Positions 1-64,000 of a stretch of DNA of 64,000 bases are shown in pieces. The number at the start of each line of letters is the position of its first letter. Positions within the stretch are counted from its first letter, which is position 1. Both the position numbers and the translations under genes were made by a program. The notes under the pieces are model-generated. The model had not been told where the DNA came from, did not search any database, and saw only the letters and a list, made by a program, of their open reading frames with translations. Location: contig JACPLF010000007.1 in assembly GCA_016186645.1 (NCBI GenBank), forward strand, positions 126,651 to 190,650. The letters are read 5' to 3'. Source of the DNA: Candidatus Levyibacteriota bacterium. Its GTDB lineage: Bacteria > Patescibacteriota > Microgenomatia > Levybacterales > UBA12049.

Positions 1-299
1 CAATTTACTATTGCTAATATATCTTCCTGGCTAACTAATGTCCACTCTTCGCTATCAACTTTTACTTCATTTCCTCCCCATTTTTTATACATTACTTTAT
101 CTCCTGCTTTAACAACCATGGGCTCTTTTTTTCCATCTTTATCCATTTTTCCAGCACCAACAGCCATAACAGTTCCTATTTGTGGTTTTTCTTTAGCAGA
201 GTCAGGAAGAATTATTCCGCTTGCTGTTTTTGATTGAACCTCCAAAGGTTTTATTAAAACATTATCGAACAGTGGCTTTAGGTTTTGCTTGCTTGCCAT
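1..299 (-). CDS. groES: co-chaperonin GroES (10 kDa chaperonin), 3' end cut by window edge
   Basis: Reverse-strand translation from ATG at 297-299 reads MASKQNLKPLFDNVLIKPLEVQSKTASGIILPDSAKEKPQIGTVMAVGAGKMDKDGKK...VKAGDKVMYKKWGGNEV..., the canonical GroES mobile loop and length. Absent from the ORF track because it runs off the window. Confidence 0.8.
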   Translation of the reverse strand, partial: MASKQNLKPLFDNVLIKPLEVQSKTASGIILPDSAKEKPQIGTVMAVGAGKMDKDGKKEPMVVKAGDKVMYKKWGGNEVKVDSEEWTLVSQEDILAIVN

Positions 300-394
300 A
301 ATAAATTATCACCTTTAAATAAGTAACTGACAAAATATACACTAAAACCAAAAAACTGTCAAGAGTTAAATGTCAAAAGCTTAAAGAAAGGGTT

Positions 395-421
395 GACACA
401 GATTCATTTCTTCTATACCAT
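395..421 (+). promoter_or_regulatory. possible sigma70-type promoter (TTGACA ... TATACC) upstream of surface-protein gene
   Basis: TTGACA at 395-400 followed about 15 nt later by TATACC, about 20 nt upstream of the ATG at 440; spacing is short, so weak. Confidence 0.25.
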
Positions 422-439
422 GAATTTGTAGGGATTTAT

Positions 440-1315
440 ATGTCCATTTTTTCGTCATACAAAAAAATATTCTTGTTGGGTTTTATCATCATAATCCTTA
501 TTGCAATTCCGTTTTCCGTATATATTGCCCAACAACGTCAGAGAACAACTACCAAAGCTGCCGCTTCTACTACTCTATCTTTTGATCCCGCATCGACAGG
601 AGGAGCTCCTGTTGCTACAAAAGTAGGCGAGACACTGACTTTGAACGTTGTTCTTGATCCTTCAGCCGGCACTCCTGCAAACCAGGTTTCTTTTGTGAAA
701 TTGTCCATCACTTTTGATTCATCCAAATTTACAGCTGAAAGTTTTAAGCCAAGTACAGACCCGAAGAATACCCTTACTTCCGTATTGGAAGAAGCTAGCT
801 TAACCTCCGGCAGAGCAACTATATCTTTATCTATTGGAGCTGATCCGACAAAAGTTGTAACGACAAAAACTAAAATTGCAATTCTAAAACTTAAAGCTCT
901 ATCTGTAACAACGCCTGGCAATCCAAGCAGTGTTACTTTTGGTTCTGACACGCAAGTCTTATCAATCGCTTCCTCCGATCAAACAAGCGAAAATGTTTTG
1001 TCAACAACTAGTCCTGCGATAGTAACTATTAACTCTGCATCTGTTTCAGCGTCGCCCACTCCAACAACTGCAATTCTTACAATTACTCCTACATCTCTTC
1101 CAGGTAATGCCCCATCACCTACGCTCTCGCCTTCAGGAGGAAATGCAGCTTTGATTATTGCTACTTCAGCACCTACTCTTCAGCCTCTTCCAACGCCAAC
1201 ATTCTTTCCGCAAGTAATACTTCCTCCAACAGGACCTTCGGAAAATATATTGGGAATCGGAATTGTCGGAATGATATTTACAATTATCGGAGGGATTCTC
1301 TTTTTACTTCTTTAA
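440..1315 (+). CDS. LPXTG-anchored cell-surface protein (sortase substrate) with Pro/Thr-rich linker
   Basis: N-terminal signal/TM segment; C-terminus ...VILPPTGPSENILGIGIVGMIFTIIGGILFLLL is LPPTG plus a hydrophobic tail; PTPT-rich stalk. Confidence 0.55.
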   Translation: MSIFSSYKKIFLLGFIIIILIAIPFSVYIAQQRQRTTTKAAASTTLSFDPASTGGAPVATKVGETLTLNVVLDPSAGTPANQVSFVKLSITFDSSKFTAESFKPSTDPKNTLTSVLEEASLTSGRATISLSIGADPTKVVTTKTKIAILKLKALSVTTPGNPSSVTFGSDTQVLSIASSDQTSENVLSTTSPAIVTINSASVSASPTPTTAILTITPTSLPGNAPSPTLSPSGGNAALIIATSAPTLQPLPTPTFFPQVILPPTGPSENILGIGIVGMIFTIIGGILFLLL

Positions 1316-3060
1316 TTATTTTCTTCAATAATTGACAGAAGTGCTTCTTGAGGAATAGAGATTTTTGCCTGAGAGATCATTCGGGATTTTCCTTTTTTTT
1401 GAGCTTCCAATAATTTATCTTTTCTTCTTCTGTCCCCGCCACTCATCTTAGCTAAAACATCTTTTCTAAAAGGCGGGGTTTCTTCCCGAGTTACAATGTT
1501 TCCGTCTACAACTCCTTGGATAATTTGTCTGAATTGCTGGCGCGGCAGCGAGTTTTTAAGTCTTTCTGCTTTTTGTCTTGCTACATGAATTGCCTCATCT
1601 TTATATGCAAGCTCTGATAAAATATCAATTGCAATATCATTTACTTTTAGCTCAATTTTCGCCAAATCTGCAACTTTGTAAGAAGTCAATTCGTAATCTA
1701 GACTTGCATAGCCTTTGGATTTGGATTTCAGATCGGATGAAATTCCCCTAATAAACATGCTAAAAGGCATATCATAAGAGAGCGCTGCATAACTTTCATG
1801 ATAATTTAGGTCTAATAAGCTTCCTTTTCGGCTCTGGCAGATGTTCATAATCGGACCTACATAATCTTTAGGCGTATAAACTATCAATTTCATATAAGGC
1901 TCTAGTATTGTTCCATCCTCTCTCTTTTCATATAAGACGTGGGGCATAGTTAATAAAATTTCCAAATTAAATTCCTGCTTTATTCTTTCTTTGACAATCT
2001 GAGCATGTAAAAGTCCCAAAAATCCTACCCTAAAACCGGATCCTAAATAAGACGAATATTCTTCCGTATAAGTTAGGGCAGTGTCGTTAAGAGTCAATTT
2101 TGCAAGCGATTCTTTTAAATAGGCATAATCATTTGTACTTTTTGGATAGACTCCAAAAAACACCATCGGTTTGGGAATCTTGTATCCGGGCAGCGGTTCA
2201 AACTCCGAACTCTGAGCTCCGAACTCTGAACTCCGGACAGTGTCTCCGACACGCACTTTTCGGATATCTTTAACTCCTGTAATAACGTAACCAATTTCAC
2301 CTGTTGTTATTTCATTTGAAGAAACTAAATGGGGGGAGAAATATCCCAAATCTGTAATTTCTGACTCGATATTATTTTGATAAAACTCGATTTTTTCTCC
2401 TTTTTTTACTTGCCCATCAACTATTCTCACATACGCAACTACCCCGCGGAATTCATCATAAACAGCATCAAAAATAAGACCGCGCAGGGTCTTATCTTTT
2501 TCCCCTTTTGGCGCAGGAAGTCTCTTTACAACAGCTTCCAAAAGACTTTCTATATTTTTTCCTGTTTTTGCCGAAATATAAATTATTTCTTCTTCTTTAA
2601 ATCCAAATGTTCCAGCTAATTCTTTGCTTGTTGATTCAATCTGTGCGCTCGGCAAATCTATCTTGTTAACAACAGGTATCATGACTAAATTTTGTTTTTT
2701 GGCTTCTCTGAAATGCGCGACAGTTTGGGCTTGAATTCCCTGAGTTGCATCTACTAATAATATTGCCCCCTCACAAGCCGCCAACGTTCGGGAAACTTCA
2801 TAAGAAAAATCAACATGACCCGGAGTATCTATCAAATTCAGAATGTATAATTCAGAATTAAGAATATATTTCATTCTTACCGGGGCGAGCTTGATTGTTA
2901 TTCCCCGGCGTCTGCTGATTGGATTTTGGTCCAAAAACTGTTCTGTTATTTTTTCCTTGGGGATTGTTTTTGTAATTTCCAAAAGTCTGTCTGCAAGAGT
3001 GGATTTGCCATGATCTACATGAGCAATAATCGCAAAATTCCTAATATTTTTCTGTTCCAT
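1312..3060 (-). CDS. lepA: elongation factor 4 (LepA), translational GTPase
   Basis: N-terminus MEQKNIRNFAIIAHVDHGKSTLADRLLE (G1 motif AHVDHGKST), DTPGHVDF, NKID motifs; about 582 aa. Confidence 0.9.
   Translation of the reverse strand: MEQKNIRNFAIIAHVDHGKSTLADRLLEITKTIPKEKITEQFLDQNPISRRRGITIKLAPVRMKYILNSELYILNLIDTPGHVDFSYEVSRTLAACEGAILLVDATQGIQAQTVAHFREAKKQNLVMIPVVNKIDLPSAQIESTSKELAGTFGFKEEEIIYISAKTGKNIESLLEAVVKRLPAPKGEKDKTLRGLIFDAVYDEFRGVVAYVRIVDGQVKKGEKIEFYQNNIESEITDLGYFSPHLVSSNEITTGEIGYVITGVKDIRKVRVGDTVRSSEFGAQSSEFEPLPGYKIPKPMVFFGVYPKSTNDYAYLKESLAKLTLNDTALTYTEEYSSYLGSGFRVGFLGLLHAQIVKERIKQEFNLEILLTMPHVLYEKREDGTILEPYMKLIVYTPKDYVGPIMNICQSRKGSLLDLNYHESYAALSYDMPFSMFIRGISSDLKSKSKGYASLDYELTSYKVADLAKIELKVNDIAIDILSELAYKDEAIHVARQKAERLKNSLPRQQFRQIIQGVVDGNIVTREETPPFRKDVLAKMSGGDRRRKDKLLEAQKKGKSRMISQAKISIPQEALLSIIEENN
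2202..2237. repeat. 14-nt tandem repeat (ctccgaactctga x2 plus partial) in-frame inside lepA
   Basis: Direct tandem copies at 2202-2216, 2217-2230 and partial 2231-2237; encodes SSEFGAQSSEFEP on the minus strand without breaking the ORF. Confidence 0.7.
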
Positions 3061-3081
3061 TGGGGAATATTATACTATTTT

Positions 3082-4749
3082 CTATGGATTAATGCGGGTG
3101 ACATCAATTGCTTCGTCTCTTTTGCTAAGGATTTCTTTCCAATTTCCTATTTTCTTAAAAATTAACAAAAATGTTGTTGCTTCTTTGACGTTGAAAAGCC
3201 AGGTTAAAAAAAGATAAAAAGAGAGTCCAATTAAACTTGATATTCCGGTCAGAAATATTAAATTTATTGTTCGTGTAGTATCAAAAACTAACTGATCTAA
3301 TAATTTTACAGGAACATATAAGGCAATACCTGTAAAAAAAGTCGCTAAGAAGATTTTAAGCGGAGAGAGAAATAATAAACCCCTAGGGAATCCTTGGACT
3401 TTTTTATTCAGAACAATAATAAGAGTGATTAATTGAAGAATATTGGTTAAGGTAAACGCGAATGCGATACTTTCAATGTTCATCTGCTTGATAATAACAA
3501 AATAATATCCAAGTATTATAAGTAATGTCGTAGAAAAGCCGCTGACAATAAGAGGAATTAACGAGTTGTGTAATGCATAAAATGCGCGATAGAAAAGAAC
3601 AATTAGAGCTTGCGCAAAAATAGAAATAGATAAGAAGGCTAAAATATGACCGGTTAGAACTGTTGCTGGCCAATCAAATTTATCTGCTCCGAAAGCCAGA
3701 CGCACGATTGGTATTCTAAGAACAAGTATAAGAATCGAGATTGGAAGAATAAGATATAGCATTTGATTGAAGCTCGTAATAAAGGTTATTTTAAAATCAT
3801 TAAGATTATTTTTTTCTCGTGAAAGAACAGGAAAAGCTGCCTGGGCAATACTGAATCCAACCAAAGAAATTGGAGCAAACATAAGCGTCTTTGCCGCATT
3901 AAAGAGTAAATGTGTGCGTCCAGGCTCAATCATAAATGCTATAATTGCAGCAAGAATAATTGTCCCTATTTGCTGTACAGCTACTTGAATCGTGCGTGGC
4001 CACATAAGCGTAAATATCTTATTGAGTCCTTTTGATTTGATAAAATTGATTGTCGGTCTAAAAGAAAATCCGACTTTTCTGGCAAGTGGAATTTGAAACA
4101 AAACAAAAATCACAGCACCCAAAACAACCCCAAGGGGAATAGCATAAATTCCGAAAAACTGATTGAATAACAAAATACCAAATATTATTCCTACATTGTA
4201 AAATGCCGCCGCAATTCCAGGTATAAAAAAATGGTTGTATGATTGCAGCATTGCGCTAAAAAAAGTACCAATTATATAGATAAGCTGGCCAACGACAATT
4301 ATCCGCATTAGATTAGCCATTAATTGCATGTCGCCGCTGGAAAAATTATGTCCACCATTAAAAATAGCAAGTAGTTGAGAAGCAAATATAGCAAGAGTTA
4401 GAGAAAGAATAATGAAAATAGCAAGCCCGACAGAAAGAAGCGTTGATGCCATTTCATGCGCAGATTTTTCCTCCCCTTTTACCAAATACTCAGAAAAAAC
4501 CGGTATAAATGCAGATGTAAGCGCTGCTGCAATAGTTAACTGAAAGATAGTGTCAGGAAGAATTGACGCATAATCGTAAATTCCTAAAGTGTTTGATGGG
4601 CCAAAAATAGAGAATGATAACCTCGTGCGGATAAGACCCAGAATATGAGACAAAACAACAGTTGTCATAATAATAAAAGCGGCGGAGAGAATATTGGTTT
4701 GACGAGTAAGAAGTATATTGATACTTTTCTTTAAAAAGTTCTGGGCCAT
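3082..4749 (-). CDS. murJ: lipid II flippase MurJ (MviN family)
   Basis: 555 aa, about 14 predicted TM helices; MurJ-like N-terminal region and conserved Arg/Asp positions; adjacent to cell-envelope genes. Confidence 0.8.
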   Translation of the reverse strand: MAQNFLKKSINILLTRQTNILSAAFIIMTTVVLSHILGLIRTRLSFSIFGPSNTLGIYDYASILPDTIFQLTIAAALTSAFIPVFSEYLVKGEEKSAHEMASTLLSVGLAIFIILSLTLAIFASQLLAIFNGGHNFSSGDMQLMANLMRIIVVGQLIYIIGTFFSAMLQSYNHFFIPGIAAAFYNVGIIFGILLFNQFFGIYAIPLGVVLGAVIFVLFQIPLARKVGFSFRPTINFIKSKGLNKIFTLMWPRTIQVAVQQIGTIILAAIIAFMIEPGRTHLLFNAAKTLMFAPISLVGFSIAQAAFPVLSREKNNLNDFKITFITSFNQMLYLILPISILILVLRIPIVRLAFGADKFDWPATVLTGHILAFLSISIFAQALIVLFYRAFYALHNSLIPLIVSGFSTTLLIILGYYFVIIKQMNIESIAFAFTLTNILQLITLIIVLNKKVQGFPRGLLFLSPLKIFLATFFTGIALYVPVKLLDQLVFDTTRTINLIFLTGISSLIGLSFYLFLTWLFNVKEATTFLLIFKKIGNWKEILSKRDEAIDVTRINP

Positions 4750-4786
4750 GATTGTATTTTATAGTATAGCATGCTAAAATAACCCA

Positions 4787-5050
4787 ATGCCAGTAATAAG
4801 AAGTGCCAAGAAAAAATTAAGAGTTGACAAAAAAAGAGAGGCTGCCAACAAAAAAATTAAGGCTTTTGTTAATTTGGTCGTTAAAAAGGCCCAAAGAAAA
4901 CCGACTCCGGCAAGCATACAAGCAGCTTTTAGAGCAATCGATAAAGCTGTTAAGAAAGATATATTTCACAAAAATAAAGCTGCGAGACTAAAGTCAAGAT
5001 TATCAAAACTCCTCCCAAAAACTCCAAAAAGCAAAACTATCAAAAAATAG
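4787..5050 (+). CDS. rpsT: 30S ribosomal protein S20
   Basis: MPVIRSAKKKLRVDKKREAANKKIKAF..., 87 aa, highly basic; typical S20. Confidence 0.85.
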   Translation: MPVIRSAKKKLRVDKKREAANKKIKAFVNLVVKKAQRKPTPASIQAAFRAIDKAVKKDIFHKNKAARLKSRLSKLLPKTPKSKTIKK

Positions 5051-5094
5051 CTCCTAAGTGCTTTGACAAAAAGATCAAATTCCCCTAGACTAAA

Positions 5095-5631
5095 TTGGCT
5101 ATGCCAAATAATCTGTCCTCTATAAATCTTATCAAAAATAAACAGATTCCTCTTTTTGATAAGTTTATGAACTGGGCCCTAACAGTAGGCCGCTTGATTG
5201 TAATATTTACAGAAATAGTAGCAGTTTCAGCTTTTATTTATAGATTTTCCCTGGATGAGAGACTTATTGACCTTCACTCTGCGATCAAACAAAAACAGGC
5301 TTTGATCTCACTTTTAAAGCAAGATGAAACTAAATATAGAAATTTACAGAATCGTATCGCCCTAGCGTCTACGCTTTCTGAAAAAAATGAAAAAACTAAC
5401 AAGATAGTTTTAAATATTACAGACTTAATACCCCAGGGAGTAAGAATCAGTAATTTGACTTTCAATCAAGACAAAATAACCATAAACGCAAATGTAAATT
5501 CCGTATCATCATTAACGGATTTCATAAATACCCTTAGAGATTACCCAGATGTTAAATCTATAAGTATAGCCAACATCGAAAATAAGCCTTTGGTCGGCCT
5601 TTCGGTCACTGTTACAACAACACTTAAATAA
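5095..5631 (+). CDS. pilN: type IV pilus assembly protein PilN-like (single N-terminal TM)
   Basis: About 178 aa, short cytoplasmic N-terminus, one TM helix, periplasmic coiled-coil; followed by a PilO-like gene. Confidence 0.5.
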   Translation: MAMPNNLSSINLIKNKQIPLFDKFMNWALTVGRLIVIFTEIVAVSAFIYRFSLDERLIDLHSAIKQKQALISLLKQDETKYRNLQNRIALASTLSEKNEKTNKIVLNITDLIPQGVRISNLTFNQDKITINANVNSVSSLTDFINTLRDYPDVKSISIANIENKPLVGLSVTVTTTLK

Positions 5632-5634
5632 AAT

Positions 5635-6252
5635 ATGCAAGATATAGCTCAAGAAATAGCAAAAATTAAATATTTCCCAAAACTTCCATATTTAAGTGAA
5701 GAAAGAAGTCACAAGTTCCTTACTATAGCATTAACTCTTCTTGCTTTGTCGTTTTTTGGACTTTTTGCTATAAATCCAACCGTCTCAACTATCTTAAAAT
5801 TGAAAAAAGAACTTTCAGATAGTGAATTCATCCATAGAGAGCTGGAAACTAAAATAAAAAATTTAGGTATACTTAGAAATCAGTACAATAATATACAAAC
5901 TGATTTGCCAATTGTTACAGATGCTATAACCACGCAGCCGGATGTTCATATCCTCTTTGCCCAAGTGCAAGCCGCCAGCCAAAGATCAAATGTAAAGATA
6001 AAAAAACTTCAAAATTTCGAAGTAGAAGTCATCAAAAATGAAAAGACACTGAATAAAGATTATTATTCCTATTCTTTTGCGATCGCGGGTAGCGGCGCTT
6101 TTGAAGATATATCTGATTTCGTCACAACCATTACAAATATGCAAAGAGTTATTGATATTGATGTGTTCTCTATAAGCAGCGCAACTACACAAGCTAGTCA
6201 GTCTTTGGAATTCAACATTCAGGCAACAGCTTTTTTCAAGGATAATTTATGA
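5635..6252 (+). CDS. pilO: type IV pilus assembly protein PilO-like
   Basis: 205 aa, N-terminal TM helix, coiled-coil then alpha/beta C-terminal region; gene order pilN-pilO. Confidence 0.45.
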   Translation: MQDIAQEIAKIKYFPKLPYLSEERSHKFLTIALTLLALSFFGLFAINPTVSTILKLKKELSDSEFIHRELETKIKNLGILRNQYNNIQTDLPIVTDAITTQPDVHILFAQVQAASQRSNVKIKKLQNFEVEVIKNEKTLNKDYYSYSFAIAGSGAFEDISDFVTTITNMQRVIDIDVFSISSATTQASQSLEFNIQATAFFKDNL

Positions 6253-6545
6253 AACGAAAAGATTTTTTGATAATTCTGGTTCTTCTTTTTATTTTTGTTA
6301 TTGCCTGGATAGCAGGAAATATTTATCACAGTATCGCCACTTCAACGATATCTAATACAACAAATCAGGATATATCTCCAATTAGTCCTGCCTTTGACAC
6401 AAAGACTGTTGATAAGCTTAGGCAGAGACAAAAAGTAAATCCCGTTTTTGAGTTGAGCAATACCGCCCCAACTCCTACCCCTTTCCCTCTTGAGATATTA
6501 TCTCCTCCAGAATCATCTGAAGAAGCAAGATTAATATTGCCATGA
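6249..6545 (+). CDS. small membrane-anchored protein (PilP-like?) with PTPTP tail
   Basis: 98 aa, N-terminal TM helix, Pro/Thr-rich C-terminus; 4-nt overlap with upstream and downstream genes. Confidence 0.3.
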   Translation: MKRKDFLIILVLLFIFVIAWIAGNIYHSIATSTISNTTNQDISPISPAFDTKTVDKLRQRQKVNPVFELSNTAPTPTPFPLEILSPPESSEEARLILP

Positions 6546-7858
6546 AAAATCAATTACTTAATAAACGCATCCCCACCATCTTTGTTGTTGGGTTAATATT
6601 ATTAGGCATAGTCTTAACAACGCTTATTGTAAGAATGCAGACAAATCTCAAGAGCAATGCATCAAATTCGGAAGAACCGAAAAATGTAAAGATTACAAAT
6701 CTATCAGATAAATCTTTTACCATAACTTACCAAACGCAAGCGCTCACCACTGGGTCTGTAAGTTACGGCAACAGTAAACAGCTGGGAAATACAGAAGTGG
6801 AAGATCTTAATCCTAAAAATATTCACAGTATCAGTATACAAAAACTTGATCCTTCAACGAGATATTATCTTGTTGTAATTTCTGGTCAAAACACCTTTTT
6901 AAATAATGGCTCCCCCTTTGAGATTTCAACAGGACCTAATATCTCTTCTCCTTCTGCAGTACAGACAGCTATAAAAGGAAAGGTTCTTTTACCTGATGGG
7001 AAAGCACCTACGCAAGCACTTGTATATTTAAGCTCAGATAGTTCGCAGGTTTTGTCTACAACTGTCCAAAAAGATGGGGAATTTAGTTTTTCTCTAAAAG
7101 AACTTCGGACAAATAACCTTTCTTCATACTTTGGATTCAACGAGAATACGGTTTTTGAACTTTTGGCTGTAGATAATTCCTTAAAATCAAAAGTCTCATT
7201 TTCTTTAAATGAGACAGGTTCACTTCCCACAATTACATTGTCCAATGATTATGATTTTACTAAAGATTTTGTATCAGATGCTTCAAGTTCTGCGCAAGTC
7301 GGTTTCCCCTCTACGGCAGTCAGTTCTGAAAATTTGAAACCAGAGATATTAACTCCAAAAAAAGATCAGTCTTTCACCGATCAAAAACCGCAATTTCGCG
7401 GAACAAGTTTGCCAAATGAAGATGTGGAAATAGTAATTCATTCTGATGAAAATATACAAACTCAAGTAACAGCAGACAGTAATGGCAACTGGACATATCG
7501 TCCTCCCAATAATCTTTCTCCGGGACCTCATACGATAACAGTTAAAACTCGTGATTCATCCGGCATATTAACAACCATAATGCAGTCTTTTATTGTATTC
7601 GCACAGGGTTCCCAAGTATCAGAATCTGCTACCCCTTCCGCTGCTCCCACTCAACAGATCACGCCAACTTTGATCCCTACACTCACCCCAACACCCTTTC
7701 CATCCCCAACAATTACTCCTACTCCGTTACCAGTCTTTGTAGAGACCAAGGGTGGTTTGCCGCCAACAGGAGATTCTTCAATCCTGTTAATTATGGGAGG
7801 GGTTGTTAGTACAATTTTTGGGATCGCATTATTCCTGCTAACACGCACCGCCTTATGA
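6542..7858 (+). CDS. LPXTG-anchored surface protein with Ig-like/FN3-like beta domains
   Basis: Signal/TM at N-terminus; C-terminal ...TKGGLPPTGDSSILLIMGGVVSTIFGIALFLLTRTAL is LPPTG + TM + basic tail; PT-rich linker. Confidence 0.55.
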   Translation: MKNQLLNKRIPTIFVVGLILLGIVLTTLIVRMQTNLKSNASNSEEPKNVKITNLSDKSFTITYQTQALTTGSVSYGNSKQLGNTEVEDLNPKNIHSISIQKLDPSTRYYLVVISGQNTFLNNGSPFEISTGPNISSPSAVQTAIKGKVLLPDGKAPTQALVYLSSDSSQVLSTTVQKDGEFSFSLKELRTNNLSSYFGFNENTVFELLAVDNSLKSKVSFSLNETGSLPTITLSNDYDFTKDFVSDASSSAQVGFPSTAVSSENLKPEILTPKKDQSFTDQKPQFRGTSLPNEDVEIVIHSDENIQTQVTADSNGNWTYRPPNNLSPGPHTITVKTRDSSGILTTIMQSFIVFAQGSQVSESATPSAAPTQQITPTLIPTLTPTPFPSPTITPTPLPVFVETKGGLPPTGDSSILLIMGGVVSTIFGIALFLLTRTAL

Positions 7859-9402
7859 TGGTGTTTTTATTGATTTTAATTGGCGGATTTTTTCGCTTTT
7901 ACAATTTGGATTGGGGCAGCCCTTTTTATTTTCACCCTGATGAAAGAAATATTGCATCTTCTGTATTACAGATCAATTTCCCCAATCAGATGAACCCTCA
8001 TTTTTTTGCTTATGGATCTTTTCCTATATATTTAATTTATTTTACAGCTTTTTTTTTAAATTTAGTTAGCAAATCCCAACTGACTTTTGAACAAGCGCTT
8101 ATTATCAGCCGGTTCTATTCTGCAATTTTATCCGTACTTCTTATTCCCTCCATTTATTACATAGGAAGCAAATTAGCAAATAAAAACGTTGGGCTTATTG
8201 CAGCAGTATTTTGTACTTTTAGTGTTGGTCTGATTCAATTTTCTCATTTTGGAACATTTGAAATTTGGCTTACTTTTTTAGGTCTTTGGCTCTTTTATTT
8301 TTCCCTAAAATTATTAAAACAATTAGATTTTAAAGATATCATTACGGTTGGACTAATATCCGGACTTCTTGCAGCAACAAAGATTTCCTCTCTACCTCTT
8401 CTGATGATCCCTATGTTTTCTATATTAATAAGTTATTTATCACACAATAAATTATTCAAACATATCTTATATGGCTTGTCGCTAATATTTATCTCCTGCA
8501 TCTTATTTTACGCTGTTTCTCCTTATGTTTTTCTGGATACTTCTTCTTTTATAGCAAGCATGAGGCATGAGTCTTCTGTTGCTTTGGGAACATTATCTGT
8601 TTTTTATACGGGTGGCTTTTTCAATTCTATTCCTGTTATTTTCCAGTTTACGAAAATTTATCCATTTTTACTTAATCCAGCCTTGACTATCTTATTTATT
8701 CCTTCCCTAATTTATGTTATTTATTTTTTTCTGAAAAAACGGCATTATCCTCAATTACTTGTAGTCGCTTGTTTTTTATTACTTTTTTTCTCCCAAGCTT
8801 TTCTTTTTGCCAAATGGACAAGATATATATTGCCCACTTTGCCATTTGTATATTTAATAATTGCAATTTTTATAGATAAATTTATCAATAAAAAAATATT
8901 GCAAATCATATTTCTTATTTGCATAGTTTTTTCATGTTCTTATTTTATTGACAGTTTTGCAAGAAAGGATACCCGTATCCAGGCAAGTCTTTGGGCAAAA
9001 GAAAATATTCCTTCCAGCTCACGAGTATTAAGTGAGGTTTATGATTTGGGAATAGTCCCATTTAATCAATATCTGCCAAATATTTCCTTATTCAATTTTT
9101 ATGACTTAGATCAAACCCCCGACAAACCCTTGGAGCTTGATAAATTCTTATTAGAAAGTGGATATATTATTTTACCTAGTCAGAGAATTATACAAACTCG
9201 TATGATGAATAAAGACGAATTTCCCAATGGATATAAGTTTTACAATGAACTTATAAATGAGAAATTGGGATATAAAAAGGTTTACGAAACTTCTTGTGAT
9301 CTATTCTGCAAAATAATATATCTTGGAGATCCGGTTTTTTCATTCGAGGAAACTGCAAATGTTTTCGACCGCCCTACTGTTTTTATCTTTAAAAGAATGT
9401 GA
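7855..9402 (+). CDS. GT-C fold membrane glycosyltransferase (GT39/PMT_2-like, HPDER loop motif)
   Basis: 515 aa polytopic membrane protein; N-terminal loop FYNLDWGSPFYFHPDERNIASS; paralogous to the next gene. Confidence 0.55.
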   Translation: MMVFLLILIGGFFRFYNLDWGSPFYFHPDERNIASSVLQINFPNQMNPHFFAYGSFPIYLIYFTAFFLNLVSKSQLTFEQALIISRFYSAILSVLLIPSIYYIGSKLANKNVGLIAAVFCTFSVGLIQFSHFGTFEIWLTFLGLWLFYFSLKLLKQLDFKDIITVGLISGLLAATKISSLPLLMIPMFSILISYLSHNKLFKHILYGLSLIFISCILFYAVSPYVFLDTSSFIASMRHESSVALGTLSVFYTGGFFNSIPVIFQFTKIYPFLLNPALTILFIPSLIYVIYFFLKKRHYPQLLVVACFLLLFFSQAFLFAKWTRYILPTLPFVYLIIAIFIDKFINKKILQIIFLICIVFSCSYFIDSFARKDTRIQASLWAKENIPSSSRVLSEVYDLGIVPFNQYLPNISLFNFYDLDQTPDKPLELDKFLLESGYIILPSQRIIQTRMMNKDEFPNGYKFYNELINEKLGYKKVYETSCDLFCKIIYLGDPVFSFEETANVFDRPTVFIFKRM

Positions 9403-11147
9403 AATATCTACCATTATTTTTAATTTTAATTCTTGCTTTTATCTTGAGGGTATACGGACTAAATTGGGATCAAGGATTTCATTTGCACCCTGATGAACGG
9501 GCAATTGTAATTGCCTCTATACCCTTACAACTTCCTACCAATATTTCGGAACTTTTATCTGTCCAAAGCCCTTTAAATCCTCACTTTTTTGCATATGGGA
9601 GTTTACCAATGTATCTTCTTAAAGGGGTTGCTGTTCTCTTAACACCTTTTTATCCTCTTGCCTCATCATATGATCATATTAATTTAGTCGGACGTTTCCT
9701 CTCTGTTATTTTCGACATGGGAACTATTCTTATTATTTTTCTTCTGGGACAAAAACTTTTTTCAAGAAAAGTTGGACTAATAGCTGTATTTTTTTATACT
9801 ATAAGTGTTTTCCCTATCCAAGCTGCGCATTTTTATGCTGTTGATACCCCTCTTACTTTCTTTATTTTAGCAACTCTTTATATGCTTATTAGTTTCTATG
9901 AAAATCCTACAAAGAAAAAAGCTCTTTTTGTGGGGATATTATTTGGAATGTCTCTTGCAACGAAAACAAGTGCTTTAGTTCTGATAATGTCAATTGGAGC
10001 AGCATTAATTTCAGATTTTGTTTTGATATTTCTAAGAATTCCCCACCGACCTCATATTTGGTTTCCTCACATCCCTAAACTCATAAAAAAACTTTTAATA
10101 GAAGGTTTAATTATTTTAATATCAACAGTTATTTCTTTTATTATTTTTGAACCTTATGCTCTTTTGGATTTTAAGGAATTCTCAAGACAAACTCTGGAGC
10201 AATCGCAAATGACACATAATCCTTTCGCTTTCCCTTTTACCCTTCAGTACGTTGGAAAAATTCCATATTTCTATGAATTAAAAAATATTTTCTTTTGGGG
10301 TCAAGGACCGATTATTGCGACAATTTCTTTTTTGGGAACACTGTATATTAGTTTTCACCTAATAAAGAGACACCTCGGATGGTGGCGAAGCAACGACTTC
10401 GACTCCTCCGAGGTGGACAAGAGATGGGCACAAGAACTTATTCTTTTAATTTTTTTCTTAAGTTATTTTATTGTGGTTGGAAAATTTGCAGTCGGCTGGA
10501 TGCGCTACATGCTCCCTCTCTATCCTCTCCTTTCTCTTTTCGCAGCAGTTCTTGCTTATAAACTTCTAATTTTAATTAAGCGCAAATTTGGTTATTGGTA
10601 TTTATTTGTAGTATTGGTATTTATTTGTAGTATTTTATACTGGCCTTTATCTTTCGTGAATATTTATACAAAACCAAACACTCGCGTTTTGGCATCTGAG
10701 TGGATTAATCAAAATATTCCAGTAGGACCAACTCTTGCAATAGAACACTGGGATGATTCCCTTCCCTTGTTTGGCCAAGAAAAATATAAAATGCTTACAC
10801 TTCCGCTTTATGATCCCGATACTTCTGAAAAATGGAAAACAATAAATCAGGAATTATCAAAAACCGATTACATTATTATTGCTTCCAATCGACTTTATAC
10901 GCCACTTATGCGTTTGACAGATTGCAAAAAATTACCGGTGGGAAGATGCTATACGCAAACTTCTGAATATTATAAAAAACTATTTAGCGGATCTCTGGGT
11001 TTTAAGAAAGTAGCTGAATTCACATCGTATCCTAAATTTAGCTTCCCACTTGTCAAGTGGGAGCACGAAATAAATGATTCCTCAGCAGATGAATCTTTTA
11101 CGGTATACGATCATCCAAAAGTCCTAATTTTTCAGAAAATTCCTTGA
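9399..11147 (+). CDS. GT-C fold membrane glycosyltransferase (GT39/PMT_2-like), tandem paralog
   Basis: 582 aa; VYGLNWDQGFHLHPDERAIVIAS loop motif; ATGA start/stop overlap with the upstream paralog. Confidence 0.55.
   Translation: MKYLPLFLILILAFILRVYGLNWDQGFHLHPDERAIVIASIPLQLPTNISELLSVQSPLNPHFFAYGSLPMYLLKGVAVLLTPFYPLASSYDHINLVGRFLSVIFDMGTILIIFLLGQKLFSRKVGLIAVFFYTISVFPIQAAHFYAVDTPLTFFILATLYMLISFYENPTKKKALFVGILFGMSLATKTSALVLIMSIGAALISDFVLIFLRIPHRPHIWFPHIPKLIKKLLIEGLIILISTVISFIIFEPYALLDFKEFSRQTLEQSQMTHNPFAFPFTLQYVGKIPYFYELKNIFFWGQGPIIATISFLGTLYISFHLIKRHLGWWRSNDFDSSEVDKRWAQELILLIFFLSYFIVVGKFAVGWMRYMLPLYPLLSLFAAVLAYKLLILIKRKFGYWYLFVVLVFICSILYWPLSFVNIYTKPNTRVLASEWINQNIPVGPTLAIEHWDDSLPLFGQEKYKMLTLPLYDPDTSEKWKTINQELSKTDYIIIASNRLYTPLMRLTDCKKLPVGRCYTQTSEYYKKLFSGSLGFKKVAEFTSYPKFSFPLVKWEHEINDSSADESFTVYDHPKVLIFQKIP
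10374..10413. repeat. hairpin element (cctcgga ... tccgagg) in-frame within the GT-C gene
   Basis: 7-bp inverted repeat flanking cgacttcgactcc, a core shared with the uvrD/guaA element family; encodes ...LGWWRSNDFDSSEVDK.... Confidence 0.5.
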
Positions 11148-11178
11148 TCCACACCCTTGCCGGTGTTAGAATAGCCTA

Positions 11179-12222
11179 ATGACAAAAAAGGAAGTTTTAA
11201 TTACGGGAGGTTGTGGCTTCTTAGGAGTACATCTTGCAAGAAAGCTCCTTAGAGAAAATTATGAAGTAACTCTTTTTGATATTGTGAGTCCTGATGCAAA
11301 AGATCTGATTGAGAAAGTTAAATATATACAAGGGGATGTGCGAAACAAAAAAGCTATTGAGAATGCATTAAAAAACCAGGATTACGTTGTCCACGCAGCT
11401 GCAGCTTTACCAATTTTAAGAGAGAAAAAAATAATTTTCGACATAAATATAAACGGCACTGAAAATGTTTTGAGTTCTGCTTTGCAGAATAAAATAAAAA
11501 GATTAGTTTTCATTTCATCAACCGCAGTTTATGGAATTCCTAGACATCTTCCAGAAACAGAAACAAATCCTCTTGATCCAATTGGATATTATGGAGAATC
11601 AAAAGTTGCGGGAGAAAAATTGTGTTTGGAATATTTCAAAAAAGGACTATCTGTGAATATACTTCGCCCAAAATCATTTTTAGGCCCTGAGAGATTAGGT
11701 ATTTTTGAATTATGGTTTGAAGCGATATATAGAGATAAAAGCGTGTTCATTCTGGGTAACGGCAATAACAAATATCAACTCTTGGCAGTATCTGATGTGG
11801 TTGATGCAATAATAAGGGCAATGGAAAGTGAAATTGATGGAGAAATTTTCAACATTGGAGCAAAAGAGTTCCAGACTTGGAATAAAGATCTGGGATCTGT
11901 AATGAGATATGCAAAGTCCAAATCCAAAATAGTAAAACTCCCTACTCTACCTTCCCAGGTTATTTTAAGTATCTTAGAAAAATTGAATCTTTCCCCAATT
12001 GCTGCCTGGCATTATAAAACTATGCCTGTCGACTCATATATATCTATAAAAAAAGCAGAAAAATTATTAAATTGGGAGCCTGAAAAATCCAATGAGGAAT
12101 TATTAATTGAAAGTTATGACTGGTATAAAAAACACAGAAGTGAAATAATAAATAAAGTCGGGATTACCCACAGAGTCGGCTGGAATTTCAAGCTTATAAA
12201 TCTTATTAAGAATATATTTTAA
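11179..12222 (+). CDS. NAD-dependent sugar epimerase/dehydratase (SDR family)
   Basis: VLITGGCGFLGVHLARKLL Rossmann motif; YxxxK (YGESK) catalytic motif; 347 aa. Confidence 0.8.
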   Translation: MTKKEVLITGGCGFLGVHLARKLLRENYEVTLFDIVSPDAKDLIEKVKYIQGDVRNKKAIENALKNQDYVVHAAAALPILREKKIIFDININGTENVLSSALQNKIKRLVFISSTAVYGIPRHLPETETNPLDPIGYYGESKVAGEKLCLEYFKKGLSVNILRPKSFLGPERLGIFELWFEAIYRDKSVFILGNGNNKYQLLAVSDVVDAIIRAMESEIDGEIFNIGAKEFQTWNKDLGSVMRYAKSKSKIVKLPTLPSQVILSILEKLNLSPIAAWHYKTMPVDSYISIKKAEKLLNWEPEKSNEELLIESYDWYKKHRSEIINKVGITHRVGWNFKLINLIKNIF

Positions 12223-12224
12223 AG

Positions 12225-12791
12225 ATGAATATTGGATTTGATTTAGATAAAATATTTATTAATTATCCTCCTTTTGTTCCATCAAAAATTATTGATTTAT
12301 TATATAAAGGAAAACCGCGTGCGGAATTGGAATATCGTATACCGTCAAGATTGGAGCAGATTATTAGAATATTCAGCCACCACCCTATATTTAGATCTCC
12401 TATAGCTGAAAACATGAATTATGTTAAAGACTTAGCTTTACAGAATGAAAATAAATATTATCTTATTTCCAGTAGATTCAGCTTTTTGGAGAAAAAAACA
12501 ACAGAACTTATAAAGCGTCTCAGCCTAGATAAAATATTTAATGCGATGTATTTCAACTACAATAATGAACAGCCTCATCTTTTTAAAAACGGAGTGCTAA
12601 AGAAGTTAAAACTTGATATGTACATTGACGATGATTTGCAACTTTTGGAATATCTAGGGAATAAAAATCCTAAAATCAAATTTTTCTGGTTGAATAAGAA
12701 GTTTAGCAGATCATTGAAAAAAAATTTATTTGCTATAAAAAACATTTCGGAAATGTTCACCCCGCACCAAAATGGTGCAGGGTTCAAATAA
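12225..12791 (+). CDS. hypothetical protein, possibly degenerate HAD-like (NT5C-type) hydrolase
   Basis: MNIGFDLDKIF resembles HAD motif I (DxD); YIDDDL resembles motif IV; weak. Confidence 0.3.
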   Translation: MNIGFDLDKIFINYPPFVPSKIIDLLYKGKPRAELEYRIPSRLEQIIRIFSHHPIFRSPIAENMNYVKDLALQNENKYYLISSRFSFLEKKTTELIKRLSLDKIFNAMYFNYNNEQPHLFKNGVLKKLKLDMYIDDDLQLLEYLGNKNPKIKFFWLNKKFSRSLKKNLFAIKNISEMFTPHQNGAGFK

Positions 12792-15069
12792 TATGCTCCT
12801 CTCGGATTTGCTTAATATTTTCCAATGGTGGGCAACATTTTTTTTTGCTGGCGTTATCTTTATTCCCATAACAACTTTGATCTTTCCCAACTTTTTCGAT
12901 AAGGGTTATATTTTTGCGAAAGTTATAGGAATAGCATTAATAAGTTATACAATTTTTGTTTTAGGGTTTTTAAAACTACTTCCTTTTGAAACGCAAAATC
13001 TCTACATAATTCTAGGATTGTTTATTCCTATCAATTTATTGATTGGGAGAAAAAGTAAACTCAATTTCAAGCAGATACTCCCAATAATTATTATAGAAGA
13101 ATTTTTATTCGCAGCAATTCTTTTGTTTTGGTCTTTTATCCATGCCCACCAACCGGACATTCATGGGCTGGAAAAATATATGGATTATGGATTTATAAAT
13201 TCTATTTTAAGAGCTAAGTATTTTCCTCCTTTAGATATGTGGCTTACACCCTACCCTATTAACTATTATTATTTTGGGCATTTAGTAACTGCTGTTTTGA
13301 CAAAGCTTTCATTTCTTTCGTCATCAATTACTTTCAATTTAACGCTTTCAACAATCGCTGCATTTACTTTTACAGGTGCATTTTCAATTGGCGCAAATCT
13401 CCTATATTTTTTAAACAAAAACGGTAAAAATTCGAAATTACCAATAATCGGAGGCATTCTTACTGGACTTATACTAGGTTTTGCAGGAAACCTGCATACA
13501 GTTTATTTATTTTTCAAGCCTTATGAAAATGAAAATCCTGTACCTTTTTGGCAGTTAATCTTTTCTCCTAATACATTTCCAAATAGCTATTGGTATCCAA
13601 ATGCAACGCGCTTCATCGAAAACACTATTCACGAATTTCCAATCTATTCCTCTGTTGTTTCCGATCTGCATGGCCACGTTCTAGACATACCTTTTGTACT
13701 GCTAACAATAGCTATTCTTTTATCAATATTTTTTAGATTTAATAATCAATCCTCAATTCAAAATTTAAAATTCAAAATTCAAAGTGACAATTCAAAATTC
13801 AAAATCTTAAACTTTGAGTTTCCGTTTTTAACTTTTAACTTTTCACTTTTAACTTTGCTAGCATTTTTGCTAGCAATTATGTATATGATCAATGCTTGGG
13901 ACGGAATAATATATTTCTTATTGACAGCAATCGTAATTGCCTATGTCAAGCTAAAGTCAATAATACAAATTTCTCCCCACCAAAGTATTAAGTATTATGT
14001 ATCAAGTATTAAACAATCAAAGTACCTAATACCTACTACTTTATACTTAATACTTATTTTTGTTGGGTTTTTCCTTTTTACTTTACCTTTTAATCTTAAT
14101 TTCAAGCCTTTTGCTTCGGGGATTGGCGTACTTTGTGCGCCAAAATTTCTAACAGACATAGGACAATTTGGACCTTTCCTTTTTGAGCCAGACCATTGCC
14201 AACATTCACCTTTATGGCAATTATTTATTCTATATGGCTTTTTCTATTTTTGGATTTTTGGATTTTTAGTTTTTAAAATTAGAAATTTTTCTCCACCCGA
14301 TATCTTTGTATTGATTCTAATCCTGTTATCCGCTCTTCTTATTATCATTCCTGAATTTATATATGTAAAAGATATTTATCCTGCACACTACAGAGCAAAC
14401 ACCATGTTCAAACTTGTATATCAGTCATTCATGATGCTTTCTATCTCCTCGGGCTATATAATGGTTAGGCTAGTATCAAGTATTAAGTATTACGTATTAA
14501 GTATCGAGAAAAAAATTCTTTATGTCTTATACTTTATACCTGCTACCTTATACTTAATACTGGTATTCTTTTATCCTTATTTTGCGATTAATTCCTACTT
14601 TGGAAATTTAAAAACTTACCATGGTCTTGATGGAACAAGTTATCTTAAGCCACTTTATCCAAATGACTATGAAGCCATTTTGTGGATTAATAAAAACATT
14701 AAAGGACAACCAATTATTCTTGAAGCGCAGGGAGATTCGTATACCGACTATGGTCGCGTATCAGCCAATACCGGACTACCAACTGTTTTAGGATGGACTG
14801 TTCATGAATGGCTTTGGCGCGGAACCTATGATATTCCTTCCCCTCGGATCGAAGAAGTTGCAAAAATGTACGAATCCGATAATTCGAAAGAGATAGAATC
14901 CTTGTTAAAAAAATATAAAGTTTCGCTTATATTTATTGGTGAGTTAGAAAGACAAAAATATCCAAATCTTAATGAGGAAAAATTTCAGCTTTTAGGAAAA
15001 ACTATTTATCAAAAAGGCGATACAAGGATATTCCAGTCGATCACTGAAGAGGACAATCGCCAATTTTAA
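12772..15069 (+). CDS. large polytopic membrane protein (possible GT-C/DUF2298-like), carrying in-frame repeat insertions
   Basis: 765 aa, many TM helices, C-terminal soluble domain; internal tandem repeats and two inverted-repeat insertions (see repeat features). Confidence 0.45.
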   Translation: MVQGSNNMLLSDLLNIFQWWATFFFAGVIFIPITTLIFPNFFDKGYIFAKVIGIALISYTIFVLGFLKLLPFETQNLYIILGLFIPINLLIGRKSKLNFKQILPIIIIEEFLFAAILLFWSFIHAHQPDIHGLEKYMDYGFINSILRAKYFPPLDMWLTPYPINYYYFGHLVTAVLTKLSFLSSSITFNLTLSTIAAFTFTGAFSIGANLLYFLNKNGKNSKLPIIGGILTGLILGFAGNLHTVYLFFKPYENENPVPFWQLIFSPNTFPNSYWYPNATRFIENTIHEFPIYSSVVSDLHGHVLDIPFVLLTIAILLSIFFRFNNQSSIQNLKFKIQSDNSKFKILNFEFPFLTFNFSLLTLLAFLLAIMYMINAWDGIIYFLLTAIVIAYVKLKSIIQISPHQSIKYYVSSIKQSKYLIPTTLYLILIFVGFFLFTLPFNLNFKPFASGIGVLCAPKFLTDIGQFGPFLFEPDHCQHSPLWQLFILYGFFYFWIFGFLVFKIRNFSPPDIFVLILILLSALLIIIPEFIYVKDIYPAHYRANTMFKLVYQSFMMLSISSGYIMVRLVSSIKYYVLSIEKKILYVLYFIPATLYLILVFFYPYFAINSYFGNLKTYHGLDGTSYLKPLYPNDYEAILWINKNIKGQPIILEAQGDSYTDYGRVSANTGLPTVLGWTVHEWLWRGTYDIPSPRIEEVAKMYESDNSKEIESLLKKYKVSLIFIGELERQKYPNLNEEKFQLLGKTIYQKGDTRIFQSITEEDNRQF
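13755..13855. repeat. tandem simple repeats (aattcaaa)n then (ttttaac)n in-frame within CDS
   Basis: aattcaaaatttaaaattcaaaattcaaagtgacaattcaaaattcaaaatc ... ttttaacttttaacttttcacttttaacttt; encodes QNLKFKIQSDNSKFKILNFEFPFLTFNFSLLTL. Confidence 0.7.
13984..14055. repeat. inverted-repeat element (agtattaagtat ... atacttaatact) inserted in-frame, copy 1
   Basis: Termini agtattaagtatt and atacttaatact are reverse complements; a diverged second copy lies at 14472-14562 in the same gene. Confidence 0.55.
14472..14562. repeat. inverted-repeat element (agtatcaagtattaagtatt ... tacttaatact), copy 2
   Basis: Same terminal inverted repeats as copy 1; encodes VSSIKYYVLSIEKK...ATLYLIL paralleling ISPHQSIKYYVSSIKQ...TTLYLIL. 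Confidence 0.55.
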
Positions 15070-16183
15070 TCTCGCACTCGACATGCCTCTGAACTTCTGA
15101 AAAATCCTCTCTTCCTCTTCGGGGGATTAAAACCCATTGATTATTATAGACGGGAGATTCAGGTGGATTAATAAAAATACCTTGTTTTTCCGAATAGGGA
15201 TCTGAGTAGAAAAAAACTACACTATTGACTTGAACATCTTTAACTTTCATGGCAAGTTTTGCAAAATCATCATATTCCTGAGCTTGTATGTTGGTATGAA
15301 TACTATCCTGAAAAACATTATATAAGTTCATAAGTTTTCCAGGGTTAAGTAAGGTATTCAAAGAAAATACTTTATCTTTAAATGCTTCTATTACTATTTC
15401 TTGGCGTCTGGATCTTGCAAAATCTGTGCCTTCTGTTCCTTTCGCATGGCGTGACCGAACAAACTTAAGCGCTTTTTCTCCGTCCATGTGCTGGACCCCA
15501 TCTTTAAAAACTAAGTGTTCATAGCGGCATGGAAATACCTCGAAGATAGCTGATGATGTTGCTCTTTTTTCGAATTCTTCTCCTGTAAATCCACATGGAT
15601 CTGTTTCTTTCCCGGCAATTGGATATTCCAAATCTTCAAATCCTTTCTGAACGCTTACATCTATCCCTCCAACCATATCTATTGCCTTTATAAATCCATT
15701 GAAATCGATACGCAGAACATAGTCGACAGGTTGATTGAAAATTTTCTCAACCACTGCTTTTGTCAAAAGGAGTCCTCCATCTTTTTTTCTCGCCTCTCCA
15801 GAAGAGTAAGCGGTATTGATTTTTGATTTCAGATCTGTGATCCATAAATCTCGGGGGATAGAAATAAGCGTTACTTTTTGGAATTCTGGGTCAATGCTTA
15901 CATAAATCAGAGTATCTGTGAGAAGCGGACCATCGTGTTTTCCTCCTCCAATGCCTAGAAATAATACATTCACCCTATCTTCTGTCTTTTTTAGATCAAT
16001 CTCCTTATGGAAAAAATATTGGAAAATAACAGGAGACCATTTAGCTCCCTCGACAAGAAGCCGTCCAAAAAGTCCAACAAAAAGAAATACCAATGCTATT
16101 ATTATCGCCTTCTTATGCGTTTTTAATGATTGCGTAAAATTCTTGAGCATCAAGACTTGCCCCCCCAACCAAGACTCCGTCAA
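15041..16183 (-). CDS. LytR-CpsA-Psr (LCP) family cell-envelope phosphotransferase
   Basis: N-terminal TM anchor then LCP domain (VNVLFLGIGGGKHDGPLLTDTLIYVSIDPEFQKVTLISIPRDL); true start probably an internal Met, since the first 70 nt overlap tpiA. Confidence 0.7.
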   Translation of the reverse strand: MTESWLGGQVLMLKNFTQSLKTHKKAIIIALVFLFVGLFGRLLVEGAKWSPVIFQYFFHKEIDLKKTEDRVNVLFLGIGGGKHDGPLLTDTLIYVSIDPEFQKVTLISIPRDLWITDLKSKINTAYSSGEARKKDGGLLLTKAVVEKIFNQPVDYVLRIDFNGFIKAIDMVGGIDVSVQKGFEDLEYPIAGKETDPCGFTGEEFEKRATSSAIFEVFPCRYEHLVFKDGVQHMDGEKALKFVRSRHAKGTEGTDFARSRRQEIVIEAFKDKVFSLNTLLNPGKLMNLYNVFQDSIHTNIQAQEYDDFAKLAMKVKDVQVNSVVFFYSDPYSEKQGIFINPPESPVYNNQWVLIPRRGREDFSEVQRHVECEIKIGDCPLQ

Positions 16184-16781
16184 TATTCGACATTTGAGTA
16201 AACTTTTTTACATTCTCCGATGTTACACTTCCTCCATAAAGAACATATTGGACTTTGTAATTTTTTTTGAAAAATGCAGCAACTTCTTGTGCACTTTCCG
16301 CAGTATCAGGGCGTCCTGTTCCTATTGCATTAATAGGTTCATATGCGACTATAGCGATATCCGAAGGAATCTTTGTCTCGATTCCCTGGACACAAAAAAT
16401 TGGGGCCAAACCATGCTGCTTTGATAACTCCGCTTTTTTAAACAATATTTCATCATTTTCATTAAAATTCGTTCTTCTTTCAGAATGACCAATGAGGACG
16501 TAGTCTGCAAATTCTTTAATCTGCCTTGCAGATACCTCTCCAGTATAGGCACCTTCATCAAAAGGGGAAACATTTTGCGCCCCAATCTTAAATCCTAATT
16601 CATAATTCTTGATTACCGATTCAATTTCAGAAAGAAGAGTAAAAGACGGACATATAATTATCTCCTTATTCATAATTCGTAAATCATAATTCTTAAATCT
16701 CTGAAACCAAAAATCAGCTTCAGAACTCGTGAAATTCGACTTCCAATTAGCCACAATAAAGGTCTTTTTCATATGGTACAA
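16113..16781 (-). CDS. tpiA: triosephosphate isomerase
   Basis: IVANWKSN..., AYEPINAIGTG, LYGGSV motifs; 222 aa. Confidence 0.8.
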   Translation of the reverse strand: MYHMKKTFIVANWKSNFTSSEADFWFQRFKNYDLRIMNKEIIICPSFTLLSEIESVIKNYELGFKIGAQNVSPFDEGAYTGEVSARQIKEFADYVLIGHSERRTNFNENDEILFKKAELSKQHGLAPIFCVQGIETKIPSDIAIVAYEPINAIGTGRPDTAESAQEVAAFFKKNYKVQYVLYGGSVTSENVKKFTQMSNIDGVLVGGASLDAQEFYAIIKNA

Positions 16782-18677
16782 TTACAACATTATACTATGG
16801 ATCAAGACTTTCTAAAAGACTTAAATCAGGAACAACAAAAAGCAGTTTTGCAGACTGATGGTCCGGTAATCATTCTGGCAGGAGCAGGATCTGGAAAAAC
16901 AAGAGTGTTAACGTATAAAGTCATGTATTTAATACAAGATATGAAAATTGATCCCTTCAATATTCTAATGGTAACCTTTACCAATAAAGCTGCTAATGAA
17001 ATGAAAGAACGTGTCCAAAAAATGGGTGCAATTCCGACCGTTGCTACTTTTCATTCTTTATGCGCCAAAATTCTGAGGATTGAAGGAAAACATATAAACC
17101 TTCCTTCGCAATTCGCAATATATGATACGCAAGATAGTCTGGAGGCTATAAAAGAAGCAATGAAAAGGCTGAATATTTCTATAAAAGATTACAAACCGTC
17201 CTCTATTCTGGCGAATATATCGCAGGCAAAAAATGAACTTATCAATGATTCCGAATATTTAAAATATGCAAGAGGGAATTTCCAGGAAAAAGTTGCAAAG
17301 ATTTATCCTGTGTATCAAAAAATTTTAGCAGAAAACCATGCTCTTGATTTTGACGATCTTCTTTCTAAAACCGTGTTATTGTTTGAAGAAAATTTAACAA
17401 TTCTTGAAAAATATCAAGATCGTTTTCGTTATATCTTGATAGATGAGTACCAGGATACAAATCGAGCCCAATATATCTTGACTAAAAAATTAGCCAAAAA
17501 GTGGAATAATGTGTGTATTGTTGGAGATTTTTCCCAAAGCATATATAGCTGGAGAGGTGCGGATTTTACCAATCTATCCCGTTTCAAGGAGGATTTTAAA
17601 AATACAAAAACTTTTTCTCTTTCCCAAAACTATCGATCTACACAAAAAATTTTGGATAGCGCCTCATCGGTAATATCCAAAAATACAACTCACCCAGTAT
17701 TAAATCTTTGGACGGAAAATCCGAACGGTGATGAAGTTGTTATTTTTGAAGCACAAAATGAGCAGCAAGAAATAGAATTCGTAGTAAATACAATAGGAGA
17801 ATTTAGACTACAAGAAAAGAAAGATTTTAAATTTTCCAATAATGCTGTCCTGTATAGGACTAACGCTCAATCGCGAGTTTTGGAAGAAGTTTTTTTACAT
17901 AATAGTATTCCGTATGTCCTAATTGGGGGTACACGGTTCTACGAAAGAAAAGAAATAAAAGACGTACTCGCTTATTTGAGAGCATTGGATAACAAAAAGG
18001 ATAAGATATCTTTAAAGCGCATTGAAAAAATTGGAAAAAGAAAAATGGAGAAATTTCTAGAATTTCAAGAGAAAGTAAACGTCACTCTGGGGAGGTCGAC
18101 GCTTCGACCGACTCCAAAATCCGATTCTGGACAAGCCAGAATGACAACATTAGAACTTCTGGACAAAGTGCTAAATGTAACCGATTACCTATCTTTATAT
18201 GATGACCGTGACGAAGAAGATAGACAAAGACTGGAAAATATTAAGGAACTTCGTTCTGTAGCTTTTGAATTTTCCGATCTTACTAATTTTTTAGAAAATG
18301 TCTCCCTTGTTGAACAAGAATATATGCCGGATCCTTCGGCAAGCTCAGGACAAGCAAAGAAAGATGCTGTAACTCTTATGACACTACATGCAGCTAAAGG
18401 TCTTGAATTCCCATACGTATTTATGATCGGCATGGAAGAAGGACTTTTTCCACACTCTCGCTCATTAATGGAGAAGAATGAACTTGAGGAAGAAAGAAGA
18501 CTCTGCTATGTAGGAATGACTAGGGCTCGGAAAAGGCTCTTTTTAACCTATGCTAGAAGAAGAATATTCTTTGGTCAAAAAATTTCAAATATCGTTTCCA
18601 GATTTATTTTGGAACTTCCTGAAAATGTAATTGAACAAAATATTTCCTTAACTAACAATTATGAAAGCCTTAACTAA
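16773..18677 (+). CDS. uvrD: ATP-dependent DNA helicase UvrD/PcrA
   Basis: Walker A LAGAGSGKTRVLT, DEYQDTN, helicase motifs throughout; 634 aa; contains two in-frame hairpin-repeat insertions. Confidence 0.85.
   Translation: MVQLQHYTMDQDFLKDLNQEQQKAVLQTDGPVIILAGAGSGKTRVLTYKVMYLIQDMKIDPFNILMVTFTNKAANEMKERVQKMGAIPTVATFHSLCAKILRIEGKHINLPSQFAIYDTQDSLEAIKEAMKRLNISIKDYKPSSILANISQAKNELINDSEYLKYARGNFQEKVAKIYPVYQKILAENHALDFDDLLSKTVLLFEENLTILEKYQDRFRYILIDEYQDTNRAQYILTKKLAKKWNNVCIVGDFSQSIYSWRGADFTNLSRFKEDFKNTKTFSLSQNYRSTQKILDSASSVISKNTTHPVLNLWTENPNGDEVVIFEAQNEQQEIEFVVNTIGEFRLQEKKDFKFSNNAVLYRTNAQSRVLEEVFLHNSIPYVLIGGTRFYERKEIKDVLAYLRALDNKKDKISLKRIEKIGKRKMEKFLEFQEKVNVTLGRSTLRPTPKSDSGQARMTTLELLDKVLNVTDYLSLYDDRDEEDRQRLENIKELRSVAFEFSDLTNFLENVSLVEQEYMPDPSASSGQAKKDAVTLMTLHAAKGLEFPYVFMIGMEEGLFPHSRSLMEKNELEEERRLCYVGMTRARKRLFLTYARRRIFFGQKISNIVSRFILELPENVIEQNISLTNNYESLN
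18086..18146. repeat. hairpin repeat element family A (ggtcgacgcttcgacc + gattctggacaagccagaatgaca) in-frame in uvrD
   Basis: Near-identical to 54802-54858 in guaA (shared gactccRaaatcgattctggacaagccagaatgacaa); two stem-loops; encodes GRSTLRPTPKSDSGQARMTT. Confidence 0.7.
18329..18356. repeat. repeat element family B (ggatccttcggcaagctcaggacaagca) in-frame in uvrD
   Basis: 29-nt near match, about 3 mismatches, to the dnaG copy at 50347-50376 in reverse orientation; encodes PDPSASSGQAKK. Confidence 0.6.
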
Positions 18678-19662
18678 TCACCCATTACAATCTGCTGCGT
18701 GGGGTGAATTTAGAAAAAAAACTGGAATAAAAGTAATAAAAATTAATAGAACCCAAATAACAATTCACAAGGTTCCTCACACACCCTGGACAATTGGCTA
18801 TGTCCCAAAAGGTCCGCTTCCAGACAAAGAAATGATTTCAGAACTTAAGAGAATCGGGAGAGAGAAAAAATGTGTGTTTATTCAGCTGGAACCAAATGTA
18901 TTAATTGAAAATTCTAAATTGAAAATTGAAAATTTAGGTCTTAAGCCAGCCGCTCATCCTTTGTTTACAAAATATACTTTTGTGTTGGATTTAACAAAGT
19001 CCGAAGTGGAATTGCTGAAAGAAATGCATCCAAAGACTAGATACAACATAAAAGTAGCGCTCAAACACGGTGTTAAAATTGTTCAGGATAATTCGAATGA
19101 AGCTTTTGAAACCTATTTAAAATTGACAGAAGAGACAACAAGAAGACAAGGTTTTTATGCGCATACAGAAAAATACCATAGGCTAATGTGGGAAACATTA
19201 AAAAATGAAAAATTAAAAATGAAAAATGAAAAATTGGATACTGATAAACTTACTGCTCATCTCTTATTGGCTAAGTATAGTCCAAACTCTCAACTCTCAA
19301 CTTTCAATTCTCAACTCGTTCTGGCTGCTTGGATTTTGTTTGTTTATAAAGATACCCTTTATTATCCATATGGCGCATCAAGCAGTTTACATCGGGAAAC
19401 AATGGCATCAAATCTAATAATGTGGGAAGCAATAAAGTTTGGAAAAGAATTAGGTCTTAAAAAATTTGACATGTGGGGAGCCTTAGGGCATGATCCTTCT
19501 ACAAATGACCCTTGGTATGGATTCCACAAATTCAAACAAGGATATGGGCCAAAACTTACTGAATTTGTTGGAAGTTTCGATCTGGTAATAAATCCGTTTT
19601 TTTATGAGATGTATAAAATAGCAGACAAAATTAGGTGGGCACTTCTGAAAATTAAAAAATGA
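18661..19662 (+). CDS. FemAB-family peptidyltransferase (peptidoglycan interpeptide bridge formation)
   Basis: 333 aa, FemABX/GNAT-like fold signatures (...YYPYGASSS...MWEAIKFGKELGLKKFDMWG); carries three in-frame simple tandem repeats. Confidence 0.55.
   Translation: MKALTNHPLQSAAWGEFRKKTGIKVIKINRTQITIHKVPHTPWTIGYVPKGPLPDKEMISELKRIGREKKCVFIQLEPNVLIENSKLKIENLGLKPAAHPLFTKYTFVLDLTKSEVELLKEMHPKTRYNIKVALKHGVKIVQDNSNEAFETYLKLTEETTRRQGFYAHTEKYHRLMWETLKNEKLKMKNEKLDTDKLTAHLLLAKYSPNSQLSTFNSQLVLAAWILFVYKDTLYYPYGASSSLHRETMASNLIMWEAIKFGKELGLKKFDMWGALGHDPSTNDPWYGFHKFKQGYGPKLTEFVGSFDLVINPFFYEMYKIADKIRWALLKIKK
19201..19235. repeat. (gaaaaat)n tandem repeat in-frame in FemAB gene
   Basis: aaaaatgaaaaattaaaaatgaaaaatgaaaaatt encodes KNEKLKMKNEKL; related (ttgaaaa)n tracts at 18916-18935 and 33526-33562 and in intergenic DNA at 45826-45856 and 53825-53856. 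Confidence 0.65.
19286..19317. repeat. (ctctcaa)n tandem repeat in-frame in FemAB gene
   Basis: aactctcaactctcaactttcaattctcaactc encodes NSQLSTFNSQLV. Confidence 0.65.
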
Positions 19663-21023
19663 AAAAGCTTATTCCTCTTGCCCTTTTTATATTATTTTTT
19701 CTTTTATTAAAAGTGGACAGCAATTCCATAAGATTATCCGATACGAATATCTATTTCAATATTGCATACCAAATCTTCAATGGAAAATTATTGTATAAAG
19801 ACATTTTTTTCTCTAATTTTCCCTTTTTTTCATATGTATCTTCTTTATATTATTTAATAACGGGAAAAAATATAGAACTTTTTTATTTTACTTCTTCTTT
19901 GGAAATTGCGATAATTACAACTTTTATATATCTGGTAGTTTACAAAAAAACAAAAGATTATATTATCTCAATAATTAGTGTAGTCTTATATATTTTTTCT
20001 TTTATTGTGCTGTCTACATCCGATCACCAAACAGGAATTTTTACGGCATCCTTATTTGCAATATTGGGATTTTATTTTCTAAAGGAAAAAGCGTTATTGT
20101 CCGGAGTCTTCCTTGCAGCATCATTTTTAACCAAAGCATATTTTCTCCCCATAGTCCTTGCTTTTTATGGCTATCTCCTTCTACAAAAAGACAAAGAGAA
20201 AATAATTAAATTTAGTATTGGATTTATTTTAGTATCGTTATTTATTCTATTGCCTTTTTTACTGCTTGCTCCAAAAGAATTTCTCTCCGATATTTTTGGC
20301 TTTTCTCTTACCCGCCCGGTAGGTCTCTCAAAATTAAATATTATGTGGTTTTTTATAACAAAAGATTTTCTGCTTTTTATTCTGTTGATCTTTAACCTAT
20401 TAAATATTAGAAAAAATATTTTATTTGGCATAATGTCTATGTTCTCCATAATTTTCTTCTTTGGATACCAAGATATATATTATCTATATCTAAATTTTTT
20501 ACCACCATTCCTTTGTATTTCCCTCTATGAATTTGTTTTCTTTTTAAAAAATAAGTTTAATCTTCAAAAACTAGTTATCCCAACCATAATTTCTTTTTTT
20601 ATTTTGCTTAACCTATTTACTTATGTTTCCTCCTATCGAAATCTAGGAAAAATCGAAGATGTAAGCAAAATCACGGAAATAATAAAGAAAGAGAAACCTG
20701 ATTATTTGTATGGCGTTAATGACATTACTCCGGCATTAATAGCTATTACGAAAATTCCTGCATTAGAAAATGTTAATGATGCGCATGAATATTTTTTTAC
20801 AAGAGGAGTCTATGATAAAAATATATTAACAGATAAAGCAATTAAAACTAAAACAATAATTGTTACTCATGGAGCAGATTATCCGGACTACGATATTAAA
20901 CAAGACATTTTAGACAACATTTTTGTAAAAGAGGCCATTTATAAAAATTGCAAAAAAATTTTAAGTGTTCCTGCGATATCCGAAGGAGACGCTAATAGGA
21001 TAAATTTATTTAAGTGTTATTAA
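19659..21023 (+). CDS. polytopic membrane protein, probable GT-C glycosyltransferase (ArnT/PMT-like)
   Basis: 454 aa, at least 10 TM helices, C-terminal soluble domain; same architecture as other GT-C genes in the window. Confidence 0.4.
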   Translation: MKKLIPLALFILFFLLLKVDSNSIRLSDTNIYFNIAYQIFNGKLLYKDIFFSNFPFFSYVSSLYYLITGKNIELFYFTSSLEIAIITTFIYLVVYKKTKDYIISIISVVLYIFSFIVLSTSDHQTGIFTASLFAILGFYFLKEKALLSGVFLAASFLTKAYFLPIVLAFYGYLLLQKDKEKIIKFSIGFILVSLFILLPFLLLAPKEFLSDIFGFSLTRPVGLSKLNIMWFFITKDFLLFILLIFNLLNIRKNILFGIMSMFSIIFFFGYQDIYYLYLNFLPPFLCISLYEFVFFLKNKFNLQKLVIPTIISFFILLNLFTYVSSYRNLGKIEDVSKITEIIKKEKPDYLYGVNDITPALIAITKIPALENVNDAHEYFFTRGVYDKNILTDKAIKTKTIIVTHGADYPDYDIKQDILDNIFVKEAIYKNCKKILSVPAISEGDANRINLFKCY

Positions 21024-21546
21024 TTTTGTATAAATATATATTGTTTGCCCTGTCGTAAGAAGAAAGCGGTAAGCTAATTTTGTATCTGTAGCTTACAACT
21101 CGCGTTCCAGGCTTTAATTCTTTCAAAAATTTTGGTTTTAATCTTTCCAGCGCTTTTGGCACCAGATAAACAAATATTACAGTAGCATTGGAAAGATCAA
21201 CATTAAAAAAATTCTTTTTTTTAATTATTATTTTATCCCGCACTTTAGCGCTATGTAGCGCTAAAGTAGATATAACTGCTCGTAATGGATCTATTTCTAT
21301 CCCAACTCCCCTTGCACCAAACTCTTTTGCTGCTATGAGGAGTAAGGTTCCTGTTCCCGATCCCAGATCATAAATGACATCCTTTTTACTTATTTTCGCC
21401 AGACGGCACATCGCGCGGGCCGTCCTTTTATTGGTTCTCCACCATGGCGCCCAAGGGCTGTCTGGTGGCCAAAACATAGATAAGAGTAAAAGAAGAAAAA
21501 AAATAATTATAAGCAAGATAATATTTATAGACCACCACAAAAACAT
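21010..21546 (-). CDS. class I SAM-dependent methyltransferase with N-terminal TM
   Basis: VIYDLGSGTGTLLLIAAKEFGARGVGIEID SAM-binding motif I. Confidence 0.7.
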   Translation of the reverse strand: MFLWWSINIILLIIIFFLLLLLSMFWPPDSPWAPWWRTNKRTARAMCRLAKISKKDVIYDLGSGTGTLLLIAAKEFGARGVGIEIDPLRAVISTLALHSAKVRDKIIIKKKNFFNVDLSNATVIFVYLVPKALERLKPKFLKELKPGTRVVSYRYKISLPLSSYDRANNIYLYKINNT

Positions 21547-21549
21547 ATT

Positions 21550-21837
21550 TTAGATTTTAAATATTACTTTTCCAACAATTTCTTTTTTAGAAACCCAACC
21601 GATTTCCAAACTATCCTTATCATTATCTCCCCTTACAAAATAACTTTCTGTACCAGCTGATGGATTTGCTTGAAGGATTCTCTTGATCAATATTTTTTTA
21701 TTTTTTTTCAATGCTATTATATCTCCAACTTTAGGTTTGAAAATTAAAAAAGGAATACTGCTTACTAATACCTTATCGCCCATAGATATAGTTGGTTCCA
21801 TACTATGGCCAACAATCTTAAAACTAGAAAGAAGCAT
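21550..21837 (-). CDS. sodX: Ni-SOD maturation peptidase SodX (S26 signal-peptidase-like)
   Basis: GHSMEPTI (catalytic Ser motif of S24/S26) and KR general base; sits immediately downstream of sodN, as in characterised sodN-sodX operons. Confidence 0.65.
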   Translation of the reverse strand: MLLSSFKIVGHSMEPTISMGDKVLVSSIPFLIFKPKVGDIIALKKNKKILIKRILQANPSAGTESYFVRGDNDKDSLEIGWVSKKEIVGKVIFKI

Positions 21838-22325
21838 TATTTATAAACAACAATTTCTCGCTGCGTTGGATAAGGGGACTTTACGCGAATAGGAACAAGG
21901 TTCTTTGTTTTATAAAATATTTCAGAAATCTTTAAAACCGTCTCAAGTAACTGCTCTGCCGATGCCATATCTATAGTCTGGCGTGTTTTGGCTGAAAGTT
22001 TTACTGCGCTTGCAATTAACTCTTTCAATTTAGGGTATTCCTTAAAATGCTCTTCCTTAAAATAATCATTTTCTAATGTCCCCAGTTCCTCCTCAATCAT
22101 ATTGCCATGATCATCTTTCACATGAGTGATCCTTGCAACATCATGCTCTGCTTTTGTTTCATCTACTCTTTTTAACTCGCTTAGTAATTGGGTCATACGT
22201 ATAACGGTATGAGCTCCAACTTGTGCAGCATGAGGATCGTAAATACCACAGGGGATATCGCAGTGGGCATAAGCTATCTGCGTTGGAAGAATCCTGGAAA
22301 TTGCAATAAACAAGCTTGCCATCAT
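21837..22325 (-). CDS. sodN: nickel superoxide dismutase precursor SodN
   Basis: 20-aa propeptide then HCDIPCGIYDP, the Ni-hook motif His-Cys-x-x-Pro-Cys-Gly-x-Tyr that becomes the mature N-terminus. Confidence 0.85.
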   Translation of the reverse strand: MMASLFIAISRILPTQIAYAHCDIPCGIYDPHAAQVGAHTVIRMTQLLSELKRVDETKAEHDVARITHVKDDHGNMIEEELGTLENDYFKEEHFKEYPKLKELIASAVKLSAKTRQTIDMASAEQLLETVLKISEIFYKTKNLVPIRVKSPYPTQREIVVYK

Positions 22326-22380
22326 AATAAAGCCAATATAATCCTTTTGAAAATATCTGTCAATAAGTCAACATACAGTT

Positions 22381-23466
22381 TTAAATATTAAGGTCTTTTT
22401 CAAACCTTATAAATCGTTTTATTGCTTTAAATAAAGGCAAAATTTCGAGAAGATACTTAAAAAGAATAAGCTGCTGAAGAATGTATGCAAAGATACCCGA
22501 TATATGAAATCTACCCATGGCAAAAGTTGCAAAATGACTACCTAAAGGAACTAAGTATCCTGTATTATGATACGTATAAGCTGAAAGTGGCCTTCCTTCA
22601 ATCTGTCTTAAAATATTTTCTGAAGATATTTTCCCCATGGTTATGGCGCGACGAGCCATGCCTGGACTTATAACGTCTCCTGCGGCAAAAATATTTTTAT
22701 CGTCAGTCAGTTGAAGGCTGTCATTAACCTCAATTTTACCTAAAAGATCATTTGGCTTAACTCCACCTGTCCAAATAAAAACATCATAAGGAAATATTTT
22801 ACCTTTTTCCGATTCAATCGATTCCTTTGAAGCTTTTTTTATATGCTCTCCCAATATTAAACGGACATTTGCTTTTTCTAACCTTTTTTTAGCAAGTTCT
22901 GAGCTTGATCCGCCTATTTCTTTTAATAAAATATGTGATCCTTGAATAAGAGTTATATCCATATAGCTTTTGTGGGTCGAAAGCTCACAGGCAATTTCTG
23001 TTCCTGAAAATCCTCCTCCTCCAACGACTACTTTTTTTGCGTTTTTTAAAGCATTTTTAATTTGTACTGCATTCTGAAGAGTTTTTAGCGGAATCGAGTA
23101 TTCTTTGATTCCTGGAATTCCGAAATCAGCTGTATCGCTACCTAGCGCAAAAATTAAATAATCGTATATAAATACTGTCCCACCATCTAATAAAACCTTT
23201 TTATTCTTGACGTCTATCTTCTCAACATTTCCCTGCTTAAACTCAATATCATTACCGAATATTTCCTTGAATGGAATAGTTACATTTCTTTGTGGTTCTT
23301 CCGCGGCAGCAAGTTCATATAAGGATGGCGAGAATGTATGGAAACTATTGCGATCAACCAGGGTTACTTTTATATCTTTTAAATTCCTGCTTTTAAAAAT
23401 CAAACCAGCCTTTACTCCAGCAAAACCTCCACCCAAAATAACTATATTTAGCATATCTGTATTCAC
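22381..23466 (-). CDS. ndh: type II NADH:quinone oxidoreductase (NDH-2) / FAD-dependent pyridine nucleotide-disulfide oxidoreductase
   Basis: IVILGGGFAGVKAG FAD motif; second dinucleotide motif VVGGGGFSGTE; 361 aa. Confidence 0.75.
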   Translation of the reverse strand: MNTDMLNIVILGGGFAGVKAGLIFKSRNLKDIKVTLVDRNSFHTFSPSLYELAAAEEPQRNVTIPFKEIFGNDIEFKQGNVEKIDVKNKKVLLDGGTVFIYDYLIFALGSDTADFGIPGIKEYSIPLKTLQNAVQIKNALKNAKKVVVGGGGFSGTEIACELSTHKSYMDITLIQGSHILLKEIGGSSSELAKKRLEKANVRLILGEHIKKASKESIESEKGKIFPYDVFIWTGGVKPNDLLGKIEVNDSLQLTDDKNIFAAGDVISPGMARRAITMGKISSENILRQIEGRPLSAYTYHNTGYLVPLGSHFATFAMGRFHISGIFAYILQQLILFKYLLEILPLFKAIKRFIRFEKDLNI

Positions 23467-23498
23467 CTATCTTATCTATTCCATAAACTTTTCTCAAG

Positions 23499-23906
23499 GT
23501 GTATACTGAATATATGAGCCTACCTTTCCCTCGCTTTGCTATTTTTGTAATATATTTCTGGTTTGGATTTTTAAAGTTAATAGATTCAAGTCCTGCTAAT
23601 CCTTTGGTTGAATCATTGCTAAATAAGACTTTGCCTTTTATTAGTTTTAGCCAATTCATAATATTCTTAGGACTTTGGGAGATGATTATAGGGACAATTT
23701 TTTTGATCCCCAAATTAGAAAGGGTCGCGATTACTATTCTTGTTTTGCATATGGCAACAACGTTTATGCCATTGTTTATACTCCCGTCCATCGCTTGGAC
23801 TGGTTTCTTGGTTCCTACCCTTGAAGGTCAGTATATGATAAAAAACATAATTACTCTGGCACTTGCTGTCAATATAGTTTCCCAAGCAAAATCAAATAAT
23901 AAATAA
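23499..23906 (+). CDS. small integral membrane protein (DoxX-like?)
   Basis: 135 aa, 4 predicted TM helices. Confidence 0.35.
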   Translation: MYTEYMSLPFPRFAIFVIYFWFGFLKLIDSSPANPLVESLLNKTLPFISFSQFIIFLGLWEMIIGTIFLIPKLERVAITILVLHMATTFMPLFILPSIAWTGFLVPTLEGQYMIKNIITLALAVNIVSQAKSNNK

Positions 23907-23907
23907 T

Positions 23908-24846
23908 ATGACGCCTCAGACTTTTGATGTTGTATGTATTGGTAATGCAAAAATCGATACCTTTCTGACTTTGCATGAGGCAAATCAACATCTACGATTA
24001 ATTGAAAAGACTAATGAGCTTTGCATTAAGTTTGGCGATAAAATAACGGTTGATAAAGCAGAAATTTTGGTTGGCGGAAACGCCGCAAATGTTGCAGTAG
24101 GTACTTCCCGGCTTGGATTACATACTGGAATCGTTGCAGAAATAGGAAAAGACGAATTTGCTCAGAAAATAATAAATACTCTATCCTTTGAAAAAGTTGA
24201 CACATCTAACGTAAGACAAACAGAAGGACAACAATCTTCTTTTTCGGTAATTTTAAATTTTAAAAAAGAGAGAACTATTTTTTCAGAACACGTAAAAAGA
24301 TCGCATAATTTTGAATTTGGAAATATCACGACGAAATGGGTCTATCTGACTTCTCTTGGAAATGAGTGGAAAAATGCATATAATAAAACTGTAGATTTTA
24401 TCAAAAAATCTAAAGTGCGTCTTGCTTTTAATCCTGGAACATTGCAAATTCAAAGTGGAAGAAACAATATAGAAAATGTATTGCTCGCTACAGATGTTCT
24501 TTTTGTAAACAAAGAGGAAGGAGAAGCTTTGTTAGGACATACGCAAGGACGACAAAGCATTGAGGATATCGCTTCAAATTTACAGAAATTTGGACCAAGA
24601 GTCGTAATAATAACAGATGGGGAAAATGGCTCTTTTGCAATCGATGACAAAGGAAATATTTCAAAAAAAGGAGCTATTGAAACACAGGTCGTAGAAAAAA
24701 CCGGAGCAGGAGATGCATATTCATCAGGCTTTCTTTCTGCCTTAATAAACAATAAGCCTATTCCCGAAGCTATGGAATGGGGGACAAAAAATTCTGCATC
24801 CGTAATTGGAAAAGTTGGTGCCCAAGCCGGACTTCTATATGTTTAA
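23908..24846 (+). CDS. PfkB-family carbohydrate kinase (ribokinase-like)
   Basis: N-terminal VVCIGNAKIDTF; GG motif; C-terminal TGAGDAYSSGF (PfkB signature 2). Confidence 0.75.
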   Translation: MTPQTFDVVCIGNAKIDTFLTLHEANQHLRLIEKTNELCIKFGDKITVDKAEILVGGNAANVAVGTSRLGLHTGIVAEIGKDEFAQKIINTLSFEKVDTSNVRQTEGQQSSFSVILNFKKERTIFSEHVKRSHNFEFGNITTKWVYLTSLGNEWKNAYNKTVDFIKKSKVRLAFNPGTLQIQSGRNNIENVLLATDVLFVNKEEGEALLGHTQGRQSIEDIASNLQKFGPRVVIITDGENGSFAIDDKGNISKKGAIETQVVEKTGAGDAYSSGFLSALINNKPIPEAMEWGTKNSASVIGKVGAQAGLLYV

Positions 24847-25750
24847 TACTTTGGGTTATAAAAAAAATCTTTTCATACTCCCTTTTGATCACCGGTCTTC
24901 TTTTGCTAAATTGTTCGGATTTACAAATCCCGAGTTGAGTAGTGACGAAAAAAATATTATTACTTCTGCAAAAGAAACCATTTTCATGGCTTTTGAAAAG
25001 GCGTTATTGAAAGGAGTACCAAAAGAACTGGGAGCGATTCTGATCGACGAGGAATATGGAGACAAAATTATCCGTGATGCGATAGGCAAAAAATATAACG
25101 TTATTCTTACCACAGAAAAAAGCGGACAAAAAGAATTTACTTTTGAATATGGAGATGAATTTGGCAAACACATAGAAAAATATAAACCCACATTTGTAAA
25201 AGCCCTCGTTCATTACAACCCAAATGATGATCCTTTATCTAAAATGCGTCAGCAGCAAAAATTGGAAGTATTAAGTAATTACTGTCATCAAAATTCTTAT
25301 AAATTTCTGTTTGAGATTCTTGTTCCGCCAACAGAATCACAACTTAGAAATGTTAGCGGAAATATTCAAAGGTATGATACTGAGGTAAGACCAAATCTGA
25401 CTGCAAAAGCAATAGAAGAATTACAAAATGTAAATGTTAAGCCGGATATTTGGAAGATCGAAGGGATGGAAGAAGAAGATAGCTATAAAATTGTTTCCTT
25501 GCAAGTACAAAAAGGTGGGGACAATGTTGGAATTGTTATTTTGGGACGTGCCGAAAACCAAGATAAAGTTGAGCAGTGGATAAAGGCTGGTAACAAAATC
25601 AAAGGAGTGGTAGGATTTGCTGTTGGAAGAACAGTGTTTTGGGAGCCTCTTACCCAATACAAAAATGGTACTATAGACAGAGATACGACTATAGAGCAAA
25701 TTAGTAATAATTTTTTGCATTTCTATAATATTTTTACAAATAAAGAATAA
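24838..25750 (+). CDS. class I aldolase-like protein (LacD/DUF2090-like), co-operonic with PfkB kinase
   Basis: Likely start at the ATG at 24838 (MFNTLGYKK...), overlapping the kinase stop; ILPFDHRSSF resembles the LacD/DUF2090 motif. Weak. Confidence 0.35.
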
Positions 25751-26199
25751 TGAAAATTTATTTAGGAACAGACCATGCGGGATTTGAATTTAAAGAAAAA
25801 ATTAAAGAGTTCCTTCTTATTTTAAAGTACGATGTTGTCGATTGTGGCGCTCATGTGTATGATAAAAACGATGATTATCCGGACTTTATCAGTAAAGTTG
25901 CAGATAGCGTTTCTAAGGATACAAATTCACGAGGTATTGTTCTGGGCAAATCGGGGGCCGGAGAATGCATTGTCGCAAATAAATATAAAGGTGTTAGAGC
26001 ATTTCTCGCAGTGAATGATAGAAATGTAAGGCTTGCAAGAGAACATAATAACGCAAACATTATGTCTTTAGGATCAGAGATTGTTGCGCTTGAAAAGGCA
26101 AAAGATCTTGTAAAGCTCTTTCTTGAAATACCATTTTCCGCAGAAGAAAGACACATTAGGAGAATTAATGAAATTAAAGAAATTGAAGACAAATGTTAA
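25750..26199 (+). CDS. rpiB: ribose-5-phosphate isomerase B
   Basis: MKIYLGTDHAGFEFKEKIKEFL..., GxGxGxxIxANK; 149 aa. Confidence 0.85.
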   Translation: MKIYLGTDHAGFEFKEKIKEFLLILKYDVVDCGAHVYDKNDDYPDFISKVADSVSKDTNSRGIVLGKSGAGECIVANKYKGVRAFLAVNDRNVRLAREHNNANIMSLGSEIVALEKAKDLVKLFLEIPFSAEERHIRRINEIKEIEDKC

Positions 26200-27470
26200 T
26201 TAAAAATTTTGATGCTTTAAACAAAACCCCTCAAAGGAAAATTTGTCTGGATTTAATAGAGTCGGCCCTTTTATCAATTCAACCCGAAAATATAATTCAA
26301 AAAAATATTTCTTTAAAAGAAAGTATTTTAACTATCCAAAATAAAACTTTTGATCTTAAAAATTTTGATAGAATTTTTCTAATTGGCTTTGGAAAAGGGT
26401 CTGCAGATATTTCTAAAAAAATAGAAACCTTACTTAAAGATCGATTAACAGATGGCTATGTTATTGATACAACAAAAGAAGAATTTTCAAAAATAAAATT
26501 TACTTTGGGAACCCATCCATTACCATCTCAGGAAAACTTTGATTTTACCCACAATGTCATTTCAAAATTTTCTAACCTTACGGGAAAAGATTTAGTTTTG
26601 GTTGTAATATCCGGCGGAGGATCTGCAATGCTGGTTCATCCCCATAACATAACGCTTGATGAAAAAATAAAAGTTGATAATGCATTACTTAAGTCAGGTG
26701 CCGATATTATAGAGATAAATATTGTAAGACAACATCTGTCAGACGTAAAAGGAGGAGGTCTTGCTCAAATATTATATCCTTCAACAGTAATTAGTCTTAT
26801 TTTCTCCGACGTGCCTGGAAATGATATTTCATATGTTGCATCCGGGCCAACAGTAAAAGATCATACAACAGTTTCGGATGCAATTAATATTATCAAAAAA
26901 TATAATCTCGAAAAAGAGCTTAACTTATCCTACGAAGCATTTGCAGAAAATCCCAAAGAAGATAAATACTTTGAAAAAGTTAAAAACATAATAGTATTGA
27001 GCAATTTAACAGCCCTGCAGGCTATGAAAGAAAAAGCAAAAGAACTGGGAATAAATGCAGCAATTTTTACAGACAGATTTCAGGGAGAAGCAAAATTGGC
27101 CGGAAAAAAGTTAATTAATAAAGCTCCAAATAATCAGATCCTTTTGGTAGGAGGAGAAACAACTGTAAAAGTTTTAAATCAAAATGGAAAAGGAGGAAGA
27201 AACCAAGAGCTGGTTCTGGGGGCATTACAGTATATAGACAACGATACGACAATTGCGTCTTTTGCAACGGACGGATGGGACAATACGGAAGCGGCCGGTG
27301 CAATTGGAGACTTTCTAACAATTCAAAAAGCAAAAGAACAAAATCTTGATCCGGGAAGCTTCTTGCAAGAAAATAATAGCTTTTACTTTTTTGAAAAAAC
27401 AGGAGACGGAATAATTACCGGCCGCCTCCCCTCCAACGTCTCCGACCTCATGATTGTATTAAAAAAATAA
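26193..27470 (+). CDS. glycerate kinase (MOFRL / DUF4147 family glycerate 2-kinase)
   Basis: 425 aa; N-terminal DUF4147-like and C-terminal MOFRL-like regions (VVISGGGSAMLV, LVGGETTVKV). Confidence 0.65.
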   Translation: MLIKNFDALNKTPQRKICLDLIESALLSIQPENIIQKNISLKESILTIQNKTFDLKNFDRIFLIGFGKGSADISKKIETLLKDRLTDGYVIDTTKEEFSKIKFTLGTHPLPSQENFDFTHNVISKFSNLTGKDLVLVVISGGGSAMLVHPHNITLDEKIKVDNALLKSGADIIEINIVRQHLSDVKGGGLAQILYPSTVISLIFSDVPGNDISYVASGPTVKDHTTVSDAINIIKKYNLEKELNLSYEAFAENPKEDKYFEKVKNIIVLSNLTALQAMKEKAKELGINAAIFTDRFQGEAKLAGKKLINKAPNNQILLVGGETTVKVLNQNGKGGRNQELVLGALQYIDNDTTIASFATDGWDNTEAAGAIGDFLTIQKAKEQNLDPGSFLQENNSFYFFEKTGDGIITGRLPSNVSDLMIVLKK

Positions 27471-27545
27471 ATGATTTTAAATCCTAAAATACGTCAAGTT
27501 TGGGCAGATAAGACGTTTGAATTTACCAACAACACTTGATTTACT

Positions 27546-27662
27546 ATGAAAATTGATTCTTTAACACTATATCTTATCGGCATAATAATTATTCTTTCTA
27601 TAGTAGGGTTCATTGGTTATTTAGATACAAAAAGTAATGTTAAAAAATCAAACAAAAAATAA
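27546..27662 (+). CDS. possible 38-aa single-TM micro-protein
   Basis: MKIDSLTLYLIGIIIILSIVGFIGYLDTKSNVKKSNKK*; not in ORF track (under 60 aa); hydrophobic core plus basic tail. Confidence 0.25.
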   Translation: MKIDSLTLYLIGIIIILSIVGFIGYLDTKSNVKKSNKK

Positions 27663-27717
27663 CCCCTTTTTATTCTCAAGCCAAAACCAAATTTGATTCT
27701 AAAGACAGGGTGTCAAG

Positions 27718-28530
27718 CTAGACCGCCTCGAGGGTGGACGAGGGTGGGCTTTTTTTCATTTCTTCAAAACGACCACCTATATACCTAGGAGATTTCGGCG
27801 GAAGCGAACGCGTAGAGCCCAGGAAGCTACCATCCAACGATAATCTGTAAGAGACATAAAACCCATAACAAATGAGACGAGAACCAAGCCATGACCATGT
27901 ATTTACATCGAAACGTTCTCCCCTTAAAACTCTACTTGCTTCAGAGGCGAGGATATATGTATTTTCTCGTTGCGGAACGTATCCTTGTCTTATGGAGTGT
28001 TTCTTCAGATCTCTTCGAGTAGTACCAAGATTTGGAGCATCAAGAGTTGCTTCTACTTTAACCCATACGCCTTTTGTATTAGTATCAGATCTATCCTGCA
28101 CATTAGCACCTTTTTGAACTGAAGAATTTTGTATACTCGGACTAAGATACATTTGTTTCAATTTTGCTAGTCCTTCTTGTCCCATAAGCTCGCCTGGAAT
28201 ATAGACCAACATCGAAGGAACCGCGTTGCCTCCCGTGTCTTTCATTGGCAATCTTATTTCTTCTTCTGTCCAGTTGCAGTCGGGCACAGAAATCTCAAGT
28301 CCTACTCTTTTACCATCTACTTGCAATTTTACCCGCCAATAATTAGTAAGAGCTTCTGGAGAAAAGGGATTTGCTTTAAGTTCTGCAATTGCTTCGCCCA
28401 AAACATCAGATGGCAAAGGGTTTGTCTCATCTGGGACTACTGCTTTGGGCACAGAAGATTCTGGTACGCCTCGCATTCCTGGAATATTACCTTTAAATCT
28501 TCGTGCTAATATCTCTAGAATTGCTGGCAT
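27718..28530 (-). CDS. hypothetical protein, compositionally atypical (noticeably higher GC than neighbours)
   Basis: 270-aa ORF with balanced amino-acid composition and no recognisable motifs; sits between glycerate kinase and tkt. Confidence 0.35.
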   Translation of the reverse strand: MPAILEILARRFKGNIPGMRGVPESSVPKAVVPDETNPLPSDVLGEAIAELKANPFSPEALTNYWRVKLQVDGKRVGLEISVPDCNWTEEEIRLPMKDTGGNAVPSMLVYIPGELMGQEGLAKLKQMYLSPSIQNSSVQKGANVQDRSDTNTKGVWVKVEATLDAPNLGTTRRDLKKHSIRQGYVPQRENTYILASEASRVLRGERFDVNTWSWLGSRLICYGFYVSYRLSLDGSFLGSTRSLPPKSPRYIGGRFEEMKKSPPSSTLEAV

Positions 28531-28608
28531 ATTAAAAAAATACTATTATAATTATAAAACTATAAGTTAGCTGTTGTCAAGTTTTTTTGTACGTGTTACT
28601 ATAAATAA

Positions 28609-29466
28609 ATGGTAGATTTAACTTCGGAAAAATTAAAAGATTTAGAAAACAAAGCAAATAAGATAAGACAGATGATTATTGAAATGCTTGTTGAGGCGGG
28701 ATCAGGACATTCAGGAGGACCGCTCGGAATGGCAGATATTTTTACGAGTTTTTATTTTCATATTTTAAATCACGACCCAAAAAATCCAAGTTTGCCTGAC
28801 CGAGACAGACTAGTTTTGTCCAATGGACATATTTGTCCTGTTCAATATGCCACAATGGCTTTGGCCGGATACTTTCCGATTGATGAACTAAAAACTTTAA
28901 GAAAAATAAATTCCCGTTTGCAAGGACATCCTCATAGAAGCTCTCTTCCCGGCGTCGAAACAACTTCAGGGCCTTTGGGTGAAGGATTGTCTCAGGCAAT
29001 TGGAATAGCATTAGCCGGAAAGATGGACAAAAAAAACTATCGTGTTTACTGTCTGACATCTGACGGAGAACATGAGGAAGGAAATACATGGGAAGCAGTT
29101 ATGTTTGCGGCAAAAAATAAATTGAATAATTTAATTCAGGTTATAGACCGCAATTATATTCAAATAGATGGCAGAACAGAAAATGTTATGCCTCTTGATC
29201 CTTTAAAAGAAAAGTATGAATCTTTTAATTGGAATGCAATAGAGGTAGATGGAAATGATATTAAGAGTTTTATTGTGGCTATTGAAAAAGCCAAATCAAT
29301 GTTGGATAAACCAACTATTATAATTGCGAAAACAATTCCGGGAAAAGGTGTGAGTTTTATGGAAAATGATTATCATTGGCACGGCAAGCCGCCAAATAAA
29401 GAAGAAGCCGAGAAAGCTCTAGTTGAACTACAAGCATTGAGAGAAAAAATTATAAAAGGAGAGTAA
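28609..29466 (+). CDS. tkt: transketolase, N-terminal (TPP-binding) subunit
   Basis: GSGHSGGPLGMADI TPP motif; 285 aa; partner C-terminal subunit at 29944. Confidence 0.85.
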   Translation: MVDLTSEKLKDLENKANKIRQMIIEMLVEAGSGHSGGPLGMADIFTSFYFHILNHDPKNPSLPDRDRLVLSNGHICPVQYATMALAGYFPIDELKTLRKINSRLQGHPHRSSLPGVETTSGPLGEGLSQAIGIALAGKMDKKNYRVYCLTSDGEHEEGNTWEAVMFAAKNKLNNLIQVIDRNYIQIDGRTENVMPLDPLKEKYESFNWNAIEVDGNDIKSFIVAIEKAKSMLDKPTIIIAKTIPGKGVSFMENDYHWHGKPPNKEEAEKALVELQALREKIIKGE

Positions 29467-29943
29467 CGATTCTAATATACGAATGTATACTAATAATACG
29501 AATAGAAAAATAAATAAAGACAAACTGATATTTCCCGAACTTTCTTATATGTTAACGGGAATTTGTTTTGACGTCCATAACGCTCTGGGCAGATTCTCTA
29601 AAGAAAAACAATACTGTGATGTGCTGGAAGAAAAATTAAAAAACTCTAACATTCCTTATGAAAGAGAATTAAGAGTAAAAAATACAGGCAACATATTGGA
29701 TTTTCTAATAGATAATAAAATTATAGTGGAAATAAAGGCCAAAAGGATACTTCTAAAAGAAGACTATTATCAATTACAGCGTTATCTTCAAGTACTAAAC
29801 ATGAAACTTGGTTTATTAATAAACTTTCGGAACCGCTACTTAAAACCCGCAAGAATTATCAAAATAGACACAGATGCAAGAAAAAAATTCGTACAACAGT
29901 AGTATTAGTATAATTAGTATGCATTAGTATATTCGTATCGCTT
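29467..29943 (+). mobile_element. small inverted-repeat-flanked element carrying a PD-(D/E)xK (GxxExxY/PDDEXK_3-like) gene, inserted between the tkt subunit genes
   Basis: Left end cgattctaatatacgaatgtatactaataatacgaat and right end cattagtatattcgtatcg match the two halves of the 71-nt palindromic element at 30939-31009. Confidence 0.5.
29483..29902 (+). CDS. PD-(D/E)xK nuclease-fold protein, GxxExxY (PDDEXK_3) family
   Basis: ELSYMLTGICFDVHNALG ... ILDFLIDNKIIVEIKAKRIL ... LQRYLQVLNMKLGLLINF matches the family pattern (ELSY..IG.A..VH..LG; DLLV..KIIVELK; LNYLK..GLKLGLLINF); D-x(n)-E-x-K core. Confidence 0.7.
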   Translation: MYTNNTNRKINKDKLIFPELSYMLTGICFDVHNALGRFSKEKQYCDVLEEKLKNSNIPYERELRVKNTGNILDFLIDNKIIVEIKAKRILLKEDYYQLQRYLQVLNMKLGLLINFRNRYLKPARIIKIDTDARKKFVQQ

Positions 29944-30933
29944 ATGCTTAATCCTGATTTAAAACTCAATCAAAAATTATTTGATCAAGACGTAGAAGTC
30001 AAACCCACTCGCGCGGGCTATGGCGAAGGACTTTTGGCACTTGGAGAAAAAAATCCCAATGTTGTGGCTCTTAGTGCGGACCTGACCGAGTCAACATACG
30101 CTCATCTTTTCGCAGAAAAATATCCTGATAGATTTTTTCAATGCGGTGTTGCCGAACAGAATATGGCAGCAATTGCTGCGGGTCTTGCAGTTAGCGGAAA
30201 AATTCCGTTTATCTCCTCCTACTCAACTTTTTCTCCCGGTAAAAACTGGGAAACTATTCGAACAACTATTATTTATAACAACGCCAATGTAAAAATGGCA
30301 GGCCATCATGCGGGAATAATGACAGGACCCGATGGCGCGACTCACCAGGCAACTGAAGATATTGCAAGCGTGAGAAGCTGGCCAAACATAAAAATTCTTG
30401 TTCCTTGTGACAGTATCGAGGGGAAAAAAGCAACAATTAGCGCTTCCGAAATAACAGGCCCCATCTATCTTCGTTTTTCTCGAGATAAAACGCCAATTAT
30501 AACAACCCCTGAGACTCCATTTGAGGTAGGCAAAATTCAAACTTTTTGGACAACGGAAAATCCTGTTGCCACTATTTTTGCAACAGGGTACATGCTTTAC
30601 TATTCAATTTTGGCCGCGAAAGAATTAGAGATAGATGGAATAAAAGTATTAGTCGCAAATGTCTCAGCAATAAAACCAATGGATCAAGAAGCTGTACTTT
30701 CTTATGCTAAGAATACTAAAGCATTTGTTACTGTTGAAGATCATCAAATAACAGGCGGGCTTGGCGGTGCAATTGCAGAATTTCTAGCTAAATTTATTCC
30801 AACGCCAATGGAATTTATCGGACTAAAAGACACATTTGCAGAATCGGGCGCACCAAAAGAGCTGATTGAAAAATATGGGATGGGGAAAGAAAGTATAAAA
30901 GAAGCAGTAAGAAAAGTGATTGGAAGAAAATGA
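29944..30933 (+). CDS. tkt: transketolase, C-terminal (pyrimidine-binding) subunit
   Basis: 329 aa; Pyr domain and C-terminal domain motifs (FQCGVAEQNM, GPDGATHQ). Confidence 0.85.
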   Translation: MLNPDLKLNQKLFDQDVEVKPTRAGYGEGLLALGEKNPNVVALSADLTESTYAHLFAEKYPDRFFQCGVAEQNMAAIAAGLAVSGKIPFISSYSTFSPGKNWETIRTTIIYNNANVKMAGHHAGIMTGPDGATHQATEDIASVRSWPNIKILVPCDSIEGKKATISASEITGPIYLRFSRDKTPIITTPETPFEVGKIQTFWTTENPVATIFATGYMLYYSILAAKELEIDGIKVLVANVSAIKPMDQEAVLSYAKNTKAFVTVEDHQITGGLGGAIAEFLAKFIPTPMEFIGLKDTFAESGAPKELIEKYGMGKESIKEAVRKVIGRK

Positions 30934-30938
30934 TTATG

Positions 30939-31009
30939 CGATGCTAATATACTAATTCGTACCAATAATACGAATTTGTATCATTAGTAACATTCGTATA
31001 TTGGCATCG
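30939..31009. repeat. 71-nt nested palindromic element (cargo-less copy of the GxxExxY element ends)
   Basis: cgatgctaatatac ... gtatattggcatcg terminal inverted repeats, 1 mismatch; inner aattcgta/tacgaatt pair; fills the whole tkt-FAD oxidase intergenic space. Confidence 0.6.
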
Positions 31010-31014
31010 ATTTT

Positions 31015-32667
31015 ATGAATGACAATCTCGCACAACAACTTAAAGCCGTCATCAAAGGTGATATTTTATCAGATGAAAAAACACTTACCGAGTATAGTCA
31101 TGATGCAAGTCTTTTTGAAGTAAAACCTCAAGTAGTTGTAAATCCAAAAGATGTATGTGACTTAAAAGCATTAGTAAAATTTGTCAGTGAAAATAAGAAA
31201 AATAATCCTTCTTTCTCTTTAACTGCAAGATCCGGCGGAACAGATATGGGCGGAGGGGCAATAAACGATTCTATTGTTGTTGCTTTTCAAAAATACTTTA
31301 ATCATATGAAACCTATAAATAACAATATTGCCAGCGTAGAGCCCGGTGTATTTTATAGAGAATTTGAAGAGCAAACTCTAAAACAGGGTCTTATTTTTCC
31401 ATCTTATCCTGCATCTAAGGAAATCTGTTGCCTGGGAGGAATTGTAAATAATAATGCCGGAGGAGAAAAATCACTTAAGTATGGAACAACAGGACAGTAT
31501 GTTAAAAGAGTAAGGGTAGTTCTTTCCGATGGCAACGAATACGAGTTCAAACCCCTTTTTGAAAATGAATTAAATGAAAAAATGAAACAGGAAAATTTTG
31601 AAGGAGAAATATATAGAAAAATGTATAGACTTATTATTGATAATTATGCCGAAATTATAAAAGCCAAACCTGATGTATCCAAAAACTCCGCAGGATATTA
31701 TTTATGGAATGTGTGGGACAAAGAAAAACGAATTTTCGATTTAACAAAGTTATGGGTTGGCGCTCAAGGAACATTGGGCTTACTTGTTGAGGCAGACATT
31801 CAACTTGTGCCTATTCGCAAACACCGCGACATGATGATTATTTTTTTACATGACTTGTCCCACCTAAGTCAGATTGTTAAAGAAGTCTTATCTTTTAATC
31901 CTGAAAGTTTTGAAGCATATGATGATAGTACTTTAAAGCTTGCGCTAAGATTTTTCCCCGAATTTGCTAAATTATTAGGAACAAAAGGAATTATTCAAAC
32001 AGCCCTTAGTTTTCTCCCGGAATTTTTTATGATCATGTTTGGAGGTTTGCCTAAATTAGTTCTTCAGGTTGATTTTACCGGAGACAATATTGAAGACTTG
32101 CAGAACAAAATCAAAAAACTTAAAGAAAGATTAAAACCTCTTCATCTGCAAATAAGAATTGCTCAAGAAAATCAGGAAGAAAAATATTGGGCAATAAGAC
32201 GCGAAAGCTTTAACTTGCTTCGTAAAAAAGTACGCAATAAACACACAGCTCCTTTTATAGATGACTTTATTGTTAAGCCGGAATATTTATCAAAAATTTT
32301 GCCGCAGGTAGTAAAGATTATCAAAAAACATCCGGAATTTATGTATACAATTGCAGGGCACGTTGGAGATGGGAATTTCCATATTATACCACTGGTTGAT
32401 ATTGCTAATCCTAATGTAAGAAAAAATATTCCAATTATTGCAGATCAAATTTACGATTTGGTTATTAAATATAAGGGCTCTATAACAGGAGAACATAACG
32501 ACGGACTTATTCGCACTCCCTATCTAAAACGAATGTATGGTCAAAAAATAATTTCTCTTTTTGAAGAGACCAAAAACGTTTTTGATTCCCAGAACATATT
32601 TAACCCGCGAAAAAAAGTCTTTGGAGATATCAATTTTGCAATGAACCACATCCGACAAAATTGGTAA
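31015..32667 (+). CDS. FAD-binding oxidoreductase (GlcD/D-lactate dehydrogenase-like, PCMH-type FAD domain)
   Basis: ARSGGTDMGGGA FAD-binding motif; 550 aa. Confidence 0.7.
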   Translation: MNDNLAQQLKAVIKGDILSDEKTLTEYSHDASLFEVKPQVVVNPKDVCDLKALVKFVSENKKNNPSFSLTARSGGTDMGGGAINDSIVVAFQKYFNHMKPINNNIASVEPGVFYREFEEQTLKQGLIFPSYPASKEICCLGGIVNNNAGGEKSLKYGTTGQYVKRVRVVLSDGNEYEFKPLFENELNEKMKQENFEGEIYRKMYRLIIDNYAEIIKAKPDVSKNSAGYYLWNVWDKEKRIFDLTKLWVGAQGTLGLLVEADIQLVPIRKHRDMMIIFLHDLSHLSQIVKEVLSFNPESFEAYDDSTLKLALRFFPEFAKLLGTKGIIQTALSFLPEFFMIMFGGLPKLVLQVDFTGDNIEDLQNKIKKLKERLKPLHLQIRIAQENQEEKYWAIRRESFNLLRKKVRNKHTAPFIDDFIVKPEYLSKILPQVVKIIKKHPEFMYTIAGHVGDGNFHIIPLVDIANPNVRKNIPIIADQIYDLVIKYKGSITGEHNDGLIRTPYLKRMYGQKIISLFEETKNVFDSQNIFNPRKKVFGDINFAMNHIRQNW

Positions 32668-32670
32668 ATT

Positions 32671-33222
32671 ATGGGAACTGTAACTTTAGGCGGAGGGCCT
32701 GCCCGCTATGCCACGGCAACCCTGGCAGGCGGGTGTTTCTGGTGCACAGAGGCTTTGTTCAAACGATTAAAAGGAGTTTTGTCTGTTGTTTCAGGATACA
32801 GCGGAGGGGAAACGGATAATCCATCTTATGACAAAGTCTCTCAGGGTACCACAGGACATGCTGAAGCGATCCAGATTGAGTTTGATCCGTCTATAATTTC
32901 TTATGAAAAGATTCTTAAGGTTTTTTGGGCTACTCACGACCCAACCACTTTAAATCGGCAAGGAGCTGACGTTGGCACACAATACAGATCTGTTATTTTC
33001 TATCATAATGAAAAACAAAAAGAACTAGCTGAGAAATCCAAACAGCCTTCTTTTGTAACCCAAATTCTGCCATTTGATAAGTTTTATAAAGCAGAAGATT
33101 ACCACCAAAATTTCTATGACAAAAATAAATCATATCCCTATTGTCAGATTGTGATAAATCCAAAAATCCAAAAACTCTTGGAACAATTTAAAAAGGACGT
33201 AAAAGAAGATGCAAATAATTAA
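32671..33222 (+). CDS. msrA: peptide methionine sulfoxide reductase MsrA
   Basis: ATLAGGCFWCTEALF catalytic motif. Confidence 0.85.
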   Translation: MGTVTLGGGPARYATATLAGGCFWCTEALFKRLKGVLSVVSGYSGGETDNPSYDKVSQGTTGHAEAIQIEFDPSIISYEKILKVFWATHDPTTLNRQGADVGTQYRSVIFYHNEKQKELAEKSKQPSFVTQILPFDKFYKAEDYHQNFYDKNKSYPYCQIVINPKIQKLLEQFKKDVKEDANN

Positions 33223-33847
33223 GCCTCATACAGTATTGGAAGAAAAGCTTTGGAAGAAAGGTTTTATTAATGTTGTGGGCATTGATGAAGCGGGAAAGGG
33301 ACCATGGGCCGGGCCGGTAACTGCTGGCGCTGTACTTATTCATTCTAAAAAACAGGTTGTAAAAACTGTTCGCGACAGTAAGCTGATGACGAAGTTACAA
33401 AGAGAAAAAGCTTTTGAAAAAATTATTAAAAAATCTTCAGGATTCGGAATTGGAATTGTCAGCGAACAAGAAATAGATAAGATTGGTATTCAAAAAGCAG
33501 TAAAAAAAGCAATGTTAATCGCTTTAAAAAACTTAAAATTGAAATTTAAAATTAAAATATCCTATCTTCTCGTCGATGGATCCAAGACTATACCCCTTAG
33601 AAAAAAGAATGCTAAAAGAATTTTAAGAGGAGGGCTTTATCATTATTCTATATCCGCAGCATCGGTTCTCGCAAAAGTAACGAGGGACGAATTAATGAAA
33701 AAAATGTCTAAGCAATATCCGAACTACGGATTTGAAAGACATGTAGGATATGGAACAAAACTGCATATGGAAAAACTTAAGACGCATGGGTTTTCCCCTA
33801 TTCATAGAAAGTCCTTTGCTCCAATAAAAAACATGCTCAATGTCTGA
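33209..33847 (+). CDS. rnhB: ribonuclease HII
   Basis: GIDEAGKGPWAGPV active-site motif; contains an in-frame (ttgaaaa)-type repeat at 33526-33562. Confidence 0.85.
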   Translation: MQIIKPHTVLEEKLWKKGFINVVGIDEAGKGPWAGPVTAGAVLIHSKKQVVKTVRDSKLMTKLQREKAFEKIIKKSSGFGIGIVSEQEIDKIGIQKAVKKAMLIALKNLKLKFKIKISYLLVDGSKTIPLRKKNAKRILRGGLYHYSISAASVLAKVTRDELMKKMSKQYPNYGFERHVGYGTKLHMEKLKTHGFSPIHRKSFAPIKNMLNV

Positions 33848-33934
33848 AGAATTATTTATTTTTGATAAGAAGGTGCTGAGTAATCCATTGAAGATTTATT
33901 ATATCAAAATAGTTAAGATGTCCATACTTCCTAA

Positions 33935-34573
33935 TTAATTTCTCTTTAAATGTTCTGGTTCTGTTGTTCCTCTTCGTTTTGCGTATAAAAGATAAGGAAT
34001 TATGCTTAATAAATTTGTAGTTGCTGCCAGATAAAATAAAAACGTAAAGCCATAACTACTAGCAACAAAACCGCCAATGGTTGCAGACATTGCCATTCCC
34101 ATAAAAACAAATCCGTCGTAAATACTCCACTCCGTAACTTCTTTATTTTTATCTAGATGCATAGAAAACAAAGAATTTTTTGCAGGGGTGGCAATTCCCA
34201 GTCCCATTCCAATTACGCTATAGAAAATAAATATCGAAGTAACGCTGGTCGTCATAGCAAATCCTAAATAACCGATACTAATAAGAATAATTCCGGCAAT
34301 AGATATTATGAATTTTTTCATTTCCTTTGATTTGGATAAATATCGGCCGCTAATCAATTCAAAAATAACTCTAACAATCAAATAGCAGCTAAAGGAAGAG
34401 GCGGCAATTTCTGTACTGCCCCCCGGTATTTTGGTAGCTGCAAAAATGGCAAAGATTGGAATAATCGCGTTCCAAGAAGACCAAAGAAATATCTCAGAGA
34501 TTATAAATGCTTTAACGACTCCATTCATGTGGAAATCTGAAGGTTTTCTCCCAATAAAAATTTCTTTTATCAT
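33935..34573 (-). CDS. integral membrane protein (6 TM, transporter-like fragment)
   Basis: 212 aa, hydrophobic throughout. Confidence 0.35.
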   Translation of the reverse strand: MIKEIFIGRKPSDFHMNGVVKAFIISEIFLWSSWNAIIPIFAIFAATKIPGGSTEIAASSFSCYLIVRVIFELISGRYLSKSKEMKKFIISIAGIILISIGYLGFAMTTSVTSIFIFYSVIGMGLGIATPAKNSLFSMHLDKNKEVTEWSIYDGFVFMGMAMSATIGGFVASSYGFTFLFYLAATTNLLSIIPYLLYAKRRGTTEPEHLKRN

Positions 34574-34636
34574 TACTTTAGCATAACAAATTAAAGCAGT
34601 ATTGCAAATTTAGATTAAAGCTGTTAATCTTGATCC

Positions 34637-35788
34637 GTGAATTCTTATCACAAGCTCCTACGTTCAATTGGACTTATCATAGTATTAATAATAGTAGGGA
34701 CTATTTTAACTAAGTATGCTCCTATAAAAACTGCTACTATCCCCATATCCGTAACTACTCAGGATGTTCCGGAAATGGCAGATATTTTAGATCCTAGTAA
34801 TCAAGAAAAAAGATTAAAAGCAGCAAGAAAATTAGTAGAAAGAGTTGATGTCGAACAGGCTTTGGAGATTTTGGAACACTCTAGCCTACCGCATACCGGA
34901 GAAGGTCATTTGGTTGTACATCAAATTGGATTTTATGCTTACAAAAAATATGGGGTGGATTCAATTCTAAAATGCAAAGATTACTTTCTTTATGCTTGCT
35001 ATCATGGGACAATAATTGAAGCAGCGTCCAACGAGGGTTTTGAAGCGATTAAAAAAATGACGGATAAATGTAAAGCATCTCCTGTCAGATATTTCCAGTG
35101 CGTTCATGCTGCGGGCCATTCAATTCTCGCCATGTGGAATTATGATATGCCCAAAGCATTAGAAACTTGCGATTCGATTTATGAAAAAGAAACGGAATTT
35201 CCAGAGGCCTTATCATCTTGTCATAATGGCTCTTTTATGGAAAACCTTTTCGGAGTACATGATTGGGGCAGTGGCAAAGAACCCGTAAGAGATTGGCTGT
35301 CTGATGATCCGTATTTTCCCTGCAACTATTTTGGAGAAAAATATCAAAGGGGATGTTGGCTCAACCAAGCAGCTAGGATTTATCAGATGAACAAAGGAGA
35401 CATGGTTAAAACTTCTCAAATTTGCCAGGAAGCTGGCAATTCAGAATACGTGGCCTGGTGTATGGACAATGTAGCAAGACAAATTCATCCATTAACTCTG
35501 GGAGATCCTGCCAAATCTTTTGAACTTTGTCAGCAAGAAGGAGTCGATTGGTATGATAATTGCCTGGTAGTAAATGCCGGATCATTTTATTCGGTTGGAG
35601 GACGCGACCAGGCAATATTTATCTGTCAAAATGTACCCCCGCATTTAAAGAATGAATGCTACCAAAGAGTAATTGGGCAAATTGTTTCTGACCCAATTGA
35701 TGTCGGACAAAAACAAGCTCTTTGTCAAAAACTTGAGCAGCCGTTCAATAATCATTGCTTCGCAGGCCTGACCCCTGTAAATTTTTAA
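34637..35788 (+). CDS. membrane-anchored extracytoplasmic Cys-paired repeat protein (paralog of the repeats in 39605..42115)
   Basis: N-terminal TM anchor; about 18 Cys in pairs; motifs CYHGTIIEAAS, CVHAAGHSILAMW, PYFPCNYFGEKYQRGCW, shared with the downstream 836-aa protein. Confidence 0.5.
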   Translation: MNSYHKLLRSIGLIIVLIIVGTILTKYAPIKTATIPISVTTQDVPEMADILDPSNQEKRLKAARKLVERVDVEQALEILEHSSLPHTGEGHLVVHQIGFYAYKKYGVDSILKCKDYFLYACYHGTIIEAASNEGFEAIKKMTDKCKASPVRYFQCVHAAGHSILAMWNYDMPKALETCDSIYEKETEFPEALSSCHNGSFMENLFGVHDWGSGKEPVRDWLSDDPYFPCNYFGEKYQRGCWLNQAARIYQMNKGDMVKTSQICQEAGNSEYVAWCMDNVARQIHPLTLGDPAKSFELCQQEGVDWYDNCLVVNAGSFYSVGGRDQAIFICQNVPPHLKNECYQRVIGQIVSDPIDVGQKQALCQKLEQPFNNHCFAGLTPVNF

Positions 35789-35798
35789 GGTTAATATT

Positions 35799-36446
35799 AT
35801 GGAACCAGAAATCCAGAAATTATTGCATTCGTTTTTTGACAAATTTGAGTTGAAATTATTTGACAAAGGAAAAACGATTATAGGACCCACGAATGATAAG
35901 ATATTTTTTTTGACCAAGGGAGTAGTAAAAATGCTTGGCCTTTCAAAAAAAGGAAAGGATCTAACTCTAAATATATATAAGGCATATTCATTATTTCCTA
36001 TATCTTTGATTTTTAATATGCGAAATAAATATATATTTAAATCATTAACGGAAACGCAGGGATATTTCGCCCCTAAAAAAAAATTAGATCTGTTCATCAG
36101 CAAAAATCCAATTGTGCTTTTCGATCTATTAAAAAGAGTTTATCAGGGTTTAGACGGATTTTTTATGCTTTGGGAAGCTCTGCTTTCAGGAAATTCTCTC
36201 TATAAAGTATTGACTCAGTTAATTATTTACGCGAAGCGGTTTGGTCAAAGAAATCACAACACAATTACTTTTGATTGGCATCTTACCCACGGTCAATTAG
36301 CTTCTCAAACAGGCCTTGCCCGAGAATCAGTCACCAGGCAAATTAAAAAACTTCAGAATAAAGGCTTGATTGGTTACTCCGGCAAAAAGATATTTATTTA
36401 CGACCTTTCTAAATTGGAAAAAGAACATTCTTCCTTGTCTAAATGA
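35799..36446 (+). CDS. Crp/Fnr-family transcriptional regulator
   Basis: cNMP-binding-like beta-barrel region then C-terminal HTH (LTHGQLASQTGLARESVTRQIKKLQNKGLI). Confidence 0.7.
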   Translation: MEPEIQKLLHSFFDKFELKLFDKGKTIIGPTNDKIFFLTKGVVKMLGLSKKGKDLTLNIYKAYSLFPISLIFNMRNKYIFKSLTETQGYFAPKKKLDLFISKNPIVLFDLLKRVYQGLDGFFMLWEALLSGNSLYKVLTQLIIYAKRFGQRNHNTITFDWHLTHGQLASQTGLARESVTRQIKKLQNKGLIGYSGKKIFIYDLSKLEKEHSSLSK

Positions 36447-36480
36447 AATTCCAAATTACCTCTTGACAAACGATAAGAAT

Positions 36481-36496
36481 TGTGACCAAAATTACA
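36481..36496. promoter_or_regulatory. candidate Crp-type binding site TGTGA-N6-TTACA
   Basis: tgtgaccaaaattaca, one mismatch from TGTGA-N6-TCACA; lies between the Crp/Fnr gene and the start (36507) of the small-TM/giant-protein operon. Confidence 0.3.
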
Positions 36497-36506
36497 ATAG
36501 GGGAAA

Positions 36507-36785
36507 ATGGATAATCAAAATAAAATAACATCTATCTTATTTCTTCTTAAAAAAAAGAAAATACTTATTGGAGTACCATTGCTTCTGCTTTCTGTCGGAG
36601 TAATTTATGTTGGGCTAGTGCGATTTGGAGTTATCAAAGATCCTTTCCCTCTTCCTAATATACCTTTTCTTCAAACAGTCCCACAAGTTTCTATAAAAAC
36701 AGAATACAAAAATCCTTTTGATAAAAAAACCCAGTACGTAAATCCATTTGACACTTATAAAAATCCTTTTGTAATTGCAAAATAA
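36507..36785 (+). CDS. small membrane protein with C-terminal NPFD repeats, coupled to the giant protein
   Basis: 92 aa; one TM; C-terminus KNPFDKKTQYVNPFDTYKNPF; TAATG overlap with the next gene. Confidence 0.35.
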   Translation: MDNQNKITSILFLLKKKKILIGVPLLLLSVGVIYVGLVRFGVIKDPFPLPNIPFLQTVPQVSIKTEYKNPFDKKTQYVNPFDTYKNPFVIAK

Positions 36786-39553
36786 TGATAATAAGTAAAA
36801 TTTTAACATTGAACCCTATTAAGACATTACTTCTGGCATTGGCTGCGATGTTTTTATTATTTCTCGTAACAACTTCTGTTTTTTCACAAAGCCCAACAAT
36901 CCAACCAACAACTGCTACAGGACCGTCTCTTAACCTTGCTTTTCCCATAGAAGAATTGGGCGCATGCAAGAGTCTGGAAGAATGTAGCAATTATTGTCAG
37001 GATCCTGTTCACCAAAACAGTTGTACTAATTTTGCAAAGAAAAATGGATTCTATCAGGATGACCAAACAGCCTATGGAGATGATAAATTTTATCAGGATG
37101 TAAAAGAGGAATTAGGATGCGATACGCACGAATCTTGTTTTAACTTTTGTTCAGAGCCTGCGAATTTTGACACATGCGAATCCTATGCCAAAAGAAATGA
37201 AATACCAGGCGGCTATGTCGGAGAACCGGATAAGCCTGAATATTTAACCATTGCTAAGCAAGTTTTAGGTTGTGATTCACCTGTAAGCTGCTCAAATTTC
37301 TGCGATGATCCCGCAAATGCTGATAAATGTTCTAGCTTTGCTGATCAAGTAGGACTTTTAGGCGGAAATACTCAAGAAGGTCCTGGTGGATGTCAGACTC
37401 CCGGCACTTGCGGAGCATATTGTTCTGATCCTGCAAATTATGTGGAATGTTCTAAATTTGCTCCGGGAGGGGGTAATTTTGCAGGACCAGGCGGGTGTAA
37501 TAGTGAAGCAACATGTCGAAGTTATTGCGATCAAAATCCTGCTAATTGCCGAAGTTATGCTCCCGGCTCAAGTGGGGCATATGGGACTTTTAATTGTGTC
37601 GAAGGTCAGACTCATGGACCAGGCGGACTTTGTACCAATGTGAACGTTATGGCTTTGGCTGCTGCCTGCGTTGGAGCTGGTAAATTTTGGGATGGAACTT
37701 CCTGTCAGGATACCGCTCCTGTAGGTATATCTCCAGAACTGCCAAGTGCGCATTTTGAACAAAGACCGGAAATGGGCAATTGCTCAACTCCTGGTCAATG
37801 TTATGATTATTGTAAGGATAATCTTGTGAATGGTGCGAGCGTTTGTCCGGGATTCGATGCTACAGCATCCCGTCCAACCGACAGCTATACACCATATCTA
37901 TATTATACTCCCGGAACTGAGGTTAAATTTGAACCAAAGCCGGAGATGGGTAACTGTGATTCTCCTGGCGCTTGTTATGACTATTGTAAAGAAAATCCCG
38001 ATAAATGCGAAGGATTTGATCCTAAGGCTCCAGTACCAATAGACATTTGGATTCCAAATACTTACTACACTCCTCCTACAGATGGTATCTATTCTACTCC
38101 GCCAACAACCAATTTCTACACAACGCCAATGTACTACACTCCGCCAGTCGGCTCTACTTATACTACTCCTCAATACTACACGCCTGGCACATATTCTACT
38201 CCAAGTTACTATACACCGCCTATAGGATCGAACTATACTACGCCTAACTACTATACTCCTTGGACTAATTATGCGACACCAACCGGAGAGTATCCGACTC
38301 CGACTTATTCAACACCAACTTACTACACTCCTCCTGGTGGATCTAATTACACAACGCCTTACTATTACACTCCCCCTCATTACACAACGCCTTACTATTA
38401 CACTCCCGGCCAAGGTGGCTATGCGTCTAATTACACAACTCCTCCTGCCTATTCAACTCCTCCGCCATATGTAACTCCTCAGTATTACACGCCTTACACC
38501 GGCGGCGGTTATACAACTCCTGTTTACTATACACCGCCTGTTTACACAACCCCAACTTACTACACTCCTCCTGCAGGCTCGAACTACACCAGCCCAAGTT
38601 ATTACACGCCTCCTCCTCCTTATACAACACCAAATTACTATACTCCTGGCACTTACCCAACACCTCCTACTTATACATCTCCTACGGCTTATACGACGCC
38701 TAACTATCCAACTCCTCCATTAGGCAGTAACTATACCTCCCCTAGCTATTATTCGCCAGCAAGCTATCCAACACCAACTTATTACACACCAGGTTTTTAC
38801 CCAACACCTTATTATTACACGCCTTATTCAACACCCTCCTATCACACTCCTCCTGAAGGATCAACCTATACCAGCCCGACTTACTACACACCATATTCAA
38901 CGCCAAATTACTTTACGCCAACGTACTATTCACCTTCTTACTACACGCCTGGCGGAACCTACACAAGTCCTTATTATACTCCTGGAAGCGGTTACACATC
39001 CCCAACCTCAAATTATACAACTCCATCAACTAGCTATACTTCTCCATACTACAGTCCTTACGCAAGTCCATCATATTACACACCCTCAGACCCGAATTAT
39101 ACAACGCCGTCTTATCCAACGCCTTATTCCTATCCTACTCCGGGATCAACAACTTCTTATCCATACCCGACTCCTGGAACAGGATATTCTTACCCAACGC
39201 CAAGCGGCTATTATTACCCAACCCCATCAGACACTAGTTATCCTTCTCCATATACCGGCTATGCTTATCCAACGCCTGGAACTAGTTATTCTTACCCTTC
39301 GCCAACATACGGCACGCCTTCGGGAAGCTATTATTACCCAACACCCGGATCCGGATCTTATGGCACGCCATCATACGGCACCCCTGAATATCACACACCA
39401 AGCTATGGAACACCTTCAGAAAGCTACGGAACACCGAGTTATGGAACGCCATCGTATGGCACTCCTTCTGATTACCCAACCCCTCCCTTGGGAGTTTCCA
39501 CCTTCAATCCCGGATTATTACAGAATATCTGGAGCTTCCTTATCGGCAGATAA
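36785..39553 (+). CDS. giant secreted protein: seven 4-Cys modules followed by about 500 aa of Tyr/Thr/Pro-rich repeats
   Basis: Signal/TM at N-terminus; repeats of G-C-x4-C-x2-[YF]-C-x2-P-x-N-x2-3-C-x2-[FY]-A; then YYTPP / GSNYT[TS]P repeats; hydrophobic C-terminus. Confidence 0.6.
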   Translation: MIISKILTLNPIKTLLLALAAMFLLFLVTTSVFSQSPTIQPTTATGPSLNLAFPIEELGACKSLEECSNYCQDPVHQNSCTNFAKKNGFYQDDQTAYGDDKFYQDVKEELGCDTHESCFNFCSEPANFDTCESYAKRNEIPGGYVGEPDKPEYLTIAKQVLGCDSPVSCSNFCDDPANADKCSSFADQVGLLGGNTQEGPGGCQTPGTCGAYCSDPANYVECSKFAPGGGNFAGPGGCNSEATCRSYCDQNPANCRSYAPGSSGAYGTFNCVEGQTHGPGGLCTNVNVMALAAACVGAGKFWDGTSCQDTAPVGISPELPSAHFEQRPEMGNCSTPGQCYDYCKDNLVNGASVCPGFDATASRPTDSYTPYLYYTPGTEVKFEPKPEMGNCDSPGACYDYCKENPDKCEGFDPKAPVPIDIWIPNTYYTPPTDGIYSTPPTTNFYTTPMYYTPPVGSTYTTPQYYTPGTYSTPSYYTPPIGSNYTTPNYYTPWTNYATPTGEYPTPTYSTPTYYTPPGGSNYTTPYYYTPPHYTTPYYYTPGQGGYASNYTTPPAYSTPPPYVTPQYYTPYTGGGYTTPVYYTPPVYTTPTYYTPPAGSNYTSPSYYTPPPPYTTPNYYTPGTYPTPPTYTSPTAYTTPNYPTPPLGSNYTSPSYYSPASYPTPTYYTPGFYPTPYYYTPYSTPSYHTPPEGSTYTSPTYYTPYSTPNYFTPTYYSPSYYTPGGTYTSPYYTPGSGYTSPTSNYTTPSTSYTSPYYSPYASPSYYTPSDPNYTTPSYPTPYSYPTPGSTTSYPYPTPGTGYSYPTPSGYYYPTPSDTSYPSPYTGYAYPTPGTSYSYPSPTYGTPSGSYYYPTPGSGSYGTPSYGTPEYHTPSYGTPSESYGTPSYGTPSYGTPSDYPTPPLGVSTFNPGLLQNIWSFLIGR

Positions 39554-39604
39554 ACCGCGGCTATTTTTAAACTTTCCTCTGCCTAATTTAGTATAATTAT
39601 AAAT

Positions 39605-42115
39605 ATGTTCAAATTCTTCGCGTTACTCTTATTTCTCATTTTTCATTTTCCTGCCTCGCCGCCAGGCGGGTCTTTTTTCATTTCTCCTGTTTCTGCTCAT
39701 TCAGAAGTTGCGGTTATAGAAATGGTGCCTTATGGCTTTGTTCCTTCTGAAACAACTATTGATGTAAATTCAAGTGTAATTTTCATCAATAAAGATAGTC
39801 AACCAAGATGGCCTGCCAGCAATGTCCATCCGACTCATAATATATATCCCGAATTTGATCCAAAAAAACCAATTGAGCCCGGAGAATCATGGGCATTCAA
39901 GCCTAAAAGAATAGGAGAATGGAAATTTCACGATCATAATTTCCCCCATATGAGAGGAGTTTTAACTGTCGTTGATGAAGAAGGTTTTACTTCAGAGGAA
40001 AAAATAGAGTCCCCTTCTTTTGTTACTAAGTTTAAAAATGCAATTAACAATTTCTTTAATCAGATTAAAAACTTATTCGCTAAAAAAGCATTAAATCAAC
40101 AGGTACAATTACCTGATAAAGAAGGGTTCAAAAAACTATCTTATGATGCTCAATCTAAAATACTAGAAAAAATTGCGAGAAACAATGGTGCTTCAAAAGC
40201 TTGGGAATATGTGAAAGATGTTTTCAAAGGAGAAGGAGGATCTTCCGGCAACATTCATGATTTGGCGCATTTATCAGGTCTTTTGATATATGAAAAGAAT
40301 GGCTTTGAAGGAATTAAAGACTGCACTAGTAATTTTGCTTTTGGCTGTTATCATGGTTTTTTAGATACTGCTTTTGCCAAAAATTTGGACCATCTTTTGG
40401 ATGCAGAGAATGCTTGTTTGAAATTAGGCCCTACTAATTCCGGACCTGTTGCAAGCTGCATACACGGAATTGGACATGGAGTTGCTTCTTTTTATTCAAC
40501 GCAGGATTTGGAAAAATCTCTTGTTACCTGCAGGAAATTAAACCAAGGCAATGAATACTGTTTTGATGGAGTATTTATGGAATTTGTCCGCTCCGCGCCC
40601 GATTCATTTTTTAAAAGTAACGATCCCTACTACCCTTGCAACAGCTTGGAGGAAAAATATGGATATTCTTATTCATCTGCCTGCGGAAGAAATCAATCTT
40701 CCCTTTTAATGAGTAGATTTAATATGGGATTTGACGAAGTGGTTGGAATTTGTCTTTCTTCAACATCAAAACCTTTTAAAGAAAGTTGTTTCGACGCTCT
40801 AGGATTTTCTCTTGCTTCTTCTGGAGATGTTAACCAAATAATAGTAGGGTGTCAAAAGATGCAGATATCTGAATATATTAATAAGTGCGCAAAAGCTGCC
40901 GCAGGAGAGTTAGTTTTTCAGGAAATACCCGGATGGCCGGAAAAATCAAAAGAAGTTTGTAATGCATTTGAAAAAAGCGAAGAGTGTTTGCAAAACGTAG
41001 ATAGACTTATTAAGGAATATAACCTTCAAGTCCAAATCAACTTTACCCCAAAAGAACTCAATGAAGATATTAATTTATATGTAAGAAGCCAGATGAAAAA
41101 ATGTTATGAAACGGATGGCAGGGACGGATGCTACAAAGCCGTTGCTGACATATTGTATAGTCAGTTTGGTTTAGCCAAAACTCTTAATGTTTTTAAAGAA
41201 AACGAAGGATATGTAGAAATTTATGCAAGATGTCATGAGACAACTCATTATCTTTCCCGGCTGGAATATGAGAAGCAAAAGAGTATTGCCAAAGTTTATG
41301 CTCAATGTGATTCAACATGTCATGGAGGATGTTACCACGGAACACTTGAGGCATATCTTAAAGAAAAGACAAATGAGACTGGATTTAATCTAGTGAGTCG
41401 ATTTGCTAAAGTTTGCGGAAAACAAAGCGATTATCAGAAGCCTATCGAGTTTAATGAATGTCTTCATGGCATGGGACACGCAGCAATGTTTGTCACAGAT
41501 ATGGAACTTAAACAATCTTTAAAGCTTTGCGATACTATTGCTGATCAAGCGCATAAAGAAAGATGTTATACCGGAGTATTTATGGAAAATTCCTCATCCT
41601 CTACTTCTTTTGATCATGCAAGTATATACATTAAAAAAGATGATCCATTTTATCCATGCAATTCTTTAGAGGAAAAATATTTATCTTTGTGCTGGCAGTA
41701 TCAAAGTTCGTATTTTTCCATTATCAGTCACCAGGATTGGAAAAAAGTAGCAAGTCTTTGCCTGCAAATTCCTAATCAGTATCAAGATCGATGCTTTAGG
41801 ACTATCGGAACAAACCAAGTTGGTTTTACTCAATCTTTAGAAACCATGAAAAAAGATTGTGATCTTATGCCCTCTGAAAATTTTAAAGACATTTGTATTG
41901 CAGGCGTTGTTTCCTCTCTTTCCTATCGTTTTGTCGGAGACATGCGAAAAATGATTGACTTTTGCTCTCTTGTCTCTTCACAAAATAGAGAAAGCTGTTA
42001 CAAACAAATTGGTAATGGAGTTTCTGATTGGGATAGCAACAAAGATGTGGCAAAAAACCAATGTCAAAAAATTCCCGACCCCCAAGGCCAATCTTGGTGC
42101 CTGAGCGCAATATGA
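39605..42115 (+). CDS. secreted protein: N-terminal cupredoxin-like domain (Cys ligand replaced) plus two tandem Cys-paired repeat domains
   Basis: Signal peptide; EWKFHDHNFPHMRGVLTVVDE aligns to the amicyanin/pseudoazurin loop Y-x-C-T-P-H-P-F-M-R-G-K-V-V-V-E with Cys replaced; then two repeat units with CYHGF, CIHGIGHG, YPCNSLEEKY motifs. Confidence 0.55.
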   Translation: MFKFFALLLFLIFHFPASPPGGSFFISPVSAHSEVAVIEMVPYGFVPSETTIDVNSSVIFINKDSQPRWPASNVHPTHNIYPEFDPKKPIEPGESWAFKPKRIGEWKFHDHNFPHMRGVLTVVDEEGFTSEEKIESPSFVTKFKNAINNFFNQIKNLFAKKALNQQVQLPDKEGFKKLSYDAQSKILEKIARNNGASKAWEYVKDVFKGEGGSSGNIHDLAHLSGLLIYEKNGFEGIKDCTSNFAFGCYHGFLDTAFAKNLDHLLDAENACLKLGPTNSGPVASCIHGIGHGVASFYSTQDLEKSLVTCRKLNQGNEYCFDGVFMEFVRSAPDSFFKSNDPYYPCNSLEEKYGYSYSSACGRNQSSLLMSRFNMGFDEVVGICLSSTSKPFKESCFDALGFSLASSGDVNQIIVGCQKMQISEYINKCAKAAAGELVFQEIPGWPEKSKEVCNAFEKSEECLQNVDRLIKEYNLQVQINFTPKELNEDINLYVRSQMKKCYETDGRDGCYKAVADILYSQFGLAKTLNVFKENEGYVEIYARCHETTHYLSRLEYEKQKSIAKVYAQCDSTCHGGCYHGTLEAYLKEKTNETGFNLVSRFAKVCGKQSDYQKPIEFNECLHGMGHAAMFVTDMELKQSLKLCDTIADQAHKERCYTGVFMENSSSSTSFDHASIYIKKDDPFYPCNSLEEKYLSLCWQYQSSYFSIISHQDWKKVASLCLQIPNQYQDRCFRTIGTNQVGFTQSLETMKKDCDLMPSENFKDICIAGVVSSLSYRFVGDMRKMIDFCSLVSSQNRESCYKQIGNGVSDWDSNKDVAKNQCQKIPDPQGQSWCLSAI

Positions 42116-42145
42116 CTCCTTGCAACCCTAATAAGATGCACGTGA

Positions 42146-42454
42146 CTATTTAAATTGAACCTGGAGAGTAACATCCAAAGCGGCTGCTAGTCTTTTGAGC
42201 AAAGAAATAGAAGGGCTTGTATTGCCTTGCTCAACCCTGGAAATAACTGATTGAGTAGTATTCATTTTTTTAGCCAACTCTTTTTGAGTTATTTTATTTT
42301 TAATTCTGGCACGGATAATAGCCTTAGCAATTTCAAACTCAGGTTGAGATTCCTCGTAGAGCTTTTTAAACTCAGAGTCTTTTAGCATTTCTTTTTTTAG
42401 CACACTCCAGTCTTTCATAGATGTATTGTATCGCAAATTTGCGATATCTGTCAA
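42146..42454 (-). CDS. higA: HigA-type antitoxin, XRE-family HTH
   Basis: KITQKELAKKMNTTQSVISRVEQGNTSPSISLLKRLAAALDV (HTH_XRE); 4-nt overlap with the upstream toxin gene. Confidence 0.75.
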   Translation of the reverse strand: MTDIANLRYNTSMKDWSVLKKEMLKDSEFKKLYEESQPEFEIAKAIIRARIKNKITQKELAKKMNTTQSVISRVEQGNTSPSISLLKRLAAALDVTLQVQFK

Positions 42455-42810
42455 CTCCCCAATTTTCTTGATTGGTATTCCTTTAGTCTCTCCTCAGCTA
42501 TTTTTATCTCTTTCGGAGGAGTCTTTTGTTTTTTCTTTTTAAACCCATGTAGTAGTAGGAATATTTTCCCAGTTATGGTGATATAGAAAATTCTGATGCT
42601 ATCTGTTCCCAATATACGAAGTTCCCAAAGCGAGGTACCAACCAGTTTTTTAACATGAGGATATGCTCCTTCCAATCCAAATTCCTCTAAGAGATCAAGA
42701 GTTCTGGAAACCTTTAACCGTGTCTTCTTTTCTAAGGATTTAATAAATTCCTCAACTGGTATGTCGCCCCTGAGAGATTCATAAGCCTTAACTTTCCATT
42801 TATCATCCAT
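42451..42810 (-). CDS. higB: HigB-like toxin (RelE/ParE superfamily, phage Gp49-like family)
   Basis: LWELRILGTDSIRIFYITITGKIFLLLHGFKKKKQKTPPKEIKIAEERLKEY matches the Gp49-like pattern (ELR...R..Y......LLHGFKKKTQKTP..EI..A); toxin-first order typical of higBA. Confidence 0.7.
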   Translation of the reverse strand: MDDKWKVKAYESLRGDIPVEEFIKSLEKKTRLKVSRTLDLLEEFGLEGAYPHVKKLVGTSLWELRILGTDSIRIFYITITGKIFLLLHGFKKKKQKTPPKEIKIAEERLKEYQSRKLGS

Positions 42811-42910
42811 AAAAACAGTTTAGCATAAAAGAAATGGCTTCAAAAAGCGGAACTAAAAGCACCCTCTGCACCCCTAAATCTTCTCCCTCCAAAAACTCTA
42901 AATGTTAAAA

Positions 42911-43846
42911 TTAGTGGATTAGAAATTCATCAAGATATTTGTTCAATTCTTCATTAGGTTGCGAAAAAATGCCTACTAAATCTTCATCAAATATTTTCTG
43001 TAAAGATCTTCTAGCAATATCTTCTGCATCTCGTATTATTTCATTTGCACTCAAAGGATTACTCAAGACTCTTCTAGGAAGACTCGCTCCATGAACTGCA
43101 GATGATCTCAGCTCGTAAATAGTCTTAATCTTCTGAATTATAGATTTTTTTTCCGTTATACTCTGGCCAAGAAAAGCGGCACACCGCATTCTTAATGAAT
43201 ATCCTACTTCTGATTCCGAGGTATTAAATAGAGATTCCAGGGTAATTGCAAAAGGAACAGTTCTGAGTTTTGCATAATGAGTTAAATACCCTAGCTGAAA
43301 AAAATTAAAAGCATTAAGAACTCGATTGTATGAACCCTGATATTTTGCAAATAATTCTGACACACAATAGTAATATCTCTGAATTTTCTTTTCTTCCCCA
43401 GCCTGAAAATGTGATGATCCAAGAGGCTCACCATAGATCAAAAAAATTGCATTTGTTTTCTGACTTGCACCTTCGGGACTCAGATTTCCATTATGATCTA
43501 AACTAAATAAGAATGTTGAACTTGCTGCTCTAGTTGGACGCACAACACGTAAGCTTTCAATTATATGGTGAATTTTCTTCTGAGCTTTATCTGAATCTTC
43601 TACAGATGAATCGAATTCATATACGGCATAAAATCTACAATTTTTTAACTCATCTATCTCATATTTAGCATAAATGTCTTGAAATGAGTCAACTATTATT
43701 GCGATTAAGTCGTTTAGTTTGTCATCTTTTCTCCTCAAGCTCAATGCATCCTCTAATTTTATTTCATCAGGAAGACGATCCCTTGGATCATCATAAAAGA
43801 AGTGTATCGGGGCAATAATTCTAAGTTTGCTCATATTTTCAAACAA
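42911..43846 (-). CDS. hypothetical protein with C-terminal Rx4HG (HEPN-like) motif; possible abortive-infection-type RNase
   Basis: 311 aa, soluble; ...IYELRSSAVHGASL contains R-x4-H-G, the HEPN catalytic signature; adjacent to the TA pair. Confidence 0.35.
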   Translation of the reverse strand: MFENMSKLRIIAPIHFFYDDPRDRLPDEIKLEDALSLRRKDDKLNDLIAIIVDSFQDIYAKYEIDELKNCRFYAVYEFDSSVEDSDKAQKKIHHIIESLRVVRPTRAASSTFLFSLDHNGNLSPEGASQKTNAIFLIYGEPLGSSHFQAGEEKKIQRYYYCVSELFAKYQGSYNRVLNAFNFFQLGYLTHYAKLRTVPFAITLESLFNTSESEVGYSLRMRCAAFLGQSITEKKSIIQKIKTIYELRSSAVHGASLPRRVLSNPLSANEIIRDAEDIARRSLQKIFDEDLVGIFSQPNEELNKYLDEFLIH

Positions 43847-43935
43847 ATTTTAGGACTATTTAATATCATCCCATCTATCAAGATACTTATTTAAAATTAC
43901 ATCTTTGAAAGTAATGGAATCTTTCATACCTTTGA

Positions 43936-44133
43936 TTAATTTGATGACTTTTTGAAGGATTTAAGTGATTTATCCCGCTGATTAGTTGAATTCTTTGATA
44001 AATCTATGGCTTTTGTCTGCAGTGGACTCGAAAGCGTAATTATTCCATTACTTTGTTTACCTCTTGCCACTTCGATTTTCTTACCACCACCAAAATGAAT
44101 GGTCAAATTCTTAATGAGGCTAAACTCAAACAC
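43936..44133 (-). CDS. hypothetical small protein
   Basis: 65-aa ORF overlapping the upstream ORF by 8 nt; no motifs. Confidence 0.2.
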   Translation of the reverse strand: MFEFSLIKNLTIHFGGGKKIEVARGKQSNGIITLSSPLQTKAIDLSKNSTNQRDKSLKSFKKSSN

Positions 44134-44446
44134 TTATTGTACCTCCTGCTATAGTTGTAAGCATATGTAGGAATGTTTTTGAATCTTCTCGGTGTGCTTG
44201 TCTCAAATCTGGATCTATTAGTTCCCAATTAAACTGTCTTCCATCTCTCCCGAATGGTTGAATAATTCCATTTCTTTCCAAAGCAGAGACAGTTCCTCCT
44301 AATGCATTTCCCTGTAAACCTGAAGCTGTAGATATATAAGTTCCTGGGACCACAAAATTTGCATAGGGGACAGACACCATAGCTTGTATCACCTTTGCCT
44401 GATTTTGTGTTAATTTTCTCACTTTTAGTTCTGCCATTGTTCCCAT
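44126..44446 (-). CDS. hypothetical small protein (possible winged-helix)
   Basis: 106 aa; LTQNQAKVIQAMV ... ALERNGIIQPFGRDGRQ suggests a helix-turn-helix plus wing; speculative. Confidence 0.25.
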   Translation of the reverse strand: MGTMAELKVRKLTQNQAKVIQAMVSVPYANFVVPGTYISTASGLQGNALGGTVSALERNGIIQPFGRDGRQFNWELIDPDLRQAHREDSKTFLHMLTTIAGGTISV

Positions 44447-44750
44447 ATATTCTAATTATACCACACTACGCCAACTATTGCAAGTATCATTTGAAAGTAG
44501 AGCATTACGACTACTTTAAAAGCAAATTTTACCAACTTCTCTCAGGACAAGTCTTTTTTGTGGGGAATTTCCAGATTTAAAAAATTTTACCATTTACGAA
44601 GCTCAATTTAAATAATTCTTCCTTGCTCGCCAGCCAAGCGGGACGATTTCCGCTATCCTCTCACACTTCCTTTTTTATTTGGGGTTTCAAACGTTTTCGC
44701 ATCATCATTGTGAGGTTTTAAGTCGCTCCATAATTTGCCTATTTTTATCT

Positions 44751-45524
44751 TTACCCTTCGATTGGGTTTAGTGTCAGGCAGCCGGGAACTGAGTAAGATG
44801 ATTCATTGTAAATAGTTTTTCCTTTATAATTATTCCATGCTCTATAAAAAGCCCGAAGTTTTGCATAAATATCTTCCTTAATTGATGGATCCAAATACAA
44901 AAATGGACAGACATGATATGGCGTGTTACCACCTTTTAAAATTCCGATTTCAACTACACCAAATCCGGCCGGCGCATTATTACCAAAATTACCTACTTCT
45001 GCTATAATTTGGCCTGCCTGCACCTTATCTCCTACTTTAACTTTTGGATTTCTAACATGTTCTGTCTCATAAATCCATTTTTCCATTTTGCCATTGGCAG
45101 TTACCTGAATAGAATAATCCCCACTCCAAAGCGTTGGAATAGCAATTACTATTCCATCCACCAAAGAACGTGCAGGCGTTCCTAAGGGTACAATAAAAGT
45201 AGGCTGAGGATTGGATTTATCACCACCCGCACTGCTAGCCGGAATTACAAAACCATAATTCATAAATAAACTATCAAACTCAAGTCTTTCTTTTGTAAAA
45301 ACGAAATCTCCTGCTTTATTTGTTTTCGGATCATAATAATCAAGATTTACACCAATACTTTTTAAAAGAAGAGGGGGCAAATCATCTGTTGCTCTGGAAA
45401 CAGATTTTTGAGTTGATTGATTTTTGCTATTTGTCAGTAAGAATCCAACAATTGCAAGAGTAATCCCAAAAGAAACAATTACAAAACCAATAGAAAAAGT
45501 TTTCAGCCAAGAATTATCTTTCAT
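44751..45524 (-). CDS. M23-family peptidase-like protein (membrane anchored)
   Basis: N-terminal TM; C-terminal ...VRNPKVKVGDKVQAGQIIAEVGNFGN... resembles the M23/LytM beta-barrel region; canonical HxH not evident. Confidence 0.45.
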   Translation of the reverse strand: MKDNSWLKTFSIGFVIVSFGITLAIVGFLLTNSKNQSTQKSVSRATDDLPPLLLKSIGVNLDYYDPKTNKAGDFVFTKERLEFDSLFMNYGFVIPASSAGGDKSNPQPTFIVPLGTPARSLVDGIVIAIPTLWSGDYSIQVTANGKMEKWIYETEHVRNPKVKVGDKVQAGQIIAEVGNFGNNAPAGFGVVEIGILKGGNTPYHVCPFLYLDPSIKEDIYAKLRAFYRAWNNYKGKTIYNESSYSVPGCLTLNPIEG

Positions 45525-45547
45525 ATTAAAACATTTTCCCGCTTATC

Positions 45548-45745
45548 TTACTTTGAAAATTTGAAAGCGCTGTATGCTAAAAAACCGCCCAAGGCTACTC
45601 CTACGAAACTTAGCCAAACAGGCAGCTGCCAACCTCCCAAAATTACGTCCCAACCAAGAATAAGTCTCAAAACATGAAGAATAGTAACTACGGAAAAAAT
45701 AATCCCCGTTACCTTTATATACGCTTCTTGCTTCATTTTCTTCAC
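45548..45745 (-). CDS. small two-TM membrane protein
   Basis: 65 aa, two hydrophobic helices. Confidence 0.3.
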   Translation of the reverse strand: MKKMKQEAYIKVTGIIFSVVTILHVLRLILGWDVILGGWQLPVWLSFVGVALGGFLAYSAFKFSK

Positions 45746-45862
45746 CTCCTCCCTCTTACAAAACCACAGGATAATTATATCAAAAGCTAGATTTATAAGT
45801 GTTTTAATGATAAAATTATAGCCAGAAATTAATTTTTAACTTTTAATTTTTAATTTCGTTTA

Positions 45863-45937
45863 TTCCTCTGTAGCTCAATGGTAGAGCGGCGCCCTGTTAA
45901 GGCGAAGGTTAGAGGTCCGAGTCCTCTCGGGGGAGCC
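45863..45937 (+). tRNA. tRNA-Asn (anticodon GTT)
   Basis: tcctctgtagctcaatggtagagcggcgccctgttaaggcga...agaggtccgagtcctctcggggga-g-cca; 5' half matches E. coli tRNA-Asn (UCCUCUGUAG...CUGUUAA); cloverleaf folds with 7-bp acceptor (2 GU), T-stem agagg/cctct; encoded CCA. Confidence 0.8.
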
Positions 45938-45960
45938 AAGGTTGTCTCTCAACTCCGCCC

Positions 45961-47034
45961 CTATTTCTCCTCAAAATTTGATTTAGGAAAATATTGATTT
46001 TCTTCTAGTTGATTTTCTTCAACAGTTTTAGTAGGTTTTTTGTGAGTTTTCCAACAGACAAAACCCATACCTCCCAATATAAAAATTGATATAAAAATAT
46101 AAGGCAAAAGTGTTATTTTTGAAATGCCTTCAATAAGAGTTTGCTTGGGAGGGTTAGAAGTTAAAGTTGGAGCGGAGGCCTTTGCAGATGCTGAGGCAGA
46201 TTGACTGATAGGCGTGGAGCGGACGAGCGAAGCGACGGAGCTCGCCTGCTTGACAGGCGTGGATATTAAAGTTAGAGTTGGAGTTGGGGTTTTTATCATC
46301 ACGCCTACTTTGGCAAAAAGTTCATTGGAATAATTCCCAGGAGCGCATCCATTGCCTGCCCTCACAACAAAATAATAAGTTTTTCCATCCACTAGCTTAT
46401 CAATCGTATATGAGGTTGTATTTGGTCCGCCAACATTCGGATTCCCATAAATATATTTTTTCGATTCAGTTCCGTAAGAAACAAGATAATAACTAACAGA
46501 TCCTGCGGCTTTTGTCCAAGTTAAGGTTATTTGACTTCCTGAACTGGAAACTGCAGATTTCAATACCGGTGCGGTGTCCGGTGCTTTGTCTTTGCAGGAA
46601 TCATCCGGCACTAAAGGGGAAGCAGTAAACTTGATCCAAACGCTGCCAAGAGTAACGGCTGGATTGCTGCTAACATCTGTAACAGTAAATGTATTTGTGC
46701 TTGGACTTAAGTTTTTTGATTTTACAGTAAAATCAACCTTTCCATTTGAATCTGTTGAGGCAGTGTGATTGCCTGCGCCAACAGCGCCATCATTAATAAT
46801 AAGTCCCGGGTCGCTTGTGCTTGTTAAAGTAATGTGGTCTCCTCCTAAACTATTTTTTTGCGCATCTTTTACGGTAACAGAAATAGTGGCAGTTGTTTTT
46901 CCATCCGCTGGTATAGAATCAGTGCTTTTTGTAATACTTGAGTTAACAGGATCCGCGTTATCTGCAAAAACAAAAGATGGAGAAATGTAGAAAAGGAAGA
47001 AAAGAACTAGAAGCAAGATTTTTATTTTTTGCAT
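45961..47034 (-). CDS. secreted, C-terminally membrane-anchored protein with Ig-like/FN3-like domains
   Basis: Signal peptide; FN3-like segment (SQITLTWTKAAGSVSYYLVSYG...YYFVVRAGN); C-terminal TM + basic tail. Confidence 0.5.
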   Translation of the reverse strand: MQKIKILLLVLFFLFYISPSFVFADNADPVNSSITKSTDSIPADGKTTATISVTVKDAQKNSLGGDHITLTSTSDPGLIINDGAVGAGNHTASTDSNGKVDFTVKSKNLSPSTNTFTVTDVSSNPAVTLGSVWIKFTASPLVPDDSCKDKAPDTAPVLKSAVSSSGSQITLTWTKAAGSVSYYLVSYGTESKKYIYGNPNVGGPNTTSYTIDKLVDGKTYYFVVRAGNGCAPGNYSNELFAKVGVMIKTPTPTLTLISTPVKQASSVASLVRSTPISQSASASAKASAPTLTSNPPKQTLIEGISKITLLPYIFISIFILGGMGFVCWKTHKKPTKTVEENQLEENQYFPKSNFEEK

Positions 47035-47270
47035 ACCTCTTTAGTATAGTATTTGCCTTGATAATTGTAAAAAGTTTAATTCCCACTCAAAGCTATGGAG
47101 AATTATTTAGCTTGACACCTTAAAGGCTTCGGCCGTGTCTTCGACTCTGAGGGATGAACCCTCAGGCTCAGACTCGAATGAGAGCTCAGCCGAATCGGTG
47201 GGATCGTATATCGTAACTACGAAATATAAAAAAAACTATTCTGGAAATTCCCCGCAAATGGCTTGGGTAA

Positions 47271-47298
47271 TTGTTCCGTTGTCTAGACAACGGAACAA
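47271..47298. promoter_or_regulatory. 28-bp perfect palindrome ttgttccgttgtctagacaacggaacaa (operator-like) in a divergent intergenic region
   Basis: Exact reverse-complement symmetry over 28 nt, in the 524-bp gap between divergent genes 45961..47034(-) and 47559..47945(+). Confidence 0.4.
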
Positions 47299-47519
47299 AT
47301 TAAAGTAAATCAACTATAGCCAATCTTCCCTCAAAGTCCTAAAACTTGCCAATTGGTCACCGCTTCTAAGCCTAAAAAAATGGACAAAATTTCCCGATCG
47401 GAGAAATTTGTCAAGAATCTAATGCTGGAAATTACCCACAAAAAAGAGTAAAATTGGGTTCAAATACTTGATGAAGAAGTGATTATTGACGTAGAAATGC
47501 CCAACATGTAAGAAAAGGG

Positions 47520-47552
47520 GGGTTGTTCACGAAGTCGAGAGTCTGATATAAT
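47520..47552 (+). promoter_or_regulatory. possible promoter (TTGTTC-18-TATAAT) giving a near-leaderless transcript for the SRPBCC gene
   Basis: tataat at 47547-47552, 6 nt before the GTG start at 47559. Confidence 0.25.
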
Positions 47553-47558
47553 TGGCTT

Positions 47559-47945
47559 GTGAAAACGATTAGGCAAACATATCGCGTACATTCTTCTCTT
47601 GCGGAAGTTTGGAAAGCTCTCACCGATCCAAAATACATTGACGCTTGGGGCGGGGGTCCTGCAAAAATGAATGATAAAGGTGGGACTAAATTTGAATTTT
47701 GGGGAGGAGATATTTTTGGAAAAAATATCGAAGCTGTTCCTTTGAGAAAAATAAAACAGGAATGGTTTGCCGGCAAATGGGACAAGCCTTCTATTGTTAC
47801 CCTTACTCTTACAAAAGAAAGCCACGCGGTAAATATTGAACTTTTACACACAGACATACCAGATAATGAAGCAAAAGATATTGGTGAGGGATGGAAAGAA
47901 TATTACTTAGGCCCTCTTAAAGAATATCTCGAAAATAAATCTTAG
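47559..47945 (+). CDS. SRPBCC/AHSA1-domain protein (activator of Hsp90 ATPase homolog-like)
   Basis: [48 protein letters not shown] typical of AHSA1/SRPBCC; GTG start. Confidence 0.65.
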
Positions 47946-49081
47946 TCTCCAAGATAATCACGGAGTTTGTTTCCTCGGGATGGATGGCGAAGTTTTCTTA
48001 AAGCCTTTGCTTCGATTTGCCTAATACGTTCTCTAGTAACTGCAAACATGCGGCCCACCTCTTCCAAAGTTTTTGGCTTTCCATCCTTAAGACCAAAACG
48101 TTCTTCCAAAACTCTTCTTTCTCTATCAGATAAAGTGAGCAATACTCCTTCTACTTGTTCTTTCAAAAGCTCACGAGATGCGGAGTCAAAAAGAGTTGGT
48201 GCTGCAGCATCATGAATAAAATCTCCGAGTCTTGAATCATCTTCATCTCCGACAGGAGTTTCCAAAGAGGCCGGTTCCTGAGAAATTTTGATAATTTCCA
48301 AAGCCTTATCTGACTCAATCCCCAATACTTTTGCAACTTCTTCAGGCGTTGGTTCGCGTCCCAATTCCTGCATTAATTTTCTGGAAGTTCTAAGAAATCT
48401 ATTTATGTTCTCGACCATGTGGACGGGGATTCTAATAGTTCTTGCCTGATCGGCAATTGCACGAGTGATACTTTGTCTAATCCACCACGTGGCATAAGTT
48501 GAAAATTTAAAACCTCTTCTCCAGTCGTATTTCTCAACAGCTCTGATTAATCCCTGGTTTCCCTCCTGAATCAAATCCAATAAAGTCAAGCCTCGTCCTA
48601 CATATTTTTTCGCAATTGATACTACCAAACGAAGATTTGAAGTGGTAAGCATTTTTTTTGCAGCCTTGTCTCCCTTCTCAACCTTTTTGGCCAGTGTTAT
48701 TTCCTGATCAAATTTAAGAAGAGGAATTCTTCCAATTTCTTTAAGATACATCCTCACAGGATCTGAAACCGTACCCTCGGTCAATACAGTCAAAGCTTCA
48801 AGTTCTTTTTCCAATGCCTCCATTGGCTTGTTGTCTCCATCCTGATCTTTTACAACAGATTCAAAAACGTCAATATCTGATTCCAAAAGTCTGTTATACA
48901 GATGATCCAACTCAACTAAATGCTCTTCTGGCCTTGGGAAGATGGATAAAATTTCCTCCTGAGTGATATATCCTCTTTTTTTTGCAGACAAAACAATATC
49001 TGAGAGTATATCTGGTGCTTTTTCTTTATGATTCTTCATAATATCCTTTGAACCTCTATCCAGCACCTTTGAAAATCTCAA
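47942..49081 (-). CDS. rpoD: RNA polymerase sigma factor RpoD (sigma-70)
   Basis: Regions 1.2-4 present: [37 protein letters not shown]-terminal [29 protein letters not shown]. Confidence 0.9.
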
Positions 49082-49136
49082 TTTACCAATGGATAAACAC
49101 TACCCATTAAAAGGTGCTGGATCTATTTTACCACAT

Positions 49137-50960
49137 TTAAGCTTTGGAGAGGAGGCTAATCGTTGAGGCTAGTTCTTTTTCTAAATCGCCCACTTTTTTA
49201 ACATCTGCATCCCTATCTCCTGTCTTAAGCTTTAAGGAAATTTTTTTTATTCTTTCTTTCAAAAATAACGTTCTTAATTCAGCTGCGACCTTTTCTGATT
49301 CTAAAATATATTTCTCCTCATCTTCAAATTTAGGTAAAGGAAATAGATACTGAGTGTCAAAAGCGGTTTCCAATTCTTTAGGGAGGACCTTTAAGAAAAT
49401 TTTGGGATTAAATGTATTACTAGACTTGAAATAGTCAACTAAAAAATTTATTATTTTTTCATATGAAACTGTCTTAAACTCATAATTTTTGAGAATTGCC
49501 AAGCATCTATCTAAAATTTTCTTGGCATTGCCATTCTGAAGAATCAGAGCCAATAAATAATCCTCCAAGACTTCTTTTCTCTCTTTTTTTTCTATTTTCG
49601 CCTCTTTGATTTCTTCCTTTATAACCTCTTTCTTTTCTATTTTTTCTACCTCTTTTGCAATAGCATCCAAAGATATATCAAGATCAAGACTTAATTTTTT
49701 TAGATAGTGCTCTTTTACTATTTCATTTGAGATCTTTGTAAAGATAGGCAACAACTCTTCGCTTATTTTTCTTTTTCCATAAATTTTATCTTTTTCAAAG
49801 GCAGAAAACGTTTTTGAAAAAATAAAATCATATATTGGAACATCTTTTTTGATAGCCTTTTTAAAAGATATAGGATCTTTTTTTATGGCTTCGTCAGCGT
49901 CTTTACTTTCTTCAAAAATACAAGTTGTTATATTCATTCCTTTTTTTTCTAAAACAAGCAAACTTCTTTTCGCAGCTTCATAACCAGCATCGTCTTTATC
50001 AAAACAAAGACAAATATTATTTGTAAATCGGCTAATGAGAGCAACTTGATTCTCAGTAAGAGCAGTTCCTTTTACCGCCACGACATTTTTAACGCCAATA
50101 CTAAAACAAGAAATAACGTCCAATTCTCCTTCTACAATAATTGCTTTGTCTAGTTTTTTTATTTCTTCTTTTGCAGTATTTAAACCAAAAAACATACTGC
50201 CTTTGTGATAAACGAGTGTATCTCGAGTGTTAATATACTTTCCGCCGCTGTATGGCTCCAGAATTGCACGTCCTGAGAATCCTACAACATTATCCCTATG
50301 ATCAAAAAGCGGAAACATTACTCTTCCTCTAAAAAAATCAAGCACGCCTGCTTGTCCTGAGCCTGTCGAAGGACCCCTTCCATAAAACGCTAATCCTGCT
50401 TCTATCAAATCTTCCTTTTTATATTTTTTCTTGTTGATTAGATAATTGGACAGATCAACGCCATCTTTTGGAGAAAATCCAATCATAAAAGTCTCGATGA
50501 GTCTTTCGTCTAACTTTCTTTCTTCTACTAAGTAACCGAGTGCTTTTTTCCCGGCTTTGTGTTTGGTTAAAACATAATGATAAAAATCCAGGGCGGCTTT
50601 ATTTATTTTATAAATCATTTCTTTTTTCCCGGAAACACCCGCCTGGAAATCTGATTGTCTAAGCTGTATCCCTGTTCTTTTTGCCAAAATCCTCAAGGCT
50701 TCAACAAATTCCAAATTCTCATACTCCATGAGAAATGTATATACGTCTCCGCCCTTGCTGCAGCCTCCAAAACAGTGCCAAATCTGGCGCTCAGGAGAAA
50801 CAACAAAAGACGGAGTTTTTTCGTTATGAAAAGGGCAAATTGCCTTAAAATTGCGGCCCATTTTCTTAAGAGGAATATATTCCGATATAAAAGAAACTAT
50901 ATCTATTCTTTCTCGTATTTGCGCAACCTCATCCATCCCGTTAGAAAACCCTCCTTTCAA
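49137..50960 (-). CDS. dnaG: DNA primase DnaG
   Basis: Zinc-ribbon CPFHNEKTPSFVV...HCFGGCSKGGD, TOPRIM EGELDV...DKDDAG; contains the family-B repeat element in-frame at 50347-50376. Confidence 0.85.
   Translation of the reverse strand: MKGGFSNGMDEVAQIRERIDIVSFISEYIPLKKMGRNFKAICPFHNEKTPSFVVSPERQIWHCFGGCSKGGDVYTFLMEYENLEFVEALRILAKRTGIQLRQSDFQAGVSGKKEMIYKINKAALDFYHYVLTKHKAGKKALGYLVEERKLDERLIETFMIGFSPKDGVDLSNYLINKKKYKKEDLIEAGLAFYGRGPSTGSGQAGVLDFFRGRVMFPLFDHRDNVVGFSGRAILEPYSGGKYINTRDTLVYHKGSMFFGLNTAKEEIKKLDKAIIVEGELDVISCFSIGVKNVVAVKGTALTENQVALISRFTNNICLCFDKDDAGYEAAKRSLLVLEKKGMNITTCIFEESKDADEAIKKDPISFKKAIKKDVPIYDFIFSKTFSAFEKDKIYGKRKISEELLPIFTKISNEIVKEHYLKKLSLDLDISLDAIAKEVEKIEKKEVIKEEIKEAKIEKKERKEVLEDYLLALILQNGNAKKILDRCLAILKNYEFKTVSYEKIINFLVDYFKSSNTFNPKIFLKVLPKELETAFDTQYLFPLPKFEDEEKYILESEKVAAELRTLFLKERIKKISLKLKTGDRDADVKKVGDLEKELASTISLLSKA
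50347..50376. repeat. repeat element family B (reverse orientation) in-frame in dnaG
   Basis: Reverse complement ggtccttcgacaggctcaggacaagcagg resembles uvrD 18329-18356; encodes GPSTGSGQAGV in DnaG. Confidence 0.6.
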
Positions 50961-51172
50961 AGTTAATTTGTTGAATGTATGTCGACTCTTCTAATGTGTA
51001 TTTTCTAACGGGATCCATAGTGCTCGTATTCTATACCCCTTCGCTTTCAAAATACAAGTAGTATAAGTGCCTAACGAAGCTTTGATTTTGAAAGCTACGG
51101 AGGTATATGCAATTTATAATCAAATCGTAGTGGCATATCACTTTAATGATTGATTTTTCTAGATTCCTTTAA

Positions 51173-52468
<1,296 letters not shown>

Positions 52469-52480
52469 TATAATATAATT

Positions 52481-53818
52481 ATGCCACTACCAGAAAGATA
52501 CGCCAGAGAAGTTCCTAAGATGGTTAAGATTTGGGAACCAGCAGGATATTTTGACGCTCAATCAAGAATTTGGTTAGCTCAAAGTGAAGCTCGACACGAA
52601 TTATATGGCAAACCCACAGCAGAACAATTAAAAGAAATTCGTGCTGCATTAGCATTAAATCCAGAAGATGTCGATGCTTTAAATGAAGCAAAAGGACATG
52701 AAACAAATAAATTACTTAGAAAAGTTCAGGGAAAACTTTCTCCAGAGGCGGGAAATTTTATTCATTTGGGAAATACAAGTAGTGACGTTCTGGATACAAG
52801 TCTTTCTTTACAAATAATTGAGTCTTTAGGGGTAATAAAGAGTGACTTCGATAAATTAGGAGAATCATTAGCATCTCTTGCTCTAAAACACAGAGGGACA
52901 TTGCAAGTAGCAAGAACACACACTCAACATGGAATTCCTCAAACTTTTGGTCGTCAAGTTCTTGGATGGTATGAAGAAGTACAAAGAGGAATTGAAAGAA
53001 CTGCTCGAGCAAAACAAACTATATCATTTGGAAAAACTTCCGGAGAAGTTGGAACTAATGTTTTTATTGAACCTGAAGTAGAAGAATTAGCCTTATCTAA
53101 ATTAGGACTCAAACCAGATTCTGCACCGACTCAAATCATAAGCCGAGACAGGCATGCTGAAGTTGTAGCTTTAATGGCAGTTAATGGTACGACTCTTGCT
53201 CGTATTGCAACAAATATACGTCTCTTAGGAAGTACAGATATAGGAGAAGTACGTGAGCCTTTCGATCCAGAAACTCAACAGGGATCAAGCGCAATGCCTC
53301 ATAAAAGAAATACAGAATTGACAGAAAGAGTTGTAGGATTAAATCGAAGAATAAGATCTACTGTTGGAGAAGAATTAGATGCAGCCATAACATGGCTTGA
53401 AAGAGACATAAGTCATTCATCAACTGAAAGATTAACTCTTCCTGATCTTTTTGGTTGTTTGTCTTATATAGCTAAATTAACGACATTTGTTACAGATGGA
53501 TTAGTAGTAAATGCAGATACAATGCTTAAAAATATGGACAAAACACATGGAAGTATTTATAGCTCCCGTTTATTAAATGCTTTATTAGAGACAGGACAGA
53601 TATCTCGAACAGAAGCTTATGAATTGGTAAAAGGACTTTCTCAAACAGCAATGGATACAGAAACTCCATTACTCAAACTTGCATCGGATAATCCGACAAT
53701 TGCAAAGCTTTTAAAACCAGACCAGCTTCCTGAACTTTTTGATCCAGGTTTCTATCTTAGAAATATTGATGTTGCTTTCAAAAGAGCAGGATTAATTTTC
53801 TCCAAAGATAAAAAGTAG
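52481..53818 (+). CDS. purB: adenylosuccinate lyase (fumarate lyase family)
   Basis: Fumarate-lyase signature GSSAMPHKRN; 445 aa. Confidence 0.85.
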   Translation: MPLPERYAREVPKMVKIWEPAGYFDAQSRIWLAQSEARHELYGKPTAEQLKEIRAALALNPEDVDALNEAKGHETNKLLRKVQGKLSPEAGNFIHLGNTSSDVLDTSLSLQIIESLGVIKSDFDKLGESLASLALKHRGTLQVARTHTQHGIPQTFGRQVLGWYEEVQRGIERTARAKQTISFGKTSGEVGTNVFIEPEVEELALSKLGLKPDSAPTQIISRDRHAEVVALMAVNGTTLARIATNIRLLGSTDIGEVREPFDPETQQGSSAMPHKRNTELTERVVGLNRRIRSTVGEELDAAITWLERDISHSSTERLTLPDLFGCLSYIAKLTTFVTDGLVVNADTMLKNMDKTHGSIYSSRLLNALLETGQISRTEAYELVKGLSQTAMDTETPLLKLASDNPTIAKLLKPDQLPELFDPGFYLRNIDVAFKRAGLIFSKDKK

Positions 53819-53865
53819 TATTGTCGTTCAATTTTTCACTTTTCATTTTTCATTTTTAGTTTATG

Positions 53866-55446
53866 TCATTCCCATTCCATTGTTGCTGGAGGCTTGGTAG
53901 TAATGTCGTAGACAACTCTTGAGACGCCTGGAACTTCGTTAACTATTCTTGAAGAAATTTTCTGTAAAAGATCATAGGGGAGCCGGGCCCAAGTTGTAGT
54001 CATAAGATCTTTTGACTCAATCACCCGAAGAGCTACAACCTCTCCAAACTGCCTCCCATCTCCTTTAACTGCAGTTGAATATGCATCTGTCATAACCGGA
54101 AAAGACATGAAGATATTTGGAATTCCCGATTTTTCAAGCTCTGAAAGAACAATCTCATCTGCCATTTTCTCCATTTCCAATCTTTCTTTTGTAACTTCCC
54201 CTCTAATTCTGACTGCGTATCCCGGACCGGGAAAAGTCTGCTTGCTAACAAATTCCTCAGGCAGTCCTAATTTTCTTCCAATTTTTCTCACTTCATCTTT
54301 ATAAAAATCCCGCATTGGTTCCAAAAGTTTTAATTTCATTTTTTTTGGCAATCCGCCAACATTGTGATGTGACTTAATTTTAGCCGAATGTTTTGTGCCT
54401 TGAGATTCTATAACATCCGAATAAATCGTGCCTTGAAGAAGAAACTTTACAGGTATTTTTTTCTTTAACAATTTTCTCCTAACACTTTCAAAAATCTCTA
54501 TGTAAAAATTGCCAATAATTTTTCTTTTCTTCTCGCTATCTGTAATTTTTTTAAGGCGGGACATGGTCTCCCCTGTCACATTTACTACTACAGGCTTAAT
54601 GCCAATTTTCTTAAATATTTTTATTACATGCTCCTCTGTTCCCTTCCTCATTAATCCATTGTCAATAAAAACAGGGACAAATCTTTTCCCTATCGCTTTT
54701 GCTGTTAAAGTCGCAGCAACTGTAGAATCAACTCCTCCCGATACTGCTCCGATTACATAACTCTCCCCGACAGTTTTTTGAATTTCTGAAATTATCCTCT
54801 CTGTCATTCTGGGGAACGAAGTGACTCCAGAATCGATTCTGGACAAGCCAGAATGACAAATACCAATAAAGTTTTCCAAGATTTGTAAGCCAAATTGCGT
54901 GTGTTCCACTTCCGGATGAAATTGAAGCCCGTATATTTTTTTATACTTGTTTTCAACAAATGCAAAAGGAACCCCAACGGACGAACCTACTGTTTGAAAA
55001 CCTTTAGGCAATCTAACCACCTCATCTCCATGACTCATCCAGACAATAAATTGCCGCGGCAATTTAGATGAGAATTGAGAAATGAGAGATGGGAAATTTT
55101 TATTTCTCATTTCTGACCTCTCATCTTTCATTTCCAGTGTCGTTGGTCCATATTCTTTTTTTCCTGCAATAACTCTTCCGCCTAATAAATGTGCTGTTAA
55201 TTGCAAACCATAACAAATTCCCAAAATTGGAATTTTCAAACTAAAGATCTTCACGTCGATAGTTGGTGCGCCTTTTTCGTAAACAGAAGATGGGCCTCCA
55301 GACAAAACTATTCCTTGGGGTTTCTTCTTTTTTATTTTTTCAAGGGCATCATCCGGATTAGCTATTAATACCTGTACACCAATTTCTTTAAGACGGCGTG
55401 CAATAAGATGTGTCGTCTGAGACCCAAAATCAACAATTATAATCAT
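53866..55446 (-). CDS. guaA: GMP synthase (glutamine-hydrolysing)
   Basis: GATase (GICYGLQ, HPEV) plus ATP-PPase SGGVDS motif; contains the family-A repeat element in-frame in the inter-domain linker. Confidence 0.9.
   Translation of the reverse strand: MIIIVDFGSQTTHLIARRLKEIGVQVLIANPDDALEKIKKKKPQGIVLSGGPSSVYEKGAPTIDVKIFSLKIPILGICYGLQLTAHLLGGRVIAGKKEYGPTTLEMKDERSEMRNKNFPSLISQFSSKLPRQFIVWMSHGDEVVRLPKGFQTVGSSVGVPFAFVENKYKKIYGLQFHPEVEHTQFGLQILENFIGICHSGLSRIDSGVTSFPRMTERIISEIQKTVGESYVIGAVSGGVDSTVAATLTAKAIGKRFVPVFIDNGLMRKGTEEHVIKIFKKIGIKPVVVNVTGETMSRLKKITDSEKKRKIIGNFYIEIFESVRRKLLKKKIPVKFLLQGTIYSDVIESQGTKHSAKIKSHHNVGGLPKKMKLKLLEPMRDFYKDEVRKIGRKLGLPEEFVSKQTFPGPGYAVRIRGEVTKERLEMEKMADEIVLSELEKSGIPNIFMSFPVMTDAYSTAVKGDGRQFGEVVALRVIESKDLMTTTWARLPYDLLQKISSRIVNEVPGVSRVVYDITTKPPATMEWE
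54802..54858. repeat. hairpin repeat element family A in-frame in guaA (tgtcattctgg ... ccagaatgaca terminal inverted repeats)
   Basis: tgtcattctggggaacgaagtgactccagaatcgattctggacaagccagaatgaca; 38-nt core nearly identical to uvrD 18109-18146; encodes CHSGLSRIDSGVTSFPRMT, a linker about 7 aa longer than E. coli GuaA. Confidence 0.7.
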
Positions 55447-56621
55447 GAATAGCTTTTCCCCGGATTGGTAACAAAAATATCATGAGGATGACTTTCTGTT
55501 AATGATGCCTGAGTAATTTTGATAAATTTTGCTTTTTTCCACAGTTCCCTTATATTTTTTGCTCCAATATAGTACATCCCTGATTTTATTCCGCCAATTG
55601 CCTGGCCAACCAAATCTTTAACAGATCCCCTTATTGGCACGAGTCCTTCCACTCCTTCTGCAATCAGCACTCTATCTTTGTAATTTTTTCCATGGAATTC
55701 ATCTTCTGATTTTATCAAAGCTCCTTTTTTCATCGCTCCCTCTGACCCCATTCCCCTATATTCTTTGAATTGATAATGTTTTTTTATATTAGAAATTCTT
55801 TGAAACCGAGAGGGAATTTCATTTCGACCAAATGTTACAACTTTTCCCGGAGATTCGAGAGATTGAGCAAAATAACTCCCCATCATAACCGTTGAAGCGC
55901 CGGCAGCCAAAGCCTTCACCATGTCACCTGAATATTTGATTCCTCCATCTGCAATAACCGGAACCCCGAGTTTTTTTGCAATTCTTACACTTTCTAGTAT
56001 TGCTGTTATTTGCGGCACTCCCATTCCGGAAATTATTCTTGTTGTGCAAATCGCTCCGGGCCCCATCCCTACCCGCAGCCCATCCGCTCCAGCTTTGATC
56101 AGTGCTCTTGCTCCATCCGCAGTTGCGATATTGCCTGCAATAACATCGATATTTTTGTAATTTTTTTTGATAAATTTTACAGCGTCTATTACTCCTTTGG
56201 AAAATCCGTGAGCAGAATCAACAACAACTACATCCGCTTCCCCATTTGCCAGAGCTTTTATTCTTTCTTCAAATCCTTTGCTCGCTCCAACTGCCCCACC
56301 AACGAGCAGAGCTCGCCCTGAGGCGGGCGTTTGGGTTTTTTTCACCTTTTTAACTTCAGACGCTTGATTTTCTACAGACAAATTTCTATGAATAATTCCA
56401 ATTCCGCCTAATTTTGCCAGTTCAATTGCAAGTTCAGACTCGGTAACCGTATCCATTGGGGCTGAAACAAGAGGAATAGAAATTTTTATTCTTTTTGTTA
56501 ATTGAGTTGATAAATTTATGTCCTTACGAAGAAAATCACTATAGCCGGGAAGAAGAAGAACATCGTCAAAAGTCAATCCAAATTTAAAGTTTGCCCTGAG
56601 CTTGCCGAAGGGTGGCTCCAT
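55443..56621 (-). CDS. guaB: IMP dehydrogenase-family protein (GuaB-like, no CBS pair)
   Basis: 392 aa TIM-barrel; catalytic-loop region [15 protein letters not shown] (Cys) and GGIKYSGD phosphate-binding motif. Confidence 0.8.
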
Positions 56622-56695
56622 AATTCACTTTACACCATTTGCCCCTTCTCGTCAATCCATTGCTTAAATTATAATCCTGTAGTAAAATAGTCGCC

Positions 56696-57979
56696 ATGAC
56701 TGAAAGGGAAAGGGGCATACAGCTTGAATTAACGGGATTTGAGATGGAAGGAGAAACCTATGGCTTCTTACCCAGCTCTGATTTAAAAAGATGGACAGAG
56801 GAGGACGATCCTTACGAAAAGGCGTTTCGACGTCTTCCCCTAGGAAGATTAGATGGCGTAAAAGCCTTAAGTTTTTTATCTTACATAGGTCCTGCCGCAA
56901 AAGATCAAATTTTTCTACCATATACTCATACCAGATTCGATCATTCATTTGTGGTTGGGCTTGTCATAGAAGCTATAATGAGACAAAATGGATTTGATCA
57001 AGAAGATATAAATGTAGGGATTGTGGCAGGATTAATTCATGATATTGCAACTCCTGCACACGGGGATGCGACCAAAAAAGTTGACCCAAAAGCTTTGGAC
57101 GAAGAACAATTTTGGTGGGAAGCATTAGGAGAAAATGGACAAGTTTTTGTTACTCAAGAACTTAACATACCGCAAAAAAGATTAGATGCAATTATTAAAA
57201 ACCAAGGAATAATAGGTCAAGTGTTGGATATAGCAGATAGAATTACCTACACTATGAAAGACCTTAACGAAATTGTTGCAGTAGATCAAAATAATGCTTG
57301 GTCTTGGGTTTTTCAAAATCCTTATCTGCAAGAACTTCATGATTTTACCATGATCAATCCCAAAATCGGAAATATCTATAAAGAGGTCGGGGTTGATAGA
57401 AAAAAGAACGAAGTATTTTTCAATGATCCAAGAAACCTTGGCATATTTCTTTTATTAAGAGCTCGCCTTCATAAAACTCTTTATATGAATCCAGTCAGTC
57501 AGGGAAGAGATCTTTTCATAGCTTCCCTTATTAAGAGATTATACTCAAGAGACGGAAGGAGGCCCCTTTCTCCCAAGAGCCTAAGAGGGATGACAGATGA
57601 AAATCTTATCGAGGTTTTGCAAAAGTATTACAAACCGGAATATGGAGATTTTTCACAAAAGCTATATCACGACTTAACAAGTTGGTATCCGTATTTTGAA
57701 AGATTTACAACTAAAGAAGAAGCAATAGAGCGAATAAAAGAATTAAAAAAAGACAAGGATATTTTAATTATAGGCATGAGTCAATGTAAAGGATTTGATC
57801 CGGGAACATCGTACAAAGTAACCAACGAAAAAGGACAGACAGTACCATTTAGAGAATTTGATCCTGTCATCGCATCGGAAATAGAAAGGGTCATGGACGA
57901 AACAAAAGGTTTTTTCGTTTTCTTTGTGAATATTTCTGAAAGAAATTCCATCAATTCTTTCCTCCGAAAACATTCCTAA
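56696..57979 (+). CDS. HD-domain phosphohydrolase
   Basis: H...HD motif (HSFVV...GLIHDIATPAHGD). Confidence 0.6.
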   Translation: MTERERGIQLELTGFEMEGETYGFLPSSDLKRWTEEDDPYEKAFRRLPLGRLDGVKALSFLSYIGPAAKDQIFLPYTHTRFDHSFVVGLVIEAIMRQNGFDQEDINVGIVAGLIHDIATPAHGDATKKVDPKALDEEQFWWEALGENGQVFVTQELNIPQKRLDAIIKNQGIIGQVLDIADRITYTMKDLNEIVAVDQNNAWSWVFQNPYLQELHDFTMINPKIGNIYKEVGVDRKKNEVFFNDPRNLGIFLLLRARLHKTLYMNPVSQGRDLFIASLIKRLYSRDGRRPLSPKSLRGMTDENLIEVLQKYYKPEYGDFSQKLYHDLTSWYPYFERFTTKEEAIERIKELKKDKDILIIGMSQCKGFDPGTSYKVTNEKGQTVPFREFDPVIASEIERVMDETKGFFVFFVNISERNSINSFLRKHS

Positions 57980-57989
57980 AAACTTAGAC

Positions 57990-59876
57990 TTAGGATTTTA
58001 CTGGAACGAGAGCTTTTTTGGGGCCGAGGAGTTTTGCAAAACTATCCGCGTCAATTGTTTCTTTACTCAAAAGTTCTGCCGCTATAATATCAAGCTCTTT
58101 TTTTAATTTTGCCAAAATCGCAACAGCAGACTTGTAACCCGCGTCTGTAATTTTTTTAATCTGGTCGTCAATTTTTGAAGCCATAACAGGAGAGATAGTT
58201 TTCTGATCATAAAAAGTTTTCTGTTGCGAATCCAAATTAATTGGGCCTAAATCGCTCATGCCATACTCAACTACCATAGTTCTTGCAACTTCTGTTGCTT
58301 TTGCAATATCATCAGACGCTCCTGTTGTCATTTCTTTGAAAATCATGTTCTCGGCAGCGCGTCCTCCAAGCATCACCGCAATTTGCTCAATTAATCTTGT
58401 TTTCGTTTCATGAACATGTTCTGTTGGCTCCATCATTGTATGTCCGAGGCTCATTCCGCGGCTCACAATTGAGATTCTGTGAATTGGATCCATGTGAGGC
58501 ATTTCCCAAGAAACAATAGCGTGTCCCGCCTCATGATATGCGGTCATTTTCCTATCTTCCTCAGATTGCAGTCTTTTTTTCTCAGGACCCAATTTTACTT
58601 TTGTGGCTGCCTCTTCCAAATCCTTCATGTCAATTGCTTTTTTCCCTAAGCGGGCTGCCAAAATTGCTGCTTCATTAAGCATGTTTTCCAAATCTGCGCC
58701 GGAAAATCCGACTGTTCTTTTTGCAGCTTTTTTCCAATCAACGCTAGGAGCAAATGGCTTACCGCGGGCATGAATTGCCAGAATTGCTTCCCTGCCTACA
58801 ACATCAGGCATATCCAAAGCCACTCTCCTATCAAATCTTCCCGGCCTAATTAATGCCGGATCAAGCACGTCAGGACGATTTGTAGCCGCCATGACCACCA
58901 GCTGTTCTGTTGGGGAAAACCCATCCATCTCAACCAAGATTTGATTTAAAGTCTGCTCTCTTTCATCATGGCCTCCCATGAAGCCTGCTCCGCGCTGTCT
59001 GCCAATCGCATCAATTTCATCTATGAAAATAATTGCGGGCTGAGATTTTTTGGCAGTATTAAATAAATCACGCACGCGACTTGCTCCCACACCTACCAGC
59101 ATTTCCATAAATTCAGATCCTGCCATTGAGAAAAACTGCACATTTGCTTCTCCAGCTGTTGCCCGAGCCAAAAGTGTTTTTCCGGTTCCGGAAGGACCAA
59201 TCATTAAAACTCCTTTAGGAGTACGAGCGCCCATTGCCTTATACTTTCCAGGATTCTTCAAGAAATCTACAATTTCTGTTAATTCTTGTTTTGCCTCATC
59301 TACTCCTGCTACATTTGCAAAACTGATTTTTGGAGTATCTTTGCTAAAAAGTTTTGCCGAAGATTTTCCAAAAGAAAAAATGCTTTCCTGAGCACCCCTT
59401 GCCTGACGAAAAATAAAGTAAAAAAATGCGACCATCAAAAGAATTGGAAGAACTGAAGAGATAATACTCAGCCAATTATTAAGACTTGTCTCATCCTTTA
59501 TGACGACTTTTGTTTTGTCTAATTGTACGCCTGCATCTTTAAATATCTGGTAGACGTTTGCTCCTGATTCCTTAAAACTCTGCAAAGTCTCTTTCCCTTT
59601 TCTAATTACGAGCTTATTCTCCAAAACTTCTATTTCTGAAACTTTGCCCGCATTTACGTCTGAAATAACTTGAGAAAGAGGAACTGTTTTTGTGTCTTCA
59701 AAAGACTGTTGATTGTTAACGCCCAAGAAGAGAAACATAGCAAAAAGAAACAAAAATACATAAATCAAGACATTTTTCCACGATGCCTTAATCTTCATTT
59801 TCACGATTTTTTGATGTCTATGATTCTTGTGATTCTGCATTGCAGAACGATTGTAGTTTTTACCGTTTGCTGGCAT
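57990..59876 (-). CDS. ftsH: ATP-dependent zinc metalloprotease FtsH
   Basis: TM anchor, AAA Walker A GPSGTGKT, Walker [13 protein letters not shown], zinc motif HEAGHA. Confidence 0.9.
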
Positions 59877-60117
59877 AACTTAGTTTGGAGTATATCACAA
59901 AAAAGAGGCTAAGCCAACCCCGATTTAATCGGAGCCAAACCCATTTTTCCGCGGACTTCTTACATTATTTCTTTGTCCACTAAGGTAGAATGCAACATCC
60001 TCTTTAGAGCGAGCATTTCTATTTTGTCAAGTAGTAGTTTATCCTATCAAATCAAGCTAAACGAATATATATATTATATAGATAATAAAGGGTATATAAT
60101 CCTCAAACCTAAATCAT

Positions 60118-61848
60118 ATGGCAATGAGTCATGACTTTGAAGTATTTGTCCAAAACGACAAGATTACAAGAGAAGATTGGCGCAAACTAATACTCAAGAT
60201 ACAAACCTACGAAGGGAATTTCGTAGTTGAGGTTCGTTTTGAAACAAATAACGTAGAGTTTTATATTTATTCTCAAAAGGATCTCTCATCTTTGGGAGAT
60301 AAACTTGAAGGGTTTATTGTTAAACCTATTGATAGAGGGATGGTAAAAAAGCCAGAGTTCCAAAAGCACATAAATTTTAAGCTTTCTTCAAATAAAAATA
60401 TACTCGAGATTAGAGAAAAAGAACAAATCAAAAACCAAAGAACCATAAGTAATGTATTTATCCGTTTTAAAAGAATAGTTAAGGCTAACGTTCATTTTGT
60501 CACCATATTGTTAAGTGATAGTAAAAATAATAGGTATTACTCAAGTTATTTTAGCCTTCTTAATCCCCTCCTTAGCTTTGATTTTGATTTTAACAGTAAT
60601 ATAAAAATAACCAAAAAATCCGTTCCTTTATTTCTTAAAATCGATGAAGCAACTAAATTATTCACTCAAGACTACAAGAATGACTTACTGGAGGTTGTTG
60701 GATTTCCTCAATTTTCAACACCCACCTATTTTCCTTTAAGAAATTTTGAGTTTGGAATGCACAGCCTTGTTGTAGGACAAACAGGGGTCGGGAAAACTAA
60801 ATTCATAGAGCTTTTCGTCAAAAATATCGCAAAATACTCTCCCAGCGAATATGTAATAGTAACCATCGACCCTCACTCTCAGCTATACTCTCAATTTTTG
60901 AATATTAATGAAAATAAAGTTAATTTTGATTTTATAAAAAATTCATGCGAGCTTTTTCCTGCATTTTCAGAACCAAAAATTGCCACGGAATTAACAATTC
61001 TTCTTTTTAAAACATTGTTAAAGGATCAGTTTAACGCCAAAATGGAAAGAGCACTTAAGTACGCCTTATACGTATTGTTTCTTCGAAATAACATGTCTTT
61101 GGACGCCTTAAAAAAATTTCTTACCAGTCTTGAGTTTAGAAGGCAAATTTTAGAATCTTTAGGAGGCGACTACGATTACCTAATTCAATTTTTCGGCACT
61201 GAATTTGTCGAATTCCAAACAAAGTTTTACGAAGTATCTATTATGCCTATCTTGGTACTTATAGATGAATTGAGCTTTATTCCTGCCTTCTTTAATAATA
61301 AAACTACCAACAATTTAGAGTCAGCACTCAAGGAGAATTTTTCGGTAACGTTTTCTCTAAACAGGATATTTTTAGGAGAAAAGGCGACAAGACTTATTGC
61401 AGGTCTTATAATTCAGCAGCTATTTCTTATTGCCCAAAAAGGCGGAATAAACAAAAAAATAATTCTTATAATTGATGAAGTTTCCACCGTTGAGAATGAA
61501 GGCCTGGTAAATATACTTTCAGAATCAAGAAAATTTGGATTGTCACTTTTTCTTTCCCAGCAATACCTAACCCAAATTACCCCAAACCTTCTAAAAGGCA
61601 TCCTGTCAAACGTCTACAATTATTTTGTCTTTAAGGTTTCTGACGAGGACGCAAAAATTATAGTAAAAAACCTGGATATATCTTTTCCGGACGAAATTTT
61701 GGTTAGGGAAAAATCTAAAGGGCTTGAGGATGAAGATCTGAAAAGAAATTTACTGGTAACTTTAAATCCCAGAGAATGCCTGGTCAGAGCTTTTGCAAAC
61801 GGTAAATTTTTTCCATGTTTTAAAGCAAAAACTATTGATGTAAACTAA
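60118..61848 (+). CDS. FtsK/HerA/VirB4-superfamily P-loop ATPase (orphan) with about 200-aa unknown N-terminal domain
   Basis: Walker A HSLVVGQTGVGKTKF, Walker B KIILIIDEVSTV, superfamily Arg/Gln motif SESRKFGLSLFLSQQYLTQI; no TM segments. Confidence 0.6.
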   Translation: MAMSHDFEVFVQNDKITREDWRKLILKIQTYEGNFVVEVRFETNNVEFYIYSQKDLSSLGDKLEGFIVKPIDRGMVKKPEFQKHINFKLSSNKNILEIREKEQIKNQRTISNVFIRFKRIVKANVHFVTILLSDSKNNRYYSSYFSLLNPLLSFDFDFNSNIKITKKSVPLFLKIDEATKLFTQDYKNDLLEVVGFPQFSTPTYFPLRNFEFGMHSLVVGQTGVGKTKFIELFVKNIAKYSPSEYVIVTIDPHSQLYSQFLNINENKVNFDFIKNSCELFPAFSEPKIATELTILLFKTLLKDQFNAKMERALKYALYVLFLRNNMSLDALKKFLTSLEFRRQILESLGGDYDYLIQFFGTEFVEFQTKFYEVSIMPILVLIDELSFIPAFFNNKTTNNLESALKENFSVTFSLNRIFLGEKATRLIAGLIIQQLFLIAQKGGINKKIILIIDEVSTVENEGLVNILSESRKFGLSLFLSQQYLTQITPNLLKGILSNVYNYFVFKVSDEDAKIIVKNLDISFPDEILVREKSKGLEDEDLKRNLLVTLNPRECLVRAFANGKFFPCFKAKTIDVN

Positions 61849-61852
61849 GATT

Positions 61853-62545
61853 ATGGACACAACAAAAGCAAAACAAATAACAGATTACATATTCAAGGAC
61901 GTCTTTGGGATGGAAAACCCTTTTTCTTTAGGCGAGCTCCAAAGAAGATTTGCGATGGATATTCCTTTACCTCAAAAAGTAGTCTCTGCTTTGTCGAAAA
62001 AAGATACATGGACAAATTCATCAGTAGAAAAAATTGCTTCTCAAGAAGAGATAGGAGATAGATTTAAAAAGGATGAGTGGACAGTCAAGAAGAAGCCTCT
62101 CCGCTCTATTCAGGATATTTTAAAAGCCTGGGAAGAAATAAACTATTTGACAGGAGAAAAGTATATAAATTCTAGAGATATAATCGAATCTGACAGCGTA
62201 TATAACAGCTCTGATGTCTACCGTAGCATGTCAATATTTGATTCCAAAAATATCGTATTTTCCTATAAACTTTTTGACTCAAATTACATGCTTGCTTCAA
62301 GAGATAATTCTTCCTGTACTCTTGGAATAAGGGTTAAGGAAGCTATCTTCTGCTCGTCGGGATTTGAAATTTCTTGGTCTAATAAAGTTTCAAAAAGTAT
62401 GTATATCCATGACTCTTTTGATTTATTCGAGTGTCTTTTCTGCTCGCATCTCCGATCCAAAAAATATTGCATAGCCAACATGCAGTTTGAAAAAGAGGAA
62501 TATTTTGAACTCAAAAAACAGGTTGTTGATTGGATTTTAAAGTAG
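61853..62545 (+). CDS. hypothetical protein with C-terminal Cys cluster, co-operonic with the ATPase
   Basis: 230 aa; 4-nt gap after the ATPase gene; C-terminal CTLG...CSSG...ECLFCSHLRSKKYC Cys pattern. Confidence 0.3.
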   Translation: MDTTKAKQITDYIFKDVFGMENPFSLGELQRRFAMDIPLPQKVVSALSKKDTWTNSSVEKIASQEEIGDRFKKDEWTVKKKPLRSIQDILKAWEEINYLTGEKYINSRDIIESDSVYNSSDVYRSMSIFDSKNIVFSYKLFDSNYMLASRDNSSCTLGIRVKEAIFCSSGFEISWSNKVSKSMYIHDSFDLFECLFCSHLRSKKYCIANMQFEKEEYFELKKQVVDWILK

Positions 62546-62588
62546 ACTTAGACCAAGCCCATTTTGGAGCGGATTTCTCTTTTGATTA

Positions 62589-63035
62589 TCAATTTATATC
62601 TTTTCTGAATCTAAGTTCAAAATATCCTTTGAATTTCTGGAAATCAAGTCTTGCAAAGTTAAATATACTGTCTTCCCCCAAAATACACGGCCAGATCAAT
62701 CGCTCGTTATCAATAACTGTAAACGGCAAATTAAAATCATACCCATAAATGTTAATGTCTATTGCGGGAAGTTGCCAAGATTTATATTCACCGCTCACCG
62801 AAATTCCTTTATCTGATGCTCCTAATTTTTCTAAATTAAACCCAAGAGCTTCGGCAACAAGTGGGTGAAGAATTGATTTATTAGCTCCTGAATCAACTAA
62901 AGCAATCAAGGGTTGAGGCAAACTTGTCTCACTATGTTTTAGTTTTACTTTTAAAATAGGCCACTTAACTCCAGGTCCTCCCGGAAGTATATCGTACCAA
63001 ATCTTTATCGGAGTCTGAAACTGATTTTGCTTCAT
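62589..63035 (-). CDS. retropepsin-like (clan AA) aspartic protease
   Basis: ALVDSGANKSILH contains the D-S-G-A catalytic motif; 148 aa, a single lobe. Confidence 0.6.
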   Translation of the reverse strand: MKQNQFQTPIKIWYDILPGGPGVKWPILKVKLKHSETSLPQPLIALVDSGANKSILHPLVAEALGFNLEKLGASDKGISVSGEYKSWQLPAIDINIYGYDFNLPFTVIDNERLIWPCILGEDSIFNFARLDFQKFKGYFELRFRKDIN

Positions 63036-63223
63036 TAGCCAACGTAGCTCGAGTAATCTTTTGCGGCAACCATAATAAATCCCTTAGGATTCCCCAAATG
63101 TTTAAGCCTTGCGAGTAGTTGTCGAAGGGTTTTTCCCTGAGCTATAATTTTTTTGTTGTCGTTTGAAACAGAAACCCACCCAATTTTTCCTTTTAATGTT
63201 TTCGTTAAATTAGTAACTGCCAT
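63035..63223 (-). CDS. small basic protein translationally coupled (TAATG) to the aspartic protease
   Basis: 62-aa ORF; stop overlaps the protease start codon by 1 nt. Confidence 0.3.
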   Translation of the reverse strand: MAVTNLTKTLKGKIGWVSVSNDNKKIIAQGKTLRQLLARLKHLGNPKGFIMVAAKDYSSYVG

Positions 63224-63251
63224 ACGTGCATATTTTAAAAGTCTTTAAACC

Positions 63252-64000
63252 TTATGTCAATCCCATCTTCTTCCTAACTTCTTTTATTGTTTGTTCTACA
63301 ATTTGAATGCATTTTTTCTGACCTTCAATAATTATTAAATCAACAAGTTTTGGGTTATTAATAAATTCTTTTCTTTTTGCCTGAAAGGGCTGTAATTCTT
63401 TGAAAATTGCTTCCGCTAAAACGTCTTTCAGTTCTGAATATCTGATTTTTTTATCTCTATAGTCTTGTTCAAATTTATTGTACTCTTTATCTAGTTTAAA
63501 TAGTTTTAACAGCTTAAATAAATTAGCAACACCACCTGTCTCTGGCACATTCCCGCCAATAAGACCACTGTCTGTTGGAGCATATGCTAAACGTTTACGA
63601 ATTGTTTTCAAATCATCTGTTAAATTGATAAAACTCCCATTTATTGACTTACTCATTTTTCCAGCTCCGACAAGAGACGGAACATAATCTCCATTGGTTT
63701 TAAACCTTTGGGGCTCTGGAAATGTTTGCCCGAACATTGAGTTAAACTTTCTGGCGATTTCACGCATTACTTCCAAATGAGGCTCCTGATCAATCCCAAC
63801 CGGAACCAATTCTCCTTTATACAAAAGCACATCTGCTGCCATAAGAACCGGGTAATATAAAAGCCCCATATTTATATATTTTGGATATTGAGCTTTTTTC
63901 TCTTTGTAGGTTGGCAAATCTTCAAGACGAGAAACCGGATAAATAGTTGAGAGAAGATAAGCAAGTTCTGTGTGCTGTGGCACCATTGATTGAATTTCAA
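63252..64000 (-). CDS. trpS: tryptophanyl-tRNA synthetase (class I), N-terminus beyond window end
   Basis: KMSKS motif (GAGKMSKS); reading frame continues past 64000 (HIGH region not in window). Confidence 0.8.
   Translation of the reverse strand, partial: EIQSMVPQHTELAYLLSTIYPVSRLEDLPTYKEKKAQYPKYINMGLLYYPVLMAADVLLYKGELVPVGIDQEPHLEVMREIARKFNSMFGQTFPEPQRFKTNGDYVPSLVGAGKMSKSINGSFINLTDDLKTIRKRLAYAPTDSGLIGGNVPETGGVANLFKLLKLFKLDKEYNKFEQDYRDKKIRYSELKDVLAEAIFKELQPFQAKRKEFINNPKLVDLIIIEGQKKCIQIVEQTIKEVRKKMGLT

Follow-up and report, generated by a model that had tools for sequence, protein, structure and literature searches.

A translationally coupled gene pair of a soluble FtsK/HerA-superfamily ATPase and a predicted beta-solenoid protein, inherited together in Patescibacteria and occurring in archaea as well

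We analysed a window of 64 kb, meaning the whole stretch of DNA shown here, and found in it a self-contained, translationally coupled two-gene operon that is inherited as a unit across the Patescibacteria (CPR) and also occurs in DPANN-type archaea. The first gene codes for a soluble P-loop ATPase of the FtsK/HerA/TraD superfamily and the second for a small protein of a novel family. It is very probable that the two form a conserved core module, which is neither a defence system, a mobile element, an FtsK nor a part of a conjugation apparatus. Our best reading of the whole, with a mechanism that we infer, is a housekeeping ring motor with a dedicated beta-solenoid partner, and we put its probability at roughly 0.4.

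The ATPase ORF occupies 60118..61848 on the plus strand (576 aa) and the partner ORF 61853..62545 on the same strand (230 aa), with a gap of 4 nt, exactly as given in a preliminary description of this locus. Homology searches returned 175 full- or part-length matches for the ATPase and 249 for the partner (668 in a second partner search), and therefore both genes are real and not chance ORFs. Full-length ATPase homologs with 39-87% identity are found across Patescibacteria, and a partner annotated in a Candidatus Levybacteria MAG is 100% identical. Upstream and on the minus strand, ftsH has its start at 59876, divergent from the ATPase start at 60118. The AT-rich intergenic region between them (59877..60117) is the presumed promoter of the operon; a TATAAT hexamer can be read directly in it at 60095-60100, promoter and terminator scans of the locus performed no better than on shuffled sequences, and an Rfam search upstream of the ATPase gene gave no regulatory RNA match. 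The pair had been described as wedged between ftsH and trpS. While ftsH is indeed the divergent upstream neighbour, a minus-strand cassette of two genes, coding for a 148-aa retropepsin-like protease and a 62-aa DUF5678-like ORF, separates the partner from trpS. The housekeeping genes of the window are lepA, murJ, uvrD, dnaG, rpoD, purAB, guaAB, ftsH and trpS. The annotated ORFs of the 64 kb include no conjugation, NurA or defence genes, in agreement with the earlier remark that conjugation and NurA genes are missing from the neighbourhood. No flanking repeats, tRNA or integrase were found around the pair, whose GC content (0.29-0.35) is slightly below that of its flanks.

Membership of the ATPase in the FtsK/HerA superfamily is indicated by two Pfam families above their cut-offs, by its motifs and by profile matches to FtsK, HerA and TrwB structures in the PDB. 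DUF87 (PF01935) scored 27.9 bits against a cut-off of 23.2, with only residues 213-272 aligned, and TrwB_AAD_bind (PF10412) scored 27 bits against 20.5 over residues 444-512 only, from Walker B to the sensor. Walker A, VVGQTGVGKTKF, lies at 60769..60804 on the plus strand (residues 218-229), and its G220, G223, G225 and K226 are invariant among 36 homologs. The segment IILIIDEVST (61459..61488, plus strand; residues 448-457), which we take to be Walker B by analogy with the hhhhDE motif of FtsK, has D453 and E454 invariant in the same 36. A putative Arg-finger and sensor-Gln block, SRKFGLSLFLSQQYLTQ (61525..61575, plus strand; residues 470-486), has R471, K472, Q482 and Q486 invariant, again among 36 homologs, and falls within the TrwB_AAD_bind and TraD matches. 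All four elements looked for in an FtsK-HerA superfamily member (Walker A, Walker B, an Arg after Walker B and a Gln sensor) were present and, judged from its sequence, the ATPase is equipped with the catalytic elements that ring translocases typically have, Arg finger and sensor Gln included. An extra acidic motif, ILVLIDE (61249..61269, plus strand; residues 378-384), with D383 and E384 invariant in alignment A1, marks the end of a helical insert between Walker A and Walker B.

Neither the ATPase nor the partner has a signal peptide or a TM helix. The 19-residue Kyte-Doolittle profile of the ATPase peaks at 1.86 at residue 373, where the stretch includes D and E; the neighbouring FtsH reaches 2.56. 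The protein is basic (pI 8.85), and Saccharibacteria copies carry an additional basic low-complexity tail. Its family-specific N-terminal domain (60118..60717, plus strand; residues 1-200) is likewise basic (pI 9.3) and gave no match in Pfam, NCBIfam, PADLOC or the PDB; these sequence searches detected no HAS-barrel in it. This domain is less conserved than the motor half, with column identities of 0.37-0.54 versus 0.6-0.8 and a mean divergence of 0.64 versus 0.40, and does not align to the deep-branch ATPase of archaeal locus L082. The superfamily assignment, the three motifs (starting at residues 218, 448 and 470), the lack of TM helices and the novelty of the N-terminal domain had all been proposed in the preliminary description, and each was confirmed by these searches and scans.

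The partner matches nothing in Pfam, NCBIfam, PHROG or the PDB and has only a marginal match in PADLOC; its family is apparently previously undescribed. Using an alignment that included Saccharibacteria homologs, AF2 gave a model with a pLDDT of 91.8, compared with 56 for a shallow alignment. In this confident model, the predicted fold consists of an N-terminal alpha/beta domain (residues 1-101; 61853..62155, plus strand), to which the structure searches gave no match, and after it a Ser/Cys-laddered beta-solenoid with a six-residue h-x-S-x-x-h periodicity (residues ~105-212; 62165..62488, plus strand) and a C-terminal helix. Foldseek searches of PDB and BFVD with the model returned nothing significant, and neither Hexapep nor any other Pfam repeat was matched. 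A core alignment of 28 diverse members (bacterial, archaeal, array paralogs and halves of double-unit proteins) yielded the family signature F196-C197-x-[H/N]-x5-[Y/F]-[C/A]-I-[A/G]-N209-x7-Y217-x3-K221 (62438..62515, plus strand). Its N209 and Y217 are present in 28/28 members, F196 in 27/28, I207 in 26/28, K221 in 25/28 and C197 in 24/28.

The partner has Cys residues at 155, 167, 194, 197 and 206 and His residues at 186 and 199. The CxxC...C cluster noted earlier is present in the sequence as C194-x2-C197-x8-C206, but its positions are not conserved across the family, where they are exchanged for Ser, Asn, Ala or Leu. Among the 28 members, C197 is Cys in 24 and Ser in 4, C194 is Cys in 19 and Ser in 5, H199 is Asn in 19, C206 is Ala, Leu, Met or Val in 9, and C167 is Cys in only 12. 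With no conserved set of four Cys/His ligands in this alignment, a Zn-ribbon or metal cluster was rejected as a family feature, and the suggestion of a Zn-ribbon or nuclease that the cluster had prompted does not hold, since the ligands exchange and the region is modelled as beta-solenoid strands. Within CPR alone, conservation reaches 90% or more at C167, C197, H199 and C206, and a metal site specific to that lineage could conceivably exist.

That the two genes form a dedicated pair, as previously suggested, is now established more strongly than could then be known. In 77 of 80 species-representative genomes, spread over Microgenomates, Saccharibacteria, Uhrbacteria-type lineages and genuine archaea, the partner lies directly downstream of the ATPase gene and in the same orientation; in the remaining three, a contig end interrupts the locus. 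The gap between the genes has a median of 1 nt, with 68 of 77 gaps being 10 nt or shorter or overlapping. The ATPase and partner trees are congruent at clade level, their pairwise divergences correlate (r = 0.92), and both follow taxonomy. Identities likewise go with taxonomy, at 59-87% in Microgenomates, about 42% in Uhrbacteria and 35-40% in Saccharibacteria. The survey of prevalence covered 277 pattern-matched species. Compared with Saccharibacteria copies from the same loci, the ATPase is 37%, the partner 37% and FtsH 47% identical, the pair being only slightly more diverged. About half of the Saccharibacteria loci (23-28) have uvrB and gatCAB as stable neighbours. No third gene is conserved across the 80 loci, each neighbour cluster being clade-specific housekeeping, and none of the recurrent neighbours there is a gene for conjugation, a pilus, NurA or defence. 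The archaeal membership was verified by flanks that carry archaeal mevalonate-pathway genes and diphthamide synthase. In Southlakia ML1, the one CPR organism with Tn-seq data, no ortholog could be identified by annotation, ECOD domain, gatC/uvrB synteny or gene length; the pair is apparently not universal in CPR, and may be absent from the reduced oral lineage of this organism.

The number of partner copies varies from one to six tandem paralogs behind a single ATPase, and these paralogs are anciently diverged, with pairwise identities of 40-52% in locus L004 and 50-61% in locus L058. The partner superfamily comprises 1,610 representative clusters, and fused double-unit relatives form more than 1,000 clusters. 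The latter are found in archaeal housekeeping contexts where sampled and mostly without an adjacent ATPase; in the deep archaeal branch represented by L082, an ATPase, a double unit and paralogs again occur together. The 1,610 clusters and the stand-alone double-unit relatives argue for the partner being a functional protein in its own right.

Most characterised members of the FtsK-HerA superfamily, including FtsK, HerA, TrwB/TraD, CedB/CedD and viral packaging ATPases, move DNA, while VirB4 and EssC are members that handle proteins instead. In our preferred reading, the ATPase would form a cytoplasmic hexameric ring, and its variable N-terminal domain would dock the beta-solenoid partner. Given its fused double-unit relatives and paralog arrays, the partner probably acts as a dimer or hetero-oligomer. 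ATP hydrolysis would then power the translocation of nucleic acid, with DNA as the likeliest kind, up to or beyond the partner, which may serve as the substrate-engaging or processing subunit. By analogy, the logic could be that of HerA-NurA and other motor-plus-effector pairs, but employed for constitutive housekeeping in ultra-small DNA-scavenging cells and not for immunity. This DNA motor with a processing partner is the tentative part of the reading, and we regard it as somewhat doubtful. Neither the ATPase nor the partner showed a signature of nucleic-acid binding or of a nuclease, and the tandem paralog arrays would suit structural subunits or substrates no less than a processing enzyme.

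The arrays lead to an alternative that we consider rather unlikely, namely a filament or scaffold, intracellular (or exported), that is built from partner paralogs stacked end-to-end, as in bactofilins and curli. The ATPase would have the task of nucleating, remodelling, disassembling or delivering these building blocks. Arrays of one to six anciently diverged paralogs per ATPase are what one typically sees with major and minor structural subunits. The unit also exists in a fused, doubled form, and double-unit relatives mostly do without an ATPase beside them. In Microgenomates, the conservation of the partner equals or exceeds that of the ATPase (58-89% versus 39-87%), as would be expected of a protein with many interfaces. 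But the lack of a signal peptide or TM helix in both proteins speaks against such a polymer, and the extra alpha/beta domain of 100 residues together with the invariant polar N209 and Y217 suggests a binding or catalytic site rather than a pure polymer. FtsK/HerA-class ATPases are not known to assemble filaments.

A further alternative, which we judge improbable, takes the ATPase for an exapted type IV coupling protein (T4CP) that serves a chromosomal Patescibacteria T4SS, or a T4P/competence apparatus, from a distance, with the partner as adaptor or translocated substrate. Quinonero-Coronel et al. (2025) counted 5,713 VirD4-type T4CP homologues in 2,918 Patescibacteria genomes, of which 148 are near virB4, and raised the possibility of exaptation (PMC12102498). 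The ATPase of the window is likewise encoded away from virB4, its matches over the Walker B/sensor region are of TrwB_AAD_bind and TraD type, and the arrays of partner paralogs look like those of substrates. The L082 ATPase, a distant relative, also weakly matches the DNA-import ATPase CedD (NF053655), its best NCBIfam match, at 38 bits against a cut-off of 600; the window ATPase did not match this model at an E-value of 1 or better. On the other hand, the window ATPase has no TM anchor and no qualifying stretch in its N-terminus, and it scores far below the cut-off of every TraD, VirD4 and CedD model in NCBIfam (TIGR03743, 37 versus 366; TIGR02759, 22 versus 521). No T4SS, pilus, com or relaxase gene recurs in the 80 loci or occurs among the annotated ORFs of the window, the T4CP-like proteins of Southlakia are 800-920 aa long with a different architecture, and secreted substrates are not usually as highly conserved as the partner.

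Two-gene designs of a HerA-like ATPase with an unknown partner are familiar from anti-phage systems such as SIR2-HerA and DUF4297-HerA, and the preliminary description had suggested a module of this kind. In such a system, the ATPase would scaffold a toxic partner and activate it upon infection. The layout is similar, the partner copy number varies, and the ATPase has PADLOC matches to mad8 (8.5e-14) and, weakly, HerA (2.4e-7) as well as a weak NCBIfam match to HerA_antiphage. But the PADLOC matches are of superfamily level only, HerA_antiphage (NF042943) reaches 20.9 bits against a cut-off of 800 with matches confined to the P-loop, and the other seven genes of MADS, an eight-gene operon, are absent here (PADLOC on the pair and both downstream ORFs). 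The partner has no meaningful match to any defence model in PADLOC. The pair also has a taxonomy-congruent distribution, a stable chromosomal position and housekeeping neighbours, and is strongly conserved without the rapid turnover expected for immunity genes. tblastn searches of phages and plasmids and a scan of IMG/VR revealed no relatives of the partner, and tblastn with the ATPase found none in phages and only distant P-loop matches in plasmids. An anti-phage function is thus very improbable, and the finding corrects a tempting misannotation: a HerA-like ATPase with an unknown partner should not be read as defence unless its distribution has been checked.

The notion of a mobile-element relic, also raised in the preliminary description, or simply of a diverged FtsK/TraD for chromosome segregation or conjugation, is already largely refuted and hardly credible: its support from the slightly low GC content, the adjoining protease/DUF5678 cassette and a distant similarity (22-29%) to archaeal conjugative-plasmid ATPases is outweighed by two intact genes strongly constrained in hundreds of genomes, the lack of repeats, tRNA, integrase and phage relatives around or of the pair, trees that follow taxonomy, plasmid relatives of 1,025-1,370 aa that share only the P-loop, a sub-threshold FtsK_SpoIIIE score (PF01580, 19.9 versus 24) next to the low TraD scores, no matches to the FtsK membrane, alpha and gamma domains (PF13491, PF17854 and PF09397) and no 4TM segment, and a canonical essential FtsK in the cultured CPR bacterium Southlakia ML1. 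Two outcomes that the preliminary description had named as counting against its own reading were likewise not observed: the pair showed no synteny with genes for pili, competence or conjugation, and the ATPase does not simply turn out to be an FtsK or TraD.

Much of microbial diversity belongs to CPR bacteria and DPANN archaea, whose genomes are tiny yet hold many genes without an assigned function. The pair seems not to have been described before, and an operon that is kept, coupled and co-evolving from Microgenomates to Saccharibacteria, and also in archaea, is unlikely to be dispensable baggage. It joins a well-understood type of motor to a family that no database describes, which has 1,610 clusters, a fold predicted with confidence and two residues that are invariant throughout. 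More speculatively, and with rather low confidence, it may be a hitherto unrecognised core machine of ultra-small episymbiotic prokaryotes, common to CPR and DPANN, in which a soluble ring motor and a new class of beta-solenoid serve a lifestyle-specific process; the partner superfamily would apparently be archaeal where sampled, and the module would have moved between the radiations at least once. If so, candidate roles are the handling or dismantling of scavenged host DNA for nucleotides, or a new cytoskeleton- or partition-like system. The pair is a small soluble experimental target of two co-expressible proteins, and point mutants of K226, D453/E454 and R471 in the ATPase and of N209 and Y217 in the partner open to experiment the question whether the motor moves DNA or remodels its partner.

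Among known systems, HerA-NurA shares with the pair the operon layout of an FtsK/HerA-superfamily ATPase and one dedicated non-ATPase partner, the DUF87 central domain and a cytoplasmic nature without TM helices. There, however, the partner is the RNase-H-like nuclease NurA and not a beta-solenoid without Pfam match, and the system performs archaeal and bacterial DNA end-resection, whereas the window pair is centred on CPR and DPANN and no cluster of NurA, Mre11 or Rad50 recurs in its 80 loci. Defence HerA and MADS mad8 share the two-gene motor-plus-effector layout and the weak P-loop similarity, but their effectors are unrelated to the partner, and the window pair lies in housekeeping contexts and not in defence islands. 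The type IV coupling proteins (VirD4/TraD/TrwB) share the TrwB-type match and a long helical insert between Walker A and Walker B; they differ in their N-terminal TM anchor and in not being coupled to a beta-solenoid partner, as the window ATPase always is. CedB/CedD of the crenarchaeal Ced DNA import system resemble the window ATPase in being of the HerA clade, with a family-specific N-terminal domain and a chromosomal, cellular (non-plasmid) function (PMC11868833). CedD contains a TM segment and acts together with two membrane proteins, CedA and CedE (PMC11868833), and the Ced system, unlike the window pair, has no beta-solenoid partner. Known beta-solenoids (curli CsgA, ice-binding/antifreeze proteins, LbH acyltransferases and gamma-carbonic anhydrases) are only 8-9% identical to the partner in sequence and have neither its N-terminal alpha/beta domain nor its N209/Y217 signature. 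The double-unit proteins (~515-540 aa; e.g., MBU0586622.1 of Candidatus Micrarchaeota), which themselves match nothing in Pfam or NCBIfam, are genuinely homologous to the partner and share its C-terminal signature; they are richer in CxxC motifs, usually do not stand beside any ATPase, and consist of two tandem copies of the alpha/beta and solenoid unit of which the partner has one.

The two ORFs, encoding an ATPase of 576 aa (60118-61848, + strand) and a partner of 230 aa (61853-62545, + strand), run in the same direction and are 4 nt apart. They stand as given in the preliminary description, as do the ATPase motifs: Walker A begins at residue 218, Walker B at 448 and the Arg/Gln block at 470, and none of their key residues varies among the 36 homologs aligned. 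At the end of a helical insert that precedes the true Walker B lies another Walker-B-like motif, ILVLIDE (residues 378-384; 61249-61269, + strand), in which D383 and E384 are invariant. The window is a housekeeping stretch (lepA, murJ, uvrD, dnaG, rpoD, purA, purB, guaA, guaB, ftsH and trpS). The pair had been placed between ftsH and trpS, and ftsH does lie divergently upstream, but a two-gene cassette on the minus strand (62589-63223) separates the partner from trpS. One of its genes is for a retropepsin-like aspartic protease of 148 aa (Asp_protease_2, 25.3 bits, cut-off 24.3); the other, a 62-aa ORF that shares 1 nt with it, matches DUF5678 weakly. The two may form a small cassette of a mobile or toxin-antitoxin-like type. 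Elsewhere in the window, neither of two adjacent large ORFs on the plus strand (36785-39553, 922 aa; 39605-42115, 836 aa) matches Pfam at 1e-6, nor do those at 7855-9402 (515 aa), 19659-21023 (454 aa) and 34637-35788 (383 aa); these are large uncharacterised proteins of a kind typical for CPR genomes. Between guaB and ftsH, a 427-aa ORF (56696-57979, + strand) is unassigned except that its N-terminal quarter weakly matches the HD domain (24.6 bits).

Two Pfam families score above their cut-offs in the ATPase: the DUF87/HerA central domain, with 27.9 bits (cut-off 23.2) at residues 213-272, and TrwB_AAD_bind, with 27 bits (cut-off 20.5) at residues 444-512. FtsK_SpoIIIE scores below its cut-off. 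The TraD, HerA_antiphage and EccC models of NCBIfam match weakly and far below theirs. In a PDB profile search the only matches, to FtsK, defence HerA and TrwB, were confined to the P-loop. No transmembrane segment was found, as initially proposed: hydropathy over 19 residues peaks at 1.86, in a segment with D and E, compared to 2.56 for FtsH. Residues 1-200, described at the outset as a new domain, indeed have no match in Pfam, NCBIfam, PADLOC or PDB profile searches; they are basic (pI 9.3) and vary more than the motor half does. Because all matches are at the superfamily level and nothing matches residues 1-200, the ATPase is, as judged from its sequence, a new family within the FtsK/HerA/TraD superfamily. 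Across loci its median length is about 670 aa, as against 576 aa in the window. Its Saccharibacteria orthologs (e.g., 10001-12022 of locus L030) end in a low-complexity tail rich in Pro and Gln, about 95 residues long, whose basic, KRKRK-like terminus directly precedes the partner start codon.

Homolog searches with the ATPase and the partner gave 175, 249 and 668 matches, and homologs of both proteins are present in Levy-, Woese-, Davies-, Roizman- and Saccharibacteria. A scan seeded with a sequence pattern, covering one genome for each species, confirmed ATPase relatives in 277 genomes. The partner lies directly downstream on the same strand in 77 of the 80 best loci, the other three stopping at a contig edge. 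The gap between the ATPase stop and the partner start has a median of 1 nt, and in 68 of the 77 loci the genes are within 10 nt or overlap. Pairwise divergences of the two proteins are strongly correlated (r = 0.92), and their neighbor-joining trees, which carry no support values and are no more than indicative, are congruent at the clade level. Together these data show a dedicated, translationally coupled and co-evolving two-gene module that is transmitted chromosomally across CPR and also occurs in DPANN-type archaea. It pairs a soluble motor ATPase of a putatively ring-forming type with a novel protein predicted to contain a beta-solenoid. No third gene is conserved among the 80 best loci, the neighbors being clade-specific housekeeping genes; uvrB and gatCAB, for example, adjoin the pair in 23-28 Saccharibacteria loci. 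The pair is evidently not universal in CPR, and no ortholog is identifiable in the Tn-seq tables of Southlakia ML1, the only CPR organism with such data.

Several loci labelled "archaeon" or "Micrarchaeota" encode ATPases with 44-47% and partners with 45-55% identity to those of the window. These labels are genuine, because the flanks hold genes of the archaeal mevalonate pathway (AcnX, UbiD, isopentenyl-phosphate kinase and HMG-CoA reductase) or for diphthamide synthase. For both genes the archaeal clade nests among the non-Saccharibacteria CPR clades (neighbor-joining, rooted on a deeper archaeal branch, without support values), which tentatively suggests that the whole pair may have moved between the CPR and archaeal radiations. 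Six records titled Bdellovibrionales, Gammaproteobacteria or Binatia (L007, L010, L012, L017, L020 and L021; GC 0.43-0.52) also carry a pair that nests within CPR clades in both trees, and are probably mislabelled or misbinned MAGs.

The partner has no match in Pfam, NCBIfam, PHROGs or PDB by sequence and profile searches. With a shallow alignment its AF2 model reached a pLDDT of 56, which rose to 91.8 (pTM 0.84) when Saccharibacteria homologs were added. The confident model predicts an alpha/beta domain (residues 1-101), a beta-rich, solenoid-like domain (about 105-212) and a C-terminal helix, and the second half of the sequence carries a six-residue h-x-S-x-x-h repeat. The Cys cluster noted earlier is present (Cys 155, 167, 194, 197 and 206, with His 186 and 199) but does not behave as a family-wide metal site. 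In an alignment of 28 diverse members of the family, N209 and Y217 never vary and F196, I207, F171 and K221 hardly do; the Cys-cluster positions swap with Ser, Asn, Ala and Leu, in the manner of interior-ladder residues of a solenoid. Within CPR, C167, C197, H199 and C206 are at least 90% conserved and may form a CPR-specific Cys3His site.

Tandem partner arrays occur in eight loci. The largest (L004, a Micrarchaeota MAG, 11725-16074) has six paralogs after a single ATPase, 38-47% identical to the window partner and 40-52% among themselves; L058 has four copies, L039 and L050 three, and L029, L047, L059 and L074 two. Pairwise identities of 40-61% between tandem copies indicate that these are old. 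An exhaustive profile search with the partner gave 1,610 representative clusters. Single-unit proteins account for about 50 of them; far more numerous are proteins of about 515-540 aa with two partner-like units in tandem and many CxxC motifs, for which neither Pfam nor NCBIfam has a model. All sampled contexts of this double-unit form are archaeal. In one (L082, Micrarchaeota, 2554-7690), a 559-aa DUF87/TrwB ATPase, 34% identical to that of the window in the motor half only, is followed by a double-unit protein and at least two single-unit paralogs. In the other four, including L081 (8001-9617), L085 (4145-5737) and L087 (2836-4458), the double-unit protein stands alone among archaeal housekeeping genes with no ATPase, and therefore the solenoid protein functions in its own right. 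The fusion of two units implies that a single-unit partner would act as a dimer or hetero-oligomer. Directly 3' of the double-unit relative in L085 is a Pol-beta nucleotidyltransferase and HEPN pair (5785-6793), typically a toxin-antitoxin or defence-like module.

Our preferred reading, to which we assign a probability of about 0.3, is that the ATPase would form a hexamer whose variable N-terminal domain docks partner oligomers, and that ATP hydrolysis would act on nucleic acid, which the partner would engage or process, by analogy with HerA-NurA; HerA-NurA itself is rejected, as no NurA gene neighbors the pair. The main rival, that the ATPase assembles or remodels a polymer built of partner paralogs, is only a little less probable. 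Secretion coupling is unlikely: the ATPase has a TrwB match, but a type IV coupling protein was rejected for want of a TM anchor and of linkage to a T4SS. A defence role, as in the anti-phage module first envisaged, is quite improbable. The best PADLOC match is mad8 (8.5e-14), with weak HerA matches, but these are P-loop-level only, the eight-gene MADS operon is absent, and the surroundings are housekeeping genes with neither island context nor patchy distribution. A mobile-element relic, also proposed initially, or a diverged FtsK is hardly credible: no flanking repeats, tRNA or integrase were found, nor partner relatives in phages, plasmids or IMG/VR, nor ATPase relatives in phages (in plasmids its relatives are giant conjugation ATPases of archaea that have only the P-loop in common with it), and the ATPase lacks the TM, alpha and gamma domains of FtsK, of which the cultured CPR bacterium Southlakia ML1 has a canonical, essential copy.

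The finding is thus real and more interesting than an "orphan" pair, for a reason other than that first given. The pair is undescribed in surveys of CPR-enriched families and in a recent perspective. Quinonero-Coronel et al. (2025) reported thousands of VirD4-type homologues in Patescibacteria located far from virB4, and raised exaptation. CedD, the HerA-clade DNA-import ATPase of the Ced system of Sulfolobales, is a functional comparator for the ATPase, although the two are related at the superfamily level and not closer. The pair is a variation on the motor-plus-partner theme, with an undescribed partner family.
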